Source: Candidatus Tayloriibacteriota bacterium (GTDB lineage: Bacteria > Patescibacteriota > Minisyncoccia > Phycocordibacterales > PALSA-1337). Taken from it: a stretch of DNA of 64,000 bases. Shown piece by piece: positions 1-64,000 of this stretch. The translations under genes and the position numbers were made by a program. The DNA lies in NCBI GenBank assembly GCA_903857825.1, contig CAIOGI010000006.1:25132-89131 (forward strand), given 5' to 3'. The first letter of the stretch is position 1; each line of letters begins with the position of its first letter. The notes beneath the pieces are model-generated. The model searched no databases, had not been told where the DNA came from, and saw only the letters and a program-made list of their open reading frames with translations.

Positions 1-661
1 CAAGCTTCATTATTGATATTTCGTCTTTTGCTGTAAAGATAATCAATCGTATAGTATTGAATGTAATTATTATTGCAACAATAACAAAAATTATTGCCAA
101 TATTGAGCCTGTTTTCTCAACCGCAGGAATTATACGGCCTAGTCTATCAATAACTAATTTATTTTGATTATAATTGACCTTTTCTACGATACTCACACCC
201 TCTTTTGAAAATGAACTTTTACTATCTAGAAAATTGGCAATGCCAGAATATTGTGAAGGTTCTTTTGCTTTTATATTTAGTACAGCAGGGAAAGGATTTT
301 CACCGATCTCATCTAGTCCCTGAAGAATAGAAGTATTGTCTTTCCATTTATCTCGAAAATCTGCAAGCGCTTTATCACGAGAAACGTATTCCACCTTATC
401 CACTTCTGACAAATTTTCTATTACCTTTTTTAGGGCGATAATATCTGTCTCGTTTGAATCAAGTACAAAATATACATTTATATCAACCTTGTCTTTTACC
501 TCTCTCAATAATGTTCTACCGAATGCACTACCAAATATTAATCCACCAAAAATAAGTAAAGAGAGTGTTATAACAACAATAGCAGAAAAAGAAAGAAAGC
601 CATTTCTCCAAAAGTTTACAAAACCTGCTTTAATTATTCTTTTTAAATTTGTGAATATCAT
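1..661 (-). CDS. ftsX: Cell division permease-like protein FtsX, partial (C-terminus runs off the left edge of the window)
   Basis: Hand translation of the minus strand from ATG at 661 gives MIFTNLKRIIKAGFVNFWRNGFLSFSAIVVITLSLLIF... with no stop before position 1. This is a typical FtsX N-terminus and sits immediately downstream of ftsE. The listed + ORF 336..671 is its antisense. Confidence 0.8.
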   Translation of the reverse strand, partial: MIFTNLKRIIKAGFVNFWRNGFLSFSAIVVITLSLLIFGGLIFGSAFGRTLLREVKDKVDINVYFVLDSNETDIIALKKVIENLSEVDKVEYVSRDKALADFRDKWKDNTSILQGLDEIGENPFPAVLNIKAKEPSQYSGIANFLDSKSSFSKEGVSIVEKVNYNQNKLVIDRLGRIIPAVEKTGSILAIIFVIVAIIITFNTIRLIIFTAKDEISIMKL

Positions 662-682
662 GATTATATAAATAATATATTT

Positions 683-1363
683 CTATAAAACGTATTTGCC
701 TGCCTTATCATCTCGTATTATTTTACCTTTTTCCATAGTCAATACTCTTCCACCAACTTCATCTACAACTCCTTTGTTGTGTGTAGTCAATAAAACTGTT
801 GTACCCATTTTATGAATTTTCTGTAGTATTTTTATTATTTCATAAGTATTTATAGGGTCAAGATTACCTGTAGGCTCGTCGGCTATTATTATATCTGGTT
901 GAGTAACAATTGCTCTAGCTATAGCTACTCTTTGCTTTTCTCCTCCAGAAAGCTCATGCGGAAAACTCCATATTTTCTTTCCAAGATCTACTAACTCTAA
1001 TACATGTGGTACATCAGAATGAATTTCTGCATCAGTTCTACCAGCTGCTTCCATTACAAAGGCGATATTTTCATATGCTGTTTTATTGGGTATAAGACGA
1101 AAGTCTTGAAAAACTGTTCCGATTCTTCTTCGAAGCTTATTTATCTCTCTTTTCTTTAATTTGTTAATATTTGCAGACTCAAAAAATACTGAACCCTCGG
1201 ACGGTCTTTCTTCTGCTATAAGCATCTTTATTAAAGTACTTTTCCCAGCTCCAGAGTGCCCCACAATTGTAAGAAATTCATTTGGCTGAACACCAAAACT
1301 GACTTGATCAAGAGCAATACTTTCATCCGCATATATCTTTGAGACTTTATCGAAATAAATCAT
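683..1363 (-). CDS. ftsE: Cell division ATP-binding protein FtsE (ABC ATPase)
   Basis: Walker A GHSGAGKST, ABC signature LSGGEKQRVAIARA and Walker B IIIADEPTGNLD. The N-terminus MIYFDKVSKIY aligns with the FtsE start MIRFEHVSKAY, so the upstream 30 codons of the listed ORF are probably not translated. Confidence 0.9.
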   Translation of the reverse strand: MIYFDKVSKIYADESIALDQVSFGVQPNEFLTIVGHSGAGKSTLIKMLIAEERPSEGSVFFESANINKLKKREINKLRRRIGTVFQDFRLIPNKTAYENIAFVMEAAGRTDAEIHSDVPHVLELVDLGKKIWSFPHELSGGEKQRVAIARAIVTQPDIIIADEPTGNLDPINTYEIIKILQKIHKMGTTVLLTTHNKGVVDEVGGRVLTMEKGKIIRDDKAGKYVL

Positions 1364-1364
1364 G

Positions 1365-1500
1365 AATAGATTATACCACAAGGGTACTTCTATTTCACTA
1401 ATTCGCTGGGTACAGCTCATGTGAAATAAGTCGTGCCACAGGAGTACTTCCATTTTCTAATCGCTTCGCTCAAGAAAATTAGGTCGTACCACAAGTAATA
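1365..1500. repeat. Degenerate tandem repeat of about 55-57 bp, roughly 2.5 units, in the prfB-ftsE intergenic region
   Basis: Units ...taccacaagggtacttctatttcactaattcgctg... / ...tgccacaggagtacttccattttctaatcgcttcg... / ...tcgtaccacaagtaatattt... are visibly related by eye. Confidence 0.5.
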
Positions 1501-1511
1501 TTTAAATATAC

Positions 1512-1679
1512 AAAATTGGACTCGTCGACTTGCGCTCGGAAGTTCCTCTTTTTTTCACAAGTTCAAAAAAGTAGGACTTCCTCCTTACAGGAGCTGTACA
1601 CCTTTCACTTTTTGATTACAAAATGTTCAAGGTCTTGCGAAAGCTCCGCTTTCTCACACCGTGCCGAGTCTCAATTTTG
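1512..1679. repeat. Palindromic intergenic repeat element, copy A (extended variant, about 168 bp)
   Basis: Starts AAAATTGGACTCGTCGACTTGCGCTCGGA and ends CACCGTGCCGAGTCTCAATTTT, the same termini as copies at 4690, 29332, 52129 and 52647. It has an internal GGAAGTTCCTC-T7...A6-GTAGGACTTCC hairpin and sits directly 3' of prfB. Confidence 0.8.
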
Positions 1680-1683
1680 TTTT

Positions 1684-2565
1684 CTATAACATTCTTTCCC
1701 CTTCTATAAACTCATCGATATGCCCTTCCAAAACCTTTTCTATTTGTGAAGTTTCAATATTTGTCCTATGATCCTTTACCATTTTGTAAGGATGCATAAC
1801 ATAAGAGCGAATCTGATTCCCCCATTCAATAGAAGTTGTCTTACTGATATACAGTCCCTTTTCCTTGGCTATTCTTTCATCCTCTCTTAATTTAAATAGC
1901 TTTCCACGCAGAATATCCATTGCTTTTTCTTTGTTTTGAGCTTGTGATCTCTCCGAGGTAACATGTACTGAAAGCCCAGTCTCTTTGTGTACAATCCTTA
2001 CAGCTGTTTCTCTTTTGTTCACATTTTGGCCACCAGGTCCGCCTGACTTTGCTATAGAAATCTCAATATCTTTTTCAGGAAGATCCATATCTGCACTATT
2101 TGTTTTTTCAAATTTTGGTATTACTTCGACCATTGAAAAAGAAGTGTGTCGAAGTTGTTTAGCATTAAAAGGTGAAATACGCACAAGACGATGTACACCT
2201 GACTCATTCTTCAGATCTCCATATACATTTTTTCCGCTTATCTCAATAGTTATATTTCTGAAACCACCATGATCATTTTCGTTTGAATGTACGAGCTCCA
2301 TTCCCCAACCTTTTTTTTCTGAATATTTTCTATACATTCTATAAAGAATTGCTGAGAAATCCTCTGAGTCGTCACCTCCCGCTCCAGAAAATATAGTCAA
2401 GATTGCATTACCTTTATCAAACTTTCCAACACCTTCCAGTGAATTTTTTAAATCTGCTATTTCTTTTATCACTGCCTGCGCTTTGTTCTTATCAGCCCAA
2501 AAGTCAGTGCTTTGCATAGACATTTCCAATTCGTCAATCTTTTTCTGAATTTCCTCTTTTTGCAT
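1684..2565 (-). CDS. prfB: Peptide chain release factor 2 (short form)
   Basis: GGQ motif (SGGPGGQNVNKRETAVR) and the RF2-specific SPF tripeptide (RISPFNAKQLRHTSF). The N-terminal domain is much shorter than in E. coli RF2. Confidence 0.85.
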   Translation of the reverse strand: MQKEEIQKKIDELEMSMQSTDFWADKNKAQAVIKEIADLKNSLEGVGKFDKGNAILTIFSGAGGDDSEDFSAILYRMYRKYSEKKGWGMELVHSNENDHGGFRNITIEISGKNVYGDLKNESGVHRLVRISPFNAKQLRHTSFSMVEVIPKFEKTNSADMDLPEKDIEISIAKSGGPGGQNVNKRETAVRIVHKETGLSVHVTSERSQAQNKEKAMDILRGKLFKLREDERIAKEKGLYISKTTSIEWGNQIRSYVMHPYKMVKDHRTNIETSQIEKVLEGHIDEFIEGERML

Positions 2566-2763
2566 TAGTTTAGTGTATAAGAAAAAAGGGCAAAAGAAAA
2601 GCCGAGAGGGTGAACTACCTTCACATTAAGATGGGGATGAATCTGTATTTTGAAGTGTTAGAGACGCAACACAACAACTACATCCATTCACGGGCTCAAG
2701 AGCCTAACCAGCCCCAAACTTACCTCTCGACTATTCATCTATCATATCATGTATTCATTCCTG

Positions 2764-2834
2764 AGCCAAATGTGAGAATCGGACTCACATTCCCGCTTTA
2801 CGAAAGCGGTGTTCTACCATTGAACTAATTTGGC
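2764..2834 (-). tRNA. tRNA-Thr (anticodon CGT), 71 nt, no encoded CCA
   Basis: Hand fold of the minus strand gives acceptor GCCAAAT/ATTTGGC (7 bp), D arm GTTC-AATGGTA-GAAC, anticodon stem CCGCT/AGCGG with loop TTCGTAA and T arm GTGAG-TCCGATT-CTCAC. The listed + ORF 2610..2828 overlaps it and is spurious. Confidence 0.85.
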
Positions 2835-3101
2835 AAAAGGTGCCACTGAAATCCGAGACAAGTACACCTCGTTATAGTTACGGGCACTCACTCCGGAGAC
2901 ATGGTATGTTTGGCCCATGCCAGAGTTACTTATGTCTCACAGCCTAGGTATTGTAACCAATTATGCCGAAAGACTTCAGTGGCTTTTTTATATTAACATT
3001 TTATATTCAATTTGCCATTAATCTTTTTACATCTCACCTCCCTGTCACCTCCCTAGCCAAAACTTCATTTTTCTGATACAGTAAAAAACACAAACACTAG
3101 T

Positions 3102-4640
3102 ATGACAAAGGTAATTAAGGACAATTCAGCTAAATTAATTAAACGACCCCCAGTTGTAGTTATTATGGGTCATATTGACCATGGTAAGTCAACACTTCTA
3201 GATTATATACGAAAAGCAAATATTGTTGACGGTGAAGCTGGAGGTATCACCCAACATCTCGGCGCATACGAAGTAAATCACAAAACCAGCGAAGGAAAAG
3301 AAGGTAGAATAACTTTTCTTGACACACCAGGCCACGAAGCCTTCTGCAGTATAAGAGAGCGAGGTGCTCAAGTTGCTGATGTTGCCATACTCGTTGTCTC
3401 TGCCGAGGATGGAGTGAAGCCACAGACTCTTGAAGCATTAAAATGCATTTTGCTAGAAAAAATTCCATATGTAGTAGCAATAAATAAAATTGATAAAGCC
3501 GGAGCAGATATAGAAAAAACAAAGCAGAGCCTTGCAGAGAATGAGGTATATGTTGAAGGTTATGGTGGAGATATTCCTGTATGTGCAATTTCTGCTTTAA
3601 ATGGTGAAGGAATCGCAAATTTATTGGATATAGTCCTACTAGTCACTGATATGCTAGATCTAAAAGCAGATACGAATGCTAAAGCAGAGGGTTCTATAAT
3701 AGAAGCAAAACTCGACAGCAAAAAAGGAATTTCAGCAACATTACTGATTAAAAATGGAACTTTAGAATCAGGTCAGTTCGTTGTTGCAGGAGATTCTCTA
3801 TCCCCAGTTAGAATATTCGAAGACTATCAAGGTAAAGCTATAAAAAAAGCTAGCTTTTCAAGTCCAGTGAAAGTTATTGGTTTTAATAAAATACCAATAG
3901 TTGGAAGTAGATTTGTCACCTGTCTTAATAAAAAAGAGGCTGAAGAAACTGCAAAGAACTTTACAGAAACACACAAAGCAAAAGCTAGCGTGAATAGCTC
4001 ATATACCAGAAGAGATGAAAACGACACAACTGTAATTATCCCAATTATCATTAAAGCTGATGTTGTGGGAAGTCTCGAAGGCATAAAGCATGAATTAGTA
4101 AAGATAAAAAATGAAAAAGTAAAGATAAAAATAGTTTCAGAAAGTATTGGTAATATAAATGAAAATGATGTAAAGACTGTTCAGGGCGATCCAAATATTA
4201 TAATAGTAAGTTTCAATACAAGAATAGACTCAAAAGCTCAAGGGACAATAGAAAGGTCAAATATTAAAATAAAATCCTTCGACATAATATACAATCTAGT
4301 TCAATTCTTAAAAGACGAAGTTACTTCAAAAATTCCAAAAGAATATATTGATGAAATATCAGGAACTGCCAAAATTTTAGCCATTTTCAACAAAAGTAAA
4401 GACAAACAAATACTAGGTGGAAAAGTACAAATTGGCACACTCAATATAGGTTCTGAAGTAAAAATACTTCGTCGAGATATGGAAATAGGCAGAGGAAGGA
4501 TAAAAGAGCTTCAATTACAAAAAGTTAAGGCAACTGAGGTAAATGAGGGCTATGAATTTGGTTGTATGATAGAGTCAAAGATCGAGATCGCTCTCGGTGA
4601 CAAGGTGCAGGGATTTGTCACTGTGGAGAAGAAAGTGTAA
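3102..4640 (+). CDS. infB: Translation initiation factor IF-2 (short form lacking a long N-terminal region)
   Basis: G domain motifs VVIMGHIDHGKSTLLD, DTPGHEAF and NKIDK; rbfA is directly downstream. Confidence 0.9.
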   Translation: MTKVIKDNSAKLIKRPPVVVIMGHIDHGKSTLLDYIRKANIVDGEAGGITQHLGAYEVNHKTSEGKEGRITFLDTPGHEAFCSIRERGAQVADVAILVVSAEDGVKPQTLEALKCILLEKIPYVVAINKIDKAGADIEKTKQSLAENEVYVEGYGGDIPVCAISALNGEGIANLLDIVLLVTDMLDLKADTNAKAEGSIIEAKLDSKKGISATLLIKNGTLESGQFVVAGDSLSPVRIFEDYQGKAIKKASFSSPVKVIGFNKIPIVGSRFVTCLNKKEAEETAKNFTETHKAKASVNSSYTRRDENDTTVIIPIIIKADVVGSLEGIKHELVKIKNEKVKIKIVSESIGNINENDVKTVQGDPNIIIVSFNTRIDSKAQGTIERSNIKIKSFDIIYNLVQFLKDEVTSKIPKEYIDEISGTAKILAIFNKSKDKQILGGKVQIGTLNIGSEVKILRRDMEIGRGRIKELQLQKVKATEVNEGYEFGCMIESKIEIALGDKVQGFVTVEKKV

Positions 4641-4689
4641 TATGAGTAATAAGAAAATTGGACTTGTCGAGAAATTGTATTGAGTAAAC

Positions 4690-4781
4690 AAAATTGAGAC
4701 TCGACGCGGTGAGGAAGTCTTTTATTTTAGCTCTGCTACAAATAAAAGAGCTTCCGAGCGCAAGCAAGCGAGTCCAATTTT
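4690..4781. repeat. Palindromic intergenic repeat element, copy B (reverse orientation)
   Basis: AAAATTGAGACTCGACGCGGTGAGGAAGTCTTTTATTTTAGCTCTGCTACAAATAAAAGAGCTTCCGAGCGCAAGCAAGCGAGTCCAATTTT is the reverse complement of the copy C/D consensus, with compensatory changes in the central stem. A partial half-copy lies at 4654..4677. Confidence 0.8.
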
Positions 4782-4796
4782 GTGAGATAAAATAAT

Positions 4797-5129
4797 ATGT
4801 CATCATCAAGAGAACAAAAATTAAAAGATATAATAAAAGAAGCAGCAGCTGAGTTCCTTCAGCGTGAATCAAATCACATTTCCCTATTAACAGTAACCGA
4901 TGTTTCTCTTTCAGATCGCTGCAATCAAGCCACAATATTCTTTACAGTCCTTCCTCAGGACAAGGAAAAAGGTGCATTAGATTTCGTAAAGAGAAAGCGT
5001 GCAGAATTTAGAGAATATTTTAAAAGCAAAGCAAGAATGCGTGCACTTCCCTTTTTTGATTTTGAAATTGATAATGGAGAGAAGAATCGTCAAAGAATAG
5101 ACGAAATAGCTAGAAATGTTATAGAATAG
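4797..5129 (+). CDS. rbfA: Ribosome-binding factor A
   Basis: About 110 aa, directly after infB (a conserved gene order); LLTVTDVSLSDRCNQATIFFTVL resembles the RbfA core. Confidence 0.75.
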   Translation: MSSSREQKLKDIIKEAAAEFLQRESNHISLLTVTDVSLSDRCNQATIFFTVLPQDKEKGALDFVKRKRAEFREYFKSKARMRALPFFDFEIDNGEKNRQRIDEIARNVIE

Positions 5130-5137
5130 CAAGAGTC

Positions 5138-5211
5138 GGCGTAGTGGCGAAGTTGGTTAACGCAGCAGTTTGCAAAACTGCCATTCACCGGTTCGAGCCC
5201 GGTCTACGCCT
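5138..5211 (+). tRNA. tRNA-Cys (anticodon GCA), 74 nt, no encoded CCA
   Basis: Acceptor GGCGTAG/CTACGCC, anticodon stem GCAGT/ACTGC with loop TTGCAAA and T arm ACCGG-TTCGAGC-CCGGT. Confidence 0.85.
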
Positions 5212-5226
5212 CCCAAATTATTAATT

Positions 5227-5913
5227 ATGAAAAATCAAGATGACATTGATCCAAATGTCTTTTGGTATATTGTTGGATACATCGCAACTGATGGTTCACT
5301 GAGCAAAGATGGAAGGCATGTATCGATCACGTCAAAAGACCATGAACATTTAGAAAAAATCAAGAAAGAGCTTGGTATTACTTCTAAAATTACAAAAAAA
5401 TGTCGTGCCCGAGGAAAAGAAAAAATATATTCGGTAATACAGATAGGTGGCATATCAAATTATCGTTTCCTTAATTCTATTGGTATGTATTCCAGAAAGA
5501 CATGGAATATGGGTCCAATCAAGATTGACGAAAAGTTATTTGGTGATTTTCTAAGAGGTGTTATAGATGGTGATGGATGTATTTATTCTTGGAAGAATAA
5601 GAGCAATAATCATAAACAATGGTCTTTGAGAATTTCTGGAACAGCACCAAAGTTTATTGAATGGTTATTTGAGCACATACAGACAACTTTTATGGTACAA
5701 GGTAGATTACATATTGACAAAAGAAATAATCGATCAGATACATACATAATTAAATTTGGTAAATTAGCCACTCAACGTATATTGAGAGACATTTATTATG
5801 AAGATTGTTTCTGTTTAGATAGAAAATTAGTTAAAGCGAATGAGTGCTTGCAAGATGAAGCAAAGATGATAAAGTATGGTGGAGTAATATGCTCGGGTGG
5901 CGAAACTGGTTAG
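5227..5913 (+). CDS. LAGLIDADG-family homing endonuclease (two-motif, monomeric type)
   Basis: Two LAGLIDADG motifs: FWYIVGYIATDGSLS and LRGVIDGDGCIY. The listed ORF start 5170 lies inside tRNA-Cys, so the start is more likely MKNQDD at 5227. The 3' end overlaps tRNA-Leu by about 23 nt. Confidence 0.75.
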   Translation: MKNQDDIDPNVFWYIVGYIATDGSLSKDGRHVSITSKDHEHLEKIKKELGITSKITKKCRARGKEKIYSVIQIGGISNYRFLNSIGMYSRKTWNMGPIKIDEKLFGDFLRGVIDGDGCIYSWKNKSNNHKQWSLRISGTAPKFIEWLFEHIQTTFMVQGRLHIDKRNNRSDTYIIKFGKLATQRILRDIYYEDCFCLDRKLVKANECLQDEAKMIKYGGVICSGGETG

Positions 5914-5975
5914 ACGCAAAAGACTTAAAATCTTTCGACCGAAAGGTTATGCGGGTTCGACTCCCGCCCCGAGCA
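5891..5975 (+). tRNA. tRNA-Leu (anticodon TAA), 85 nt with long variable arm
   Basis: Acceptor GCTCGGG/CCCGAGC, anticodon stem AAAGA/TCTTT with loop CTTAAAA, variable arm CGACCGAAAGGTTAT and T arm GCGGG-TTCGACT-CCCGC. Confidence 0.85.
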
Positions 5976-6121
5976 CTGATCTGTGCCCCATAAAAGTAAC
6001 CCCTATTTACCAGTTTTTTGCTGTTTTCTGCTTGTTTGTATTTGTTTTACATAGTAAAATATAGTGTAGTATTGATTTTGTATTTTAGATTCAATTTTAT
6101 TATTAGTTAATTTTATATACA

Positions 6122-8926
6122 ATGGAACATTTACCATTACTAGCAGAAAAGAAAAGATATGAGGAATTATCAGGTGCTGAAAAACTAAAAGTTTTACAAA
6201 AACTTTACCTTGAGCAAACGGGTAAAAAACTTATGAATGTTTCTAGCGCTAATGAACCTGAATATATGAATCCCGTAGGAAAAGCTCCGGGAAGGTATGT
6301 AAGAGTAAGACCATATGAAGGAAGAGAGGCATTAGTTATGTTACCATCTGAGAATGTAGATGAGATAGATGGAACTCCGCCAGAAAACCAAACTTCTGAA
6401 ACAACAGCAGAAGAACCTTCGACAGATACTGTTGCTAAAGATACTATACAAACGCAAGGAATACAGACACCCACTTCACCGTTTTCTGAAATAAACGAAC
6501 CTAAACCGGACGTTCAAAATGAACCCATACCAACAACCGCGACTGGAAAAGAAAATTTGCCATATCAAATGTTTGATAATATTGGTCTTGGCTTTAATTA
6601 CGGCAAAGCTGGTGAAGGTCAGCAAATGGCAGATGAAGACAAACTGGAACTAGCTAATACAAGATGGCAAGTAAAACCTGATATTGCTTTAACAGAATCA
6701 GGTTCGGCTGACAAAATAGAAGATCCAAAAGAAAAAGCAGAAACCAAAGAACAATCTCCAAATACAGAAAAATTTCTATCTCCAGAAGATATTGCTAAAG
6801 AAATAGATGCATTTGAAATCAAAGAAGGAAATTCTATTGTCTTTCACTATGCGGACAAAGACAGTAAAGTAAAAATTATAAGGATAGATGGTGGAAGCAT
6901 TATATATAAAAGCTTTCTTAATCGCAAAGGCACTAATGAAGAAACGGCGAGTAATGAAAAGTCCTATGATAAAGACGGGGAAAGTTTTAAACGCGAACTC
7001 AAAGATCTTTTAGTTAATAAAGATGAGAAAATTATAAGCATTACCATAACAACTGCTGATAATTCAGAAAAAATAGATGATGGGCAGACTACAGAAGAGG
7101 TGTCACCTAAAGAATTTACTGCGGAAAAACTTCATATTGAAGATATTGCTAATGGATCAAAAAGAGTAAAAATTGAAGGTATGAATAGTGCTGGTGTAAC
7201 TACAACTTACACTCTACACAAAGGCACTCGTGCTGGAAAACCATTTTACTCAATTAAGACAGTAAATAGAGTAGCTTCTGGTTCAATACACCATGATAGT
7301 ACAGATGAACTTTTGAAATATCTTAATAACGACAAACTTACAAATGTTGTGATTAGTAGTGAAGAAGTAGTAATGCTGGAACCTGAAAAAGAAAAAGAAG
7401 TGCCTGATGAACCAGGACCTACTCCATCATTGGCAGGAGACCAACCCGTTAAACCTACACCGCAAGCTCCAAGTGGTACAGTTCCATTATCATCATTGTT
7501 TCCTGGAGGGGCAGTAGACTTTGGAACATTCAAACAAGCAACAGCAAAGACCGAACCTGCTACATCATTACCAGGAGACCGACCCGTTAAACCTACACCG
7601 CAAGCTCCAAGTGGTACAGTTACATTATCATCAATGTTTCCTGGAGGAGGAGTAGTGGACTTTAAGAAAGAAGAAGGACTATACGAAAAAGCAACACTTG
7701 CAGATATCAGACTAAGCTCAAAAAATAAAAGCTTTTTTGGTAAAATGTCAAAATTTGCACAGTCAATAGCGTTAAAACTCTATGAAGGCTCGGGAGTTAG
7801 TGACTTAGTTGCTAAATTTAGTATATGGAATGAGCAAGGCGGGATAAACGCTTTTGAAAAAATAGCAGTAACAAGAAAGGAAGAGATTGATGAAATTGAA
7901 CTTTTAAGCAAAGCTTTAGACCAGTCAAGGATAGCTATAAACAGTTCGATAGCATCACTTAAAGCAAAAGGATTATCAGGCGCTGAATCTCTTCAGATTG
8001 AACTTAGAAATATAGATAATGAAAAGAAAAAAATAGAAACAAGAAAAGATAGAATTAAAACTAAATTTGATAAAGCATACAATACAGCAAAAGTTTATTC
8101 AAATGATCGTGATGCCATAGCAAATAGAGTCATTGATCGATACAATGAAAAACTAGCACCGATAGAAGAACACTTAGAAACTCTTCAGGAGCAAAGAGTA
8201 AAACTCGAGATTCTTACCGTAGCAAGTCAAGAAGAATATGCACTCAAGCAAGAAGAAATTGATAGTTTAGTAGCAGAAAGAAATAACGAGGTTGAAAGAT
8301 TAAAAAATGCATCTAAAATAGTGATAACTGGTGCCCTTAAGAGACTTGATGGGAACATCAATTCAATACGAGAAAGTATAAAACTAGGTAGAGAAAAGTT
8401 GGAGGAAGAAAAAGTTGAAATAAATCGTCAAATTGCCAAAGCTGAAGAAAGAGCAAATCCATACAGAACAAGGAGGAATGAATTTACAAGAATGAAATCC
8501 CCTCTTATTGATATAAATGTGCCACCGATTTCAATAGAAAAAGATAGCAGGAAATTAAATGATATAGGAATCAGAACGGGAGGTGTTGTTGATACTAGTT
8601 TGCAACCAGAAATAAGTGTGACGCCAGAAACTCCCCCTGATGTGAAAAGATATGGTAAAGAGTGGGTGTCTATATCTAGCCATATCGGAGGCTGGAACAA
8701 ATATATAGAAGGGATAAAAGACGCCAACATAAATAAAGACCTATTCAAAATAGATATTAAAGGGTTATATTTCAATCATCCCAGGATAACTGGTGATCAA
8801 CTAGTTAGACGTGAGGCATTCCTCAAAACTCTTCAGATTCATATGGAAGCAATAGCAAAAAAGAATAGGGGCAGCCTTACCACTGAGACGATAAAGAAGG
8901 TTATCGCCGATTTTCCTAAAAATTAA
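6122..8926 (+). CDS. Large hypothetical protein (934 aa) with an acidic, T/P/E-rich N-terminal half, an internal tandem repeat and a C-terminal coiled-coil region
   Basis: Long ORF. An approximately 85-bp direct DNA repeat at about 7426..7510 and 7561..7645 encodes ...GD(Q/R)PVKPTPQAPSGTV(P/T)LSS(L/M)FPGG.... Heptad-like K/E-rich segments follow. No recognisable catalytic motif. Confidence 0.5.
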   Translation: MEHLPLLAEKKRYEELSGAEKLKVLQKLYLEQTGKKLMNVSSANEPEYMNPVGKAPGRYVRVRPYEGREALVMLPSENVDEIDGTPPENQTSETTAEEPSTDTVAKDTIQTQGIQTPTSPFSEINEPKPDVQNEPIPTTATGKENLPYQMFDNIGLGFNYGKAGEGQQMADEDKLELANTRWQVKPDIALTESGSADKIEDPKEKAETKEQSPNTEKFLSPEDIAKEIDAFEIKEGNSIVFHYADKDSKVKIIRIDGGSIIYKSFLNRKGTNEETASNEKSYDKDGESFKRELKDLLVNKDEKIISITITTADNSEKIDDGQTTEEVSPKEFTAEKLHIEDIANGSKRVKIEGMNSAGVTTTYTLHKGTRAGKPFYSIKTVNRVASGSIHHDSTDELLKYLNNDKLTNVVISSEEVVMLEPEKEKEVPDEPGPTPSLAGDQPVKPTPQAPSGTVPLSSLFPGGAVDFGTFKQATAKTEPATSLPGDRPVKPTPQAPSGTVTLSSMFPGGGVVDFKKEEGLYEKATLADIRLSSKNKSFFGKMSKFAQSIALKLYEGSGVSDLVAKFSIWNEQGGINAFEKIAVTRKEEIDEIELLSKALDQSRIAINSSIASLKAKGLSGAESLQIELRNIDNEKKKIETRKDRIKTKFDKAYNTAKVYSNDRDAIANRVIDRYNEKLAPIEEHLETLQEQRVKLEILTVASQEEYALKQEEIDSLVAERNNEVERLKNASKIVITGALKRLDGNINSIRESIKLGREKLEEEKVEINRQIAKAEERANPYRTRRNEFTRMKSPLIDINVPPISIEKDSRKLNDIGIRTGGVVDTSLQPEISVTPETPPDVKRYGKEWVSISSHIGGWNKYIEGIKDANINKDLFKIDIKGLYFNHPRITGDQLVRREAFLKTLQIHMEAIAKKNRGSLTTETIKKVIADFPKN

Positions 8927-8950
8927 TCATTTATTAAAATAATCAATAAT

Positions 8951-9250
8951 ATGAATTCGACAACAAAACAAAGTGCAACAAATAGTGACGATGAAAAAGA
9001 TTTTGATAAAGAAATTGATAATCTTTTAGAAAAGTCAAAAACTTTAAAAAAAGAAGTGGATGACTTGAATAAAGATTCTAGCAAAATTACAAGTGATGCA
9101 AAAAATGCTGTTGAGAAAAATTCAAAAAGTATAGACAAACTATGCAACGACTTGGACAAAGTTGATGAAGATGCTAATAATGATATCGATCTATTAATAC
9201 TTAAACAGGCTGAGGATTTGTCAAAACTTAAGGAAGAGGATGCGGAATAG
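8951..9250 (+). CDS. Small hypothetical coiled-coil protein (99 aa, D/K/E-rich)
   Basis: The ORF directly follows the 934-aa gene and has low-complexity charged composition. Coding status is uncertain. Confidence 0.35.
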   Translation: MNSTTKQSATNSDDEKDFDKEIDNLLEKSKTLKKEVDDLNKDSSKITSDAKNAVEKNSKSIDKLCNDLDKVDEDANNDIDLLILKQAEDLSKLKEEDAE

Positions 9251-9346
9251 TAAAAATATATAGTCGATAAAAACTATTATATACGAGCAATAATTAGCAA
9301 TCATTTGAATGATTGCTAATTTGCTATATTTTTGCTATATTTTTCT

Positions 9347-9494
9347 GGTAAGTGCCCATAGATGTTTTGGTAGACTTAGACCATATGTAGATCTTAGTTT
9401 GATAATATACAATTAAATAAGTATTGCGCCCATAGCTGTTCTGGTAGGCCCAGAGCATATGGACATCTTAGCTCGACAAGATACAATTAAATAA
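9347..9494 (+). pseudogene. Two tandem degenerate copies (about 74 bp each) of the tRNA-Lys 5' region: pseudo-tRNA fragments
   Basis: Unit 1 is GTGCCCATAGATGTTTTGGTAGACTTAGACCATATG...ACAATTAAATAA. Unit 2 is GTATTGCGCCCATAGCTGTTCTGGTAGGCCCAGAGCATATGG...ACAATTAAATAA. Both align to the genuine GCATTGCGCCCATAGCTCAGTTGGTAGAGCAG. Confidence 0.6.
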
Positions 9495-9499
9495 GCATT

Positions 9500-9572
9500 G
9501 CGCCCATAGCTCAGTTGGTAGAGCAGATCCCTCTTAAGGATAAGGTCGTAGGTTCGATCCCTACTGGGCGCA
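9500..9572 (+). tRNA. tRNA-Lys (anticodon CTT), 73 nt
   Basis: Acceptor GCGCCCA/TGGGCGC, D arm GCTC-AGTTGGTA-GAGC, anticodon loop CTCTTAA and T arm GTAGG-TTCGATC-CCTAC. The 3' 20 nt (TACTGGGCGCACAAGTGAGG) are repeated at 9631..9652. Confidence 0.8.
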
Positions 9573-9698
9573 CAAGTGAGGAAAAAGAGGTTTACCTCTT
9601 TCATTCCGAACGCAGTCGCCCATCACGAAGTACTGGGCGCACAAGTGAGGGTTGGAGAATTTATCTTCTTTGATCCAAGCTTAATAGAATAGAAACAT

Positions 9699-9780
9699 GC
9701 GCGGGTGGCGAAATTGGCAGACGCACTTGCCTTAGGAGCAAGCGGGGTAACCCTTGGAGGTTCAAGTCCTCTCCCGCGCA
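9699..9780 (+). tRNA. tRNA-Leu (anticodon TAG), 82 nt with long variable arm
   Basis: Acceptor GCGCGGG/CCCGCGC, anticodon stem CTTGC/GCAAG with loop CTTAGGA, variable arm CGGGGTAACCCTTG and T loop TTCAAGT. The 3' 18 nt are repeated at 9914..9933. Confidence 0.85.
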
Positions 9781-9789
9781 CAGAATAAT

Positions 9790-9818
9790 AAAAGACTGGA
9801 TAAATCCAGTCTTTTATT
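9790..9818 (+). terminator. Rho-independent terminator after the tRNA pair
   Basis: AAAAGACTGGA-TAAA-TCCAGTCTTTT followed by ATTATT: perfect 11-bp stem flanked by an A-tract and a T-tract. Confidence 0.7.
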
Positions 9819-9840
9819 ATTACTAGTATTTGCGATTAGG

Positions 9841-9933
9841 ACTTGAAAGACGGAGGACACGGAGGTGTCCGAGTCGGGGTCGCAGGCGAGCCTAACAAGG
9901 CGAGACCTGTGACCAAGTCCTCTCCCGCGCACT
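9841..9933 (+). pseudogene. GC-rich tRNA-like remnant ending with a duplicate of the tRNA-Leu 3' end
   Basis: ...GGAGGTGTCCGAGTCGGGG... resembles a tRNA 5' half. The terminal CCAAGTCCTCTCCCGCGCAC matches the tRNA-Leu(TAG) 3' end at 9762..9781. No complete cloverleaf can be folded. Confidence 0.45.
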
Positions 9934-10208
9934 GATATGTAAAATAAGCATAACTTTAGTTATGCGTTTTTACATTTATGAGGGCTTGAAGGCTAAAGCT
10001 ATACCAAGTTACTCCATGATTTAAGCCATATTTTATGTGCTTTCTTTGGCTATAATTTTAAACCCCGTTTTGCTATTGACATCTATATCAATATATGCTA
10101 GTATAACTATCAGACAGTTCCCCAAAACAAACCTAGATGCCTGTGTTGGGTATCAAGGTAAATATAACAATTCAGTGTGGGGAGTTGCCAACGGAGAAAG
10201 AACACACC

Positions 10209-10844
10209 ATGACAGTAAATGAAATCTTTGCCACGACAGCGACGGTTGCAGCCAGCGTTGTCCTAATGCTGGCATCCCAGCGCTACCAATCGTGGGAGGC
10301 TGGGAGGTGGCAAAACAAAGGACTCGACATGGCTCGAGTGACAAACAGTCCTGTGGCGATGGCGCCTACAAGCGTAACTCCCCCAACGGTAACTTACGTC
10401 ACAAACACAATCACCACACCCGCAACGCCTGCCGTGGTGGTGCCAACACCCCCACCAGTGACGGTAACCAACACAATCTTTACGACAAACGTCGTGGTGG
10501 TTACCACAACAAACGTGGCATCGGTAGCCTCACCGGTTAGAACAGGAACAACACCGAGTGGTGTGACCTGGCCTAATGATCGCTTGTCTGACAGGGTTGT
10601 CAGTTACAACAGCGTCACGAATGATGTAGTAACTGTCCCCCCGGGAGAAACTTTTCTCCTCGAGCCAGCAACTAAGCTCGATCTCAGTACGGCCTTCAAC
10701 CGCCAACTCCGATTCGCAAAGGCGGGGCAAGAGTTAGTGGCTGGCATGAGTAGCCCATACTTTCGTTCGCTTCCGGGGCCAACGACAGTAATGAACCCCG
10801 GATCGACGCCGATCCAGCTGAAGGTTCGAGTTACCCGACGGTAG
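10209..10844 (+). CDS. Membrane-anchored Thr/Pro/Val-rich hypothetical protein encoded on a GC-rich (about 52%) island
   Basis: GGAG Shine-Dalgarno 9-12 nt upstream of ATG at 10209. N-terminal hydrophobic anchor ATTATVAASVVLMLA, then TPPTVTYVTNTITTPATPAVVVPTPPPVTVTNT.... The GC content is far above the roughly 33-37% background. The listed ORF starts at 10137, but there is no RBS there. Confidence 0.6.
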   Translation: MTVNEIFATTATVAASVVLMLASQRYQSWEAGRWQNKGLDMARVTNSPVAMAPTSVTPPTVTYVTNTITTPATPAVVVPTPPPVTVTNTIFTTNVVVVTTTNVASVASPVRTGTTPSGVTWPNDRLSDRVVSYNSVTNDVVTVPPGETFLLEPATKLDLSTAFNRQLRFAKAGQELVAGMSSPYFRSLPGPTTVMNPGSTPIQLKVRVTRR

Positions 10845-10883
10845 CCGAACCCTGCGCGAGAACACCTCGCGCTAAACCAAAAA

Positions 10884-10927
10884 AGGACAGGAGTGCCATC
10901 ACATGTGGCCCCTGTCCTCTTTCTTTT
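10884..10927 (+). terminator. Rho-independent terminator after the GC-rich island gene
   Basis: AGGACAGG...CCCCTGTCCT hairpin followed by CTTTCTTTT. A second hairpin GCGCGAGAACACCTCGCGC lies at 10854..10872. Confidence 0.55.
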
Positions 10928-10948
10928 ACATAAATTATATTTATAAAA

Positions 10949-11248
10949 CTAAAATGTTGCAGTCTGTCCCAAACTACTAAATACAAACCGAACAATGCCA
11001 TAAGCTGAAATCATTATTGCCATACCTACCAAACCCCATAATATGTGCGTTTGCCCGGTTTTTCTTCTTTCTGGATCTTCCCCACCCATAATATATCCGA
11101 TTATACCCCAGATGAACATAAAGGTTGCCAGTACGAACATGAACTGTACTATTGGAGAAATAATATTATCTACTATTTTTAGAATTATCAAATCTGTAGC
11201 TGCTGAGCTATTATTCGCCGCTTCTGCAACTTTAGAGAAGATATTCAT
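10949..11248 (-). CDS. Small two-helix membrane protein, VirB2/TrbC-like pilin paralog 1
   Basis: Core FMFIWGIIGYIMGGEDPERRKTGQTHILWGLVGMAIMISAYGIV: two hydrophobic helices split by a short charged loop, shared with the four ORFs upstream. Confidence 0.55.
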   Translation of the reverse strand: MNIFSKVAEAANNSSAATDLIILKIVDNIISPIVQFMFVLATFMFIWGIIGYIMGGEDPERRKTGQTHILWGLVGMAIMISAYGIVRFVFSSLGQTATF

Positions 11249-11278
11249 TAATATAGCAAAATATTAACTGTATTTGGA

Positions 11279-11659
11279 TTATCTAACAGTAGTTGGATCG
11301 ATAACTTTTGGAAATTGGTTTTCTGTTGGAGTATTATTGCCTGTACCAAATGAATTCTTTAGTATTGCGACTAGACCCCAGATAGAAAGGATTACGAATA
11401 GACCAACAACACCGTATAGAATACGCAACCCCCCCTCTTTTCTTTTATCTTCTGAACCAGCAATAAGATATACAAAAACATTTACAACAATCCATATAAC
11501 TGCTAGAGATATAACAATAGTTATAAATGAGTTTCCAAGAGAAGTAAATTTACCAAAGATACTGTCTTGACCAGTACCATCAATTTTAGTTATAGTATTT
11601 TGAGCAAACACTGCCACCGGAGCTAATAATGAAACCGCAATTGCAATTATTTTTTTCAT
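11279..11659 (-). CDS. Small secreted two-helix membrane protein, VirB2/TrbC-like pilin paralog 2
   Basis: Signal peptide MKKIIAIAVSLLAPVAVFA; core IVVNVFVYLIAGSEDKRKEGGLRILYGVVGLFVILSIWGLV. Confidence 0.6.
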   Translation of the reverse strand: MKKIIAIAVSLLAPVAVFAQNTITKIDGTGQDSIFGKFTSLGNSFITIVISLAVIWIVVNVFVYLIAGSEDKRKEGGLRILYGVVGLFVILSIWGLVAILKNSFGTGNNTPTENQFPKVIDPTTVR

Positions 11660-11748
11660 ATTTTTTATTTAATAATAATACTTTTATTTACTAATTGTAA
11701 CAACATATAGGACAAGAAGCAATCTATGAATTGTGGAAAAGAGATAAG

Positions 11749-12165
11749 CTATATCCAGTCTTCGTCTTCGTTGTCATCTGGTGGTGTAGTCTGATTAAAA
11801 TTCCCAAACGGTATTGTGGGTGGTGTATTCTGCAATTTAAATGTATTAGTCAATATGAATACCAAGCCCCATATAGATAGTATTACAAAGAAGCCGATAA
11901 GGCTGTACATAACATATAGACCAGCTTCTTTTTTTGCTGCAGGATCATCACTTCCATATATGAAATACTTGAATACATTCCATACGAACATCAGAACTGC
12001 AAAGCTAATAATCAAATATATAGCATATTGAAAATAACCTGTAATTAATTGCATTAGACTTCTGAGATCAGTCACAGAACTTGGGGTTATCGCTGCTACA
12101 GCAGAAGCAAATGCAGGTGCTGATAACAATATCACTGCCATAATTGTTTTTTTCATATTATTCAT
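11749..12165 (-). CDS. Small secreted two-helix membrane protein, VirB2/TrbC-like pilin paralog 3
   Basis: Signal peptide MKKTIMAVILLSAPAFASA; core LMFVWNVFKYFIYGSDDPAAKKEAGLYVMYSLIGFFVILSIWGLVFIL. Confidence 0.6.
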   Translation of the reverse strand: MNNMKKTIMAVILLSAPAFASAVAAITPSSVTDLRSLMQLITGYFQYAIYLIISFAVLMFVWNVFKYFIYGSDDPAAKKEAGLYVMYSLIGFFVILSIWGLVFILTNTFKLQNTPPTIPFGNFNQTTPPDDNEDEDWI

Positions 12166-12174
12166 ATTATATTA

Positions 12175-12543
12175 TTAATTTCGATTAAACACACTACTGT
12201 CCACAACTCCAGCCGAGGATAGAGTATTTTTTAATATTTCTACGATGACCCTGGCACTTATTAAAATGGCCAATCCCACAATTATATACAGTAGCCACAT
12301 CTTTGCTTCTTTTAATTTATCCGTATTACCTTGAGCCATAACAAATTGGAATCCAACATATATTAAGGCGAGTATAGAGAATGCAACACCGATATACATT
12401 GCTATATCAACCGCTAGGTAAATAACCCCCTGAACACTCTCAACCTTTAGTGGATTTGTTAATTTATTACTTTCAACAGCAAAACTAACAGAAAATACTG
12501 AAAGAAAAGTGATGAAAATGAATGATGTTATTATTTTTTTCAT
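12175..12543 (-). CDS. Small secreted two-helix membrane protein, VirB2/TrbC-like pilin paralog 4
   Basis: Signal peptide MKKIITSFIFITFLSVFSVSFA; core ALIYVGFQFVMAQGNTDKLKEAKMWLLYIIVGLAILI. Confidence 0.6.
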   Translation of the reverse strand: MKKIITSFIFITFLSVFSVSFAVESNKLTNPLKVESVQGVIYLAVDIAMYIGVAFSILALIYVGFQFVMAQGNTDKLKEAKMWLLYIIVGLAILISARVIVEILKNTLSSAGVVDSSVFNRN

Positions 12544-12549
12544 ATTATT

Positions 12550-13017
12550 TTATTGACCCACTAGTGTACCTGTAACAGACAGGAATTCAGGGGTAAGTAT
12601 CCATTTTAATAATGTAGTGACGATAAACCACGCCATGAGAGCCCAAACAAAACCTTTTACTGCACTGATCATGATTTTCTTCGCTTTGTCGATATTACCC
12701 TTTGAACCAGTCATGTATAGAAAACCAGCATAAGCGAGAAGTCCCACCATAACTGGAATTGATATACCAAATGCCCAATTTATCAAATACTTCACCATTG
12801 AGACGAGATTTGCGAAATTACAAACAACCTGACGTTTACTCTCTCCAGGAGTCACCACTCCATCACATTGAACCCAACCACTATAATCAAGGGTTGTTGA
12901 GGGTGCAGGTACTGCTGGTGGAGGTGAATTGACAGAATAAACCAAAGGTGACAATGAATAACTACCTAATATAAGAAGGACGAGTGCAGCAAACTTTAAT
13001 ATAAATCTTTTATTCAT
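12550..13017 (-). CDS. Small secreted two-helix membrane protein, VirB2/TrbC-like pilin paralog 5 (Pro-rich, two Cys in the N-terminal part)
   Basis: Signal peptide; SPPPAVPAPSTT...C...C; core GLLAYAGFLYMTGSKGNIDKAKKIMISAVKGFVWALMAWFIV. Overlaps the upstream SBP gene by 8 nt. Confidence 0.55.
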   Translation of the reverse strand: MNKRFILKFAALVLLILGSYSLSPLVYSVNSPPPAVPAPSTTLDYSGWVQCDGVVTPGESKRQVVCNFANLVSMVKYLINWAFGISIPVMVGLLAYAGFLYMTGSKGNIDKAKKIMISAVKGFVWALMAWFIVTTLLKWILTPEFLSVTGTLVGQ

Positions 13018-14308
13018 TTCTATTTAATAAAATATTAAATTCTTCACTTCCAGATTGTATTGCTTCTCTGGCGTTCTTTCTACCACTTGTTATCAATTCT
13101 GTAATATTTTGAAGAATTTTATTTGAATCAATTCTTCCTATATCCAACCAATTTCTAGATACTAATGCAGAATTGTTAAATATTGAAAGATAAGGATCTG
13201 TTGAACCGCTAGCTATTATATCCCTCCTAACTGATGGCAAATATGTCATAGAAACCAAAGTATTGAGTGAACTCGCTTCTATCAAAGAACTCAGTATGGT
13301 ATAAGTAGCATTTACATTTGCTGCGCTTCTTACAATTGAAATACCATACATATTTCCATAAACAACTCTGCCGGATGAATTCCTTATCTGTGGAAATGCT
13401 GTTACATCAAAATCAAGATTTGGATTCTTTCCTTTAATTTCACTTATTTCAGAAGCAAAACCAAAGTAAGTAGCGAGATTTCCAGAAAGGAAAGAATTTT
13501 TTGTATTTGTTAATGAACGATTCCAAGAATAATTTTCATTTGAAGGGTTTGAGAATTGTGTAAAGAAATCAAGAGCTTTTATTGATGAATTTGATCCTGA
13601 GTAACCCTGATCACCTAAAGCGCTGGCGATAAGGTAATCTTTGTCTCTAAATGTAACTGGATTTCCATATTGCATTAGTATTGTACCTAGTATCTCTCTT
13701 GCATGTACAATATTATTGAACTCTCCCAAAGCTATAGCACTTCTTTTTATATTAGAATTTACATCTTTTTTAGTTATCTTCTTATTAATTTCAGTAAATT
13801 CATCCCAATACTTTGGAGGTATTGCTATACCCGCATTAGTAAATGTATCTCTATTCCAATACATAATCAAAGGATCTTCTATAAAAGGAAGAGCTAGAAC
13901 TCCATTTTTCCCCAGATATAACTCCGCCTGTTGAATAAAAGTATCTCTGAAAGATCTTTCGGATAAGGCCTCATAAGGTATCGGAATTATTTTATCTTCA
14001 TATTTATAGACATAGTCTTGTGGTATAAGAATAGCATCAGGACCTTGTCCTCTAGCCAATGCTTCAATAAACTTTTTGTCAAAATTTGTCTCTTCTACCT
14101 TAACATAGGTAATTTTCAAAGCTTCAGCTCGAGTCTGATTAATTTTATTTATATAAGCATCAAAGGAAGAACTAGGATAAGTACCCCAAATAGTTATTGC
14201 TGGTAATTCATCTTTTGCAGATCCACCCCTAAATGTTGCAAAAGCTATAACGCCACCGACTATACAAACAACAAAAACAGCTGTTAATATTACTTGAAAT
14301 TTACTCAT
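13010..14308 (-). CDS. Extracellular solute-binding protein, family 1 (MalE/UgpB-like), membrane-anchored and orphan (no permease or ATPase nearby)
   Basis: N-terminal TM anchor, then ITIWGTYPSSSFDAYINKINQ...ITYVKVEETNFDKKFIEALARGQGPDAILIPQDYV...LPFIEDPLIMYWNRDTF...PPKYWDEF, the characteristic order of SBP_bac_1 motifs. ATGA overlap with the methyltransferase gene upstream. Confidence 0.7.
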   Translation of the reverse strand: MSKFQVILTAVFVVCIVGGVIAFATFRGGSAKDELPAITIWGTYPSSSFDAYINKINQTRAEALKITYVKVEETNFDKKFIEALARGQGPDAILIPQDYVYKYEDKIIPIPYEALSERSFRDTFIQQAELYLGKNGVLALPFIEDPLIMYWNRDTFTNAGIAIPPKYWDEFTEINKKITKKDVNSNIKRSAIALGEFNNIVHAREILGTILMQYGNPVTFRDKDYLIASALGDQGYSGSNSSIKALDFFTQFSNPSNENYSWNRSLTNTKNSFLSGNLATYFGFASEISEIKGKNPNLDFDVTAFPQIRNSSGRVVYGNMYGISIVRSAANVNATYTILSSLIEASSLNTLVSMTYLPSVRRDIIASGSTDPYLSIFNNSALVSRNWLDIGRIDSNKILQNITELITSGRKNAREAIQSGSEEFNILLNRNE

Positions 14309-14829
14309 GGTTTTTTAAATATAATACCATAATGATGATCCCCTGCATCAAATCCCTTTTCTAATTGAAATCCGTTTTTTTGAAAAATACCTTCTGCGAA
14401 TAGTCTAGGCACCAAAGTTTTTGGACTTAAAGGACTTCCCGCATCCCAATCAATAACCATTACCTTTCCTCCTGATTTTAATATTCTTTTAATTTCTAGA
14501 GCTAGATTATCTCTATCCTCGGCGGCTATTTGAAATAAGGTATTAGAAAGTATAACTCGATCTGCTATTGCTTCTCGAAGTTTAGTACCACCAATCTTTT
14601 CTATATTACCCCAAACAACTTCAATGTTATGCAGACCAACAAGCCCTGCAGAATTCTTTAACTTATTTAATAAATCTTGTTGTACATCTACAGCATATAC
14701 CCTACCAGATGGACCAGCACTCTTTGCTGCTTCTATAGAATAGAAACCACTTCCCGCTCCAAGATCAACAACTTTCATACCATTAGCTATTTCAAATAAT
14801 GCAATATTTTTTTGTGGGTCGGAGAACAT
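14305..14829 (-). CDS. Class I SAM-dependent methyltransferase
   Basis: Motif I VVDLGAGSGFYS; downstream acidic motif AVDVQQDLL. Confidence 0.75.
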   Translation of the reverse strand: MFSDPQKNIALFEIANGMKVVDLGAGSGFYSIEAAKSAGPSGRVYAVDVQQDLLNKLKNSAGLVGLHNIEVVWGNIEKIGGTKLREAIADRVILSNTLFQIAAEDRDNLALEIKRILKSGGKVMVIDWDAGSPLSPKTLVPRLFAEGIFQKNGFQLEKGFDAGDHHYGIIFKKP

Positions 14830-14924
14830 GAAATTATTATAACATATCTAAAAAATAGTAAACACATATAAGTTGTGGTTTGGTGGGGGCTAGCCAACAA
14901 ACATGTAGTTTACTATTTTCTAGT

Positions 14925-17408
14925 TTATAAACAGATAAGTGAAGCCAACGAATCCCCATCTCGGAGTTTCATCACTCTCACGCCCTGTGTTGAACGTCCA
15001 AGTGTAGGAATTTCAGAAAGATTTACACGGATAACCTGACTCTTCTTTGACATAGCTACCATTTCTTCTATCTCATCCGTAACAACCTTTGCAGCAATCA
15101 ATGGACCAGTCTTGTCAGTAACATTCATAGTTAGAATACCTGAACCACCACGGTTCTGAACTTTGTATTCATCAAGTTTCGTCTTCTTTCCATAGCCGTG
15201 CTCACCCATTACGAATAGTTGTGGATTCTTTGCATCCTTTGGCACAATATCGGCACTAATCACAGCATCATCCTTACCAAGCTTTATAACGCGTACACCA
15301 GCGGCATTTCTACCCATTTCGCGAACATCACTTTCCTCAAATCTGATGGACTGACCATCTCGTGTAGCTATAACAATATTATCATCCTTAGAGACGAATG
15401 AAGCTGACATAAGTTCATCTCCATCGTCTAGAGTAATAGCTATAAGACCAGAACGTCGTACATCGTGGAAATGCTTTGCTGAACTTTTCTTTCCTGTACC
15501 ATTCTTCGTAACCATCATAAGTGCAAGATTTTCTGCCTCCTTTTTATTCTTTGGCATTGGCAAAATAGAGGTGATCTTTTCCCCTTCAGCAAGCGACAAG
15601 AAATTCATAACTGACTTCCCTCTTGTTGACTTTTTTCCTTCTGGAATATCGTACATTTTTATCTGATATGCCTTTCCCTTATCAGTAAAGAACAAAATGT
15701 CATTGTGTGAACTAGCATATATAAGGTGTGTAATAAAATCCTCCTCCTTTGTATCTAGATCTACAACACCAACACCACCTCGCTTCTGCTGTTTGTATTC
15801 ATCAGGATTTGTACGCTTTATATATCCTCCTTTTGTAAGTACAAGCACGCTTTCTTCATCGGCGATTAGATCCTCAGGATTAAAGTCCTTGAGAGTATGT
15901 TTGATGAGTCTGGTTCTTCTTTCATCACCATATTTAGCCTTAATCTCAACAAGCTCATCTTTTATAATATTTCGTACCTTTCTATCACTTCCTAGAATTT
16001 CCTTTAGTTTTTCTATAAGTTCCTGAACTTCTTTTAATTCTTCTAATACTTTTTTTCTTTCAAGACCTGCAAGCTTTTGCAAACGCATTTCGAGAATAGC
16101 TGTAGCCTGCTTTTCTGAGAACCTAAACTTCTTCATCAAATTTGCATGTGCCTCAATAGCATCCTTTGATCCACGAATCAAAGTAATGATCTCATCGATA
16201 TGATCAAGCGCCTTCTTCAAACCAATAAGTATATGTTCTCTTTCTTCAGCCTTATTTAAATCAAACTTTGTACGTCGGCGTATAACCTCGATTCTGTGAG
16301 TTATGAATTCTTCAAGAAAAGTCTTGAGGGCAAGCGTCTGTGGTACACCATGCACAAGAGCAACCATGTTTACATGGAATGTTTCTTCTAATTGAGTGTG
16401 TTTATATATATAATTTAGAACCTTTTCTGGGTATGCTCCGTTCTTTAAATCTATAACAATCCTAAGTTCCTTGTCGGACTCATCTCTAAGGCCCTTTATG
16501 CCATCTACAAGCTTTTCTCGCACAAGATCAGCGATACGCATAATAAGCTCAGCTTTGTTAACACGATAAGGTATAGAGGAAATAATGATCTGGAATTGAC
16601 CCTTCTTGTCTTCAACTATCTCTGCCTCCCCACGTACTAGAATACCTCCGCGACCAGTAGAATATGCATGATGAATGTCTTTTTCACCATACATGATACC
16701 TCCAGTTGGAAAGTCCGGACCTTTTATAAACTGTAATAGATCGTTAGTTGTAGCGTCTTTGTTTTCAACAAGATGAACAGTGGCATCAATGACTTCTCCA
16801 AGATTGTTTGGTGGAATATTTGTCGCCATACCGACAGCAATACCTAGTGTTCCATTTAAAAGAAGATTCGGCACCGTAGTAGGAAGTACAGTAGGTTCAT
16901 TTCTAGTGCCTTCATAGTTTGGTCGGAAGTCTACAGTGTCCTTATCAATATCTCGAAGTGTTTCTTGAGCTATCTTTGACATCTTTGCTTCGGTATATCT
17001 ATCGGCTGCGGCATTGTCTCCATCAATAGAACCAAAGTTTCCCTGACCTATAACAAGCGGATAACGCATACGAAAATCCTGTGCCATGTTTACCATACTT
17101 TCATATACAGCAACAGTCCCGTGAGGGTGATAGTTACCTGTCACGTCTCCAACGATCTTTGCTGATTTTCTAGTCTTAGCACCAGCTGTTAGTCCGAGTT
17201 CATGAAGAGTAAAGAGTATTCTTCTGTGTACAGGCTTTAATCCATCTCGAACATCTGGAAGTGCACGGTTAGTGATAACTGACATTGCATAATCTAGATA
17301 AGACTCGCGCATTTCAGTGCTTATATTTCTCGCGATAATTCCCTCTCTTGGATCTCTCGGTGTGGGTTCCTGATTATTCTTATCTGATGCTTCGGGTTTT
17401 TTAGACAT
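14925..17408 (-). CDS. gyrA: DNA gyrase subunit A (type IIA topoisomerase A subunit)
   Basis: [26 protein letters not shown]; catalytic Tyr region [15 protein letters not shown]; C-terminal beta-pinwheel repeats. GyrA versus ParC cannot be separated with certainty. Confidence 0.85.
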
Positions 17409-17505
17409 GGTTTTCTAGTGATTTTCTATTAAATAATTCGGATTTTTATAAATTTTTATGTGTATATTATAGCAAATTTTAGCTTTTTTGTCGTGGGGAA
17501 AAGGG

Positions 17506-17535
17506 TTGACAATACTTAATTGTAATGATAGAAAT
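17506..17535 (+). promoter_or_regulatory. Candidate sigma70-type promoter driving the GC-rich segment
   Basis: TTGACA at 17506..17511, a 17-nt spacer, then a TAGAAA(T)-like -10 box. Confidence 0.4.
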
Positions 17536-17680
17536 ATCTGGAACACAGCGAACGTCTTGCTGTAAAAAGCACAAAGAAACACAGTACTGCATGCAAAAAG
17601 ATAAAGAGAGTTGGCCACCGCTTCCCGGTGATTTTCTTCAATTTCGTATTCCATCTCGCCCCAAAGGGAAATACTGGTAT

Positions 17681-17914
17681 ATGGATGTTGAACTCCTTCG
17701 GAATCACGAATTTGTTACCCTCCGTGGAAAGGAGGTGCACAAGCTCCCCTTACCCAAGAACAGACTTGAGATGGATCGTCTGGTCATGACTACTGCCAAA
17801 CTGCTCGTCGCTTCGGCTGGCTTGCGGATCATCAAATGGTCACACACCATTGACGACGGCGAGATCTATGTCTTCCGTCTCGGCCCAAAAGGAACACGTA
17901 GGAAAGTGAAGTGA
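17681..17914 (+). other. GC-rich (about 50%) segment spanning about 17560..17995, containing an ORF (77-129 aa depending on start) that may instead be a structured RNA
   Basis: Compositional contrast with flanks. The ORF ends ...LRIIKWSHTIDDGEIYVFRLGPKGTRRKVK, faintly RelE/ParE-like. There are also GC-rich hairpins (CCTCC-GTGGAAA-GGAGG), two CTTCGG motifs, and T-tracts at 17925 and 18000. Confidence 0.35.
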
Positions 17915-18114
17915 CGCCCTTGCTACCTTTTTTAATACATCACCTCGCCCCAGCAATCACCCCGCTCGTCGTAGCTCACAAGCTGCCACGGTGGGGTCTT
18001 TTTTTATTTAAATACTATTTACAACAACACAAGAGTTGTGTCGTAACTCAAATCTTTATCATTCCTTAATAATTTCTTTAGAACTTCTTAATAACTTTTT
18101 GCTAATCTAATGAA

Positions 18115-18540
18115 ATGAATGAAAAATATTTTAAAGATTTTGATAAATGGAATAATAAATCTAAAGAGATTGAATCAAAAGAGTTCGAGAACTTCTTTTA
18201 TGCTCGAGAAATCTGGTGGTGTGCTTTAGGCGTGAATATTGGCTCAGAACAAGATGGCAAAAATGATTCATTTGAAAGACCTGTATTGATTGTTCGACGA
18301 ATAAGTCGGGACTCGTGCATAATTTTACCATTCACAAGTAAAATTGTTGATAGTGACTATCGCGTAACTACAGAGAGCACCGGTATTCAAGCACAAGTCG
18401 TATTATCTCAAATAAAGACAATTAGCAGTAAGCGTCTATTAAGGAAAATAGGAAAAATTAAAACAATAATATTTTATGAGATACTAATAAAATTATCATT
18501 TATAATACTTGGTGTTTTGAAAGACGAAACCCCACCATAA
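18115..18540 (+). CDS. PemK/MazF-family endoribonuclease toxin (type II toxin-antitoxin toxin)
   Basis: EIWWCALGVNIGSEQDGKNDSFERPVLIVRRISRDSCIILPFTSKIVD...VLSQIKTISSKRLLRKIGKI matches the PemK/MazF pattern. No antitoxin-sized ORF is evident immediately upstream. Confidence 0.75.
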   Translation: MNEKYFKDFDKWNNKSKEIESKEFENFFYAREIWWCALGVNIGSEQDGKNDSFERPVLIVRRISRDSCIILPFTSKIVDSDYRVTTESTGIQAQVVLSQIKTISSKRLLRKIGKIKTIIFYEILIKLSFIILGVLKDETPP

Positions 18541-18548
18541 AGGTGGGG
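18530..18548. terminator. Stem-loop CCCCACC-ATAAA-GGTGGGG at convergent gene ends
   Basis: Perfect 7-bp GC-rich stem between the + gene ending at 18540 and the - gene ending at 18613. U-rich only on the minus-strand side. Confidence 0.45.
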
Positions 18549-18612
18549 AATCTCGGAGCCCGAAGGCGGCAGTGCTATTATTATATACCCTTAGAATATA
18601 CTGTCAACCACC

Positions 18613-18921
18613 CTATCTACTCCCCGCTTCGACAGTCACATTGTCCTTCGAATATTCTGCTTTATTTGATCCAAAAAGAAGATTCTTTATATCAGACCAA
18701 GCACCAAAGGCAGATGCGGTTAGAGAGGATACTGGTGTTTCAACTATTACCTCCTCACCATCTTTAATAACATTTTCAGCAATTACTGAAGAGGAATTAA
18801 AACCATAAGATGCCATCCAGCCAGCAAAAACTAAAAATGTAAATGAGAAAGAAACAATAAAAGCAAAACGCTTCTTTACGTGATGAGGTTTTGTTTTTAA
18901 ATTTTCTAAATAGTCATTCAT
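18613..18921 (-). CDS. Small hypothetical membrane protein (102 aa)
   Basis: One TM helix FAFIVSFSFTFLVFAGWMA; no motifs. Confidence 0.4.
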   Translation of the reverse strand: MNDYLENLKTKPHHVKKRFAFIVSFSFTFLVFAGWMASYGFNSSSVIAENVIKDGEEVIVETPVSSLTASAFGAWSDIKNLLFGSNKAEYSKDNVTVEAGSR

Positions 18922-18955
18922 GATGATATTTTATCACAAAACAACTTTCATTACA

Positions 18956-19594
18956 CTATTCCTTTGATGAATCAAGTAGCATGATATCCGCCTCCTTGCC
19001 TTCTAGATCCTTTTTCTTCAATGTTAGCTTGGCTTCTGCCTTTGGACTTTCTCCAGCCTCCTTCAAAAATACTTTTAGAGCTTCCTTTGCGCCGATATCA
19101 CCGTAATGCATAGGGATAATGATTTTTGGTTCTAGAGATACAGCAAGCTTATATGCCTTAACGGGATCGAGAACTCCCTCACCACCTATTGGTACAAAAA
19201 GGATATCTATCTCGTCTAATGCTTCAATAGTTTCATTTTTCAATTCAGGAGTATTGATAGCTCCAAGAAAACAAATGTTCATATTTTCGAGAGATACTGT
19301 ATATATAGTATTTATCAAATCTTTGCCACCGTACTTTGACTCTGAAGGAAGACCCTTTATAAAAACCTCCTTTACTTCGTATTCACCTGGACCACTTATA
19401 ACAAAGGGTGTCTTGTCTCCATGACTGACCTGATCTACGCCATTAAAATCCTCGTGATATGTAGTAGAGAGGACAATGTCTGCACCAAAGCGACTAGGCT
19501 TAAGCTTTGAATCCTTTGAAATAGGGTTAAAGGCAAGCGTGGTATCACCAAACTGAACTTTGAAAAACTCCGCTCCGAAATATGTAATAATCAT
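18956..19594 (-). CDS. Metallo-beta-lactamase-fold metal-dependent hydrolase (UPF0173-like)
   Basis: MIITYFGAEFFKVQFGDTTLAFNP...DIVLSTTYHEDF...IPMHYGD resembles the MBL-fold YtkL/UPF0173 family. Confidence 0.65.
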   Translation of the reverse strand: MIITYFGAEFFKVQFGDTTLAFNPISKDSKLKPSRFGADIVLSTTYHEDFNGVDQVSHGDKTPFVISGPGEYEVKEVFIKGLPSESKYGGKDLINTIYTVSLENMNICFLGAINTPELKNETIEALDEIDILFVPIGGEGVLDPVKAYKLAVSLEPKIIIPMHYGDIGAKEALKVFLKEAGESPKAEAKLTLKKKDLEGKEADIMLLDSSKE

Positions 19595-19635
19595 AGTATT
19601 GGCATTATATCATAGCGATATGATATCGTTAAGAG

Positions 19636-20316
19636 ATGCAAGAAGATGTATGGGAAGATGAATATAGGAATCCAAAACTCGTTAGTCTAAGTAATGAGCC
19701 AATAAAGGCTATCAAAGATTTTACACGTTTTCTACGTAAAGAGCGTGCCCTTGAACTTTCTAATTTAAATATACTTGATTTAGGCTGTGGAAATGCAAAA
19801 AACAGCTTTTACATAGCAGAGCAAGGTATCGAAAATAAAATAATTGGGATTGATGTGTCTGAAACAGCACTGAAATATGCGAAGGAACTCGCGCCACAAG
19901 GAAATTTTATAAAACATAGCATTGGCACTACCTGGCCCATCAATGATAATTCGCAAGATGTCGTACTCGACGTCACTTCCTCCAATTCCCTTTCAGAAAA
20001 TGAGCGTGAAATATATTTAAATGAAATTCAGCGTACATTGAAGCCTGGTGGATATCTTTTCATTCGTGCTTTATGTAAAGACGGTGATGCAAATGCAAAG
20101 AGTTTACTAAAATCAAATCCAGGAAAAGAAAAAGATACTTATATAATGCCAGAGTTTGGACTTGTTGAGCGAGTTTTCTCGCGTGAAGATTTACTTGCAA
20201 CATATGCACCAATTAGTGAAATGCTTTACTTAGACAAAGAGACACATTACTCGAAGTTTAAAGGCAGAATATACAAAAGAAACTTCTGGGTTGGGGTTTG
20301 GGAGAAAAATAGATAG
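19636..20316 (+). CDS. Class I SAM-dependent methyltransferase
   Basis: Motif I ILDLGCGNAKNSFYIAEQG; post-I acidic IGIDVSE; LKPGGYLFI. Confidence 0.75.
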   Translation: MQEDVWEDEYRNPKLVSLSNEPIKAIKDFTRFLRKERALELSNLNILDLGCGNAKNSFYIAEQGIENKIIGIDVSETALKYAKELAPQGNFIKHSIGTTWPINDNSQDVVLDVTSSNSLSENEREIYLNEIQRTLKPGGYLFIRALCKDGDANAKSLLKSNPGKEKDTYIMPEFGLVERVFSREDLLATYAPISEMLYLDKETHYSKFKGRIYKRNFWVGVWEKNR

Positions 20317-20351
20317 TTGGGATATACTGATATTTGAGGTAAAATATTGCA

Positions 20352-21353
20352 ATGGAAGAATTTAAAGTAAATCAAGAAAACTCTGGAATAAACCGCATTG
20401 TTGGTGTTGACGAAGACTTAGAAAAAGAGTTGTTGAAATATTTTGAGCGTGTTTTTGAGAATAACAGTACCGATGGAGAAGAAATAATAAAACCAGCTGA
20501 ACTAGAAAATATAATTGCGAGGATAAATAGTGTTTTAGTTGATTTCTTGGGAAGATACGGAATTAACGCGATTAATATACCTTCAAAAAATATTCATGTA
20601 ATTGATAGGACAAAATTTGATCCTGTCGGTTTGGCGAAGCTACAAGAAAAATTCAAAACTGATAATGGTTTTTTTATTGCCCTCAAACAGGCAATAGGAA
20701 TCCTGAAAGAATATAAGGAAGATGAAAAACTCTCATTCTTGCAGACATTAATTCATGAAATCATGCATTTCGAATCATTTCATTCACTTGAAGAGACAGA
20801 TAGTGAGTTTTCTGAAAGAAATCTTGAAAATGTGGACAAGAGAATTAGTCTAAAGACTCGCAGATCTGGCTTTTCAATTGCAAGCAAAGATGGTGAAATG
20901 ATGTATTTTCATTATATTGATGAGGTGGTAATAACGGAATTGGCAATTAGATTTGAACAACAATATTTTAATGGGTGGCCAGAAGTCAGGGACGAAATAA
21001 ATGAAAGAAATAGATATCTTGAAAGAATGTCAGTGAGAGAAAACATCCCATTAAGTAGATTGATGCTAGGGGCTGCAAGTCTAAGAAGAAAAGTTGACGA
21101 AGATGGAAATGCGAAATATGTAGCTATAACCCACAGTTATAATGACGATAGAATAATATTTCATCAGCTACTAAATCAGTTGTTTGTAAAAAACAAGGAT
21201 ACTTTTGATTCTGAGGAGCAAATATTTAATTTATTTGCAAAGGCGACCTTAACAGGAAAACTGTTGCCAGTAGCAAGATTGATCGAAAAAACATTTGGCA
21301 AGGGCTCTTTTAGAATCATGGGTATAAAGAGCTCCGACAAGTATTCAATTTAA
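20352..21353 (+). CDS. Hypothetical protein with an HExxH motif (possible zinc-dependent hydrolase)
   Basis: LQTLIHEIMHFESFH contains HEIMH. No further family assignment is possible by eye. Confidence 0.45.
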   Translation: MEEFKVNQENSGINRIVGVDEDLEKELLKYFERVFENNSTDGEEIIKPAELENIIARINSVLVDFLGRYGINAINIPSKNIHVIDRTKFDPVGLAKLQEKFKTDNGFFIALKQAIGILKEYKEDEKLSFLQTLIHEIMHFESFHSLEETDSEFSERNLENVDKRISLKTRRSGFSIASKDGEMMYFHYIDEVVITELAIRFEQQYFNGWPEVRDEINERNRYLERMSVRENIPLSRLMLGAASLRRKVDEDGNAKYVAITHSYNDDRIIFHQLLNQLFVKNKDTFDSEEQIFNLFAKATLTGKLLPVARLIEKTFGKGSFRIMGIKSSDKYSI

Positions 21354-21537
21354 AACCACCCCTCCTAAACGCAATCTATCTAGATCCCCTAGACTTTTCC
21401 CTCATTTTATACTATAGTATCCCCACGGCTTTTGTACTGCATTTATGGAGTATTTAGGCTATTTATTAACCAACTGCACACGTTAAACCCGCAAATTATC
21501 ATTATTATTAAAAAGCGGATCGTATGCACACAAAATT

Positions 21538-22695
21538 ATGATTAAAGACATTAAGGATGAGGTAAAGGAGGCTGGAGTTGCGGTAGTAAAAAAGGTTAAA
21601 AAGATAAAAGCAGTTGTAGAACCAAAGCTAGACACACTTATGGACAGACTTCTAAACGAGTCTGCAAATCCTCCATTAGTTGGAGAATTGGTTGAGGGTC
21701 CAGTTTTGAATGTAGAAAAGTCAGCAGTATATATTGATCTTGCACCATTTGGTACAGGTATCATTTTTGGTCGTGAATATATTACAGCTAGAGATATTAT
21801 AAAGAAGATAAACATCGGTGATGTTGTAGCGGCAAAGGTTGTTGATACAAATAACAAAGATGGCTATATCGAACTTTCTCTAAAGGAGGCTCGACAGGCA
21901 CTTATCTGGAGTGAGGCAGAAGCTGCTATTAACAATAAGTCAGTCTTGGAACTCCCTATCGTTGAAGCAAACAAGGGTGGTCTTATCATTCAATGGCAAG
22001 GCATTTCTGGTTTTCTACCAGCATCTCAGCTAAAGACTGAACACTATCCTAGAGTTCTAGATGGTGATAAGGACAAGATTCTAGAAGAGCTAAAGAAATT
22101 GATCGGTACAAAGATTTCAGTTTCAATTATTTCTGCTATCCCAAAGGAAGGTAAGCTTATCTTCTCAGAGAAGAGTCCAGAGACAAAGGAAAAGGAAAAG
22201 ATTATCGGCAAATACAAAGTTGACGATGTCATTTCTGGAACTGTTACTGGTATCGTAGACTTCGGCGTCTTCGTAAAGCTAGAAGATGGTCTAGAAGGTC
22301 TAGTCCACATATCAGAGATCGACTGGTCTCTAGTAGAAGATCCTCGTGCCCTATTCAAAGTTGGTCAAAAGCTACAAGTGAAGGTTATCGAGATCAAAGA
22401 AGGCAAGATTTCTCTTTCTCTAAAAGCACTTAAGGAAAATCCTTGGGTTGAAGCTTCAAAAAAATACAAGAAAGACATGGCGGTTCAGGGTGTTGTTATC
22501 AAATTCAACAAGCATGGTGCATTGGCATCTATTGAGGAAGGTATAGCAGGACTTGTGCATGTTTCAGAATTTGGCTCAGAAGAAAAACTAAGAAAGAATC
22601 TAGAGCTAGGAAAGTCATACAATTTCAAAATAACATTGTTTGATGTAAAGGAACAAAAGATGGCATTGTCTTTCACAGGAGAAAAGAAACCCTAA
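21538..22695 (+). CDS. rpsA: 30S ribosomal protein S1-like protein (multiple S1 RNA-binding domains)
   Basis: Repeated S1-domain signatures: GELVEGPVLNVEKSAVYIDL, DVISGTVTGIVDFGVFVKLEDGLEGLVHISEI and AVQGVVIKFNKHGALASIEEGIAGLVHVSE. Confidence 0.75.
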   Translation: MIKDIKDEVKEAGVAVVKKVKKIKAVVEPKLDTLMDRLLNESANPPLVGELVEGPVLNVEKSAVYIDLAPFGTGIIFGREYITARDIIKKINIGDVVAAKVVDTNNKDGYIELSLKEARQALIWSEAEAAINNKSVLELPIVEANKGGLIIQWQGISGFLPASQLKTEHYPRVLDGDKDKILEELKKLIGTKISVSIISAIPKEGKLIFSEKSPETKEKEKIIGKYKVDDVISGTVTGIVDFGVFVKLEDGLEGLVHISEIDWSLVEDPRALFKVGQKLQVKVIEIKEGKISLSLKALKENPWVEASKKYKKDMAVQGVVIKFNKHGALASIEEGIAGLVHVSEFGSEEKLRKNLELGKSYNFKITLFDVKEQKMALSFTGEKKP

Positions 22696-22774
22696 AACAA
22701 AGAGCGCAGCGACTATGTTTTAGGAGTTCGTCGAGTACTCTCGACGTTAAACAAGCTAAGATGAAAACAATCAA

Positions 22775-22806
22775 GAAAACACCCACGAAAGTGGGGTTTT
22801 CTTTTG
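22775..22806 (+). terminator. Rho-independent terminator after the S1 gene
   Basis: CCCAC-GAAA-GTGGG followed by GTTTTCTTTTGC. Confidence 0.65.
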
Positions 22807-22898
22807 CTTGACTGTAGTTAAATTTTTGCTAGTATATAGTAATGAAAGAAACTTTCGGCCGTGGTTTATACACCACACTTGGCGGAGGGTTTTTTTCT

Positions 22899-23327
22899 TT
22901 ATATAGACTTTATTGGAAATATTGATATGAGACTTTTTTCTCTTCTTTTAACGCTTTCCTTTATTTGTACACAAAATAGACTTTTATCTAATGTTCTCCC
23001 GTAAAACCGATGTAATATCTCTGATGATTTATTTGGGTTATTTTTTGAATCTTGCCTAATATTTGAATTTTTAATTAAATCTAGGCCGCAAGTATAGTAT
23101 TTCAATCTCCTTGCCCTATCCTTAGGATTCTTTTGCCTGATATGATCCCAGAAGTAATCAAGAAACACCTTCTCATTATTAAAATGTCTTGACCTAACAT
23201 ATGGTCTACGCCTAGTTTTAGATGCAATTTGTTTGTAGATAGAAATTGCCTGAGGGTACACCTCATTATAGCTAGTGCCTGATAGTTTTTTTATCTTAGT
23301 ATTATATATTTTAGAATCCATCCCCAC
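22899..23327 (-). CDS. Hypothetical basic protein (142 aa)
   Basis: K/R-rich ORF; no recognisable motif. Confidence 0.35.
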   Translation of the reverse strand: MGMDSKIYNTKIKKLSGTSYNEVYPQAISIYKQIASKTRRRPYVRSRHFNNEKVFLDYFWDHIRQKNPKDRARRLKYYTCGLDLIKNSNIRQDSKNNPNKSSEILHRFYGRTLDKSLFCVQIKESVKRREKSLISIFPIKSI

Positions 23328-23415
23328 ACCCTAACAAAAAGTTATTAAGAAGTTATAAAGAAAAGTGCTGTTTTTAGTAGTTCAAATACAGAAAATATAA
23401 AAAGTAAATAGTAAA

Positions 23416-24111
23416 TTAAGAAAATATCTTAGTCCTCCATATCCCCCACGCCAACGCCCCCACTCCTTCATCCTCCCCCATTCTTTTTGCCAGACTTCGC
23501 ATATATGTTCCGCTCGAGCATTTTACTTTTATTTTTAAAATAGAAAATTTCGTTTCAGACAGGCCTCGAGAAATCACTTCCTCCCATTTCCTCACTATTT
23601 CCTTTTGTCTAAAATCTCCTTTTACTAAAGCAATATTTTTTTTCACCTGATCCAATACTTCTGCGCCGGTCATTTCCCTCTTTCCTAAATCTTCAATAGA
23701 ATATACTTCAACTTCCTTTGTCGGCATATCTTCTGGAACTTCTTTCATTGCAATAATTCGAGATGAATATCTAGGATACTCCTGAACAAACCTCCCGATA
23801 TATTTATTCAAATCAATTTCCCCAACCTCTCCACTCTTTACCCCATCGATCATCCCCAAAACATCATGACTATCAGTAGAAATACCGAAAAGCACATCGA
23901 CTTCGTATTCTTTGTCAAAACCCAGATACTTTTCCTTGTTCTTGCACTCATCACCCACAAGTATTATAAGTTCCCCTTCAGCAAGGGGGTCCAAACGCCC
24001 AGCATAAGTCATGGGTACATCCGAGGTCATGCCATATTCAATACGAATCCTCTCGAGACATTCGAGTGGTGTTTCTCCTAGCTTTTTATATGTATTAATG
24101 ACTTTTTGCAT
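23416..24111 (-). CDS. truB: tRNA pseudouridine(55) synthase TruB
   Basis: GRLDPLAEGELIIL (catalytic Asp motif) and KEYEVDVLFGISTDSHDVLG. The start is more likely MQKVINTYKKL (24111) than the listed 24159, which would overlap hisS. Confidence 0.8.
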   Translation of the reverse strand: MQKVINTYKKLGETPLECLERIRIEYGMTSDVPMTYAGRLDPLAEGELIILVGDECKNKEKYLGFDKEYEVDVLFGISTDSHDVLGMIDGVKSGEVGEIDLNKYIGRFVQEYPRYSSRIIAMKEVPEDMPTKEVEVYSIEDLGKREMTGAEVLDQVKKNIALVKGDFRQKEIVRKWEEVISRGLSETKFSILKIKVKCSSGTYMRSLAKRMGEDEGVGALAWGIWRTKIFS

Positions 24112-24133
24112 AATTTTAGTATAATAAATAGAT

Positions 24134-25420
24134 ATGAAACTATCAACAGATCCATACAAGGGCGTGCGTGACTTTTATCCAGATGACATGGCGATTCAAA
24201 ATCAAATATTCGCCATTTGGAAAAGTGTAGCACATAAATACGGCTATCAGGAATATGCAGCCTCAGTTCTAGAGCCAGCAGACCTTTACAAGGCGAAGTC
24301 AGGCGAAGAAATAGTAAATGAGCAAACATATACTTTTACAGATCGTGGAGAACGAGAAGTCACTCTACGTCCAGAAATGACACCAACAGTAGCTAGAATG
24401 GTAGCGGCTAGAAAGCGAGAGCTTGGCTTTCCTTTACGTTGGTTTTCAATTCCTAATCTTTTCCGCTATGAGCAACCTCAGCGAGGCCGTTTGCGTGAAC
24501 ACTGGCAGCTTAATGTGGACATTTTCGGAGTTGAGAGTAATCAAGCAGAAATCGAGGTCATTCAAATAGCCTACGATATCACCTGTGCATATGGTCTAAA
24601 GCCTACAGATTTCGAGGTTCGCATCAACAACAGAAAACTGATGAACTATGTCACGAAGGAAGTCTTTGGACTTGATGATGATATGGCAAAGAAGATTTCA
24701 AAGCTGATAGACAAGAAAAGCAAAGTTCCAGCAGAAACATTCAATCTACTTGCGGAAGAGATACTAAATGAAAAAAGTCAGCAATTCCTCACTTTGATTG
24801 CCTCACAAAATTTCGAAGAATTTACAAAGAACTTGCCTCAGACCAAGGATGAGCACAAGGGTTTGAAGGAAATAAAAGAAGTTATAGAGGCATTAGAGAA
24901 ACTTGGCATTACAAATGCCCGCTTTGATCAGACTCTGATGCGTGGTTTTGATTATTATACTGGAATAGTGTTTGAAGTTTTTGACAAAAATCCTGCAAAC
25001 AGACGTTCTGTATTTGGTGGTGGACGTTATGATGATTTGCTCGACCTATTTGGAGGAGAAAAGGTTCCTGCCTTTGGCTTCGGTGCAGGAGATGTTATAG
25101 CACGTGATTTACTTGAGACTTATGACAAGCTTGCAAAGCCAGAGGCTGTGCATCCAGCTGACATATACATTTGTCTTATGAGCAAGGAGGTTTCAAGTTA
25201 TGGACAGGAACTTGCGCAAACCCTGCGCGAAAAAGGTATGCGAGTAGCCATAGATTTCTCATTCAGAAAACTCGGTGATCAAATAAAAAACGCTGACAGA
25301 ATACATATACCCTATGTAATATGTATAGGTGAAGAAGAAGTAAAAACTGGAAGTTTCAAATTAAAGAATTTAGCAACTGGTGAGCAGAAGGAATATACAG
25401 CTGACACTATTTCTATTTAA
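24134..25420 (+). CDS. hisS: Histidine--tRNA ligase
   Basis: Class II aaRS motifs: RPEMT motif 1 region, RGFDYYTGIVFE and GGGRYDDL, characteristic of HisRS. C-terminal anticodon-binding domain. Confidence 0.85.
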   Translation: MKLSTDPYKGVRDFYPDDMAIQNQIFAIWKSVAHKYGYQEYAASVLEPADLYKAKSGEEIVNEQTYTFTDRGEREVTLRPEMTPTVARMVAARKRELGFPLRWFSIPNLFRYEQPQRGRLREHWQLNVDIFGVESNQAEIEVIQIAYDITCAYGLKPTDFEVRINNRKLMNYVTKEVFGLDDDMAKKISKLIDKKSKVPAETFNLLAEEILNEKSQQFLTLIASQNFEEFTKNLPQTKDEHKGLKEIKEVIEALEKLGITNARFDQTLMRGFDYYTGIVFEVFDKNPANRRSVFGGGRYDDLLDLFGGEKVPAFGFGAGDVIARDLLETYDKLAKPEAVHPADIYICLMSKEVSSYGQELAQTLREKGMRVAIDFSFRKLGDQIKNADRIHIPYVICIGEEEVKTGSFKLKNLATGEQKEYTADTISI

Positions 25421-25426
25421 CTTCAT

Positions 25427-26011
25427 ATGAGAAAAATAACTTTTGACGTTGAAACACGCAACTTATTTCAAGATGTAAATTCCACAGAATCTACAGCTTT
25501 AGATATTTCTGTTGTCTGTATACATGACTCAGCCACCGACCAATACACCAGCTATCTCCAAGAGGATTTTGGTACGCTATGGCCAATACTCGAACAAGCA
25601 GATATGTTAGTAACCTTCAACGGAGATCATTTCGATATTCCCCTACTAAATAAATACTATTCTGGCGATTTAACAAAGATAAAAAGTCTAGATCTACTAG
25701 TAGAAGTCAGAAATGTACTCGGTAAAAGAATAAAGCTAGATACAATAGCTGAGGCAACACTTGGGATAAAGAAAAGCGGACATGGTCTAGAAGCGGTAAC
25801 TTGGTGGAAAACTGGAGAAATAGATAAAATAATAAAGTACTGTATAGATGATGTGAAAATCACCAAGGATGTTTATGACTATGCTATGAAAAATAGCAAA
25901 TTAAAATATAAAGATTTTGGTCCAAATGGACAAATACGAGATATTAAACTAGATACTTCAAATTGGGAAAAGAAAAACGATAGCGCAATGACATTTACAC
26001 TACCGTTTTAA
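25427..26011 (+). CDS. DEDD-family 3'-5' exonuclease (DnaQ/PolB-exonuclease-like)
   Basis: Exo I ITFDVET, Exo II LVTFNGDHFDIPLL and Exo III YCIDDV. Confidence 0.6.
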   Translation: MRKITFDVETRNLFQDVNSTESTALDISVVCIHDSATDQYTSYLQEDFGTLWPILEQADMLVTFNGDHFDIPLLNKYYSGDLTKIKSLDLLVEVRNVLGKRIKLDTIAEATLGIKKSGHGLEAVTWWKTGEIDKIIKYCIDDVKITKDVYDYAMKNSKLKYKDFGPNGQIRDIKLDTSNWEKKNDSAMTFTLPF

Positions 26012-26056
26012 TCTTTAATTTCCAAAATAAGGATTGAGAAATAGAGCTAAGAAATA

Positions 26057-27565
26057 TTATGGACCATAAGGATCAGCTGATTGTGATAATACAGTACCTG
26101 TTAGACCGCCTGGGATTGCATTTCCGCTATATGTCGGATCAACTCGCACGCAAGTCGTTTCACTTATGGCGGTATATATCGGTGGTTGATTCATTATGGT
26201 AACAGTCTCTATATAATTATTAGTTTCTTTTTGAATCCAGCCATTATTACATCCATTTTGATGTCGAATGAGTGCAAAGGTATTACTTTCTGAACCACCA
26301 GCTGCCACATTACGAACTGAGTATTTCACCCACTTGTCCCATCTTATAGTCTGTACTGTTTGTATACTCCAGCTAGCATTTCCACTTGCATCTGAAGTTA
26401 AAACTTTCCCAGTCAATGGGCCCGTGCCACCAGTTATTTGAAGTGAGGTTGCCTGAAGGCCTGTTGCCTTGACAGTTCCTACCACCTCTAGTTTAGTAGA
26501 TGGATTCGCAGTTCCAATTCCAACATCGCCAGTAATAGAAGCACTCCCTATTGTAGTTAAGTTACCAGAGACATATTGACTACCTACTGCCAAACCCTTA
26601 TAGGCGCCATTATCTGTTGCCAATAATCTTAGCCAACCATCATCTGTTCCTGAATAACCATTTCCATCAAAATAATAATTCCCAATCTTCATATTTCCTA
26701 CTACATCCAACTTTGCTGTTGGATTCATTGTGCCTATTCCAACATTACCACTCGGATTGACCACCAAACGGGCTTGGCCATTCACCCACATCATCATTGA
26801 ATTTGCTGCTCCACCAGTACCATCATGAGCATCACCTATAAATTGTGTATTCGCTGTATTTGTCCACAAACCTCCTGTATTTGCTGAATCACCAGATTGA
26901 ATTCTACCTCCGACTGTTGCGCCTACATTATTTGCAACTCCATTTCCTGATACAGCTAACTTTGTTGTCGGTGTTTGAGTACCAATTCCAACATTACCAG
27001 ACAGATTTCCATTATATATATCTGTTCCATTTGTACTAGTTGCCCATTTTGAAGAACCTCCTGAACCAGGTACTGAGGATGGAGTCGCCCAATATACAGT
27101 ACCTAGACTATCTGCAGAAGTAAGCACCTTGCCTGGTCCAGGAGCATAAACTACATTATTGAGTGTACGAGTTCCAGAAACCTTTATATTTCCTCTTATC
27201 CAAGAATCACCATTAACATCTAGAGTAACTGAAGGCCATTGTCCTGTAGCATAATTAGGTACACCAGCACCGATCTTTCCATACATGACTAGATCAGCAC
27301 TTCCAACTATAGTTTTAAAAAGAGATATCCCACTTGGAACAGCAAAAGAGTACCCGTCAATTAAATTCTGCAAAGAACTAGTTCCTACTGCCATACCTCC
27401 AACTTTTGCTTGTCTAGAAACCCCAACATTTATCGGTGCATCTGTATTACTATTTGGTGGGCTTGAAGGCGCTGGAGTCCATGCTGCAGATGCGTAACTT
27501 ATACCCAGTGCAAGTATTAGTGCCAAGGTTACTATTTTTATATTTTGAATGTTTATATTTTTCAT
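26057..27565 (-). CDS. Secreted Gly/Thr/Ser-rich surface protein with repeated N(V)GIGT..P(T/S)xKL(A/D/E)V(V/S)G motifs (fibre-like)
   Basis: Signal peptide MKNINIQNIKIVTLALILALGISYASA. Three copies of GNVGIGTQTPTTKLAVSG, GNVGIGTMNPTAKLDVVG and GDVGIGTANPSTKLEVVG. Confidence 0.55.
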   Translation of the reverse strand: MKNINIQNIKIVTLALILALGISYASAAWTPAPSSPPNSNTDAPINVGVSRQAKVGGMAVGTSSLQNLIDGYSFAVPSGISLFKTIVGSADLVMYGKIGAGVPNYATGQWPSVTLDVNGDSWIRGNIKVSGTRTLNNVVYAPGPGKVLTSADSLGTVYWATPSSVPGSGGSSKWATSTNGTDIYNGNLSGNVGIGTQTPTTKLAVSGNGVANNVGATVGGRIQSGDSANTGGLWTNTANTQFIGDAHDGTGGAANSMMMWVNGQARLVVNPSGNVGIGTMNPTAKLDVVGNMKIGNYYFDGNGYSGTDDGWLRLLATDNGAYKGLAVGSQYVSGNLTTIGSASITGDVGIGTANPSTKLEVVGTVKATGLQATSLQITGGTGPLTGKVLTSDASGNASWSIQTVQTIRWDKWVKYSVRNVAAGGSESNTFALIRHQNGCNNGWIQKETNNYIETVTIMNQPPIYTAISETTCVRVDPTYSGNAIPGGLTGTVLSQSADPYGP

Positions 27566-27688
27566 ATTAATTAATTTTTTAAAGAATAATTACCTAAAAG
27601 ATTAACTTTATATTAATAATACAACAGAAAGCATATAAATGATAAGGATATTTTACGTATCTGTGGATAAGGACTAATATTATATTAA

Positions 27689-28411
27689 TTAAATTCCCGC
27701 CAGTCTTACAGCAATAAACATAACAACAACACCAAGCACAGTCATTAAAGTAGTCCAAAAAGTAGGGTGCTGATGATGACTTTCTGGTAAAAGATCGCTA
27801 GCACCAAGATATAAGAAGAATCCACAGAAGAGTGCCAAAACTATACCCAACACTGATTCGGAAAAGGAAATAATAGTAGATGCTAATATACCAATAACCG
27901 GAGCAAGTGAATTAACAAAAAGCCATCTCAATGCCCTCTTTTTATCCCCACCATTTTTAAGTATTAGACCAATTGTATTAATACCATCAAGGAACTTGTG
28001 TAGTAATACAGCAATAGACACCATTATACCAACGGACACCGAAACCTGAAAAGCAATGCCCACCGCCAAACCATCTAAAAAACTATGGAATGACAAGCTA
28101 CCAGCACCCAAATGCCCCCGATGATTTGTATTTTCACAGTGTTCATCGGCATTGTGATGAGGAGCCACGAAACGATCGATAATCATAAATATAACAAAAC
28201 CCAACACAAGAAACGAGGTAACGGTAGAGATCTCGAATCTTGAGCCTGCAAGTTCAATAGCTTCCGGCAATATATCAAAAAATGCAACACCTATAAGCGC
28301 CCCGGCACTAAAGCCCAAAAGTAGATGCAGTCTATCTTTGAATTTTAAAGCGATAAGACCCCCAAGAAAAGTAGCTAGAAATGACCCTATTGATATCAAA
28401 ATAATAATCAT
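27689..28411 (-). CDS. ZIP-family divalent metal (zinc) transporter
   Basis: His-rich loop HHNADEHCENTNHRGH, then HSFLDGLAVGIAFQVS (ZIP signature) and eight predicted TM helices. The start is probably MIIILISIGSF (28411) rather than 28507. Confidence 0.75.
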   Translation of the reverse strand: MIIILISIGSFLATFLGGLIALKFKDRLHLLLGFSAGALIGVAFFDILPEAIELAGSRFEISTVTSFLVLGFVIFMIIDRFVAPHHNADEHCENTNHRGHLGAGSLSFHSFLDGLAVGIAFQVSVSVGIMVSIAVLLHKFLDGINTIGLILKNGGDKKRALRWLFVNSLAPVIGILASTIISFSESVLGIVLALFCGFFLYLGASDLLPESHHQHPTFWTTLMTVLGVVVMFIAVRLAGI

Positions 28412-28449
28412 ATGGTATAATTTAGTAATTAATATAAACATAACATAAA

Positions 28450-29295
28450 ATGGAATCAACACAAGAAACAAGAAAAATGTCAGGTGGTTTGAATATACCG
28501 ACTGCAATAGTTATTGCTGGAGCAATTATTGCTATAGCTGTCATATATACAAAAGCTCCAAGTGTTCAGAAACCACCAAATCAACAAGCTGATACCTTTG
28601 AACAGAAGATGAAACCGATTACTGATGCAGATTATATTATTGGTAATCCAAAGGCAAAGATAAAGATAGTGGAGTATTCAGACGCATCTTGTCCTTATTG
28701 TAAGGTATTCCACAATACAATGAGAAAAGTTATGTCAGATTACGGAACTTCAGGAAATGTAGCTTGGCTATATCGTCATTACACTCTTGATAAACCAGAT
28801 CCAAATGGCAACATTCTTCATCCAAATGCTGGTAGAGAAGCTCAAGCTATGGAATGTGCTGGATCTTTGGGCGGTAATGAAAAATTCTGGACATTTACAA
28901 ATAGACTTTATGAAGTAACACCTTCAGTTACAGGAGCAACACCAAATGGTCTAGATCCTAAGGAACTTCCAAAGATTGCTGAATTTTCTGGAATAAATGT
29001 TACTGACTTCAATAATTGTCTTTCAACAAGTAAATTTAAAGAAAAAGTAGAGGCCGATTTTGTTGATGGAGTAAATATAGGTATAAATGGAACTCCATCT
29101 AGTATAATTGTTCTAGAAAAAGCATTCCCAGCTTCAGTAAAAGAAAAACTTATGCAAATCTATGATCCTTACAAGAATCCTCAAACTGGTGAATATCCAA
29201 TTAAAATAAGCAGTGATTCGAAGATGGTTCTTCTGGGTGGAGCAATGCCAATCGAAGCAGTAAAAGCTACAATAGACCTATTCTTTACTTACTAA
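28450..29295 (+). CDS. DsbA-family thiol-disulfide oxidoreductase, membrane-anchored
   Basis: N-terminal TM anchor; CPYC active site in a thioredoxin fold (VEYSDASCPYCKVFH). Confidence 0.75.
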   Translation: MESTQETRKMSGGLNIPTAIVIAGAIIAIAVIYTKAPSVQKPPNQQADTFEQKMKPITDADYIIGNPKAKIKIVEYSDASCPYCKVFHNTMRKVMSDYGTSGNVAWLYRHYTLDKPDPNGNILHPNAGREAQAMECAGSLGGNEKFWTFTNRLYEVTPSVTGATPNGLDPKELPKIAEFSGINVTDFNNCLSTSKFKEKVEADFVDGVNIGINGTPSSIIVLEKAFPASVKEKLMQIYDPYKNPQTGEYPIKISSDSKMVLLGGAMPIEAVKATIDLFFTY

Positions 29296-29331
29296 GTAAA
29301 TTATTAGCAGAATGAGTTCATGTCACTTAGT

Positions 29332-29423
29332 AAAATTGGACTCGTCGACTTGCGCTCGAGAGTACTTTTATTTGTAGCAGAGCTAAAATAAAAGTCTCTC
29401 TCACCGTGCCGAGTCTCAATTTT
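29332..29423. repeat. Palindromic intergenic repeat element, copy C
   Basis: AAAATTGGACTCGTCGACTTGCGCTCGAGAGTACTTTTATTTGTAGCAGAGCTAAAATAAAAGTCTCTCTCACCGTGCCGAGTCTCAATTTT, between the convergent gene ends at 29295 and 29440. Confidence 0.85.
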
Positions 29424-29439
29424 ACAAAGTAATATAAAC

Positions 29440-32421
29440 TTATTTTGTCAAAGACTTACCCAACTTACAGTACTCACAATCCTTCTCTCCACATACCTTA
29501 TCCCAGAAATTTAAATTGTAAATTTCACCAACTTTCTCTTGTAAAAGTTTTTTGAGCTCCTCCACCTCTTCATCTGTAACCTCAAATCTCTCTTTAGTAA
29601 ACTTTCCTTTAGCATCGGGCTCGATAAAATCAAGTTCGCCAGAAAGCATATTGTATTTTTTCTTGTCGTCTAAACTTAAAAGTAATTTGTAGAATATAAG
29701 CTGTCTATGATAATTCTCTTTATTATCTGACTTTTTCTTGCCAGTTTTGTAATCAACTACATTCACATCATGCTCATTTATAAACTCAATCTTGTCTAAT
29801 TGTCCCTTCAAAAGCAGGTCAAAAGTACCCACATTTAGATGAACTCCACGGATACTGAATTCTGTTAGTAAATTGCGACTCCAGAGGCCTTTATAAGCCT
29901 CAAAATAGGCTTCTAGGGCTTGTTTTCCCTTCTTTAGGCTATCTATGTAATCAGATGGTGAAAGCAGGGTTTTATTCAAATTAAACTCGAATAATTCAAC
30001 CAAGTCCTTCTTACTCATATCCTGCTCTTCTCTGTATTTATCAAAGAAAACTTTCAGAGTTTCGTGCACGGCAGTACCATACATTTGATGTTTACTCTGG
30101 GCGCTTGGAAGGCGGATAAGGTTAATGAAAAAATACTGCCAAGGACATTTCAAATAATTATTCAATGCGGTCACAGATAGGCCCTGCTCTAGGAATAGCT
30201 TTTGCAAGTATTCTTTATTATGAATTTCATGATGTTCGTGAACGACTGATTCTTTGAAGGCAAAGGCCTTATCTGCAAGCACATCAGCAACTTCTACTTT
30301 TTTAAATTCATCTGAAATTTCACTTATAAATTGAGTAGGTAGCTGCTCCCTTCCCTCACTACTTTCTTTTGCATAAGAAATATATACGGCTTTTCTAGCT
30401 CTTGTAAGTGCCACATAGAAAAGTCGTCTTTCATCATCTATATTTCCACCAGCATCAGATGCTGAGTCTGCCATTATCATGGTATGGAAAAATGTTCTTC
30501 GAGTTTTATTCCCCCAATGCCCATCGAATGCGCCAACGACATAAACATAGTCAAATTCCAAACCCTTTGATCTGTGTGCAGTCATAAGTCTTACTCCTTC
30601 TTTCATAATTCCCTTTCCTGTTTTTGTAAGAATCCCATGTTCGCGCACGCGCTCTAGGTGCTCTATAAAATCCTTTAGAAAATATTCTTTTTTCGCACCT
30701 GCCATTTTCTTTAATTCACCAAAGAAAGCCTCAAGTGTCGCCATCATCTCTAGTGAGTTTGTATTGGACAGAGCATATTCTAAATATCCAGATTCTCTAA
30801 CAATTATTTCAAATAGCTCAATAAATGATTTATTATGAGCATAACTGGCCCATGAAGAAATCCTCCTAGCCATCTCTGGAAAATCTCTTTCTATCACATC
30901 TATTAATTTCATCTTTTCCCTTCTCGCATTATCAAAAGTCTTGTAAATATCTATAGTCGGCAATTTAAAGAAATCAATGAATAAAACCTTACCAAGCTTC
31001 TCCTCATCAGAAAGATTATTAATTGATTCAAAGATGATGAGGAGCTTGCGTACATTTTCATCTTTCAAAATATCATTATCACTTTCTATACGGAAAGGTA
31101 TACCAGCTTTTTCAAAAGCATGAGCCACAGGAAAGGCGTCTTTATTGTCTCTATATAAAACTGCAATTTCTTCTGAAGCTACGCCTGCTTTTACTTTTGC
31201 CTGTATTTCTTTAATCAAAAATGCATTCTCAGTGTCTTGATTTGCACATTCAATAATATGAATAGGTTCTTTGCCTTCTACTGCTCTCGCCTGAAGCTCT
31301 ACGTGCTTATGACCTTCGGGCATATGATTATTCAAAATCAAAGAGTGTGAAGCGTCTAGTATGGACTGTGTTGATCTGTAATTTTCCTCAAGATGTATTA
31401 GCTTAGCCTCTGGATACAGCTTTTTGAAGTATAGAAAATTTTCCATAGATGCCCCTTGGAATCTAAATATAGCCTGCTTGTCATCACCAACAATGAAGAG
31501 ATTTGGACTAGAATGGAAATTTGAAAGTAATTCAAGCACGGCGTTCTGAGCATTATTTGCATCCTGATGTTCATCTGCGAGGATGTACTGATATGACTCC
31601 TGAAGCATGAGTAGTAGATCATTGTCTTTTCTCAAAGTTTTTATAACCTCTACTATCATGTCTTCGAAGTCATAAAACTTTTGCTTTATTAATGCCTTTT
31701 CATAAGCATCATAAAGTTTCAGTAACTCCTTATTCTTCTCAATTCTTTCTTTAAGCTTTATGAATTCACCCTTCATCTTGCCATTATGTGCACCTTTAAC
31801 ATGAACCTTTTCAGGAATATCTTCAAAATCTTTTTCTTGCTTCTTTATAGCTTGTTCAAAGTCTTCTACACCGACAGCTTCCCTCTTTAAATTTTTAATT
31901 TCTGTAAGTGCTGGTTTTACATAAAAGAAAATATCACCGTATGGCTTCAATAGCTTAAAGTCAAAAGAACTATCATTCCCACTATTTTCAATAATCTTCT
32001 CCATTATTGCGATCTGATCTATGTCTGTGATAGCTGTTGAGCCAATAATGCGCGGAAATCTTTCTGGATACTGCTTTATAACTTCATTACAAAATCCATG
32101 AAAAGTACTTATATTTACCTTATAGCCAGCTGTTCCTATTATGGTCACCAACTTTTTTCTCATAGCATAAGCACCCGACTCTGTGAAAGTCAGAGCGAGA
32201 ACATTTTCTGGAGAAATATCCGTTTGTTTTATTATATTTGCAATACGTAAAGTCAAAATGGAAGTCTTACCAGTACCCGGTCCAGCCACCACCATAACAG
32301 GCCCATCGATAGTGTCGACAGCTTCCTTCTGCGCCTTGTTTAGTCTTTTATAGAGAGTTTCGAATTCAGAATTACTGTCCTGATTTTGACCATTGACATT
32401 GTTTTTTGTTTTGTTTATCAT
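29440..32421 (-). CDS. ATP-dependent UvrD/PcrA-type helicase fused to a C-terminal PD-(D/E)xK (RecB/AddA-like) nuclease domain
   Basis: Walker A AGPGTGKTSIL; helicase motifs DEHQDAN, VGDDKQAIFRFQGA and YRS. The C-terminus has DLLLKGQLDKIEFI...VVDYKTGKK (nuclease motifs II/III) and CGEKDCEYCKLGK. Confidence 0.75.
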   Translation of the reverse strand: MINKTKNNVNGQNQDSNSEFETLYKRLNKAQKEAVDTIDGPVMVVAGPGTGKTSILTLRIANIIKQTDISPENVLALTFTESGAYAMRKKLVTIIGTAGYKVNISTFHGFCNEVIKQYPERFPRIIGSTAITDIDQIAIMEKIIENSGNDSSFDFKLLKPYGDIFFYVKPALTEIKNLKREAVGVEDFEQAIKKQEKDFEDIPEKVHVKGAHNGKMKGEFIKLKERIEKNKELLKLYDAYEKALIKQKFYDFEDMIVEVIKTLRKDNDLLLMLQESYQYILADEHQDANNAQNAVLELLSNFHSSPNLFIVGDDKQAIFRFQGASMENFLYFKKLYPEAKLIHLEENYRSTQSILDASHSLILNNHMPEGHKHVELQARAVEGKEPIHIIECANQDTENAFLIKEIQAKVKAGVASEEIAVLYRDNKDAFPVAHAFEKAGIPFRIESDNDILKDENVRKLLIIFESINNLSDEEKLGKVLFIDFFKLPTIDIYKTFDNARREKMKLIDVIERDFPEMARRISSWASYAHNKSFIELFEIIVRESGYLEYALSNTNSLEMMATLEAFFGELKKMAGAKKEYFLKDFIEHLERVREHGILTKTGKGIMKEGVRLMTAHRSKGLEFDYVYVVGAFDGHWGNKTRRTFFHTMIMADSASDAGGNIDDERRLFYVALTRARKAVYISYAKESSEGREQLPTQFISEISDEFKKVEVADVLADKAFAFKESVVHEHHEIHNKEYLQKLFLEQGLSVTALNNYLKCPWQYFFINLIRLPSAQSKHQMYGTAVHETLKVFFDKYREEQDMSKKDLVELFEFNLNKTLLSPSDYIDSLKKGKQALEAYFEAYKGLWSRNLLTEFSIRGVHLNVGTFDLLLKGQLDKIEFINEHDVNVVDYKTGKKKSDNKENYHRQLIFYKLLLSLDDKKKYNMLSGELDFIEPDAKGKFTKERFEVTDEEVEELKKLLQEKVGEIYNLNFWDKVCGEKDCEYCKLGKSLTK

Positions 32422-32466
32422 AGTATTTGTACTAATACGATTAAGGTTCCGAAAGGTGCAAGTGCC

Positions 32467-32994
32467 TTAGGACCCTTTTTCATTTATATTCTCTAATTGA
32501 ATATAGCTTTTAAGATTTTCTAAACAATCGAAAGATCGTGCTCTTAAATAGTAATATAGTGATGAGGCAAACTTTCTATTTGGGAAAAGAATCTTTTCAA
32601 ATTTATCTTTTCTAATTAAATAGTTAATCGTTCTTTTATAATCACCATCTCCAGAAACAATAATAATTTTGTTAAAGCTATTATTATCAATAAGATTTTT
32701 CATTATCTCGAATACTAGATCTGTATCTACATTTCCTTTCTTCTTGGTCGCAAGATCTGAACCATGTTCTTTAAAAATGGTTATGAAACCAGCTTGTCTT
32801 AAATTATTATATAAATCATTTTGAGCTTCGATTTTACATCCTAGAAAATAATATGCATCTGTTACTTTATATTTATCTTTCAAATAAATCCTAAATTTAG
32901 CAAAATCAACCTTCCAGCCACATTCCTTTGTGCCCATGTGTAGATTTTGTCCATCTATAAAAGCCAGATTGTTTATTTTAACTTTTTCTTCCAT
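32467..32994 (-). CDS. NYN-domain (LabA-like) protein
   Basis: LAFIDGQNLHMG...VDFAKF...DAYYF...DTDLVFEIM...IIIVSGDGDY matches the NYN/LabA nuclease-fold pattern. Confidence 0.65.
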   Translation of the reverse strand: MEEKVKINNLAFIDGQNLHMGTKECGWKVDFAKFRIYLKDKYKVTDAYYFLGCKIEAQNDLYNNLRQAGFITIFKEHGSDLATKKKGNVDTDLVFEIMKNLIDNNSFNKIIIVSGDGDYKRTINYLIRKDKFEKILFPNRKFASSLYYYLRARSFDCLENLKSYIQLENINEKGS

Positions 32995-33082
32995 ATATAT
33001 TATACATGACATTATACCCCTCCCATTTTCCATGGGAAGTTCCATAACTCAAATATTTATGTCACATCTGAAACTAGATAAC

Positions 33083-34291
33083 CTAGTAATTCTTCAATCT
33101 ATTGATCTTGTCATGCTGTCGTATCTTGTCATGAGCCTTTGCCTCGATTTGTCGTATACGCTCTCGAGTTACACCGAATTCCTTCCCTACTTCCTCCAAG
33201 GTATGAGTGATGCCGTCGTTTAGTCCATGACGCATTTCGAGAATTTTCTTTTCTTTTTCAGAAAGATCGTCGAGGATTTCATTAACCTGATCTCGCAAGA
33301 TTCTGCGTGAACTTTCTTGATCTGGAGAAAGGATTTTGTCATCTGCGATAAAGTCACCTAGTGTAGACTTTCCGTCATCACTATCGTCACCGATTTGATC
33401 ATCTAGAGATGCGACATTTTGATCAATCTTTTCTATATTATAAATTTTCTCTACATCAAGACCCATTTCTGTAGCTACTTCCTCTGGTAATGGATCACGA
33501 CCTAAGTCCTGAGTTAGACGACGGACGACTTGTTTGTACTTTGCGATTGTCTCCACCATATGCACTGGAACACGAATAGTTCTACTCTGATCTGCTAGTG
33601 CACGAGTAATAGCCTGACGTATCCACCACGTAGCATAAGTTGAAAACTTATAACCCTTTGTCCAGTCGAACTTATCAACTGCCTTGAATAGACCTAGGTT
33701 TCCCTCTTGAATAAGATCTAGGAGAGTAAGGTCTGGTGAACGGCCAACATATTTCTTTGCAATAGAAACCACTAGACGAAGGTTTGCACGAGCAAGAAGA
33801 TTCTTTGCCTCCTTGTCACCTGCTTGTATCCTTTTTGCCAATTCCTTTTCATTTGAAGCAGAGATAAGAGAATATTGTCCAATCTCCTTCAAATACATTT
33901 GAATAGAATCGTAAGATGAATCGGAACTTCTACTACTTCCATACGAATATTTCTTTGGGGCATGATGAACTTCTGGCTCCATCTCCAACAGACCTCCTCC
34001 TTCGAGCACATCAATACCAGCAACTGAGAACTTCGAATACAAATCATCTAGGAAAATGATATCTGTCTCGATATTTGGAAATTCCTTCAAAATTTCATCG
34101 TAGGTGACGAAACCTCTTTCACGTCCTTTTGTAGTAAGCTTTGATGCTTTTAATTCAAACTCTTTATTCTTATTCTGCTTTGCTGGAGATGATTTCTTTA
34201 CAACTTTCTTTAAAACTTTTTTTGCTTTTGTCTTAACTTTTGTCTTTAATTTTTTGACAACCTTCTTTACAACTTTTTTATTTTTTTTCAT
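33083..34291 (-). CDS. rpoD: RNA polymerase sigma factor, sigma-70 family (primary sigma type)
   Basis: Region 2 [34 protein letters not shown]; region 4 [22 protein letters not shown]. Directly downstream of dnaG (the dnaG-rpoD operon). Confidence 0.9.
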
Positions 34292-34297
34292 ATATTA

Positions 34298-36082
34298 TTA
34301 AATTTTTTGCTTTCTCTTTGATAATTCTGAGAGTCTAAGACTCAGAACCTGACACTTTTTCATAAGCTCCTGCCCTTTCATTTCATCCTTTTCTCTTTCA
34401 GATCTGGCGAGTTCTGACATGGCCTCTGAAAATTCCTGTCTCACAATGTCTTCTTCAAAATTGAGTAATAATTCATCAAGGTCTCTTATTAAGTCCTTAT
34501 TATTCTCATTTATGTTTTTTGAACCAAAGGTTACTTCCGCTTCCAAAAGTAATTGATCTTTGTATGGTTCAATATTTTTTATTAAATTGTCATACCTTTC
34601 CGCGGAGATATTTTTGATGTTAGTTTTATAACTATTTACATCCACTCCGGGTATTGTATTTTTATCCAAATAATGGATAAGACCAAATAACTTTCTAGTT
34701 ATCGAGTCCAGTCTGGTAGATGCAGTTCTAAGCTTTTCAGCAATTTGAACTTCGGCAACCAAACCCTTCAAAGAGGCTTCTGTTTTCTTTAGATCCTCTC
34801 GAATAGACTCTTCTGAAAGCCCAGTCTTTTCCTTTATTAACTTTATATAGTGTGCTTTTTCCATCGCTCCTGTAAGAGGGGCTATAAATGGAAGGACATT
34901 GTCCCACAATGCCTGTGGCAATTTGCGCGGGTCAAGCTGTTGTTTAAGCACAGTATCAATTTGAAATTCTACCACAGGTTTCGAATTACGCAAGACGTTC
35001 CTCCAAGATTCGGCGTCTGCTAACACAAGATCGGCTGGGTCCTTTCCTTCTGGAAGATCTGCTATTTTTACGTCCATTCCCAAACTCAAGGCAATTGCCG
35101 AGGAGCGCATTGCCGCTTTTCTTCCCGCATTATCGGAGTCAAAGGCCAAAATAATATTGTTTGAAAGCCTTTTTATTATTCCTAAATTGTTTACAACATT
35201 ATCTTTAGAAATAAGTGAATCCGCAAGAGCTGTTCCTGAAACAGCTACAGTGTTTTTTATACCAGCTTGATGAGAGAGGACCAAATCCATTTGTCCTTCT
35301 ACCAAAATTGAATAGTCTTTTATACGTATTGCTTGCTTGGCCTTATCTATACCATAAAGTACGGTCGACTTATTAAACAAGATGGTATCTGGACTATTTA
35401 GATACTTTGCAGACTTTCCATCATCTACCAAAATTCTGCCAGAGAAAGCTATTACTCGCCCGCTCGAATCAGAAATAGGAAACATCACACGTCCGCGAAA
35501 ACGATCATAGTATTCTTTCTTTACACTACCAGCCTCATCTGGACGCTTTATCAATCCCGCCTTTTCTATATCATTATCTGTATATTTTTTATTTTTTAAA
35601 TATGTATAAATGAGTCTCCAGTCTGCTGGTATATATCCTATACGAAAGTTTTTCGCCGTCTCGGAAGTTATCCCTCTTTTCTTCAAGTATTCTTGTGCTT
35701 CTTTCGAATGTTTCAATCCTCCTTCAAAAAACTTCGTAGCATCCTCCATTATTGCCAACAACTTTTCCTTTTCTGTTTTATGTTCATTATTTACCTTATC
35801 AAATTCAAGTTGAATTCCAGCTCTTTCCGCAAGCATTTTTAATGCGCCCATGAAGTCTAGACCTTCGAATTGTTCGACGAAGCTAAACACGTCGCCTTTG
35901 GATCCGCAACCAAAACAAAAATAACTTCCCCTATCAGGCGACACGAAAAATGACGGTGTCTTTTCATTGTGAAATGGACATTTACCCTTCAGGTTCTTCC
36001 CTGCCTTGTCTAGCTTGATATATGAACTAATAACCTCCTCAATCCCAAGCCTTTCCTTGATTTTTTCGACATTAGATGACAT
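34298..36082 (-). CDS. dnaG: DNA primase
   Basis: CHC2 zinc finger CPFHNEKTPSFFVSPDRGSYFCFGCGSKGD; TOPRIM region ILVEGQMD...DSDNAGRKAA. Confidence 0.9.
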   Translation of the reverse strand: MSSNVEKIKERLGIEEVISSYIKLDKAGKNLKGKCPFHNEKTPSFFVSPDRGSYFCFGCGSKGDVFSFVEQFEGLDFMGALKMLAERAGIQLEFDKVNNEHKTEKEKLLAIMEDATKFFEGGLKHSKEAQEYLKKRGITSETAKNFRIGYIPADWRLIYTYLKNKKYTDNDIEKAGLIKRPDEAGSVKKEYYDRFRGRVMFPISDSSGRVIAFSGRILVDDGKSAKYLNSPDTILFNKSTVLYGIDKAKQAIRIKDYSILVEGQMDLVLSHQAGIKNTVAVSGTALADSLISKDNVVNNLGIIKRLSNNIILAFDSDNAGRKAAMRSSAIALSLGMDVKIADLPEGKDPADLVLADAESWRNVLRNSKPVVEFQIDTVLKQQLDPRKLPQALWDNVLPFIAPLTGAMEKAHYIKLIKEKTGLSEESIREDLKKTEASLKGLVAEVQIAEKLRTASTRLDSITRKLFGLIHYLDKNTIPGVDVNSYKTNIKNISAERYDNLIKNIEPYKDQLLLEAEVTFGSKNINENNKDLIRDLDELLLNFEEDIVRQEFSEAMSELARSEREKDEMKGQELMKKCQVLSLRLSELSKRKQKI

Positions 36083-36104
36083 TGGGTACAGTATATATCA
36101 TTTA

Positions 36105-36200
36105 ATGGGTTGACTACAAGAAGGGGCTTGATATGATATGAGTACAGTCGTCCTTAATTGGACTGCCGAGATTCCCCGCCATTTGGCGGGGTTTCGCTTT
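36105..36200 (+). ncRNA. Candidate small transcript: promoter-like TTGACT-16nt-TATGAT followed about 60 nt later by an intrinsic terminator
   Basis: TTGACT at 36105, TATGAT about 16 nt downstream, and hairpin CCCCGCC-ATTT-GGCGGGG followed by TTTCGCTTTTTTT at 36170..36200. This could equally be just the bidirectional terminator for the KilA-N gene. Confidence 0.25.
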
Positions 36201-36206
36201 TTTTGT

Positions 36207-37049
36207 TTACTTATTATTTTTTAATGTTTCAAATCTCTTTGAAACACTACTACTGGTTAATACTCTCATTTGAAAAATACATATACTGTTTAGCTTAACA
36301 AGTCTTTCTTCTTGTGACATATTAGTTCGAATATATTCAGCATTAATACTTTCAATATTTGATAGCACAAGTAGTTGCTCAATAGTCGCATAATCTCGAA
36401 CATTTCCTTCTTTGTCCTTATTTTCGTTACGCCATTGTTTTGCTGTTTTTCCAAATAGAGCAACATTCAAGATATCTGCTTCATCAGCATAAATATAGTT
36501 AATTTGTTCCTTTGTAATATTGGTTGGAATAATATTTTCCTTAATTGCTTGTGTTTGTAGTTTGTAATTCAATTTTGATAAAATACGATTTATATTCCAA
36601 TTAAGTGACAATGCTTGATTTTCACCATCTTTTAATCTTTGAAATTCTTTTATTAAGTACATTTTAAAACCTGGACTAAGCCATGTACCAAACTCGAAAG
36701 CTATATCTTTGTGTGCATATGTTCCTCCCCCATATCTTCCAGCTTTTGACTTAATGCCAATTGCCTTTGTTGCGGTAATCCATTTTTTAGGAGTTAAACG
36801 GAAACTATTGAGTCCAGCCTCCTTCCTAAAGGTGTCGAATTCGACACCTTTAAAATCTAAATTGTGTATTTGCTCCCAAATACCAAGGAACTCCAGTGTA
36901 TTTCGATTTCGCATCCACCCATAAATCAAATCCTCACCACCAAACTTTTTAGCCATATCTGTGAGACATATATAATCCCCAAAACTATCGGATATTATTG
37001 TTATCTCAGAGCCCTGCACGTTTATATGCGATTTTGTATCTTTTTTCAT
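36207..37049 (-). CDS. KilA-N domain-containing protein (phage antirepressor-like N-terminal DNA-binding domain)
   Basis: ITIISDSFGDYICLTDMAKKFGG...LIYGWMRNRNTLEFLGIWE matches the KilA-N/APSES-type fold pattern, followed by a C-terminal domain of unknown function. Confidence 0.6.
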   Translation of the reverse strand: MKKDTKSHINVQGSEITIISDSFGDYICLTDMAKKFGGEDLIYGWMRNRNTLEFLGIWEQIHNLDFKGVEFDTFRKEAGLNSFRLTPKKWITATKAIGIKSKAGRYGGGTYAHKDIAFEFGTWLSPGFKMYLIKEFQRLKDGENQALSLNWNINRILSKLNYKLQTQAIKENIIPTNITKEQINYIYADEADILNVALFGKTAKQWRNENKDKEGNVRDYATIEQLLVLSNIESINAEYIRTNMSQEERLVKLNSICIFQMRVLTSSSVSKRFETLKNNK

Positions 37050-37188
37050 ATTTTGTTTAATTATCTTAATAATTTGCATACTTTAACAAAAAGTTCTTAA
37101 GAAGTTTTAAAGAAATTATTAAGAAATGATAAAGATTTGAGTTAGAAAATGAAATACGAGAACTGTAAATATTTTTTAGTATAAAAAT

Positions 37189-37692
37189 ATGATAGATTTT
37201 ACATCAATGATTATTGGATTGCATAAAAAATATATTAAAGGCAGTGAGAAAAATGCTATTGTTCAAATAGTTCAAGCGTTTATGTGTAATTTAACTGCGG
37301 CCGTCGTAAAAGGTATATCGTGTCCTAGTAATAAGGTTTATATCAGTACTCGCGTATTAAAACATGTATATGACAAGAGGCCTGCAGAAGAATTTGATTT
37401 TCTGATCGAAAACCTACATTTGATTATTAAGTTCCCAGATTTAATTTTTAAAAATAAAAGTGGCAAGCGTGGTGAATTTTGCTTTGTAAAAGAAATTAAA
37501 GGCAAAAAATACTTATGCTCAATAGAAATTATAAACAAAGTGGACATAGTCCAATGTGAAATAGCTACCTTTTTCCGTGTAGATAGTGATTATTTAAAAA
37601 ATTACGAACTCTTATGGGAGTGGAAGGGCGGCGGCCTTCATCGTAGTGCGTTCGATGCTGATATTACTCAGCCTAATAGCACCCTGCAGTAG
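37189..37692 (+). CDS. Hypothetical protein (167 aa), possibly a phage-associated nuclease-like domain
   Basis: ORF divergent from the KilA-N gene. There are no secure motifs, and the PBECR-like guess is weak. Confidence 0.35.
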   Translation: MIDFTSMIIGLHKKYIKGSEKNAIVQIVQAFMCNLTAAVVKGISCPSNKVYISTRVLKHVYDKRPAEEFDFLIENLHLIIKFPDLIFKNKSGKRGEFCFVKEIKGKKYLCSIEIINKVDIVQCEIATFFRVDSDYLKNYELLWEWKGGGLHRSAFDADITQPNSTLQ

Positions 37693-37852
37693 AGCCTTTC
37701 TGACTTTCACCCCCGTAAGAATCAATAATTCACTTATAAGCATATTATACCTAACTTCTATTTTTTTGCCAATTTTTTAGTAAATTTGGAAATAATATAA
37801 AAAACTGGCGGCCCCAAGTAAATGAGGTCGCCAGCGCGAAAGTGATGCTTGA

Positions 37853-38479
37853 TCACATCTGTCGTGATCGATGCTCGGCTCTTATCATGAGCCAAATCAG
37901 TAGCCCGACACCAAATGTGGTCCTACTGGCGAAGATAATAGATAGAGTGTTCCGGCTTACGATACCGGTATACATTGCTATCAATGAAGCCACAAGCACA
38001 AACCACCAAGCGGACAATGGTTCAGTATTTTTCTTGGCGCTCAATAGCCTTTCAGCGGTGATGAGATATCCAATCAGCATCAACACTTGAATGAGAATAT
38101 TGGGGACAATTCCAGTTCCTCCCAATCCCCAGACAAGCACTGCCCAGAATATCGCAATGACCGTCGAAACCATCAGACACACCTTTTGGAAAGTGTTGAA
38201 ACTCAATTTAACCCCATTCGCCCGATTTTTGATGGCGACGGAAATCAGAATTGAGTTGATAGTAACAATACTGATCGCGTTGTACGCGTTACTCACCAAG
38301 CTGTGGTGAGGGCTTGTCCAGTACGTTGCAAAGGACAAAACCGTCCCGAAACTGGTCACAATCCACGTTGCCAACACGGGCTTAACCGCATCGTTCTTTG
38401 CAACCTGAATAATGTACCAGATTGACCCAATGACCAGAATGATCGTCGAAGTCAATGCCGACATTTCTCTCGGTGTCAT
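37853..38479 (-). CDS. Integral membrane protein (about 6 TM helices), hypothetical, in a mildly GC-elevated (about 44%) segment
   Basis: Hydrophobic helices throughout; no family motif. Confidence 0.45.
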   Translation of the reverse strand: MTPREMSALTSTIILVIGSIWYIIQVAKNDAVKPVLATWIVTSFGTVLSFATYWTSPHHSLVSNAYNAISIVTINSILISVAIKNRANGVKLSFNTFQKVCLMVSTVIAIFWAVLVWGLGGTGIVPNILIQVLMLIGYLITAERLLSAKKNTEPLSAWWFVLVASLIAMYTGIVSRNTLSIIFASRTTFGVGLLIWLMIRAEHRSRQM

Positions 38480-38652
38480 AAACTTAAATCAAATTTTCAA
38501 GGTCCAGTTGTGCAACATGCACCCTTTGAACATCATATATTATAACATACTGTATCTATATAAGTCAATGCCTACATAGAAAAAGCCCCATTTCTAGGGC
38601 TCTTTCTTCAAATGCTTACTTTTATCTATTCCCCACCTTCTATTTATTCCTT

Positions 38653-39018
38653 CTACTCTAGAATACCTAATACCTTTTGTAACCTGCCAATCAACTCTTG
38701 CTTTACTTCGTCAGAAGGGACTCCTTCTTCAAAAACACTTGGCGTTCCACTTTCTATTTCATATTCTCCAGCTTTATCAAGTATGTTCGAAATTTCTTTT
38801 TGAGCTGATTCTTCTTGTTCGCTACTAATTTCTTTTTTAAGTTTTGCTGTGCTAAGTAGGGTTGGTATAACTTTCCACACCGTTGTCCTAAAACAAGGAA
38901 ACCAGCTCTGCCCCGTGCGCTGAACTTCAAGACTAATATTTTTTTCTACTGCTTCAACACATTCTTTTATTTTACCCAATGTAGTGATTTCTTTTGGTTG
39001 TTCTAATCCTTCATTCAT
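38653..39018 (-). CDS. Hypothetical acidic protein (121 aa) immediately downstream of rpoC
   Basis: ORF only. Confidence 0.35.
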   Translation of the reverse strand: MNEGLEQPKEITTLGKIKECVEAVEKNISLEVQRTGQSWFPCFRTTVWKVIPTLLSTAKLKKEISSEQEESAQKEISNILDKAGEYEIESGTPSVFEEGVPSDEVKQELIGRLQKVLGILE

Positions 39019-39030
39019 ACAATGATTTAA

Positions 39031-42000
39031 TTAATACCCATATTCCTCCTCCTTTGGCTGTACTGCCTCTATCATTTTCTGCTTTGGACTTCCCGCAAAT
39101 CCTGAACCCGCTGGGATCAAGCGACCGATGATAACATTTTCCATTAGACCAACTAGATCATCCTCACTTCCTCGAACTGCACTGTTTATAAGTACACGAG
39201 TAGTGTGCTGGAATGAAGCTGCTGATAGGAAACTCTTTCTAGATAGAGAAACTTCTGTGATACCCATCACAACAGCTTCTACCTTTGCTGGAGAACCATC
39301 AGTTTCCTTTGCCTTATCATTTTCTTCTCGTAGATATGTATCGTCAACTATCATGCCCTCTGCAAAGTTTGTATTTCCAGCCTCAGTAACTTTTCTTCTT
39401 GAGAACATTTGCTTTACGATAATTTCGATATGCTTTCTAGCAACTGTTTCTCCTTGAAGTTCGTAAATCTTTCCAACTTCTGAAATAACATAATCCTTTG
39501 CCTTCTCTGCCCCACCGAATTCAAATACTTCGTCAATATCAGCAGAACCATCTGTGATAAGGTCACCCTTCTTTACATTATCTCCCATTTTTACGAAAGG
39601 CATACGCTTTGGATTGAATAGATATTCAACTTCACTTGCTTTATGACCCTTTGCTCTATCCTCAAGCTCTGGCATTATTCTTATGACCTTTTCCTTTCCG
39701 AGATCCTTAACTTCTGTAACTGTTCCACTAACTGTGGCAACAACGGCAGGATTCTTTGGACGTCGCTTCTCGAAGATTTCCTCAACACGAGGAAGACCCT
39801 GAGTAATATCTCCACCAACAGACGCTGTACCTCCGGCGTGGAATGTACGCATTGTTAGCTGTGTTCCTGGTTCACCGATAGCCTGACCAGCAACTGTACC
39901 AACTGCTTCTCCAAGTTCTACGAGTTTATTCTTTCCAAGATCAGCACCATAACATTGTGCACATACGCCTCTCACACTCTTACATGAAAGTGGAGAACGA
40001 ACGCGAACAGAAGTAATACCCGCCTCCTCGATTTGAACTGCCTCTAGCTTTGAAAGAAGATGATTCTTCTTGAACAAGCTCTTCCCATCTGCAGTTACTA
40101 AATCCTCTGCAAGTACACGGCCTCTAATGTTCTTTGAAAGTGGAATGTTAATTCCTGAAGCTGTTTGCTTCTTTATGGTGATTGACTCCTTTGTCCCGCA
40201 ATCATCTTCATTGACCATCACATCCTGTGCAACAACGAATAGCTTTCGAGTGAGGTAACCTGCCTTTGCTGTGTTAAGAGCGGTATCTGTAAGACCCTTT
40301 CTTGAACCGTGAGTAGTAATGAAATACTCGATAGGAGTAAGACCTTCCTTTGAACAAGAAATAATTGGGAATTCAATAGTCTCTCCAGATGTAGATGCGA
40401 TAAGACCCTTCATACCAGCCATCTGAGTAATCTGTGAAAGAGAACCTCGGGCTCCAGAAGTAACCATGTCGTAGACAGATCCCATCTTGTTTAGAGAAGC
40501 TGGAATAAGTTTTTCAACTTCGTTCTTTGCCTTGTGCCAGATTTCTATATTCTTTCTCAATCTCTCTTCTTCAGTTAGAAGACCTTCATTGAATTGATCC
40601 ATTACCAATTCTGAATTTGCCTTCGCCTTTGATATAACTTCTATTTTACCCTTTGGAATGACAACATCATCAATACCCCATGTAGTTCCTGAGTGTGTAG
40701 CGTATTTGAATCCGAATGTCTTGATCTGGTCTAGGATAATAGGTATATCCTTCATATCATGAGTAATGATCAAATCATCCATAATTCCAGAAAGTTTCTT
40801 TCTATCGATTTCCTTGTTTATAAAAGGATAATCTGAAGGAAGAATGTCATTGAATAGAATACGTCCGACAGTTGTTTCGAAAAGCTTACCTTCAAACTGT
40901 GCATATTTCTTATCATCTCTTGGTAGAACCTTTATCTTTGCTCTGTATGTTACTGCACCATAGTTGTGTGCTGTAAGAGCGGCTTCAGGACTTTCAAAAA
41001 TCTTTCCTTCTCCTGTATCACCATCAACAATTTTTGTAATCCAGAAACAACCAAGCACAATATCAAGAAGCTTAGCTACAACCGTAGGATCTCCGTTTCC
41101 AGGCTTTAAGATGTTCTTGTCAGCAGCCATAATTTCCTTTGCTTCAAGCTGAGCCTCAACTCCCAATGGAACGTGAACAGCCATCTGGTCACCGTCGAAG
41201 TCAGCGTTGAAAGCTGTACATACAAGTGGGTGAACTTGAATAGCGTTTCCTTCAATAAGGATAGGACGAAATGCCTGTATACCAAGTCTGTGTAGAGTAG
41301 GTGCTCGGTTTAGAAGCACGTACTTTCCTTCAATAACTTCTTCTAGGATTTCCCAGACTTCCTTTGCACCATCATCAATAAGTCTACCAGCACCACGAAT
41401 ATTAAATGCCAATTCCCTCTTCAATAGTCCAGAAATAACGAATGGTCGGAATAGTTCTAGTGCCATGTGCTTTGGAAGACCACATTGATCAAGAGCTAGG
41501 GTAGGACCGACAACGATCACAGAACGTCCTGAATAGTCCACACGCTTTCCAAGAAGATTTTGTCGGAACAGACCTCTCTTACTCTTCAAATTGTCTGAAA
41601 GAGATTTCAATGCACGCTTCTGAGCCTGAATAGCAGCAGCTCCCGTAGCTGCACCATGACGAATAGAATTATCTATAAGCGCATCAACTGCCTCTTGTAG
41701 AATTCTTTTTTCATTTCGAAGAATAACATCTGGAGCATCGATTTCCTTTAGCTTCAAAAGACGATTATTTCGGTTTATAACTCTTCGATACAAATCGTTT
41801 ACATCTGAAGTAGCATAACGTCCTCCATCAAGAGCAACCATAGGTCGAAGTGCAGGTGGAATAACTGGAATTCTTGTAAGGAACATCCACTCTGGTCTTG
41901 TCTCTGATTTTATCATTGACTTGATAAGAGAAATTCTCTTTGAAAGTTTTTCTTTCTCAAGTGAACCTGCCTTATCGATTTCTGCATTTAATGCCAAAAG

Positions 42001-42711
42001 AAGCTTATTCATGTCTGTCTTCTTCAATATTTCAAAAATTGCCTCAGCACCAATGCCAGCTTCAAATAGAGCACCATATTTCATTGAATATCTGTGAAAT
42101 TGAACTTCATCCATTACGAAACCAGGTACTAGGCTCTCGATTTCTCTTCTAGCTGTAAGTACAAGTTCTTTCAAAGCCTCCTTTGTCTTTTCATCCTGAG
42201 CTGCTTTTACCTTTGTCTTGAATTCAGAATCAAGCTCCTTCAAGAATGCATCTTTTTCTGACTGATGAATCTTTGTAACTATATATCCAGCAAAGTAAAC
42301 AACCTTCTCTAGATCAGAAGTTGTCATTCCAAGTACTAGACCAATACGAGATGGCATAGATCGTAGGAACCATATATGTGATACGGGTGTAGCTAGCTCG
42401 ATATGTCCCATTCTGTCTCTTCGAACTATTGAACGGGTGATCTCAACTCCACATTTTTCACAAACAATTCCCTTATATCTTATTCCGCGATATTTTCCAC
42501 AATAACATTCGAAATCACGATCTGGACCAAATATCTTCTCATCAAAAAGTCCATTCTTTTCTGAACGCTGTGTTCTGTAGTTAATGGTTTCTGGCTTAGT
42601 AATTTCACCAAATGACCATTCCAAGATTTTCTCAGGCGAAGCAACACCAAGCTTCACTGCATCGAAGTCTGTTGGGTCATTTTGTCTTTTGTACATATTT
42701 TTATTTTCCAT
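39031..42711 (-). CDS. rpoC: DNA-directed RNA polymerase subunit beta'
   Basis: Catalytic NADFDGDQMAVH. N-terminal zinc-binding CYCGKYRGIRYKGIVCEKCGVEI. 1226 aa. Confidence 0.95.
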   Translation of the reverse strand: MENKNMYKRQNDPTDFDAVKLGVASPEKILEWSFGEITKPETINYRTQRSEKNGLFDEKIFGPDRDFECYCGKYRGIRYKGIVCEKCGVEITRSIVRRDRMGHIELATPVSHIWFLRSMPSRIGLVLGMTTSDLEKVVYFAGYIVTKIHQSEKDAFLKELDSEFKTKVKAAQDEKTKEALKELVLTARREIESLVPGFVMDEVQFHRYSMKYGALFEAGIGAEAIFEILKKTDMNKLLLALNAEIDKAGSLEKEKLSKRISLIKSMIKSETRPEWMFLTRIPVIPPALRPMVALDGGRYATSDVNDLYRRVINRNNRLLKLKEIDAPDVILRNEKRILQEAVDALIDNSIRHGAATGAAAIQAQKRALKSLSDNLKSKRGLFRQNLLGKRVDYSGRSVIVVGPTLALDQCGLPKHMALELFRPFVISGLLKRELAFNIRGAGRLIDDGAKEVWEILEEVIEGKYVLLNRAPTLHRLGIQAFRPILIEGNAIQVHPLVCTAFNADFDGDQMAVHVPLGVEAQLEAKEIMAADKNILKPGNGDPTVVAKLLDIVLGCFWITKIVDGDTGEGKIFESPEAALTAHNYGAVTYRAKIKVLPRDDKKYAQFEGKLFETTVGRILFNDILPSDYPFINKEIDRKKLSGIMDDLIITHDMKDIPIILDQIKTFGFKYATHSGTTWGIDDVVIPKGKIEVISKAKANSELVMDQFNEGLLTEEERLRKNIEIWHKAKNEVEKLIPASLNKMGSVYDMVTSGARGSLSQITQMAGMKGLIASTSGETIEFPIISCSKEGLTPIEYFITTHGSRKGLTDTALNTAKAGYLTRKLFVVAQDVMVNEDDCGTKESITIKKQTASGINIPLSKNIRGRVLAEDLVTADGKSLFKKNHLLSKLEAVQIEEAGITSVRVRSPLSCKSVRGVCAQCYGADLGKNKLVELGEAVGTVAGQAIGEPGTQLTMRTFHAGGTASVGGDITQGLPRVEEIFEKRRPKNPAVVATVSGTVTEVKDLGKEKVIRIMPELEDRAKGHKASEVEYLFNPKRMPFVKMGDNVKKGDLITDGSADIDEVFEFGGAEKAKDYVISEVGKIYELQGETVARKHIEIIVKQMFSRRKVTEAGNTNFAEGMIVDDTYLREENDKAKETDGSPAKVEAVVMGITEVSLSRKSFLSAASFQHTTRVLINSAVRGSEDDLVGLMENVIIGRLIPAGSGFAGSPKQKMIEAVQPKEEEYGY

Positions 42712-42735
42712 GGTTTTTATAATTATTTGATGAAA

Positions 42736-44112
42736 TTAATTGGTAATGGTGAAGTAATTATCGCTTACATCACAAGGATTACTTGAACGGACTCTTGATT
42801 CGTCAAATACATTTGGACAAATAGTTATTTTATATAATCCTGCTTTTGGTATAGTCTGACTATTTCCTCCTAATGAATACTGACCAACTGTCCACTCAAA
42901 TATGCCGGAATTACTAACAGCCTTTGCTATTATTGGACTAAAACTGGTTGTTGGCATATTTGTACCAGGCGCTGGAGGAGCTAAGCAAGGCTCAAGAACA
43001 CAATTTTCTTTTGATTCAATTTTTATATCAACAATTTTACCTTGAATTGGTTTCCAACCAATAACCTGTTTACTTCCCATCTTCCAAACTTCCCCTCCAT
43101 TTGGTGAAAGAACGGTGATGGAGGGTTGGGTGTTTGAGGTAGATGTAAATTTAAAATTATTTAATAAATCATTAATTTCATTATCGGTAAAGTTAGCTGC
43201 GTAAAAGTGGTACATGATCCCATTGTGGTAAACATAGAACCATCTTTTATCGTTTAATGACCATAATACTTTTTCACCCCCAATTGCAGAAACACGTCCT
43301 AATAAATTAGAAACAAGATTGGGTATATATGAGGTACACGATTCGACAGAATTACAACCTTTCACAACGGTTTGATCAAGACGCGACTTATCTCTTGTTT
43401 CAATACTAAATTCTTGTTTTTTATTCTCATTCACCAAAGTTAGAGTTGCTACAGTATTTGCCTTTTCACATGATGAAGGAGCGTATCCTCCTGAGATAAC
43501 TTCCATTACTCTATAATTACTTGGGTATTTAATCGTATAATTATATTTAGTGATCGCACATGAAATCAATTTATTAACTTCTAACAAGTTTTGATCTACT
43601 GAAGTCTGAGAAGTAAATTTAAGAGTTGATATAATTTGACTCATAATGCTTTTTGCAATGTTATCACCAGCAGTCATTGTTATTGATATATCATTTTTAG
43701 GTCCCATACAGATGGTTTTGTAAAAAACTAATCCAAAACCCTGTTCCCAGTCAGAATTAACACAAGCTGATCCCGTCTTCTTAATAACTAATTGCTCAAT
43801 AGGAAGATCTGTATCTGGTTTACCTTGTTTGTCTGGATTCACAATTCTAACAATATTATTGTCATCTTCTTTTATTAGCCAATTTGGAAGATATTTAATT
43901 TCAAATCCATGTTTCTCATTTATATACGTCTTCCAATCTGAAGTTACTACTGTAGACGTCGCATTTACTACCACATCATCAACCTTGGGTTCTAGAGGAG
44001 CTACCACATCCCTTGTCCCAAAGTAATATACAGCACCAGCAGCCACTGCAATAGCGACTATTATAACCATCCCCTGCGCTGCAAACCCTTTTTTATAATT
44101 TATTTTATTCAT
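42736..44112 (-). CDS. Hypothetical membrane-anchored secreted protein (458 aa) inserted between rpoB and rpoC
   Basis: N-terminal TM anchor GMVIIVAIAVAAGAVYYF. C-terminal SITVLSPNGGEVWKMGSKQVIGWKP beta-sandwich-like repeat. Confidence 0.5.
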   Translation of the reverse strand: MNKINYKKGFAAQGMVIIVAIAVAAGAVYYFGTRDVVAPLEPKVDDVVVNATSTVVTSDWKTYINEKHGFEIKYLPNWLIKEDDNNIVRIVNPDKQGKPDTDLPIEQLVIKKTGSACVNSDWEQGFGLVFYKTICMGPKNDISITMTAGDNIAKSIMSQIISTLKFTSQTSVDQNLLEVNKLISCAITKYNYTIKYPSNYRVMEVISGGYAPSSCEKANTVATLTLVNENKKQEFSIETRDKSRLDQTVVKGCNSVESCTSYIPNLVSNLLGRVSAIGGEKVLWSLNDKRWFYVYHNGIMYHFYAANFTDNEINDLLNNFKFTSTSNTQPSITVLSPNGGEVWKMGSKQVIGWKPIQGKIVDIKIESKENCVLEPCLAPPAPGTNMPTTSFSPIIAKAVSNSGIFEWTVGQYSLGGNSQTIPKAGLYKITICPNVFDESRVRSSNPCDVSDNYFTITN

Positions 44113-44277
44113 ATATTTTTTATGATTTTAGAATCTTATTTTCTCCTTTGTAAATAAAATTCTTAACATACTGAATTGCAATAGACTTCAAGGATATCCC
44201 AAAACCCTTAGCTAGTTTTTGAGCTTTTTCTTTTATCCTCTTATTTATTTTTATATTTAGTGTTGTTTTCATATATT

Positions 44278-45342
44278 TTATTTCAATTTCTTAATACTAT
44301 CTCCAACCACCTTATTTGTCTCCTTGATAAATTGATCGAAGTCACTTTCAAATATTCTATCCTGAACTATTCTATACTTTTCAAATTCACTTTCTGCGAA
44401 ACTTTTTGCTATCTCTGCAGATACTTTACCAGGATTATCCAGTACTTTTCTTTTATTAAATTGTAGAAAAGCATCCAGTCTTTCTGCCCAGTCCTTCATA
44501 GTCATAGGTATTTTTTGTTCTGCTTGATCTTCCGCATAGTCAAGGTACATGGATACAATACGATCAAGAGATTTTATCTCTTTAGCGTCTAAATAATTTT
44601 TAGCAATGATCACATCAGTCTTTAAAATTTTTCCTTTTGGTGCTTTTTCCCAACTAGTTAGACCCATAAAAGGTTTCTTCGCGTCTGCTCTCTTTATAAT
44701 TACCTCAGCAGCTGTGAATCCATGTATAGCGTAGTGTAATTTATTCTGTACAGTTTTGAAAAATTTCTGGGTTAATGGTGAATCTACATCATAATCCAAT
44801 GCTGTAGTATAAATATCAGTAATTTTTTGATAGAATTTTCTTTCACTGTTTCGTATTTCACGAATTTCTTGTATAAGAGAATCATAATAATTTTGACCAA
44901 GATATGTACCATTTTCTAGTCTATCTTTATCTAATACATATCCACGGACAGCAAAAGTTTTTAGAATTCTCGTAGCCCAACGACGAAATGCAGTGGCTTT
45001 CTCTGAATTTACACGATAACCAATAGCGATAATTGTATCAAGGTTATAGTGTTCGACTTCTCTAGAAACAGAACGACTACCCTCTTTTTGAACTATTAGG
45101 AAATTCCTAATAGTTGCTTCTTTATTTAATTCATTTGATTGATATATAACTTTCAAATGTTCATTTATTGTCGGTATTCTAACTTCAAAGAGTTCAGCAA
45201 TAAGCTTTTGTGTAAGCCATAAATTTTCATTCTCGAATCGAACCTCTATTCCACTCTCTTTAGAATCAGAAGTAAACATCAGAAATTCTGCTGTACTATT
45301 ACGAATTATTAGTTTTTTTGATTCTAAATTATCTTTTTTCAT
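44278..45342 (-). CDS. RhuM-family protein, full-length (354 aa), inserted between rpoB and rpoC
   Basis: HYNLDTIIAIGYRVNSEKATAFRRWATRILKTFAVRGYVLDKDRLEN matches the conserved RhuM core (YNLDAII.VGYRVNS..ATQFRIWAT). A paralog lies at 61739..62251. Confidence 0.65.
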   Translation of the reverse strand: MKKDNLESKKLIIRNSTAEFLMFTSDSKESGIEVRFENENLWLTQKLIAELFEVRIPTINEHLKVIYQSNELNKEATIRNFLIVQKEGSRSVSREVEHYNLDTIIAIGYRVNSEKATAFRRWATRILKTFAVRGYVLDKDRLENGTYLGQNYYDSLIQEIREIRNSERKFYQKITDIYTTALDYDVDSPLTQKFFKTVQNKLHYAIHGFTAAEVIIKRADAKKPFMGLTSWEKAPKGKILKTDVIIAKNYLDAKEIKSLDRIVSMYLDYAEDQAEQKIPMTMKDWAERLDAFLQFNKRKVLDNPGKVSAEIAKSFAESEFEKYRIVQDRIFESDFDQFIKETNKVVGDSIKKLK

Positions 45343-45389
45343 GCTTTTAGTATCTTAAACTGGTCGAATTCTACCAGTTTAGTTTCCTA

Positions 45390-48300
45390 TTACTCTGTCT
45401 CCTCTTCATCACGACCCTTTTTAATCAATTCGACATCCAATGCCAAACCACGTAGTGATTTTAGAAGCACATTGAAAGATGCTGGAAGGTTTGGTTGCTT
45501 CAATGGCTCACCCTTAACAATAGAATCGAATGCCTGAGAACGACCTTGTATATCATCAGACTTTATAGTTAGAATTTCGCGTAGTGTATAAGCTGCACCG
45601 TGACCGAGAAGAGCCCAGACTTCCATTTCTCCAAATCTCTGTCCTCCACCCTGTGCTTTTCCTCCTAGAGGCTGCTGTGTGATAAGAGAGTAAGGTCCGA
45701 TAGAACGCATGTGTATCTTATCCTCAACCATGTGATGAAGTTTCAAGATATACATATATCCGACTGCAATAGGTTGATCGAAATGATCTCCTGTTCGTCC
45801 ATCGCGTAGTTTCATTTTTCCACTTGCATCAAAGCCTGCCTTCACAAGCTCTTCTTTTATTTCAACATCTGTAGCTCCTGTGAATGGAGGGACGATAGCT
45901 TGGTAACCAAGTGTATGTGCTGCTAGTCCAAGGTGAAGTTCTAGTATCTGTCCAAGGTTCATACGTGAAGGCACACCTAATGGGGTTAGAATAACATCGA
46001 CAGGTGTTCCATCTTCCATGTATGGCATATCTTCCTCTGGAAGAATTCTAGAAATAACTCCCTTGTTTCCGTGTCGTCCAGCTAGCTTGTCTCCAACTGA
46101 AACGTTTCTTAGCTCTGCAACTTCTATGTAAATTTTCTTTATGATTCCTGACTCTAGCTTGTCACCTTTTTCTCGTGAGAATATCTTTACAGAAATAACA
46201 CGACCTCTCTTTCCTCCTTCCATTCTCTTTGATGTATCCTTTACATCACGAGCCTTCTCTCCGAAAATAGATCTAAGTAGTCTCTCTTCTGGTGTTAGCT
46301 GAGTCTCACCTCTTGGTGAAATCTTTCCAACTAGAATATCTCCAGGTCGTACTTCTGCTCCGATTCTAACGATTCCATCTTCTGCTAGATTCTTCAATTT
46401 TGCCTCTCCAACGTTTGGAATATCGCATGTAGTAACTTCTGGACCTAGTTTTGTATCACGAACATTTACTACGAATTCTTCTATGTTTATAGAACTGAAT
46501 TTACTATTCTTTACAACTCTTTCTGAAAGAATAATGGCATCTTCGTAGTTATTACCAGACCATGACATGAATGCTACTAGCATGTTTTGTCCAAGAGCGA
46601 TTTCTCCATTGTCTGAAGTAGATGTATCTACCAGCACATCTCCTTTCTTTACCTTATCTCCAACACTTACTATTGGACGTTGATGGAATGATGTGAATCC
46701 ATTTGTTCGAGAGAAATGAATAAGATCGTATTGTTTCTTTCCAACTTTCTTACCTTCAAAAATAACTTTTTTTGAATCAACATAAGTTATCTCGCCATCT
46801 TCTGGTGCAAGCACAATTCTTCCTGTATCGATAACTGCTTGCTTTTCAATACCAGTAGCAACTAAAGGAGCTTCAGGAATAAGACAAGGAGTTGCCTGCT
46901 TTTGCATGTTTGATCCCATGAGTGCTCGGTTCGCATCATCGTGGTTTAGGAATGGAATAAGAGATGTAGCAATAGAAAATGCTTGATTTGTAGATACATC
47001 TATATAGTCGACATCATCTGCCTTTGCTAGACCAGGCTTTCCATTTATACGTACCTCGACTTCTGCTGCTGTGATAGTTCCACTTTTATCATAAGGTATT
47101 GCACCGTGAGCGATTCTAAAACCTTCTTCTTCAAGTGCATTCAAATATACAATGTCCTTTGTAACCTTTCCATTCTTTACCTTTGCATAAGGAGTTTCGA
47201 TCATTCCAAAATCATTTATACGAGCATAAGTAGCAAGGTTTAGAATAAGACCAATGTTTGGACCTTCTGGTGTGTGAATAGGACAAATTCTTCCGTAGTG
47301 AGATGGGTGAACGTCTCGAACTTCGAAACCTGCTCGCTCTCGTGTTAGACCTCCAGGACCAAGTGCTGTTAGTTTTCTAAGGTTTTCGATTTCTGATAGA
47401 ACGTTTTCCTGACCCATGAACTGTGACAATTGGTTTGTAGTAAAGAACTCCTTTATACGTGCCTGAAGTGGTCTTGGGAAAACGAAATTTACAGGAAGAG
47501 TAACATCTGGCTCTACCGTAGACATCTTGTCCTGAATATTTCTCTTCATCTGTGTCATACCGACACGTAGCTTCTGCTGTAGAAGTTCACCTACATATCG
47601 AACACGTCTTGATCCTAGATGATCAATATCGTCTTCAACGGCCTCTGGAGTATTATTTAGAAGAGTAATATGAGAAATTATTGTTGAAAGGTCATCTGTT
47701 GATACTGTCTTGTGTTCAAGATCTTTTTCCTCCATTGACTTTCCGAAACGCTTGTTAAAACGGAATCTTCCAACACGAGATAGGTCATATCTTTCTGGAT
47801 TAAATATATTTCCAAGAAATTCACGAGCATTATCAGCTGTAGCCAAATCTCCATCACGAAGTCGCTTGTGTATTTCAACATATGCTTCATCTACTGTCTT
47901 TGCATGATCCTTGGCAAGAGTTTGTTCAATAGCCTTTTTTGCAAGTGCCTCCTTATCAAATAGTGCTAGTATTTCTTCATTTGTCTTTGCTCCAAGAATT
48001 CTAAGTAAAGATGTAATAGGAAACTTTCTCTTTCTGTCTATACGTGTGTAGATTGTCCCATCTGAATCTGATTCGATTTCCATCCATACTCCGCGGGCAG
48101 GAATAACCTTGGCACCAAAAAATGTCTTACCCTTTATCTCATTTGCAGTAAAAAATATACCAAAGGATCTAGCTAATTGAGGAACTATAACTCTCTCAAT
48201 CCCATTTATAATAAATGTACCGTGATTTGTCATCAAAGGAAGGTCTGCAAGAAACATTTCTTGTTCTTTGACTGCATCAAGAAGTTTATTCTTCAGCTTT

Positions 48301-48566
48301 ACCTTAACCTTTATTTGTCCTTCATATGAAAGTTTATTGTTTTTAGCATAATGCTCGTCGTACTTTGGCTTTGAAAGCTCAAAACCAGTAAAAGACAGCT
48401 CGAACTTCTTCTTGGCATAATCCTCAATTGGTGAGAATTCTTTCAACACTTCTGATATACCATTATCTAAAAATGTATCGAAAGAAATCGTCTGTGACTC
48501 AACCAAATTTGGCATAGCTGTCAATGGCTCTTTGAATCTACTGAAATACTTTTTGGTTATATGCAT
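45390..48566 (-). CDS. rpoB: DNA-directed RNA polymerase subunit beta (short, 1058 aa)
   Basis: N-terminus SFDTFLDNGISEV; C-terminal catalytic region GGQRFGEMEVWAL; conserved blocks throughout. Confidence 0.95.
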   Translation of the reverse strand: MHITKKYFSRFKEPLTAMPNLVESQTISFDTFLDNGISEVLKEFSPIEDYAKKKFELSFTGFELSKPKYDEHYAKNNKLSYEGQIKVKVKLKNKLLDAVKEQEMFLADLPLMTNHGTFIINGIERVIVPQLARSFGIFFTANEIKGKTFFGAKVIPARGVWMEIESDSDGTIYTRIDRKRKFPITSLLRILGAKTNEEILALFDKEALAKKAIEQTLAKDHAKTVDEAYVEIHKRLRDGDLATADNAREFLGNIFNPERYDLSRVGRFRFNKRFGKSMEEKDLEHKTVSTDDLSTIISHITLLNNTPEAVEDDIDHLGSRRVRYVGELLQQKLRVGMTQMKRNIQDKMSTVEPDVTLPVNFVFPRPLQARIKEFFTTNQLSQFMGQENVLSEIENLRKLTALGPGGLTRERAGFEVRDVHPSHYGRICPIHTPEGPNIGLILNLATYARINDFGMIETPYAKVKNGKVTKDIVYLNALEEEGFRIAHGAIPYDKSGTITAAEVEVRINGKPGLAKADDVDYIDVSTNQAFSIATSLIPFLNHDDANRALMGSNMQKQATPCLIPEAPLVATGIEKQAVIDTGRIVLAPEDGEITYVDSKKVIFEGKKVGKKQYDLIHFSRTNGFTSFHQRPIVSVGDKVKKGDVLVDTSTSDNGEIALGQNMLVAFMSWSGNNYEDAIILSERVVKNSKFSSINIEEFVVNVRDTKLGPEVTTCDIPNVGEAKLKNLAEDGIVRIGAEVRPGDILVGKISPRGETQLTPEERLLRSIFGEKARDVKDTSKRMEGGKRGRVISVKIFSREKGDKLESGIIKKIYIEVAELRNVSVGDKLAGRHGNKGVISRILPEEDMPYMEDGTPVDVILTPLGVPSRMNLGQILELHLGLAAHTLGYQAIVPPFTGATDVEIKEELVKAGFDASGKMKLRDGRTGDHFDQPIAVGYMYILKLHHMVEDKIHMRSIGPYSLITQQPLGGKAQGGGQRFGEMEVWALLGHGAAYTLREILTIKSDDIQGRSQAFDSIVKGEPLKQPNLPASFNVLLKSLRGLALDVELIKKGRDEEETE

Positions 48567-48667
48567 GTTTTTTATTAATAAAACTTTTGCTAATAAAATT
48601 ACTAAAATCTACACTACACTTTAAACAATAAACTCCATAAAATGATTCACTCTACACAACGAAAAAT

Positions 48668-48694
48668 AACGCCTGTAAAGGGCGTTCCTTATAC
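48668..48694 (-). terminator. Rho-independent terminator for the membrane-protein gene upstream of rpoB
   Basis: On the minus strand, AACGCCCTTTACAGGCGTT is followed by ATTTTTCG. Confidence 0.5.
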
Positions 48695-48836
48695 TAAAAA
48701 AGTATTTTAGGTAGAAGTTGCAAGATGAGGATCAATTTATAGCCTTGTAATCCTTCATATTTTAGTCGCAACACAATCGATGAAGTTGGTTATGAGCTTA
48801 TCAGAATACGAGAAATAGTCAAGGGTTTGTAGCTTT

Positions 48837-49805
48837 TTACTTAGAAATATAGTTTTTGTTAATATTAATCGAAATATAACCAAGTCCAATAAACAAGAAG
48901 CCAAGAAATACTAGAGAGACCGGCCATCCAACTGAATTTGCAAAATATTCACTAGTAATATACGAAAGAAAAGTAATCAAAAAGATTGTAGACATTATCA
49001 AAATGATTCTATTTTTTAGACTAACCGAAAGGAAAAAACAAGCAATAAGAATAACAAAATATATCAACTGATATATACCAGAATCAAATATTAAAGAAAA
49101 TGCAGAACCGAGTAAACCAGTTATACCGACAAAATATATAACTCCAATGAGAAAACTATTCCACTTACCTTCAAAGAAACGTCCGAGCTGTAAATAACTC
49201 ATACCAATTACAACTGTAAGGTATTGATAAATATCGCCAGAATTAAACCACATATCATATGGATTGCTTATAATTGCATTGACTAATAGGTAAACAAAGG
49301 CTGTGCCATTCGCTATTGCAAAAAAAGCTAGTATGGAATTTTTGTTTATCCAATTTAGTAATAGATAAAATGCAAATAATGAACCAAATGTACCTGCAAC
49401 AATCCATGAATGATACCCTCCCGTACTAAGCTCATACAAAGTAACCAAAGCTCCACTTGGCACCAAAATTCCACCAATAAAATAAAATACTGTGCCGATT
49501 TTGTCTTCTGGCTTATTCTTGATCAACATAGCACCTATTCCAGTCATCAAGAAACCTAAACCAAATGTAACCAGTATTCTTCCGAAAGATTGAATGTCGT
49601 TCCAAATTTGAGATACAAAAGTAATCAAACCAATAATTACTATTACAGCGCCCAGTGCATAAAAGATCTTTGTTAAAGAAAAAATGCTCGGTTTATTTTG
49701 GGGAATAGTCGTTTCGGTCTTTAAACTATTTATTATTTCATCTCTAGTTATTTCTCCTGTACTAATTTTATTCTTAATCTCATTTAGTAATTGTTCTTTA
49801 TTCAT
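48837..49805 (-). CDS. Polytopic integral membrane protein, hypothetical (322 aa, about 9 TM helices)
   Basis: Hydropathy only. Confidence 0.45.
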   Translation of the reverse strand: MNKEQLLNEIKNKISTGEITRDEIINSLKTETTIPQNKPSIFSLTKIFYALGAVIVIIGLITFVSQIWNDIQSFGRILVTFGLGFLMTGIGAMLIKNKPEDKIGTVFYFIGGILVPSGALVTLYELSTGGYHSWIVAGTFGSLFAFYLLLNWINKNSILAFFAIANGTAFVYLLVNAIISNPYDMWFNSGDIYQYLTVVIGMSYLQLGRFFEGKWNSFLIGVIYFVGITGLLGSAFSLIFDSGIYQLIYFVILIACFFLSVSLKNRIILIMSTIFLITFLSYITSEYFANSVGWPVSLVFLGFLFIGLGYISININKNYISK

Positions 49806-49809
49806 AAAA

Positions 49810-50391
49810 TTAATTATTTTTAATTATCCAACCCAAAAATTCAAAGTTGCTGGCATAATAATAGCTATTCAAGTTATTGACCAAATTTATCTTACTTTTA
49901 AAATTCCCTTTTGTTAGATAAAATCCATATGACGATGAACCTCCGAAAATAGAAAATATGCCATTATTTGTATTATCATAGTGACTAGAAACGGTAATAC
50001 CATCAGGTGAGGTTAGAAGATTACTCAGGACAAGCGATTGTGCTTCATCTATAGATATTTCCTTGCTTTCATTATTTTTTGTATCATGTAAAAATATTCT
50101 ATCTGAATACTTTTCTTTATAATCTGGCACACCATTTTTATCCAGATCAACATCTTTATCAATAGGTTTTATTATAAGCTTTCCATCATTTACAACATAA
50201 CGGTCCTGTAAATATTTATTACAAGGGAATTGGTAGTAATTTGCACCATCTGTACAAGAAGCATATATAAAATTGTAATTTGTGGAAATAAATAGTGATG
50301 GTAAATATGTTGCCATAGCAACGCAAATAATCAATATCAATGGTAATACAAAAGCTGATAAAACCAAAAAGTTTTTCTTAATAAAATTCAT
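49810..50391 (-). CDS. Hypothetical membrane-anchored protein (193 aa)
   Basis: N-terminal TM helix; no motifs. Confidence 0.4.
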   Translation of the reverse strand: MNFIKKNFLVLSAFVLPLILIICVAMATYLPSLFISTNYNFIYASCTDGANYYQFPCNKYLQDRYVVNDGKLIIKPIDKDVDLDKNGVPDYKEKYSDRIFLHDTKNNESKEISIDEAQSLVLSNLLTSPDGITVSSHYDNTNNGIFSIFGGSSSYGFYLTKGNFKSKINLVNNLNSYYYASNFEFLGWIIKNN

Positions 50392-50426
50392 AATATAAAT
50401 TATAGCACTAATATGGTCAATGTAAT

Positions 50427-51398
50427 CTATTTATTAACAACTCTAACTCCGTCCCTATCAATTTCAAAGGTAATCTCTTTATAATTTAGATTTACAATAT
50501 TATCACCCTCTTTTTTTACTTCTACACACAAACCCATACCTGTCATGGTCTCCCTTGAAAAAAATTGATCAAATGCAAAATTACCTAATGAATAAAAAAT
50601 CTTCTTTCCCTTATATTCTTCAATATCACCTATTACATGCGAATGCGTACCTACTACAGCATCTGCACCACTATCAATAAATTCCTTTGCCCATTTTTTT
50701 TGCTTCTCTGTCGGTGTCTTATCATATTCAATTCCCCAGTGAGGAGTTACTATTAAAATATCAACTTCTGGTCTGAGTTTTTCTATTTCAACGAATACTT
50801 TATCAAAATTCATATAGCTGAATTCATGAAAACCAATTATTCCAACTCGTATTCCATTTTTAACCTTTACTATACTTATTTCATCTTTATTATTTGGATC
50901 ACCATAGTAAAGCATACTAGTACTATCAATATATCTTCTCGTTGACTCTAAACCTTCTATACCAAAATTAGAAGTATGATTATTTGCAAGTCCAAGAATA
51001 TCAAAACCTAGGTCAGTAAGTGAATTTACCAAACTTGGATCAAAAGTAAACTGAAGTGCTTTATTTTTTAAATTTTTTGTTATTGAAGGATTTTTTGTAA
51101 ATGGACCTTCAAGATTTGCAATAGAAATATCAGCATCATTTATTAAATTTCTTACTCCCGCAAAATATGATTCAAATCCTTTTTTATCTATAATATTTGA
51201 AACCTCTCTGTCCAACATCATATCTCCAACGAAAAGAATACTCATTGAATTAATATTAGTATCTGTATAATTCTTTGTATTTGTTAATGAAAATTGATGA
51301 GATATTGAATTGCCAATAATAAATAAAAAGATAAAAAATGTAATGGAAAAACCAAATATCAATAATATTTTTTTACTTTTTATTTTTTCTCCATTCAT
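50427..51398 (-). CDS. CapA/PgsA-family metallophosphatase (poly-gamma-glutamate capsule synthesis protein-like)
   Basis: N-terminal TM anchor; ILFVGDMMLDREV, NLEGPF, GLANNHTSNFG and GTHSHV are calcineurin-like phosphoesterase motifs in CapA order. Confidence 0.65.
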   Translation of the reverse strand: MNGEKIKSKKILLIFGFSITFFIFLFIIGNSISHQFSLTNTKNYTDTNINSMSILFVGDMMLDREVSNIIDKKGFESYFAGVRNLINDADISIANLEGPFTKNPSITKNLKNKALQFTFDPSLVNSLTDLGFDILGLANNHTSNFGIEGLESTRRYIDSTSMLYYGDPNNKDEISIVKVKNGIRVGIIGFHEFSYMNFDKVFVEIEKLRPEVDILIVTPHWGIEYDKTPTEKQKKWAKEFIDSGADAVVGTHSHVIGDIEEYKGKKIFYSLGNFAFDQFFSRETMTGMGLCVEVKKEGDNIVNLNYKEITFEIDRDGVRVVNK

Positions 51399-52068
51399 CT
51401 ATTAATTTGTGATTTCCAGAAAGAAGAACTTTCGGCACTCTGTATTTCTTTCCTTTATATTCTAACACTTCTGGCCGAGTATATACATCTGGTGATGCGA
51501 TACGACTTTCCTCAAGTGAACAATGGTCACCCAAGACACCTTCTATTTGACGTGATATCGAATCTATCAAAATCATTGCGGGAAGCTCCCCACCAGTTAA
51601 TACAAATGGCCCAACTGATATTTCATCCATTTTAAATGCGGACTTAACCCGAGCATCTATGCCCTCGTATCGTCCGCAAATAAACACGATATCTGTATAC
51701 TTTATCGCAACATCTTTCGCATAAGTAGTGTCAAACTGTTTTCCAGATGGTGTAAACCAAATAACTTTTACTTTTTTCTGAGGAGTTTTCTTGCCTAGCT
51801 TTTTGCTGGACAGGCCCACAGCTTTTGCAATAGCCTTTATCACAGGCAAAGCTTCTATAACCATGCCAGGTCCTCCGCCATAAGGTTTGTCATCCACTCT
51901 TCTATCAGCATAACTTTGTTCCCCACCTTTTTTAGAAGAAACTGTGAAATCGCGAGGATTGTAGAACTTCACCTTTATTTTTTTATCCTCTTGGGCACGT
52001 TTAAGAATAGACTCGGATAGATATGAGTCGAAGGACTGTGGAAATAGTGAAATGATGTGATATGTCAT
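51373..52068 (-). CDS. trmD: tRNA (guanine37-N1)-methyltransferase
   Basis: MTYHIISLFP...YGGGPGMVIEALPV...IFICGRYEGIDAR...VLTGGELPAMILIDSISR; SPOUT-fold TrmD. Confidence 0.9.
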   Translation of the reverse strand: MTYHIISLFPQSFDSYLSESILKRAQEDKKIKVKFYNPRDFTVSSKKGGEQSYADRRVDDKPYGGGPGMVIEALPVIKAIAKAVGLSSKKLGKKTPQKKVKVIWFTPSGKQFDTTYAKDVAIKYTDIVFICGRYEGIDARVKSAFKMDEISVGPFVLTGGELPAMILIDSISRQIEGVLGDHCSLEESRIASPDVYTRPEVLEYKGKKYRVPKVLLSGNHKLIDEWRKNKK

Positions 52069-52082
52069 GTGTTTTTATAAAC

Positions 52083-52118
52083 AAAAAAGCGTGGTATTAC
52101 ATTACCACACTTTTTTAT
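52083..52118 (-). terminator. A-tract/hairpin/T-tract bidirectional terminator
   Basis: AAAAAAGC-GTGGTATTACATTACCAC-ACTTTTTTAT. Confidence 0.5.
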
Positions 52119-52128
52119 AGCTGTACAC

Positions 52129-52221
52129 AAAATTGGACTCGTCGACTTGCGCTCGGAGGCTCCTCTTTTTTTCGTAAACTCAAAAAAGTAGGACCTCCTC
52201 ACCGTGCCGAGTCTCAATTTT
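52129..52221. repeat. Palindromic intergenic repeat element, copy D
   Basis: AAAATTGGACTCGTCGACTTGCGCTCGGAGGCTCCTCTTTTTTTCGTAAACTCAAAAAAGTAGGACCTCCTCACCGTGCCGAGTCTCAATTTT, directly 3' of the KH-domain gene. Confidence 0.85.
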
Positions 52222-52222
52222 G

Positions 52223-52546
52223 TTAAATCTTCAAATCTGCCATTGCTTCATCTACTGTCTTTGAAGCCTTCTCAACCATTGGTACTGACTTTAGTCCTCC
52301 TTCTGGCTCATTGATCTTCAAATTCACTCTTGAGTTATTCTTCATTCCAACAACTCTTAGAAGAGTTCTGATGGCCTTTGCAGTGTTTCCTGCTCGACCG
52401 ATAACCTTACCCATATCTGCTGCGTTTACCTCTAATGTCATAAGCACACCCATCTCATCTACTGTTCTCGCTATCTTAACGTCATTTGGATTCTCTACCA
52501 ATGACTTAACTACAAATTCCAAAAACTGCTGGTCCGTATTATTCAT
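52223..52546 (-). CDS. KH-domain RNA-binding protein (YlqC/UPF0109-like)
   Basis: GKVIGRAGNTAKAIRTLLRV is the KH GxxG loop region. Sits between rpsP and trmD in the conserved neighbourhood. Confidence 0.75.
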   Translation of the reverse strand: MNNTDQQFLEFVVKSLVENPNDVKIARTVDEMGVLMTLEVNAADMGKVIGRAGNTAKAIRTLLRVVGMKNNSRVNLKINEPEGGLKSVPMVEKASKTVDEAMADLKI

Positions 52547-52646
52547 ATATATTTTCTTATTATCTTATAATCAAACAAATACAGTACATATTGTACCTTG
52601 CTAATGACAAGAGTCAAAATTAGTTTTACACAGTTTGGCATAAAGT

Positions 52647-52742
52647 AAAATGGACTCGCCTGCTTGCGCTCGGAAGCACTTTATTTTTTTACGCTTTCGC
52701 TAGAAAAAATAAAGTCTCCCTCACCGCGTCGAGTCTCATTTT
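52647..52742. repeat. Palindromic intergenic repeat element, copy E (diverged)
   Basis: AAAATGGACTCGCCTGCTTGCGCTCGGAAGCACTTTATTTTTTACGCTTTCGCTAGAAAAAATAAAGTCTCCCTCACCGCGTCGAGTCTCATTTT, directly 3' of rpsP. Confidence 0.8.
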
Positions 52743-52743
52743 A

Positions 52744-53082
52744 CTAAGCAGCAACTGGAGCATCCGCCTTCTTTTCCTCAGCCTTAGCCTCTTCCTTCTT
52801 TACAGGAGTTCTCTTTGGCAATGCATTAACCTTCTTTCCTTCAATCACCTTCTTGTTTACAAGAAAATTGTGAACTGTATTTGAAAGTTTAGCACCCTTT
52901 GAAATGTGTTCCTTTATTTTAACAATATTAAAGTTTTCTATCTTGTTATCTAAACGTGGATCAAAAGAACCAAGTACTTCTAAATATCTACCACTCTTTG
53001 GTCCATTCTTTGAATCAGTCAAAACAAGACGAAATACGGGTTCGTGCTTTCTTCCTACGCGTTGTAATCGAATCATTAACAT
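52744..53082 (-). CDS. rpsP: 30S ribosomal protein S16 with a K/E/A-rich C-terminal extension
   Basis: MLMIRLQRVGRKHEPVFRLVLTDSKNGPKSGRYLEVLGSFDP. The start is at MLMIRLQ (53082), not the listed 53118. Confidence 0.85.
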   Translation of the reverse strand: MLMIRLQRVGRKHEPVFRLVLTDSKNGPKSGRYLEVLGSFDPRLDNKIENFNIVKIKEHISKGAKLSNTVHNFLVNKKVIEGKKVNALPKRTPVKKEEAKAEEKKADAPVAA

Positions 53083-53143
53083 AGGGGCTATACTACCAGA
53101 CCCATTAAAAAAAGGCAATACTCTGGTTGGTTCCTAGTATTTC

Positions 53144-55135
53144 ATGGACTTTAGCCCCATTTTCTGTTATAGTGTATTTTCACAAATGACTCATAAAAAA
53201 CAAAAAACAGGGGCCAATACACTGATTGGAACGATAATGACCAATCGCAAAGGTATGGGCTTTGTTAAAGACCCAAAGAACGATGAAAAGGACATCATGA
53301 TAGACGTCGGGTTTTTAAATACGGCATTAAATGGCGATACGGTGGAAATTAAGATTGGAAAAAAGAATTCTTATGGACAACTTTCTGCAGAGGTCTTACG
53401 TGTTATAGAAAGGGCACGAAATTCATTTGTATGCACAATAGACAGCCGAGAAGGCATTCTAACAGCTTATCCAGATGATAAAAAAGCATATGCTTCTATT
53501 GTACTTTCATCAACTGATAAGGATCGGGTTACTATCGGCGATAAAGTTTTCGTAAAAATGAATGAATGGAAAGATGCGAAACAAAATCCTACAGGAAATA
53601 TAATAAAAGTAATTGGAAAGAAAGGTAATAATAATGTAGAAATGGAAAGTATAGTACTCGAAAGAGGATTTGAAATCGGCTTCCCTTCTGCTGTTGAAAA
53701 TGAGGCATCAGAAATAGAAAAAAACAAAATTAATGATATTAATTCTGAAATTCCAAAACGCAAGGACTTCCGTGGAACTTTGACTTTCACCATTGACCCC
53801 TTTGATGCAAAAGACTTTGATGATGCAATATCGTACAAAAATCTTGGTTCCGGCAAGTATGAAATCGGCGTACATATCGCCGATGTAAGTCATTATGTCA
53901 TAGAGGGTTCAGCTCTGGACAAGGAGGCATTGAAGCGTGGTTGTTCTATATATTTAGTCGACCGAACTATACCCATGCTTCCAGAAGTCCTATCAAATGA
54001 CGTATGTAGTCTTAATCCACATGAAGACAAGCTCACCTTCTCTGCTTGGTTTGTAATGAATGATAGAGGAGAGGTTTTAGAACGAGGCTTTGGGAAAACT
54101 ATTATAAATTCTGATCACAGATTTACTTACGAAAATGCTCAGGAAGTTTTGAATGCCAAATCAGGACAGTATTTTACTGAGCTAAATAAGCTAAATGAAA
54201 TAGCAAAGATTCTGCAAAAAGAAAAGTTCAAAAAAGGTGCAATAGAATTTGAACAAGAAGAAATCAAATTCAAATTAGATGAAAATGGAAAGCCAATAGG
54301 AGTATATAAAAAAGCTCGACTAGATACACACAAACTAGTTGAGGAATACATGCTACTAGCAAATCGTGAAGTTGCTAAACATATTTTTGACTCAATAAAA
54401 AAGAAAGGTAAAAAGGATACGGGTTCAATATACCGAATACACGACATTCCAGATCAAGAAAGAATGCTTGATTTATCAACCTTCGTAAAGGCCCTAGGAT
54501 ACAAATTGAATACGAAAGAAGGTAAAGTTACTGCTCACGATATAAAGTCGCTATTAAAGCAAATTGAGGGCACTACACATGAAGCCTTGATCAGTACTGC
54601 GGTTATAAGGTCAATGCAAAAAGCGGTTTACTCTACGAAGAACATAGGTCACTTCGGCCTAGCTTTTGAATATTACACACACTTCACTTCCCCTATTCGT
54701 CGTTATCCAGATCTGTTGATACAAAGAATTCTTCAGAGACATCTTCACAATGAACCTTTTGGTGATACAGAAATAAATTCATTTCAAAACATTGCAGAGA
54801 AATCTACAGCTAGAGAAATAGACGCAGCTGGAGCAGAAAGAGAATCAAAGAAACTCAAGCAAGTTGAGTACATGTCAGACAAAGTCGGACAAGTCTTTGA
54901 AGGTACTATTTCCGGAGTTACAGAGTGGGGTATGTATGTAGAGGAAAATGAAACTAAGTCCGAAGGAATGATCAAGATCCGAGATATCGGTGATGACTAT
55001 TTTGAATTTGATAAAAAGACTTACTCGATCTTTGGTCAAAAGACAAAGAAAAGATTTACTCTAGGAGATCCTATAAAGTTTAAGGTTGCAGGTGCTGATT
55101 TGGATAAAAAAACACTGGATTTCTTACCAGCTTAG
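53144..55135 (+). CDS. rnr: RNase II/R-family 3'-5' exoribonuclease
   Basis: RNB domain RKDFRGTLTFTIDPFDAKDFDDAIS and HFGLAFEYYTHFTSPIRRYPDLLIQRIL; C-terminal S1 domain. The true start is probably downstream of 53144, for example MTHKK at 53186. Confidence 0.8.
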   Translation: MDFSPIFCYSVFSQMTHKKQKTGANTLIGTIMTNRKGMGFVKDPKNDEKDIMIDVGFLNTALNGDTVEIKIGKKNSYGQLSAEVLRVIERARNSFVCTIDSREGILTAYPDDKKAYASIVLSSTDKDRVTIGDKVFVKMNEWKDAKQNPTGNIIKVIGKKGNNNVEMESIVLERGFEIGFPSAVENEASEIEKNKINDINSEIPKRKDFRGTLTFTIDPFDAKDFDDAISYKNLGSGKYEIGVHIADVSHYVIEGSALDKEALKRGCSIYLVDRTIPMLPEVLSNDVCSLNPHEDKLTFSAWFVMNDRGEVLERGFGKTIINSDHRFTYENAQEVLNAKSGQYFTELNKLNEIAKILQKEKFKKGAIEFEQEEIKFKLDENGKPIGVYKKARLDTHKLVEEYMLLANREVAKHIFDSIKKKGKKDTGSIYRIHDIPDQERMLDLSTFVKALGYKLNTKEGKVTAHDIKSLLKQIEGTTHEALISTAVIRSMQKAVYSTKNIGHFGLAFEYYTHFTSPIRRYPDLLIQRILQRHLHNEPFGDTEINSFQNIAEKSTAREIDAAGAERESKKLKQVEYMSDKVGQVFEGTISGVTEWGMYVEENETKSEGMIKIRDIGDDYFEFDKKTYSIFGQKTKKRFTLGDPIKFKVAGADLDKKTLDFLPA

Positions 55136-55443
55136 TTTCTACTTCTTTCAAATATAACTTTTCCAAATTCATCTATATGCTTTTTTAGTTCAAGATTTGA
55201 AATAACATTATAATCAAGTACGTCTACTTTGTATGCAAATGGTGACGCATTATTTAAAAAGTTCAAAAGACTACCCGCAGTAGTATCTTTCAAATTTCCT
55301 TTTATAGAAATATCAATATCAGATGTACTTTTATAATTACCCATAGCTCTTGAGCCAAATATAGAAGCAGAATCAATATCGGCATAATTACCAATTGCTT
55401 GAGTTATAAAATCCAAATTTTCTTGACTTATCCCAAAATTCAT
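55132..55443 (-). CDS. Nucleotidyltransferase-domain protein (MNT/HI0073-like)
   Basis: SIFGSRAMGNYKSTSDIDISI is the GS...D.D motif of minimal nucleotidyltransferases. Confidence 0.7.
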   Translation of the reverse strand: MNFGISQENLDFITQAIGNYADIDSASIFGSRAMGNYKSTSDIDISIKGNLKDTTAGSLLNFLNNASPFAYKVDVLDYNVISNLELKKHIDEFGKVIFERSRN

Positions 55444-55838
55444 AAAGATTTTTTTAAAGAAATATAAAGATCATCAAAGATAGGTGCAAATGATATTCTA
55501 ATCAATTCTTCTGTCTTCTTTGTCATTACATTATCATATAAGTGTGACATTTCATTGCGTCTTTTTAAAGCCTCTAGCCAAACTTCACCATTAATTATCA
55601 TCTTAGCTTGAAAAGCTTCTTGAATGACTTCTCTAGGCAAATTGACTTCCACACCACCAGCTTCTAACTTATCTTTCATTGTTTTCCATGCAAGTTCAAA
55701 GGTAAATTCAAATGATTGAATAAGGCCAGCTCTAAGAAGCTCGTTATTCACTGTGTCTGATTCAAGTGCTTTTTTAAAAAATAAATAAGCATTCTCAAAG
55801 TTAGCAAATCTTTGTTTCCATCTATTTTCATTTTTCAT
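55440..55838 (-). CDS. HI0074-family nucleotidyltransferase substrate-binding (HEPN-like) protein
   Basis: About 130 aa, all-helical, LIQSFEFTFELAWKTMKD...EVWLEALKRRNEMSHLYD. 4-nt overlap with the downstream MNT gene (the classic HI0073/HI0074 pair). Confidence 0.65.
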   Translation of the reverse strand: MKNENRWKQRFANFENAYLFFKKALESDTVNNELLRAGLIQSFEFTFELAWKTMKDKLEAGGVEVNLPREVIQEAFQAKMIINGEVWLEALKRRNEMSHLYDNVMTKKTEELIRISFAPIFDDLYISLKKSL

Positions 55839-55882
55839 ATTCTAAGTATATATTAATGTTTGAAATAATCAATAAAATCTAT

Positions 55883-58105
55883 CTATTTCGCTACCTGCAC
55901 TGCCTCTTCAAACTGTATAGAAAGTAATTTTGATGCTCCATCTCCACCCATTGTCACTCCATAAAGTACGCCAGCTCGAGACATTGTCTCACGATTGTGA
56001 GTAATAAGGATAAGCTGAGAATAAGTAGAAAGATTCGCTATCATATCGCCATATTTTCTTGAATTTGCCTCATCTAGAGCCGCGTCTGTCTCATCTAAAA
56101 TAATAAATGGAGGTGGGTTAACTTGAGATATAGCAAAAAGTAGGGCAATGGAAGTCAGAGCTCTTTCCCCACCAGAAAGCATCATAAGTCCTTTTACTTT
56201 TTTTCTTGGTAAACTTACATTTATTTCAATACCCTCTTCACCCTCTTCTTCAGTGGCATCAGCTATATCAGCAATATCTGCGTCATCAGACAAAACTGAA
56301 GACAAATCCGTATCAGCCTTCTTTTTTCGTTTCTTTTCTCTAATCACATTCAACCCCGCATTTCCACCACCAAACATAAGTGAAAAATACTGCTGAAACT
56401 GAGCATTTATTTTCAAAATTCCCTCTTTGAATTCAATATCTATACGTGCATCGAGATCAGCTATCATATTATTGAGATTAGTTCTTGAGCTTTCCAGATC
56501 CACAAGTTCTCTTTCTAAAAATGCATCTCTATCCTCAACTTCTTTATATTCCTTCAGAATATCTATGTTATTTCCCGCTCCAGAATCCTCTATTCGAATT
56601 TTTATCTTTTCAATCAACTTAATACGATCATGTTGCTTTATTCTGTCCTCTTCTATAAGAATTAAATCAGCATAGTCAACAGCTTCTCTACCCACTATCA
56701 CATATGCTTCCTGCATCTCTCTTTTGAATGAATCTTCTTCTATAACTAATCTACTCTCAATATTTTTAATACCGTTCAATACACCTCGTACTTCATTTTG
56801 TCTTGCAATTATCCTGAACACATTCTTTTCTGCATCACGATTTGAGTCCTTTTCTCTTTCAATTCTTTGGCGCAGTTCATTGTATTCGAGCGTTCTAGAC
56901 CTCTCTGATTCATCTAGAGTCTTCAAAGTCTTTTCAGATTCATTCTTCTTGTTTTTTAACTCAGCAAGTTCTCTTTCAACTTCTGCTATCAGTGCCGAAT
57001 CTTCCTTGTTTTTGTGTGAAGAAATAAAGCCAAATAACATTTGCTTTATTTCAGCCAAACTTTCTAACAAACTCACCCTGTTTACAACTTCCTCAACATC
57101 CTTCAAATATATCGTCTTGAACTCATCTTTTGTTTGCTTTTCCTTTTCTTTAACGATTGTTCTTTGCCCAGCATAAATCTCTCCGTCAATTTTTCCAGCC
57201 TCACGCATAACTGCATCTTTTTCCATGCGTATCTTATGCAATACACTCTCGAGATTTATAAGCTCATCACTCTTGGCATCGCGATTTTTTGAACCCTCCA
57301 GTATTTTTCTTGCATCCGCTATCTCTATATCTAATCGAGCCAACTCTTCTACCAAGGGTACTTTTTCTACTTCTATTTTTGCCCTTTCAAGTTTTAGATA
57401 TGTTTCTTCTCTTTTTAAATATTCCTTATACAGCTTCCTAAGTTCTTCTCTTAATTCTTGTACTTTTTCAACCTTTTCTACCTGCTTTTTCAAAAACTTT
57501 AAATGTGGAGCGATCTCTCGTCTAAGTGACTCCACAGACTTCATATTTTCCTCGGTCTTCTCTAACTTTCTTTGACTTTCAAGTTTTTTGTATTGATATA
57601 TCTTCAAACCTAGGGCGTCCTCTATCATTTCTCTTCTTTCACGAATATTAGCATTGAGAATTCTGTCAGCCTCTCCTTGAGAAATGATATGGTGTCCAGA
57701 GGCTCCGATATGTGCATGTGCCAGTAATTCTACGATGTCCTTTAAACGCACTGGGGAGCCGTTTATAAAATATTCATTTGAATTGTCACGATGAACAACA
57801 CGCTCCAGTGTAACTTCATCAAAATCAACATTGAGCATTCTTTTTCTATTATCGAAAATCACCTTCACTCCTGCTCTATTTACCCTAGCACCTTCTCCGC
57901 CACCATTAAAAATGAGATCCTCGCCTCGCTTTCCGCGCATAGACTTTATACTTTGTTCACCAAGTACAAAACGAAATGCCTCTGCAACATTTGATTTACC
58001 CGAGCCATTTGGACCAACTATAGATGAGATGGGTGAAGTAAAATTTAAAGTCGCTTTTTTAGCGAATGATTTAAAACCTGAAATCTCGAGTGATTTGAGA
58101 TACAT
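55883..58105 (-). CDS. smc: SMC-family chromosome segregation ATPase (short, 740 aa)
   Basis: N-terminal LEISGFKSF...IVGPNGSGKSNVAEAFRFVLGEQS; long coiled coil; C-terminal LSGGERALTSIALLFA...ILDETDAALD. Confidence 0.75.
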   Translation of the reverse strand: MYLKSLEISGFKSFAKKATLNFTSPISSIVGPNGSGKSNVAEAFRFVLGEQSIKSMRGKRGEDLIFNGGGEGARVNRAGVKVIFDNRKRMLNVDFDEVTLERVVHRDNSNEYFINGSPVRLKDIVELLAHAHIGASGHHIISQGEADRILNANIRERREMIEDALGLKIYQYKKLESQRKLEKTEENMKSVESLRREIAPHLKFLKKQVEKVEKVQELREELRKLYKEYLKREETYLKLERAKIEVEKVPLVEELARLDIEIADARKILEGSKNRDAKSDELINLESVLHKIRMEKDAVMREAGKIDGEIYAGQRTIVKEKEKQTKDEFKTIYLKDVEEVVNRVSLLESLAEIKQMLFGFISSHKNKEDSALIAEVERELAELKNKKNESEKTLKTLDESERSRTLEYNELRQRIEREKDSNRDAEKNVFRIIARQNEVRGVLNGIKNIESRLVIEEDSFKREMQEAYVIVGREAVDYADLILIEEDRIKQHDRIKLIEKIKIRIEDSGAGNNIDILKEYKEVEDRDAFLERELVDLESSRTNLNNMIADLDARIDIEFKEGILKINAQFQQYFSLMFGGGNAGLNVIREKKRKKKADTDLSSVLSDDADIADIADATEEEGEEGIEINVSLPRKKVKGLMMLSGGERALTSIALLFAISQVNPPPFIILDETDAALDEANSRKYGDMIANLSTYSQLILITHNRETMSRAGVLYGVTMGGDGASKLLSIQFEEAVQVAK

Positions 58106-58232
58106 AGGTATATTTTAGCATATTTTGGCTCTGTGGATATAACTTTGCATATATACTATATGTATGGTATATATAATACATGGATTGGGGTGTCCCCGAT
58201 CGGCACGAGGTCCCGTAAGGGACTTTTTGCAT

Positions 58233-58970
58233 TTATGGAAAAACCTTTAAACCATAACCCTTGAATGATCCTAGATTATTTCTTCTGAATTTCCTCTCAA
58301 CTATGTCATATAGAGGGTAAGGTTCATTTGGATTTATTATATGTCTTGCTACTGGATGTGCACATAGATCTGCTACCTGTAAACCACAATCATTTTCTAT
58401 TTTTCTTCTAAATTCCATTTTCTCAAATCTTTTTTTAAATCTTTCTGGTGTAATATGCTGGCTTCCTTTATCTAATAAACGATTATGTCTTTTTTGTATG
58501 ATTTCATCTTCTACCCTACCTCTTGCCTCTAACATAAGATGTATCACGTCATCTTTACCATTATCTATTTCCATAACTGCTCGTTCAAGTAAGAAAGACA
58601 ATGAAATCTCATATGGATCATCAGCAATCTTTCCATACTTTTCAATAAATTCTTGTTTCTTAATACCAACAGCAATTACAGTAAATTTAGCATTATCAAG
58701 AATAGAATTTAATTGTCTATGAAATCTCGCCTTTATATCTAGATCAAAAAGCTTAGTAAAGATTCCTTCACATTTTCTAATCTCTCGGCTATGTAAAATA
58801 GCATGTTCACTATTGAAAAACTCCTTCTTCATTTTTACAAGCTCAGAACACACTCTCACATATTCAGAACCCTCAAATATACATCCAAGTAAAGTAAAAA
58901 CAGGAAAATTAAGGTTAATTGAGCTTAAACTTGGGTCTCCAGATTCATCTATAAAAAGGTGGTATTGCAT
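58233..58970 (-). CDS. DUF3800-domain protein
   Basis: MQYHLFIDESGD...FTVIAVGIKK matches the DUF3800 N-terminal signature (yiDESG). Confidence 0.55.
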   Translation of the reverse strand: MQYHLFIDESGDPSLSSINLNFPVFTLLGCIFEGSEYVRVCSELVKMKKEFFNSEHAILHSREIRKCEGIFTKLFDLDIKARFHRQLNSILDNAKFTVIAVGIKKQEFIEKYGKIADDPYEISLSFLLERAVMEIDNGKDDVIHLMLEARGRVEDEIIQKRHNRLLDKGSQHITPERFKKRFEKMEFRRKIENDCGLQVADLCAHPVARHIINPNEPYPLYDIVERKFRRNNLGSFKGYGLKVFP

Positions 58971-59227
58971 ATTGTGCACATTCTAGCACACTCTAAATAG
59001 GTTTTTATAACTATCGCAGCAACCTCAATACAAGCCAAAAAGGATAGGTAGCTAATAACATTTAGCACTTGTAGAATTTATGAATCAAACAAAAGTCATT
59101 TATTTCTGTATTTCCAGAATAATAGATGCAAAAAGAAAAAGCCCAGACCTCCTTGTGGTGTATGAACCACGGTCTTAAGACCTTTTCATTACTATATATT
59201 ATCACAATCAATAACCCAGTCAACTAC

Positions 59228-59923
59228 TTACCACCCCTTCACCTCCAGCGCTTTTTCCGCAGCCTTTTGTTCTGCTTCTTGTTTTGAAAGTCCTGAACCA
59301 AGCGCGACCTGAACATCTCCAATGAAAACTCCCAATGTAAACAATTTATTATGATCTGGGCCAGTTTCTTTCATTGTCTTATAGGAAGGAGTGAGCCCTG
59401 TTAACTCTTGAGCCTTTTCCTGGAAACGACTCTTGGCATCTAACCAAGATTTATTTTTTATAATCTCATCAATATCAATAATTTCAAGTAATTGTTCAGA
59501 AATAAAATTCGCAGCACCGTCATATCCTTTATCAATATAAACTGCTCCTATTATCGCTTCTATAGTATCAGCATGAATGATTGACCTTGCACGACCAGTA
59601 TCTTTTGATTCTCCCCTGGAAAGCAAAATGTATTCACCAACACCTATGTGAAGCGCAACTTTAGAGAGGCTATGAGTATTCACTAAAGCAGAACGATATG
59701 AGGTCATATCACCTTCATTTCTATCTGGAAACTTTCTAAATAGGAAACTTGTTATAACCAATTCCAAAACAGCATCGCCAAGAAATTCTAGACGTTCATT
59801 GTGTTCTAATCCAGCCCCTTTGTTTTCATTTAAATATGAACGATGTGTACATGCCTTCTTTAGCAGGCTAATATCATTAAATTTAATATTCATTTTTTCT
59901 GCGAATTTTAAATAGTCGGGCAT
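59228..59923 (-). CDS. rnc: Ribonuclease III
   Basis: RNase III signature ERLEFLGDAVLELVI; C-terminal dsRBD. Confidence 0.9.
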   Translation of the reverse strand: MPDYLKFAEKMNIKFNDISLLKKACTHRSYLNENKGAGLEHNERLEFLGDAVLELVITSFLFRKFPDRNEGDMTSYRSALVNTHSLSKVALHIGVGEYILLSRGESKDTGRARSIIHADTIEAIIGAVYIDKGYDGAANFISEQLLEIIDIDEIIKNKSWLDAKSRFQEKAQELTGLTPSYKTMKETGPDHNKLFTLGVFIGDVQVALGSGLSKQEAEQKAAEKALEVKGW

Positions 59924-59937
59924 AGATTTTCTTTTTC

Positions 59938-60831
59938 TTACTTATTTAATAGGGTAATCGCCTTTGTAACAATTGGCAATATATCATTATAAAAATTCAA
60001 TTCAAGTATATCGTCTATTTTAAACCACTTTCCATCATCAAGACCTGGTTTCTCTGCTAACTTAATATTTTCAAAATCTGATTCGGCTAGGAAATAGTGT
60101 ACTTGTTTTCTTATTTTACCCAATTCTGGATCACTTGCTATGTATTCATTATTTCCAAGATCCTCAACTATCTTAATATTCAAGCCCATTTCTTCTTTAA
60201 CTTTATTTATTGTACCCTCTCTAACATCTCCTTCTGGAATTTTGCCTTTTGACAAAGTCCAATGTCCAAATATATCGTGTACAAAGGCTAAATATATTTC
60301 TCCCTCATGTCGAGAATACACAACTGCCCCACCAAGATTTTGTACTGGCATTTGTTCGTAAGGAACACTTGCAATCTTTTTCTTTTTTGTAGAAACAGAG
60401 TCCTTACCAGGCTCACCTAATTCCTTATAAACAGAACCGAGCACTCCATTTACAAATTTTCCACTATTCTCACCACCAAAACTTTTTGCAAGTTCTATTG
60501 ATTCATTTATAGCAACCTTGGCTGGAACCTCATCTCTATTTGAAAAAAGTAATTCATATAGACCAATTCTTAGAATATTCCTATCAATGATTGAAATCTT
60601 TTCTATAGGCCAATCAGGTGCAGCTTTTCCGATAATCATATCTAAATCATTTCTCTTTGCCAAAATGTTTTTTACTAGTTCTTCGATAAAAGAAAAATCA
60701 CTCATACCAGGAGCAAACTCCTTAGAAATACGAATGATTGTTTCTTTCATCTCTTCATTATGACAACCTCGAAAGTCCCACTCAAAGAGTGATTGGAGTG
60801 CTACTGATCTTGATAGGTGTCTGTTTGCCAT
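59938..60831 (-). CDS. nusB: NusB-family antitermination domain fused to a C-terminal Nudix hydrolase domain
   Basis: Residues 1-140 are NusB-like (LSRSVALQSLFEWDF...AINESIELAKSFGGENSGKFVNGVLGSV). Residues about 160-297 are Nudix-like (GGAVVYSRHEGEIYLAFVHDIFGHWTLSKGKIPEGDVREGTINKVKEEMGL). One uninterrupted 297-codon ORF. Confidence 0.65.
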   Translation of the reverse strand: MANRHLSRSVALQSLFEWDFRGCHNEEMKETIIRISKEFAPGMSDFSFIEELVKNILAKRNDLDMIIGKAAPDWPIEKISIIDRNILRIGLYELLFSNRDEVPAKVAINESIELAKSFGGENSGKFVNGVLGSVYKELGEPGKDSVSTKKKKIASVPYEQMPVQNLGGAVVYSRHEGEIYLAFVHDIFGHWTLSKGKIPEGDVREGTINKVKEEMGLNIKIVEDLGNNEYIASDPELGKIRKQVHYFLAESDFENIKLAEKPGLDDGKWFKIDDILELNFYNDILPIVTKAITLLNK

Positions 60832-60862
60832 ATTTTATAAAGAACGAACTCTAATGCTTAAA

Positions 60863-61075
60863 TTACTTTTTTACTTCTTTCTTTTGTTTCTTTTCTGTCT
60901 TTTTTGCGACTATTGCTGTCATATCTATCACCTTTTTTCCTCTGTATGTTCCACATTTATCGCACATTGTGTGGCGTACATGCTGTGATCCGCAGTTTGT
61001 GCACTTAGAAAGTCGCACATCATCTAAAGCGTGATGTGAACGTCTGTTTCCTGTATGCGACCTATTTGCCCTCAT
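60863..61075 (-). CDS. rpmF: 50S ribosomal protein L32 with a lysine-rich C-terminal tail
   Basis: RRSHHALDDVRLSKCTNCGSQHVRHTMCDKCGTYRGKKV (L32 zinc-ribbon type). Confidence 0.8.
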   Translation of the reverse strand: MRANRSHTGNRRSHHALDDVRLSKCTNCGSQHVRHTMCDKCGTYRGKKVIDMTAIVAKKTEKKQKKEVKK

Positions 61076-61099
61076 TCGGTTTACCATAGTTTTATTATA

Positions 61100-61738
61100 T
61101 TAGCTTATATTGGGGTTTTTTGCAAATTCAAAAATACTTTTACAGAAACTTCTCCTATGCAGGCTAATCAAGCCAAACTTCTTTACCGCCTCATAATGCT
61201 TCCTTGTCCCATACCCCTTATTTACATCAAAACTATACTCTGGATACTTCTTTGCTAAAACCCTCATTTTTCTATCTCGGGTCACTTTTGCACATATTGA
61301 GGCGAGAGCAATGACTTGCTCTTTTACATCGCCCTTTATAATTGTTTTTTGATTTTCATATTCAATGGGAGCTTTCAGACCTCCGTCGAGCAGTACTCGA
61401 GCTTCATCAGGTTTTATTTTAAGTTTGGCAATTGACATAGCAAGCGCTTTTTTTATTGCGAATGAAATCCCCTTTTTGTCTATAACTTTCTCGCTTTGAA
61501 AGATCACCACAAAATCAATCAGTCCATCTTTCCTTGCTTTTTCTATCTTTTCAAACCAAATTTCCCTTTTTTCTTCGGTTAATTGTTTTGATTCCTTGAC
61601 CCCTCGAAAATACTTTTTTGCCTCCGGTTCTAAGTACACGAAAGCCCCCACAGCCACTGGTCCAGCTATGGGCCCACGACCAACTTCGTCGATGCCTATA
61701 AGGTATTTAATATTTATATTTTTTAAATCTTTTTTCAT
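61100..61738 (-). CDS. rnhB: Ribonuclease HII
   Basis: IGIDEVGRGPIAGPVAVGAF is the RNase HII active-site DE motif; 212 aa. Confidence 0.85.
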   Translation of the reverse strand: MKKDLKNINIKYLIGIDEVGRGPIAGPVAVGAFVYLEPEAKKYFRGVKESKQLTEEKREIWFEKIEKARKDGLIDFVVIFQSEKVIDKKGISFAIKKALAMSIAKLKIKPDEARVLLDGGLKAPIEYENQKTIIKGDVKEQVIALASICAKVTRDRKMRVLAKKYPEYSFDVNKGYGTRKHYEAVKKFGLISLHRRSFCKSIFEFAKNPNIS

Positions 61739-62251
61739 TTAAGTTTTATCATTCCCCTCCATATTCTTTGTAATTTTTAAAGTAAGTTTACCTTTCAATT
61801 TGCCCTTATATTTATTCGAAGTAATCAATGCCAATGTTTCCTGCAAACCCTCTATTACTTCTGGATTCTTCTTTAATTTATACTCTTGTAAAACATAACC
61901 ATTTTTTAAATATTCTCTCAATACTCCAGTCGCCCAAATACGAAATTGAGTCGCTTTCTTTGAATTTACACGATAACCGACTGCGATAATAGCGTCGAGA
62001 TTATAGAACTTAGTTTCATATGACTTCCCATCAGCTCCAGTATTCCGGAATTTCCGGATAACTGAATTAATGTCTAATTCCTCAGTTTTGAAAATATTCT
62101 GCAGATGCTCACTAATAGTTCTTACATTAATTTCAAACAATTCAGCAATTTGTGCTTGTGTAGCCCAAATTGTGTCTTCCTTAATGTCTGCCCTTAGCTC
62201 AATGACCCCGCCCTTTCCTTGATAAATGATTATATTATTCTTTTTATCCAT
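61739..62251 (-). CDS. RhuM-family protein, short or truncated paralog (170 aa)
   Basis: FYNLDAIIAVGYRVNSKKATQFRIWATGVLREYLKNGYVLQE. Lacks the C-terminal half present in the 44278..45342 paralog. Confidence 0.6.
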   Translation of the reverse strand: MDKKNNIIIYQGKGGVIELRADIKEDTIWATQAQIAELFEINVRTISEHLQNIFKTEELDINSVIRKFRNTGADGKSYETKFYNLDAIIAVGYRVNSKKATQFRIWATGVLREYLKNGYVLQEYKLKKNPEVIEGLQETLALITSNKYKGKLKGKLTLKITKNMEGNDKT

Positions 62252-62464
62252 ATTTATATATCAGATTAATTATTAATAAAAATAGAATTATTGGTTCAAT
62301 GATATCAACTGAAAAGACATTGTCTATAGTCAAAATCGCAAAAACTTTATCATTTCTTAAGAACCTGGGGATAATTAGATTGATTTTTAAAACAAATTTA
62401 AATTTTAAAATAAAAAAGGCCATGAACATTACTCCACAGCCTGATCCGATGACCATTCGATTAT

Positions 62465-63238
62465 TTACAAACAGCGAGTAGCCATCCTGTCCACATAAGC
62501 TTGAAAAAGAGCCGGCTCAAAATATTGCCCCCCGATCAATCCTGGCGCCCAAGTGATTGCATGAGGAGTTTTCTTCCGAATTTCTTCATACTCATTTCGG
62601 GTGAGGATTTTTTCAGGTTTTGACCTTTCTTGTCCATACTGTTCGTCAGCGTTGGGGTAAGCAACCCCTTTTTGCATATTGACATAGCAAATCATTGAAC
62701 CCATCTTTGAGTCACGTGGTTCGAGAGTTTTCCATACTTCGATCAGAAGACTCCGGTCCAGACATGCGATAACTCTCTTCTCGGCATCAATTACCGCCGG
62801 ATAAAATGCCATGAGTCCGTGAGTAAGTTGTAGAAAGAAAACTTTATCCAGCCGATAACCTTGCTCTTTTGGGTCCTTCTTGAACAACTCGAACAGGTTG
62901 GAGGGGATACCTTCTCCGTTAAAACGCTGTTCTAAACTTTTTCTGGATTGTTCAACTGCAACCTCCTCCTGTTTTCTTTTGTCGGTCTGTTCCTTGTAGA
63001 CCGCTCCCGTCACATGTCTGTCACCATCCAAAGAATGTTGACATGTTTCGCACAGAGGAGCTCCACAGATCAACGAGCTCCCATGATCACAGTCTTGAGT
63101 TGCTTTCGCCCCACAACTGCAACATTTCAGATTTTCATGCTTGCTGCACCATCCGTTTGTGCTTGGTTTGTCACACTTGCCTACCCATGAGACTTCGAGT
63201 AGACATGGTTTAGACTTCGGCATTTCAATGTCAGCCAT
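62465..63238 (-). CDS. Cys-rich hypothetical protein (zinc-ribbon-like N-terminus) on a GC-elevated (about 45-50%) segment
   Basis: C..KC..W...CSKH...CCSCG....DCDH....C....CETCQH cluster. The composition stands out from the flanks. Confidence 0.45.
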   Translation of the reverse strand: MADIEMPKSKPCLLEVSWVGKCDKPSTNGWCSKHENLKCCSCGAKATQDCDHGSSLICGAPLCETCQHSLDGDRHVTGAVYKEQTDKRKQEEVAVEQSRKSLEQRFNGEGIPSNLFELFKKDPKEQGYRLDKVFFLQLTHGLMAFYPAVIDAEKRVIACLDRSLLIEVWKTLEPRDSKMGSMICYVNMQKGVAYPNADEQYGQERSKPEKILTRNEYEEIRKKTPHAITWAPGLIGGQYFEPALFQAYVDRMATRCL

Positions 63239-63431
63239 ATTGTGCTCCTTTCAACGAACAATTTGCTTATGCTCTGTTGAGCAGATTTTAGTGAAGCGAT
63301 ACACCACTAATTAATATTACTAATAGTAGCTAATCATTAAAACATAAAACTGTCAATGTGTCGTAATGGTTCAGTAGCTTGGAATCACCTAATGAGTGGA
63401 TATCATATTGATTATTGGTATAATACCCTCA

Positions 63432-64000
63432 TGAACCCCCCCGAGAAAAAACCCAAATTCATCCACCTCCACACCCACAGTCACTATTCCTTGCTGAACG
63501 CCCTACCAAAGATAGATGATCTAGTAGATGAGGTTATAAAGCTCGGTATGCCTGCAGTGGCCCTTACTGACGCTGGGAACCTTTATGGGGCTATAGAGTT
63601 CTATCAGAGGTGCAAGAAGAAAGGAATAAAAGCAATAATCGGCGTCGATTTCTATGTAGCCGTTCGCACAAGGAAAGACATGCAGGCCGGCATTGATAAT
63701 CGCCGAACCAGACTTGTTCTCCTTGCGAAAAATCATGATGGTTTTAAAAACTTAATTAAGCTAGTTACGGATTCAAACCTTGAAGGATTTTACTACAAGC
63801 CACGTATTGATAAGGAACTTATAGAAAAATACTATCAAAATTTGGTATGCATTGCCCCATCTTTTTCAAGTGATATTTCGATGGCTGTAAAAAACAAGAA
63901 TATTGATAAAGCAAAGGAAGCGATAGAATTCTACAAAAAAGTCTATGGAGATGAAAACTTTTTTATAGAGATTACACGACATCCAGAAATTCAGGGTCAT
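63432..64000 (+). CDS. dnaE: DNA polymerase III alpha subunit, N-terminal PHP domain; partial (continues past the window end)
   Basis: Hand translation from ATG at 63432: MNPPEKKPKFIHLHTHSHYSLLNALPKIDDLVDEVIKLGMPAVALTDAGNLYGAIEFY...RLVLLAKNHDGFKNLIKL. No stop before 64000. Not in the ORF track because it is open-ended. Confidence 0.8.

Follow-up and report, generated by a model that had tools for sequence, protein, structure and literature searches.

Our analysis revealed a two-domain form of NusB, in which the antitermination factor is joined in one reading frame to a Nudix-fold domain, in a 64,000-nucleotide stretch of DNA from Candidatus Tayloriibacteriota bacterium (hereafter, the window). 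With moderate confidence, we regard this gene as the organism's NusB, extended by a tether of about 28 residues and a ligand-binding, largely non-catalytic Nudix domain. Within the complex for rRNA transcription antitermination and rRNA folding, NusB is the subunit that binds BoxA RNA and NusE, and in the textbook picture it is a single-domain factor. The fused gene occupies positions 59938..60831 of the minus strand (ATG at 60829-60831, TAA at 59938-59940) and consists of 297 codons followed by the TAA stop, with no internal stops. Its product comprises a NusB domain of seven helices (residues 1-138; 60418..60831; Pfam PF01029), a lysine-rich linker, GEPGKDSVSTKKKKIASVPYEQMPVQNL (residues 139-166; 60334..60417; delimited by translation and conservation), and an Ap4A-hydrolase/NUDT2-like Nudix-fold domain (residues 167-297; 59941..60333; Pfam PF00293), all encoded on the minus strand. 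The initial annotation had described a single 297-codon frame, without naming its strand, that carried NusB and Nudix domains in frame, a degenerate Nudix box and a place in an rnhB-rpmF-nusB-rnc string. Re-translation was clean, both domains scored above their Pfam cut-offs, and the box and gene order were confirmed as detailed below.

Nudix domain, box and ligand pocket

The C-terminal domain belongs to the diadenosine-polyphosphate (Ap4A) hydrolase/NUDT2-like branch of Nudix proteins. The Nudix fold of this half was detected by Pfam (PF00293 at residues 179-283; E=8.5e-7; 29.5 bits against a gathering cut-off of 21.1), by a profile search of the PDB and by a structure search with the domain model (pLDDT 96.8), the last of which returned hundreds of Nudix structures at E<=1e-3. 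In Foldseek, the domain aligned with the Aquifex Ap4A hydrolase 3i7u (TM-score, 0.82/0.88; rmsd, 2.0 Å), and the family profile matched 3i7u (E=1.7e-17), 4ilq (8.6e-14), 1vc8 (1.3e-13), 3u53 (1.5e-10) and 1kt9 (1.7e-10). By profile and structure together, the closest relatives were ApnA hydrolases; the top matches were Aquifex aq_158 (3i7u), T. thermophilus Ndx1 (1vc8) and Chlamydia CT771 (4ilq/4mpo), with human NUDT2 (3u53/4ijx), the C. elegans Ap4A hydrolase (1ktg) and M. tuberculosis Rv2985 (9cxx) as further top matches. The solved Ap4A-hydrolase relatives are mostly single-domain proteins (Rv2985/MutT1 has an extra domain), whereas the domain studied here is fused to NusB. In common with these hydrolases, it has the WT[LF][PS]KG motif, two aromatic residues for stacking the adenine (Y230 and Y281) and the residues that bind the P1 phosphate (K195, Y230 and K242), but its box is 22 residues long and lacks E1, R and E2. 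Membership of the RppH family was rejected (NCBIfam NF001936; 17.6 bits against a cut-off of 118). RppH/NudH, a Nudix enzyme whose substrates include RNA 5' ends and Np4N caps, showed weak HMM similarity to the fusion Nudix, with BdRppH (3ees/3ffu) at E=2.7e-4 in the profile search; metal binding by RppH requires the canonical catalytic glutamates, one of which is absent in the window protein.

The degenerate box, GKIPEGDVREGTINKVKEEMGL, was located by translation and alignment at residues 196-217 (60181..60246, minus strand). It departs from the 23-residue consensus GX5EX7REUXEEXGU, reading G-x5-D-x6-N-K-V-x-E-E-x-G-L over 22 residues (G196, D202 for E1, N209 for R, K210 for E2, E213, E214, G216 and L217). 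Three of the six signature residues (E1, R and E2) are lost, E1 having become D with a one-residue deletion. In the profile alignment, K210 falls on E58 of human NUDT2, the residue mutated in PDB 4ijx, and the window protein thus has lysine where NUDT2 has this catalytic glutamate.

A canonical box was found in 7 of 51 fused representatives versus 22 of 32 non-fused sequences, the latter including some fragments of fusions. The E2 position was occupied by K (12), E (12), V (10), I (8) or A (6) in the 51 fused representatives. Among 81 species-level genes, it was K in 49, E in 23, A in 4, V in 3 and R in 2; the R position was R in 49, A in 16 and N in 6, and the E1 position was D in 57, T in 7 and E in 5. 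In the same 81 genes, E213 and E214 were nearly invariant and D202 was common. The canonical box was retained by 23 of 121 fused members, scattered over a tree that was computed without the box columns, with at least 15 changes of state. The canonical box has been lost repeatedly and independently in the fused family. A variable E2 beside a fixed pocket, together with these losses, indicates relaxed selection on catalysis. The perfect box in the 23 members makes it probable that the ancestral fusion was an enzyme, and the orthologues that retain it may still be hydrolysing.

The pocket showed the opposite pattern of a labile catalytic motif, with D186, W191, T192, K195, Y230, K242, Y246, W269, Y281 and D283 invariant in 81 of 81 genes. 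In the profile alignment to human NUDT2, K195 corresponds to K42, Y230 to Y82, K242 to K89 and Y281 to F128. In Ap4A hydrolases, the P1 phosphate is held by K42 and Y82 (and by the K89 equivalent in Plasmodium), and the adenine is sandwiched by Y82 and F128 (PMC4734340). Residue roles being assigned here through sequence alignment to NUDT2 rather than from a ligand-bound structure, the residues with which Ap4A hydrolases stack the adenine and bind the P1 phosphate appear to be conserved in the fusion Nudix. The window domain combines an incomplete box with a fold and pocket under selection, as expected of the non-catalytic, ligand-binding Nudix domains of the CFIm25 and NrtR type, which form a functional class rather than a clade. 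Taken together, the loss of E1, R and E2, the repeated loss of the box and the invariant pocket suggest that, for the window lineage, ligand binding is better supported than hydrolysis.

A somewhat unlikely alternative is that the domain is a working pyrophosphohydrolase, either an ApnA hydrolase or an RppH-like 5'-ppp/Np4 decapper, brought by NusB to the nascent pre-rRNA 5' end or to the transcription complex. All solved relatives in the subfamily are catalytic, the fusion is under strong purifying selection, and some Nudix enzymes with a non-canonical box are active, for example, GDP-mannose mannosyl hydrolase. With E213 and E214 (E3/E4) and D202 retained, a single-metal site with residual or altered hydrolysis is conceivable and may exist in the window protein; the perfect box of the 23 members likewise speaks for activity. 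However, K210 at the NUDT2 E58 position, the family-wide mixture of K, E, V, I and A at E2 and the RppH score far below its cut-off argue against a working enzyme. The initial annotation had proposed much the same role, namely that the Nudix domain could act on RNA 5' caps or nucleotide alarmones at transcribing polymerase. The substrate class of this proposal fits the Ap4A/ApnA subfamily, and NUDT2 and RppH, relatives of the Ap4A/ApnA hydrolases, also act at RNA 5' ends, processing pppRNA and Np4N caps (PMC9283932), but its catalytic part is doubtful given the decayed box and fixed pocket.

The labile catalytic residues would also suit a pure protein scaffold, in which the Nudix domain bridges NusB/E-BoxA to RNAP, NusA or NusG as a built-in functional analogue of SuhB, or recruits RNase III, and binds neither a small molecule nor an RNA end. 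SuhB, which has a phosphatase fold and has been proposed to connect RNAP with NusB/E-BoxA, provides the precedent for an enzyme fold in this position (PMC4807359), and a flexible tether that is itself conserved would fit an adaptor that reaches out to grab a partner. Nevertheless, the invariant residues align with the nucleotide contacts of Ap4A hydrolases, and preservation of an adenine sandwich and phosphate lysines would be unexpected for a pure protein interface. We consider the scaffold distinctly unlikely and favor a ligand-binding domain.

NusB domain, tether and genomic setting

The N-terminal domain was matched by PF01029 at residues 7-136 (E=2.2e-34; 119 bits against a cut-off of 23.1) and by the nusB equivalog NCBIfam TIGR01951 (124 bits against a cut-off of 88), and its PDB matches to NusB ranged from E=1e-20 to 1e-13. 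The AF2 model of this part, with pLDDT mostly >90, adopted the all-helical NusB fold, with TM-scores of 0.83-0.87 to the NusB structures 1eyv, 3r2c and 3imq in Foldseek (TM-score, 0.87; rmsd, 2.0 Å to NusB of the NusB-NusE-BoxA complex 3r2c). The N-terminal 138 residues share this fold with NusB of E. coli, Aquifex aeolicus, Thermotoga maritima and M. tuberculosis, whereas the solved NusB chains matched are single-domain (139-156 residues) and the fusion adds the tether and a 130-residue C-terminal Nudix domain.

It is very improbable that the NusB-like domain serves only to target a Nudix enzyme to RNA, with the true NusB encoded elsewhere in the genome. RsmB, to our knowledge the one further familiar example in which a NusB-type domain is joined to a catalytic-fold domain, uses its N-terminal NusB-like domain in this manner, and weak RsmB matches to the window protein are limited to the NusB region. 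However, the RsmB models reached 17-55 bits against cut-offs of 269-540, whereas the nusB equivalog exceeded its own. RsmB carries an rRNA methyltransferase, whereas no methyltransferase domain was found by Pfam in the fusion protein, the NusB part of which is at equivalog level rather than a divergent RsmB N-domain. Neither a second NusB nor a second Nudix paralogue was found in the 64-kb window. Moreover, the label given to the protein by both NCBI and JGI is plain NusB, and the very strong conservation of the NusB domain (mean identity, 72%; dN/dS, 0.06) fits a core factor.

All three parts of the fusion are under strong purifying selection (dN/dS: NusB, 0.062; Nudix, 0.082; linker, 0.024), the linker being the most constrained. 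Its motif, GEPGK[DE]...K-rich...[IV]P[YF]E.MP, is conserved, and its center is predicted to be disordered (pLDDT about 40 at residues 141-154 in AF2). A fixed interface between the NusB and Nudix domains was not supported by the disordered linker and the pTM of 0.52 for the whole-protein AF2 model; since this model sets no interdomain interface, its interdomain geometry is unusable.

The genes around the fusion all lie on the minus strand and were confirmed by Pfam. Upstream are rpmF, encoding ribosomal protein L32 (60863..61087; PF01783; 31 nt from the fusion), and rnhB, encoding RNase HII (61100..61738; PF01351), and downstream is rnc, encoding RNase III (59228..59923; Ribonucleas_3_3 and dsrm), which starts 14 nt past the fusion stop. 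Across 80 related loci, rpmF was immediately upstream of the fusion in 75, rnc was immediately downstream of or overlapping it in 73, and rnhB was upstream on the same strand in 62. Scans for promoters and terminators around the operon gave no excess over shuffled expectation.

An identical protein (100%, P0001) was found on 28 contigs, and the best 120 database matches were 255-308 aa long, with the majority containing both Pfam domains. The fusion is encoded by at least 541 GTDB species representatives of Patescibacteria, a broad group of uncultured bacteria of very small size, and occurs in thousands of metagenomic protein clusters, with 8000 of 8000 scored candidates at E<=1e-5. The same unbroken frame in these genomes and clusters, together with the conserved and constrained linker, refutes the notion that a frameshift or lost stop in sequencing or assembly had joined two neighboring genes, for which no supporting evidence was found. 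Many short matches to an apparently stand-alone Nudix domain start within the linker motif (P0130 at GEP and P0144 at MPVE); such linker-internal starts indicate that these are probably fragments of fusions. A split arrangement, with a lone nudix gene beside nusB, was also rejected: P0161 is a true stand-alone Nudix, but nusB is not adjacent to it, and the open reading frame upstream of P0197 contains no NusB C-terminus. The surroundings of P0161 resemble a mobile element (integrase, DNA methylase and RepO-like genes). Among the few distant cluster members that carry an organism name, one (P0213) is labeled Alphaproteobacteria, and a mis-binned MAG is suspected. The same Nudix subtype was also seen joined to other nucleic-acid-binding domains, namely Sigma70_r4 and a DnaA_C HTH in P0206.

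Proposed role and comparison with known systems

On the ligand-binding interpretation that we favor, the Nudix module, which descends from diadenosine-polyphosphate (Ap4A-type) hydrolases, would have been selected to bind an adenine nucleotide with a polyphosphate, with hydrolysis absent or vestigial. There are two candidate kinds of ligand, the ppp- or Np4-capped nucleotide at the 5' terminus of the growing pre-rRNA leader and a dinucleoside polyphosphate or ATP in free form. K210 replaces a metal-ligand glutamate, and the lysine, rather than Mg2+, may make direct contact with the phosphate. In this way, BoxA-bound NusB-NusE would acquire either another attachment point on the 5' end of the transcript or an input from metabolism while the leader stays bound for folding and for processing by RNase III. 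A more specific proposal, unlikely as a whole and offered tentatively, is that the tethered pseudo-Nudix reads the 5'-terminal nucleotide of pre-rRNA (ppp-A or an Np4A cap) or the stress dinucleotide Ap4A, clamping the leader by its 5' end as it folds co-transcriptionally and is processed by RNase III. It would also couple rRNA maturation directly to a nucleotide signal and, in these reduced genomes, would stand in as a single polypeptide for accessory rrnTAC factors, SuhB among them.

A two-domain NusB that is strongly conserved throughout a clade was not described in the literature we searched on NusB with Nudix, on NusB in Patescibacteria and on Nudix in the Candidate Phyla Radiation, and databases call it NusB. 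If its Nudix domain is a reader of RNA 5' ends or of an ApnA alarmone, the fusion would directly and physically link nucleotide signaling or RNA-end chemistry to the rRNA antitermination and folding machine and, if this is true, would illustrate consolidation of that machine in genome-reduced Patescibacteria. Orthologues with canonical and degenerate boxes in close relatives also offer a natural series from enzyme to pseudoenzyme in which the pocket is kept.

Three known systems resemble parts of this proposal. SuhB is, as a hypothesis, the functional parallel, in that a phosphatase-family fold has been recruited to NusB/E-BoxA and RNAP and is genetically tied to RNase III; the rRNA-maturation defects of E. 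coli Nus-factor and suhB mutants are suppressed by rnc mutations (PMC4807359). However, SuhB has an inositol monophosphatase fold and is a separate, dimeric polypeptide. CFIm25/NUDT21, the human cleavage factor Im 25-kDa subunit, is analogous at the level of function, in that a protein of Nudix fold that lacks two box glutamates works within an RNA-processing complex and binds Ap4A (Kd 2.4 uM) and ATP without hydrolysis (PMC2425470). The two are not close homologues; CFIm25, a eukaryotic dimer, lacks E2 and E4 and uses another adenine-stacking residue, whereas E4 is kept in the fusion. NrtR, in turn, joins a bacterial Nudix domain to a nucleic-acid-binding domain, a winged-helix DNA-binding domain, and has been solved with ADP-ribose. 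The NrtR Nudix domain is not known to be catalytic and serves as an effector sensor. It was among the top Foldseek matches of the fusion Nudix (E=1e-9; profile E=3.6e-4), although its structural similarity is lower (TM-score, 0.71-0.76; rmsd, 4.5 Å), its pocket is of the ADP-ribose type and its partner domain binds DNA.

A clade-wide NusB-Nudix fusion

The initial annotation had proposed that a NusB antitermination domain and a Nudix domain share one reading frame within an rnhB-rpmF-nusB-rnc string. Re-translation of this gene, nusB::nudix (59938-60831), bore out the proposal and supplied the missing strand: the ORF lies on the minus strand and runs from an ATG at 60829-60831 to a TAA at 59938-59940, with 297 codons and no internal stop. 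Both Pfam domains exceeded their thresholds (NusB, residues 7-136, E=2.2e-34; NUDIX, residues 179-283, 29.5 bits against a gathering cut-off of 21.1), as did TIGR01951, the NCBIfam NusB equivalog (124 bits; cut-off, 88). RNase HII (61100-61738), ribosomal protein L32 (60863-61087, 31 nt upstream), and RNase III (59228-59923, 14 nt downstream) were identified by Pfam, all likewise on the minus strand.

A protein identical to this one was on record from 28 contigs, and the 120 best database relatives (76-100% identity, 255-308 residues), the majority with both Pfam domains, were named only 'NusB' in the source databases. When each GTDB species was represented by a single genome, at least 541 genomes were found to encode the fused gene, and those with informative titles bear the labels Taylorbacteria, Paceibacterota, Parcubacteria, Nomurabacteria, or Patescibacteria. 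An assembly or sequencing artefact is refuted by the 28 contigs, the conserved relatives, and these species-level genomes. Of 80 related loci, 75 have L32 as the immediate upstream neighbour, and in 73 RNase III follows at once or overlaps the gene; RNase HII and SMC are usually close by. The linker (dN/dS, 0.024), NusB domain (0.062), and Nudix domain (0.082) are alike under strong purifying selection, as estimated from close pairs whose dS near 1 makes these values approximate. The domain identities, the clade-wide fusion, and the purifying selection can be regarded as firmly established.

An exhaustive search of 1.84 billion representatives, with only the C-terminal half as query, returned a compact family of 656 matches at E<=1e-3 (141 at E<=1e-10). 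NusB was also present in 60 of the best 150 matches, and many of the others were fragments beginning within the linker. Genuine stand-alone relatives exist, such as P0161, which has mobile-element-like surroundings. The same Nudix subtype also occurs in other architectures, joined to Sigma70_r4 and the DnaA C-terminal HTH in P0206, whose box has RK in place of RE, and to NusB and a weakly matched CSD in P0216 (577 aa). A basic, Trp/Arg-rich C-terminal tail is common to P0216 and two further relatives, P0231 and P0255.

Several other features of the window were observed. RNase R (53144-55135, plus; RNB, CSD, and S1 domains) is encoded a few kilobases from the nusB-rnc cluster. The 740-aa SMC (55883-58105, minus) has SMC_N head halves at both ends and no hinge-domain match; its coiled coil looks much shorter than expected for a bacterial SMC. 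A DUF3800 gene (58233-58979, minus) separates rnc from smc and looks like a variable insert, because in many related loci smc directly follows rnc, about 700-760 nt past the nusB stop. On the minus strand, rpoB (45390-48566) and rpoC (39031-42711) are separated by about 2.7 kb, an unusual insertion that holds a full-length RhuM-family gene (44278-45342, minus; PF13310, E=3.9e-110) together with an ORF of 458 aa that lacks a Pfam match (42736-44112, minus). A 170-aa RhuM-like ORF directly upstream of rnhB (61739-62251, minus) matches the RhuM profile over its first third only, and the two RhuM-type copies suggest mobile or variable inserts beside core genes. A 257-aa ORF (62465-63238, minus) has a Cys-rich N-terminus with several CxxC-like pairs and no Pfam match. 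Five tRNA genes (2764-2834, 5138-5211, 5891-5975, 9500-9572, and 9699-9780) and no rRNA gene were found within the 64-kb window.

Nudix subfamily, box, and pocket

Among PDB sequences, a profile built from the C-terminal domains of 33 fusions matched Aquifex Ap4A hydrolase (3i7u, E=1.7e-17), Chlamydia CT771 (4ilq, 8.6e-14), Thermus Ap6A hydrolase Ndx1 (1vc8, 1.3e-13), human NUDT2 (3u53, 1.5e-10), C. elegans Ap4A hydrolase (1kt9, 1.7e-10), M. tuberculosis Rv2985 (9cxx, 9.5e-10), and Dcp2 (4kg4 and others, about 2e-9). The model of the Nudix domain alone (pLDDT, 96.8; pTM, 0.89) superposed on 3i7u with TM 0.82/0.88 and rmsd 2.0 A, and the same ApnA hydrolases headed the Foldseek list. Because these enzymes lead both searches, the initially assigned Nudix fold holds and is sharpened to the diadenosine-polyphosphate-hydrolase (NUDT2-like) branch.

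The peptide originally quoted as a degenerate Nudix box, GKIPEGDVREGTINKVKEEMGL (residues 196-217; window 60181-60246, minus), proved degenerate indeed, with 22 residues when aligned to canonical relatives of 23. In MutT numbering, G38 (G196), E56 (E3; E213), E57 (E4; E214), and G59 (G216) are kept, while E44 (E1) is replaced by D202 adjoining a one-residue deletion, R52 by N209, and E53 (E2) by K210, whose aligned counterpart in human NUDT2, E58, is mutated in PDB 4ijx. The protein thus departs from the defining box consensus while having the fold and HMM score of a Nudix domain. A fully canonical box was retained in 7 of 51 fused representatives versus 22 of 32 non-fused ones, a set that includes some fusion fragments. 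E2 varied widely among the 51 (K12/E12/V10/I8/A6) and also in the window's own clade, represented by 81 species-level genes (K49/E23/A4/V3/R2), where R was R49/A16/N6 and E1 was D57/T7/E5. When 121 fused proteins were placed on a simple neighbour-joining tree computed with box columns left out, the 23 canonical ones were scattered, requiring at least 15 state changes by parsimony. We read this as repeated, independent loss of the canonical box, since re-invention of the full consensus is unlikely. The retained E213/E214 and the canonical-box orthologues would suit a working ApnA/RppH-type hydrolase brought to the transcript, but the pattern of box loss speaks against it and makes it an unlikely reading; the protein also falls outside RppH.

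D186, W191, T192, K195, E214, Y230, K242, Y246, W269, Y281, and D283 were invariant in all 81 genes. By profile alignment, K195, Y230, K242, and Y281 correspond to human NUDT2 K42, Y82, K89, and F128, of which K42 and Y82, and in Plasmodium also the K89 equivalent, are P1-phosphate ligands, and Y82 and F128 form the adenine-stacking pair (PMC4734340). The predicted determinants of adenine-polyphosphate binding are fixed in these alignments, whereas between one and three of the residues for catalysis or metal binding vary freely. A role solely as a protein adaptor, such as a stand-in for SuhB, is plausible but leaves the invariant nucleotide-contact positions unexplained, and we consider it unlikely. 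Binding rather than canonical catalysis is the reading that we favour, if only somewhat, for the window protein.

Putative role of the tethered domain

Almost without doubt, the N-terminal domain serves as the NusB of the cell, as judged by its equivalog score, very high conservation, core-gene synteny, and the lack of a second NusB within the 64-kb window. An RsmB-like logic, with the true NusB encoded elsewhere, is very improbable, the protein belonging to NusB and not to RsmB. The NusB half superposes on NusB of the NusB-NusE-BoxA complex (3r2c) with TM 0.87 and rmsd 2.0 A in Foldseek. By hand alignment to E. coli NusB, N122 (window 60466-60468) would lie at the D118 position; D118N is the nusB101 allele, which raises BoxA affinity. 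AlphaFold2, run on a 50-sequence alignment, predicted two confidently folded domains (pLDDT mostly >90) that would act as rigid bodies on a flexible tether without a confident interface, because residues 141-154 have pLDDT ~40 and whole-protein pTM is 0.52. Far from being mere filler, the tether has a conserved motif (KE[LMI]GEPGK[DE] - Lys-rich stretch - [IV]P[YF]E.MP[IV]..LGG) and, of the three parts, the lowest dN/dS.

NusB-NusE of E. coli binds the rRNA-leader BoxA and keeps it at the transcribing polymerase, after which the leader can pair with downstream sequence to form an RNase III substrate; rnc mutations suppress the rRNA-maturation defects of nus and suhB mutants (PMC4807359). The conserved nusB-rnc adjacency fits this functional link. 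The tethered Nudix domain may give the NusB complex an extra nucleotide- or RNA-end-binding site. Candidate ligands, which are speculative and rather doubtful, would be the leader's 5'-terminal ppp- or Np4-capped nucleotide, of a kind recognised by NUDT2 and RppH (PMC9283932), or a free ApnA/ATP signal. Hydrolysis seems dispensable for the selected function; canonical-box orthologues may have kept it, and in the window's lineage it may be vestigial.

The literature searched yielded no account of a NusB-Nudix fusion, and annotation pipelines report plain NusB. The fused protein is a two-domain NusB with an enzyme-derived, probably sensor-like module; abundant and testable, with a function that we infer, it should surprise NusB specialists, and the fused family offers a natural enzyme-to-pseudoenzyme series. 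Among known systems, the Ap4A hydrolases share its Nudix fold and pocket but not its lack of the catalytic glutamate. Precedents for the proposed mode of action include the fusions of this Nudix subtype to nucleic-acid-binding domains in P0206 and P0216, as well as SuhB, a phosphatase-fold protein proposed as a bridge in the Nus complex (PMC4807359). Two further precedents are Nudix proteins: the NrtR Nudix domain, whose crystals contained ADP-ribose, ranks high among the structural matches. CFIm25, which belongs to an RNA-processing complex as its Nudix subunit, is missing two of the box glutamates; it binds Ap4A (2.4 uM) but does not cleave it (PMC2425470).
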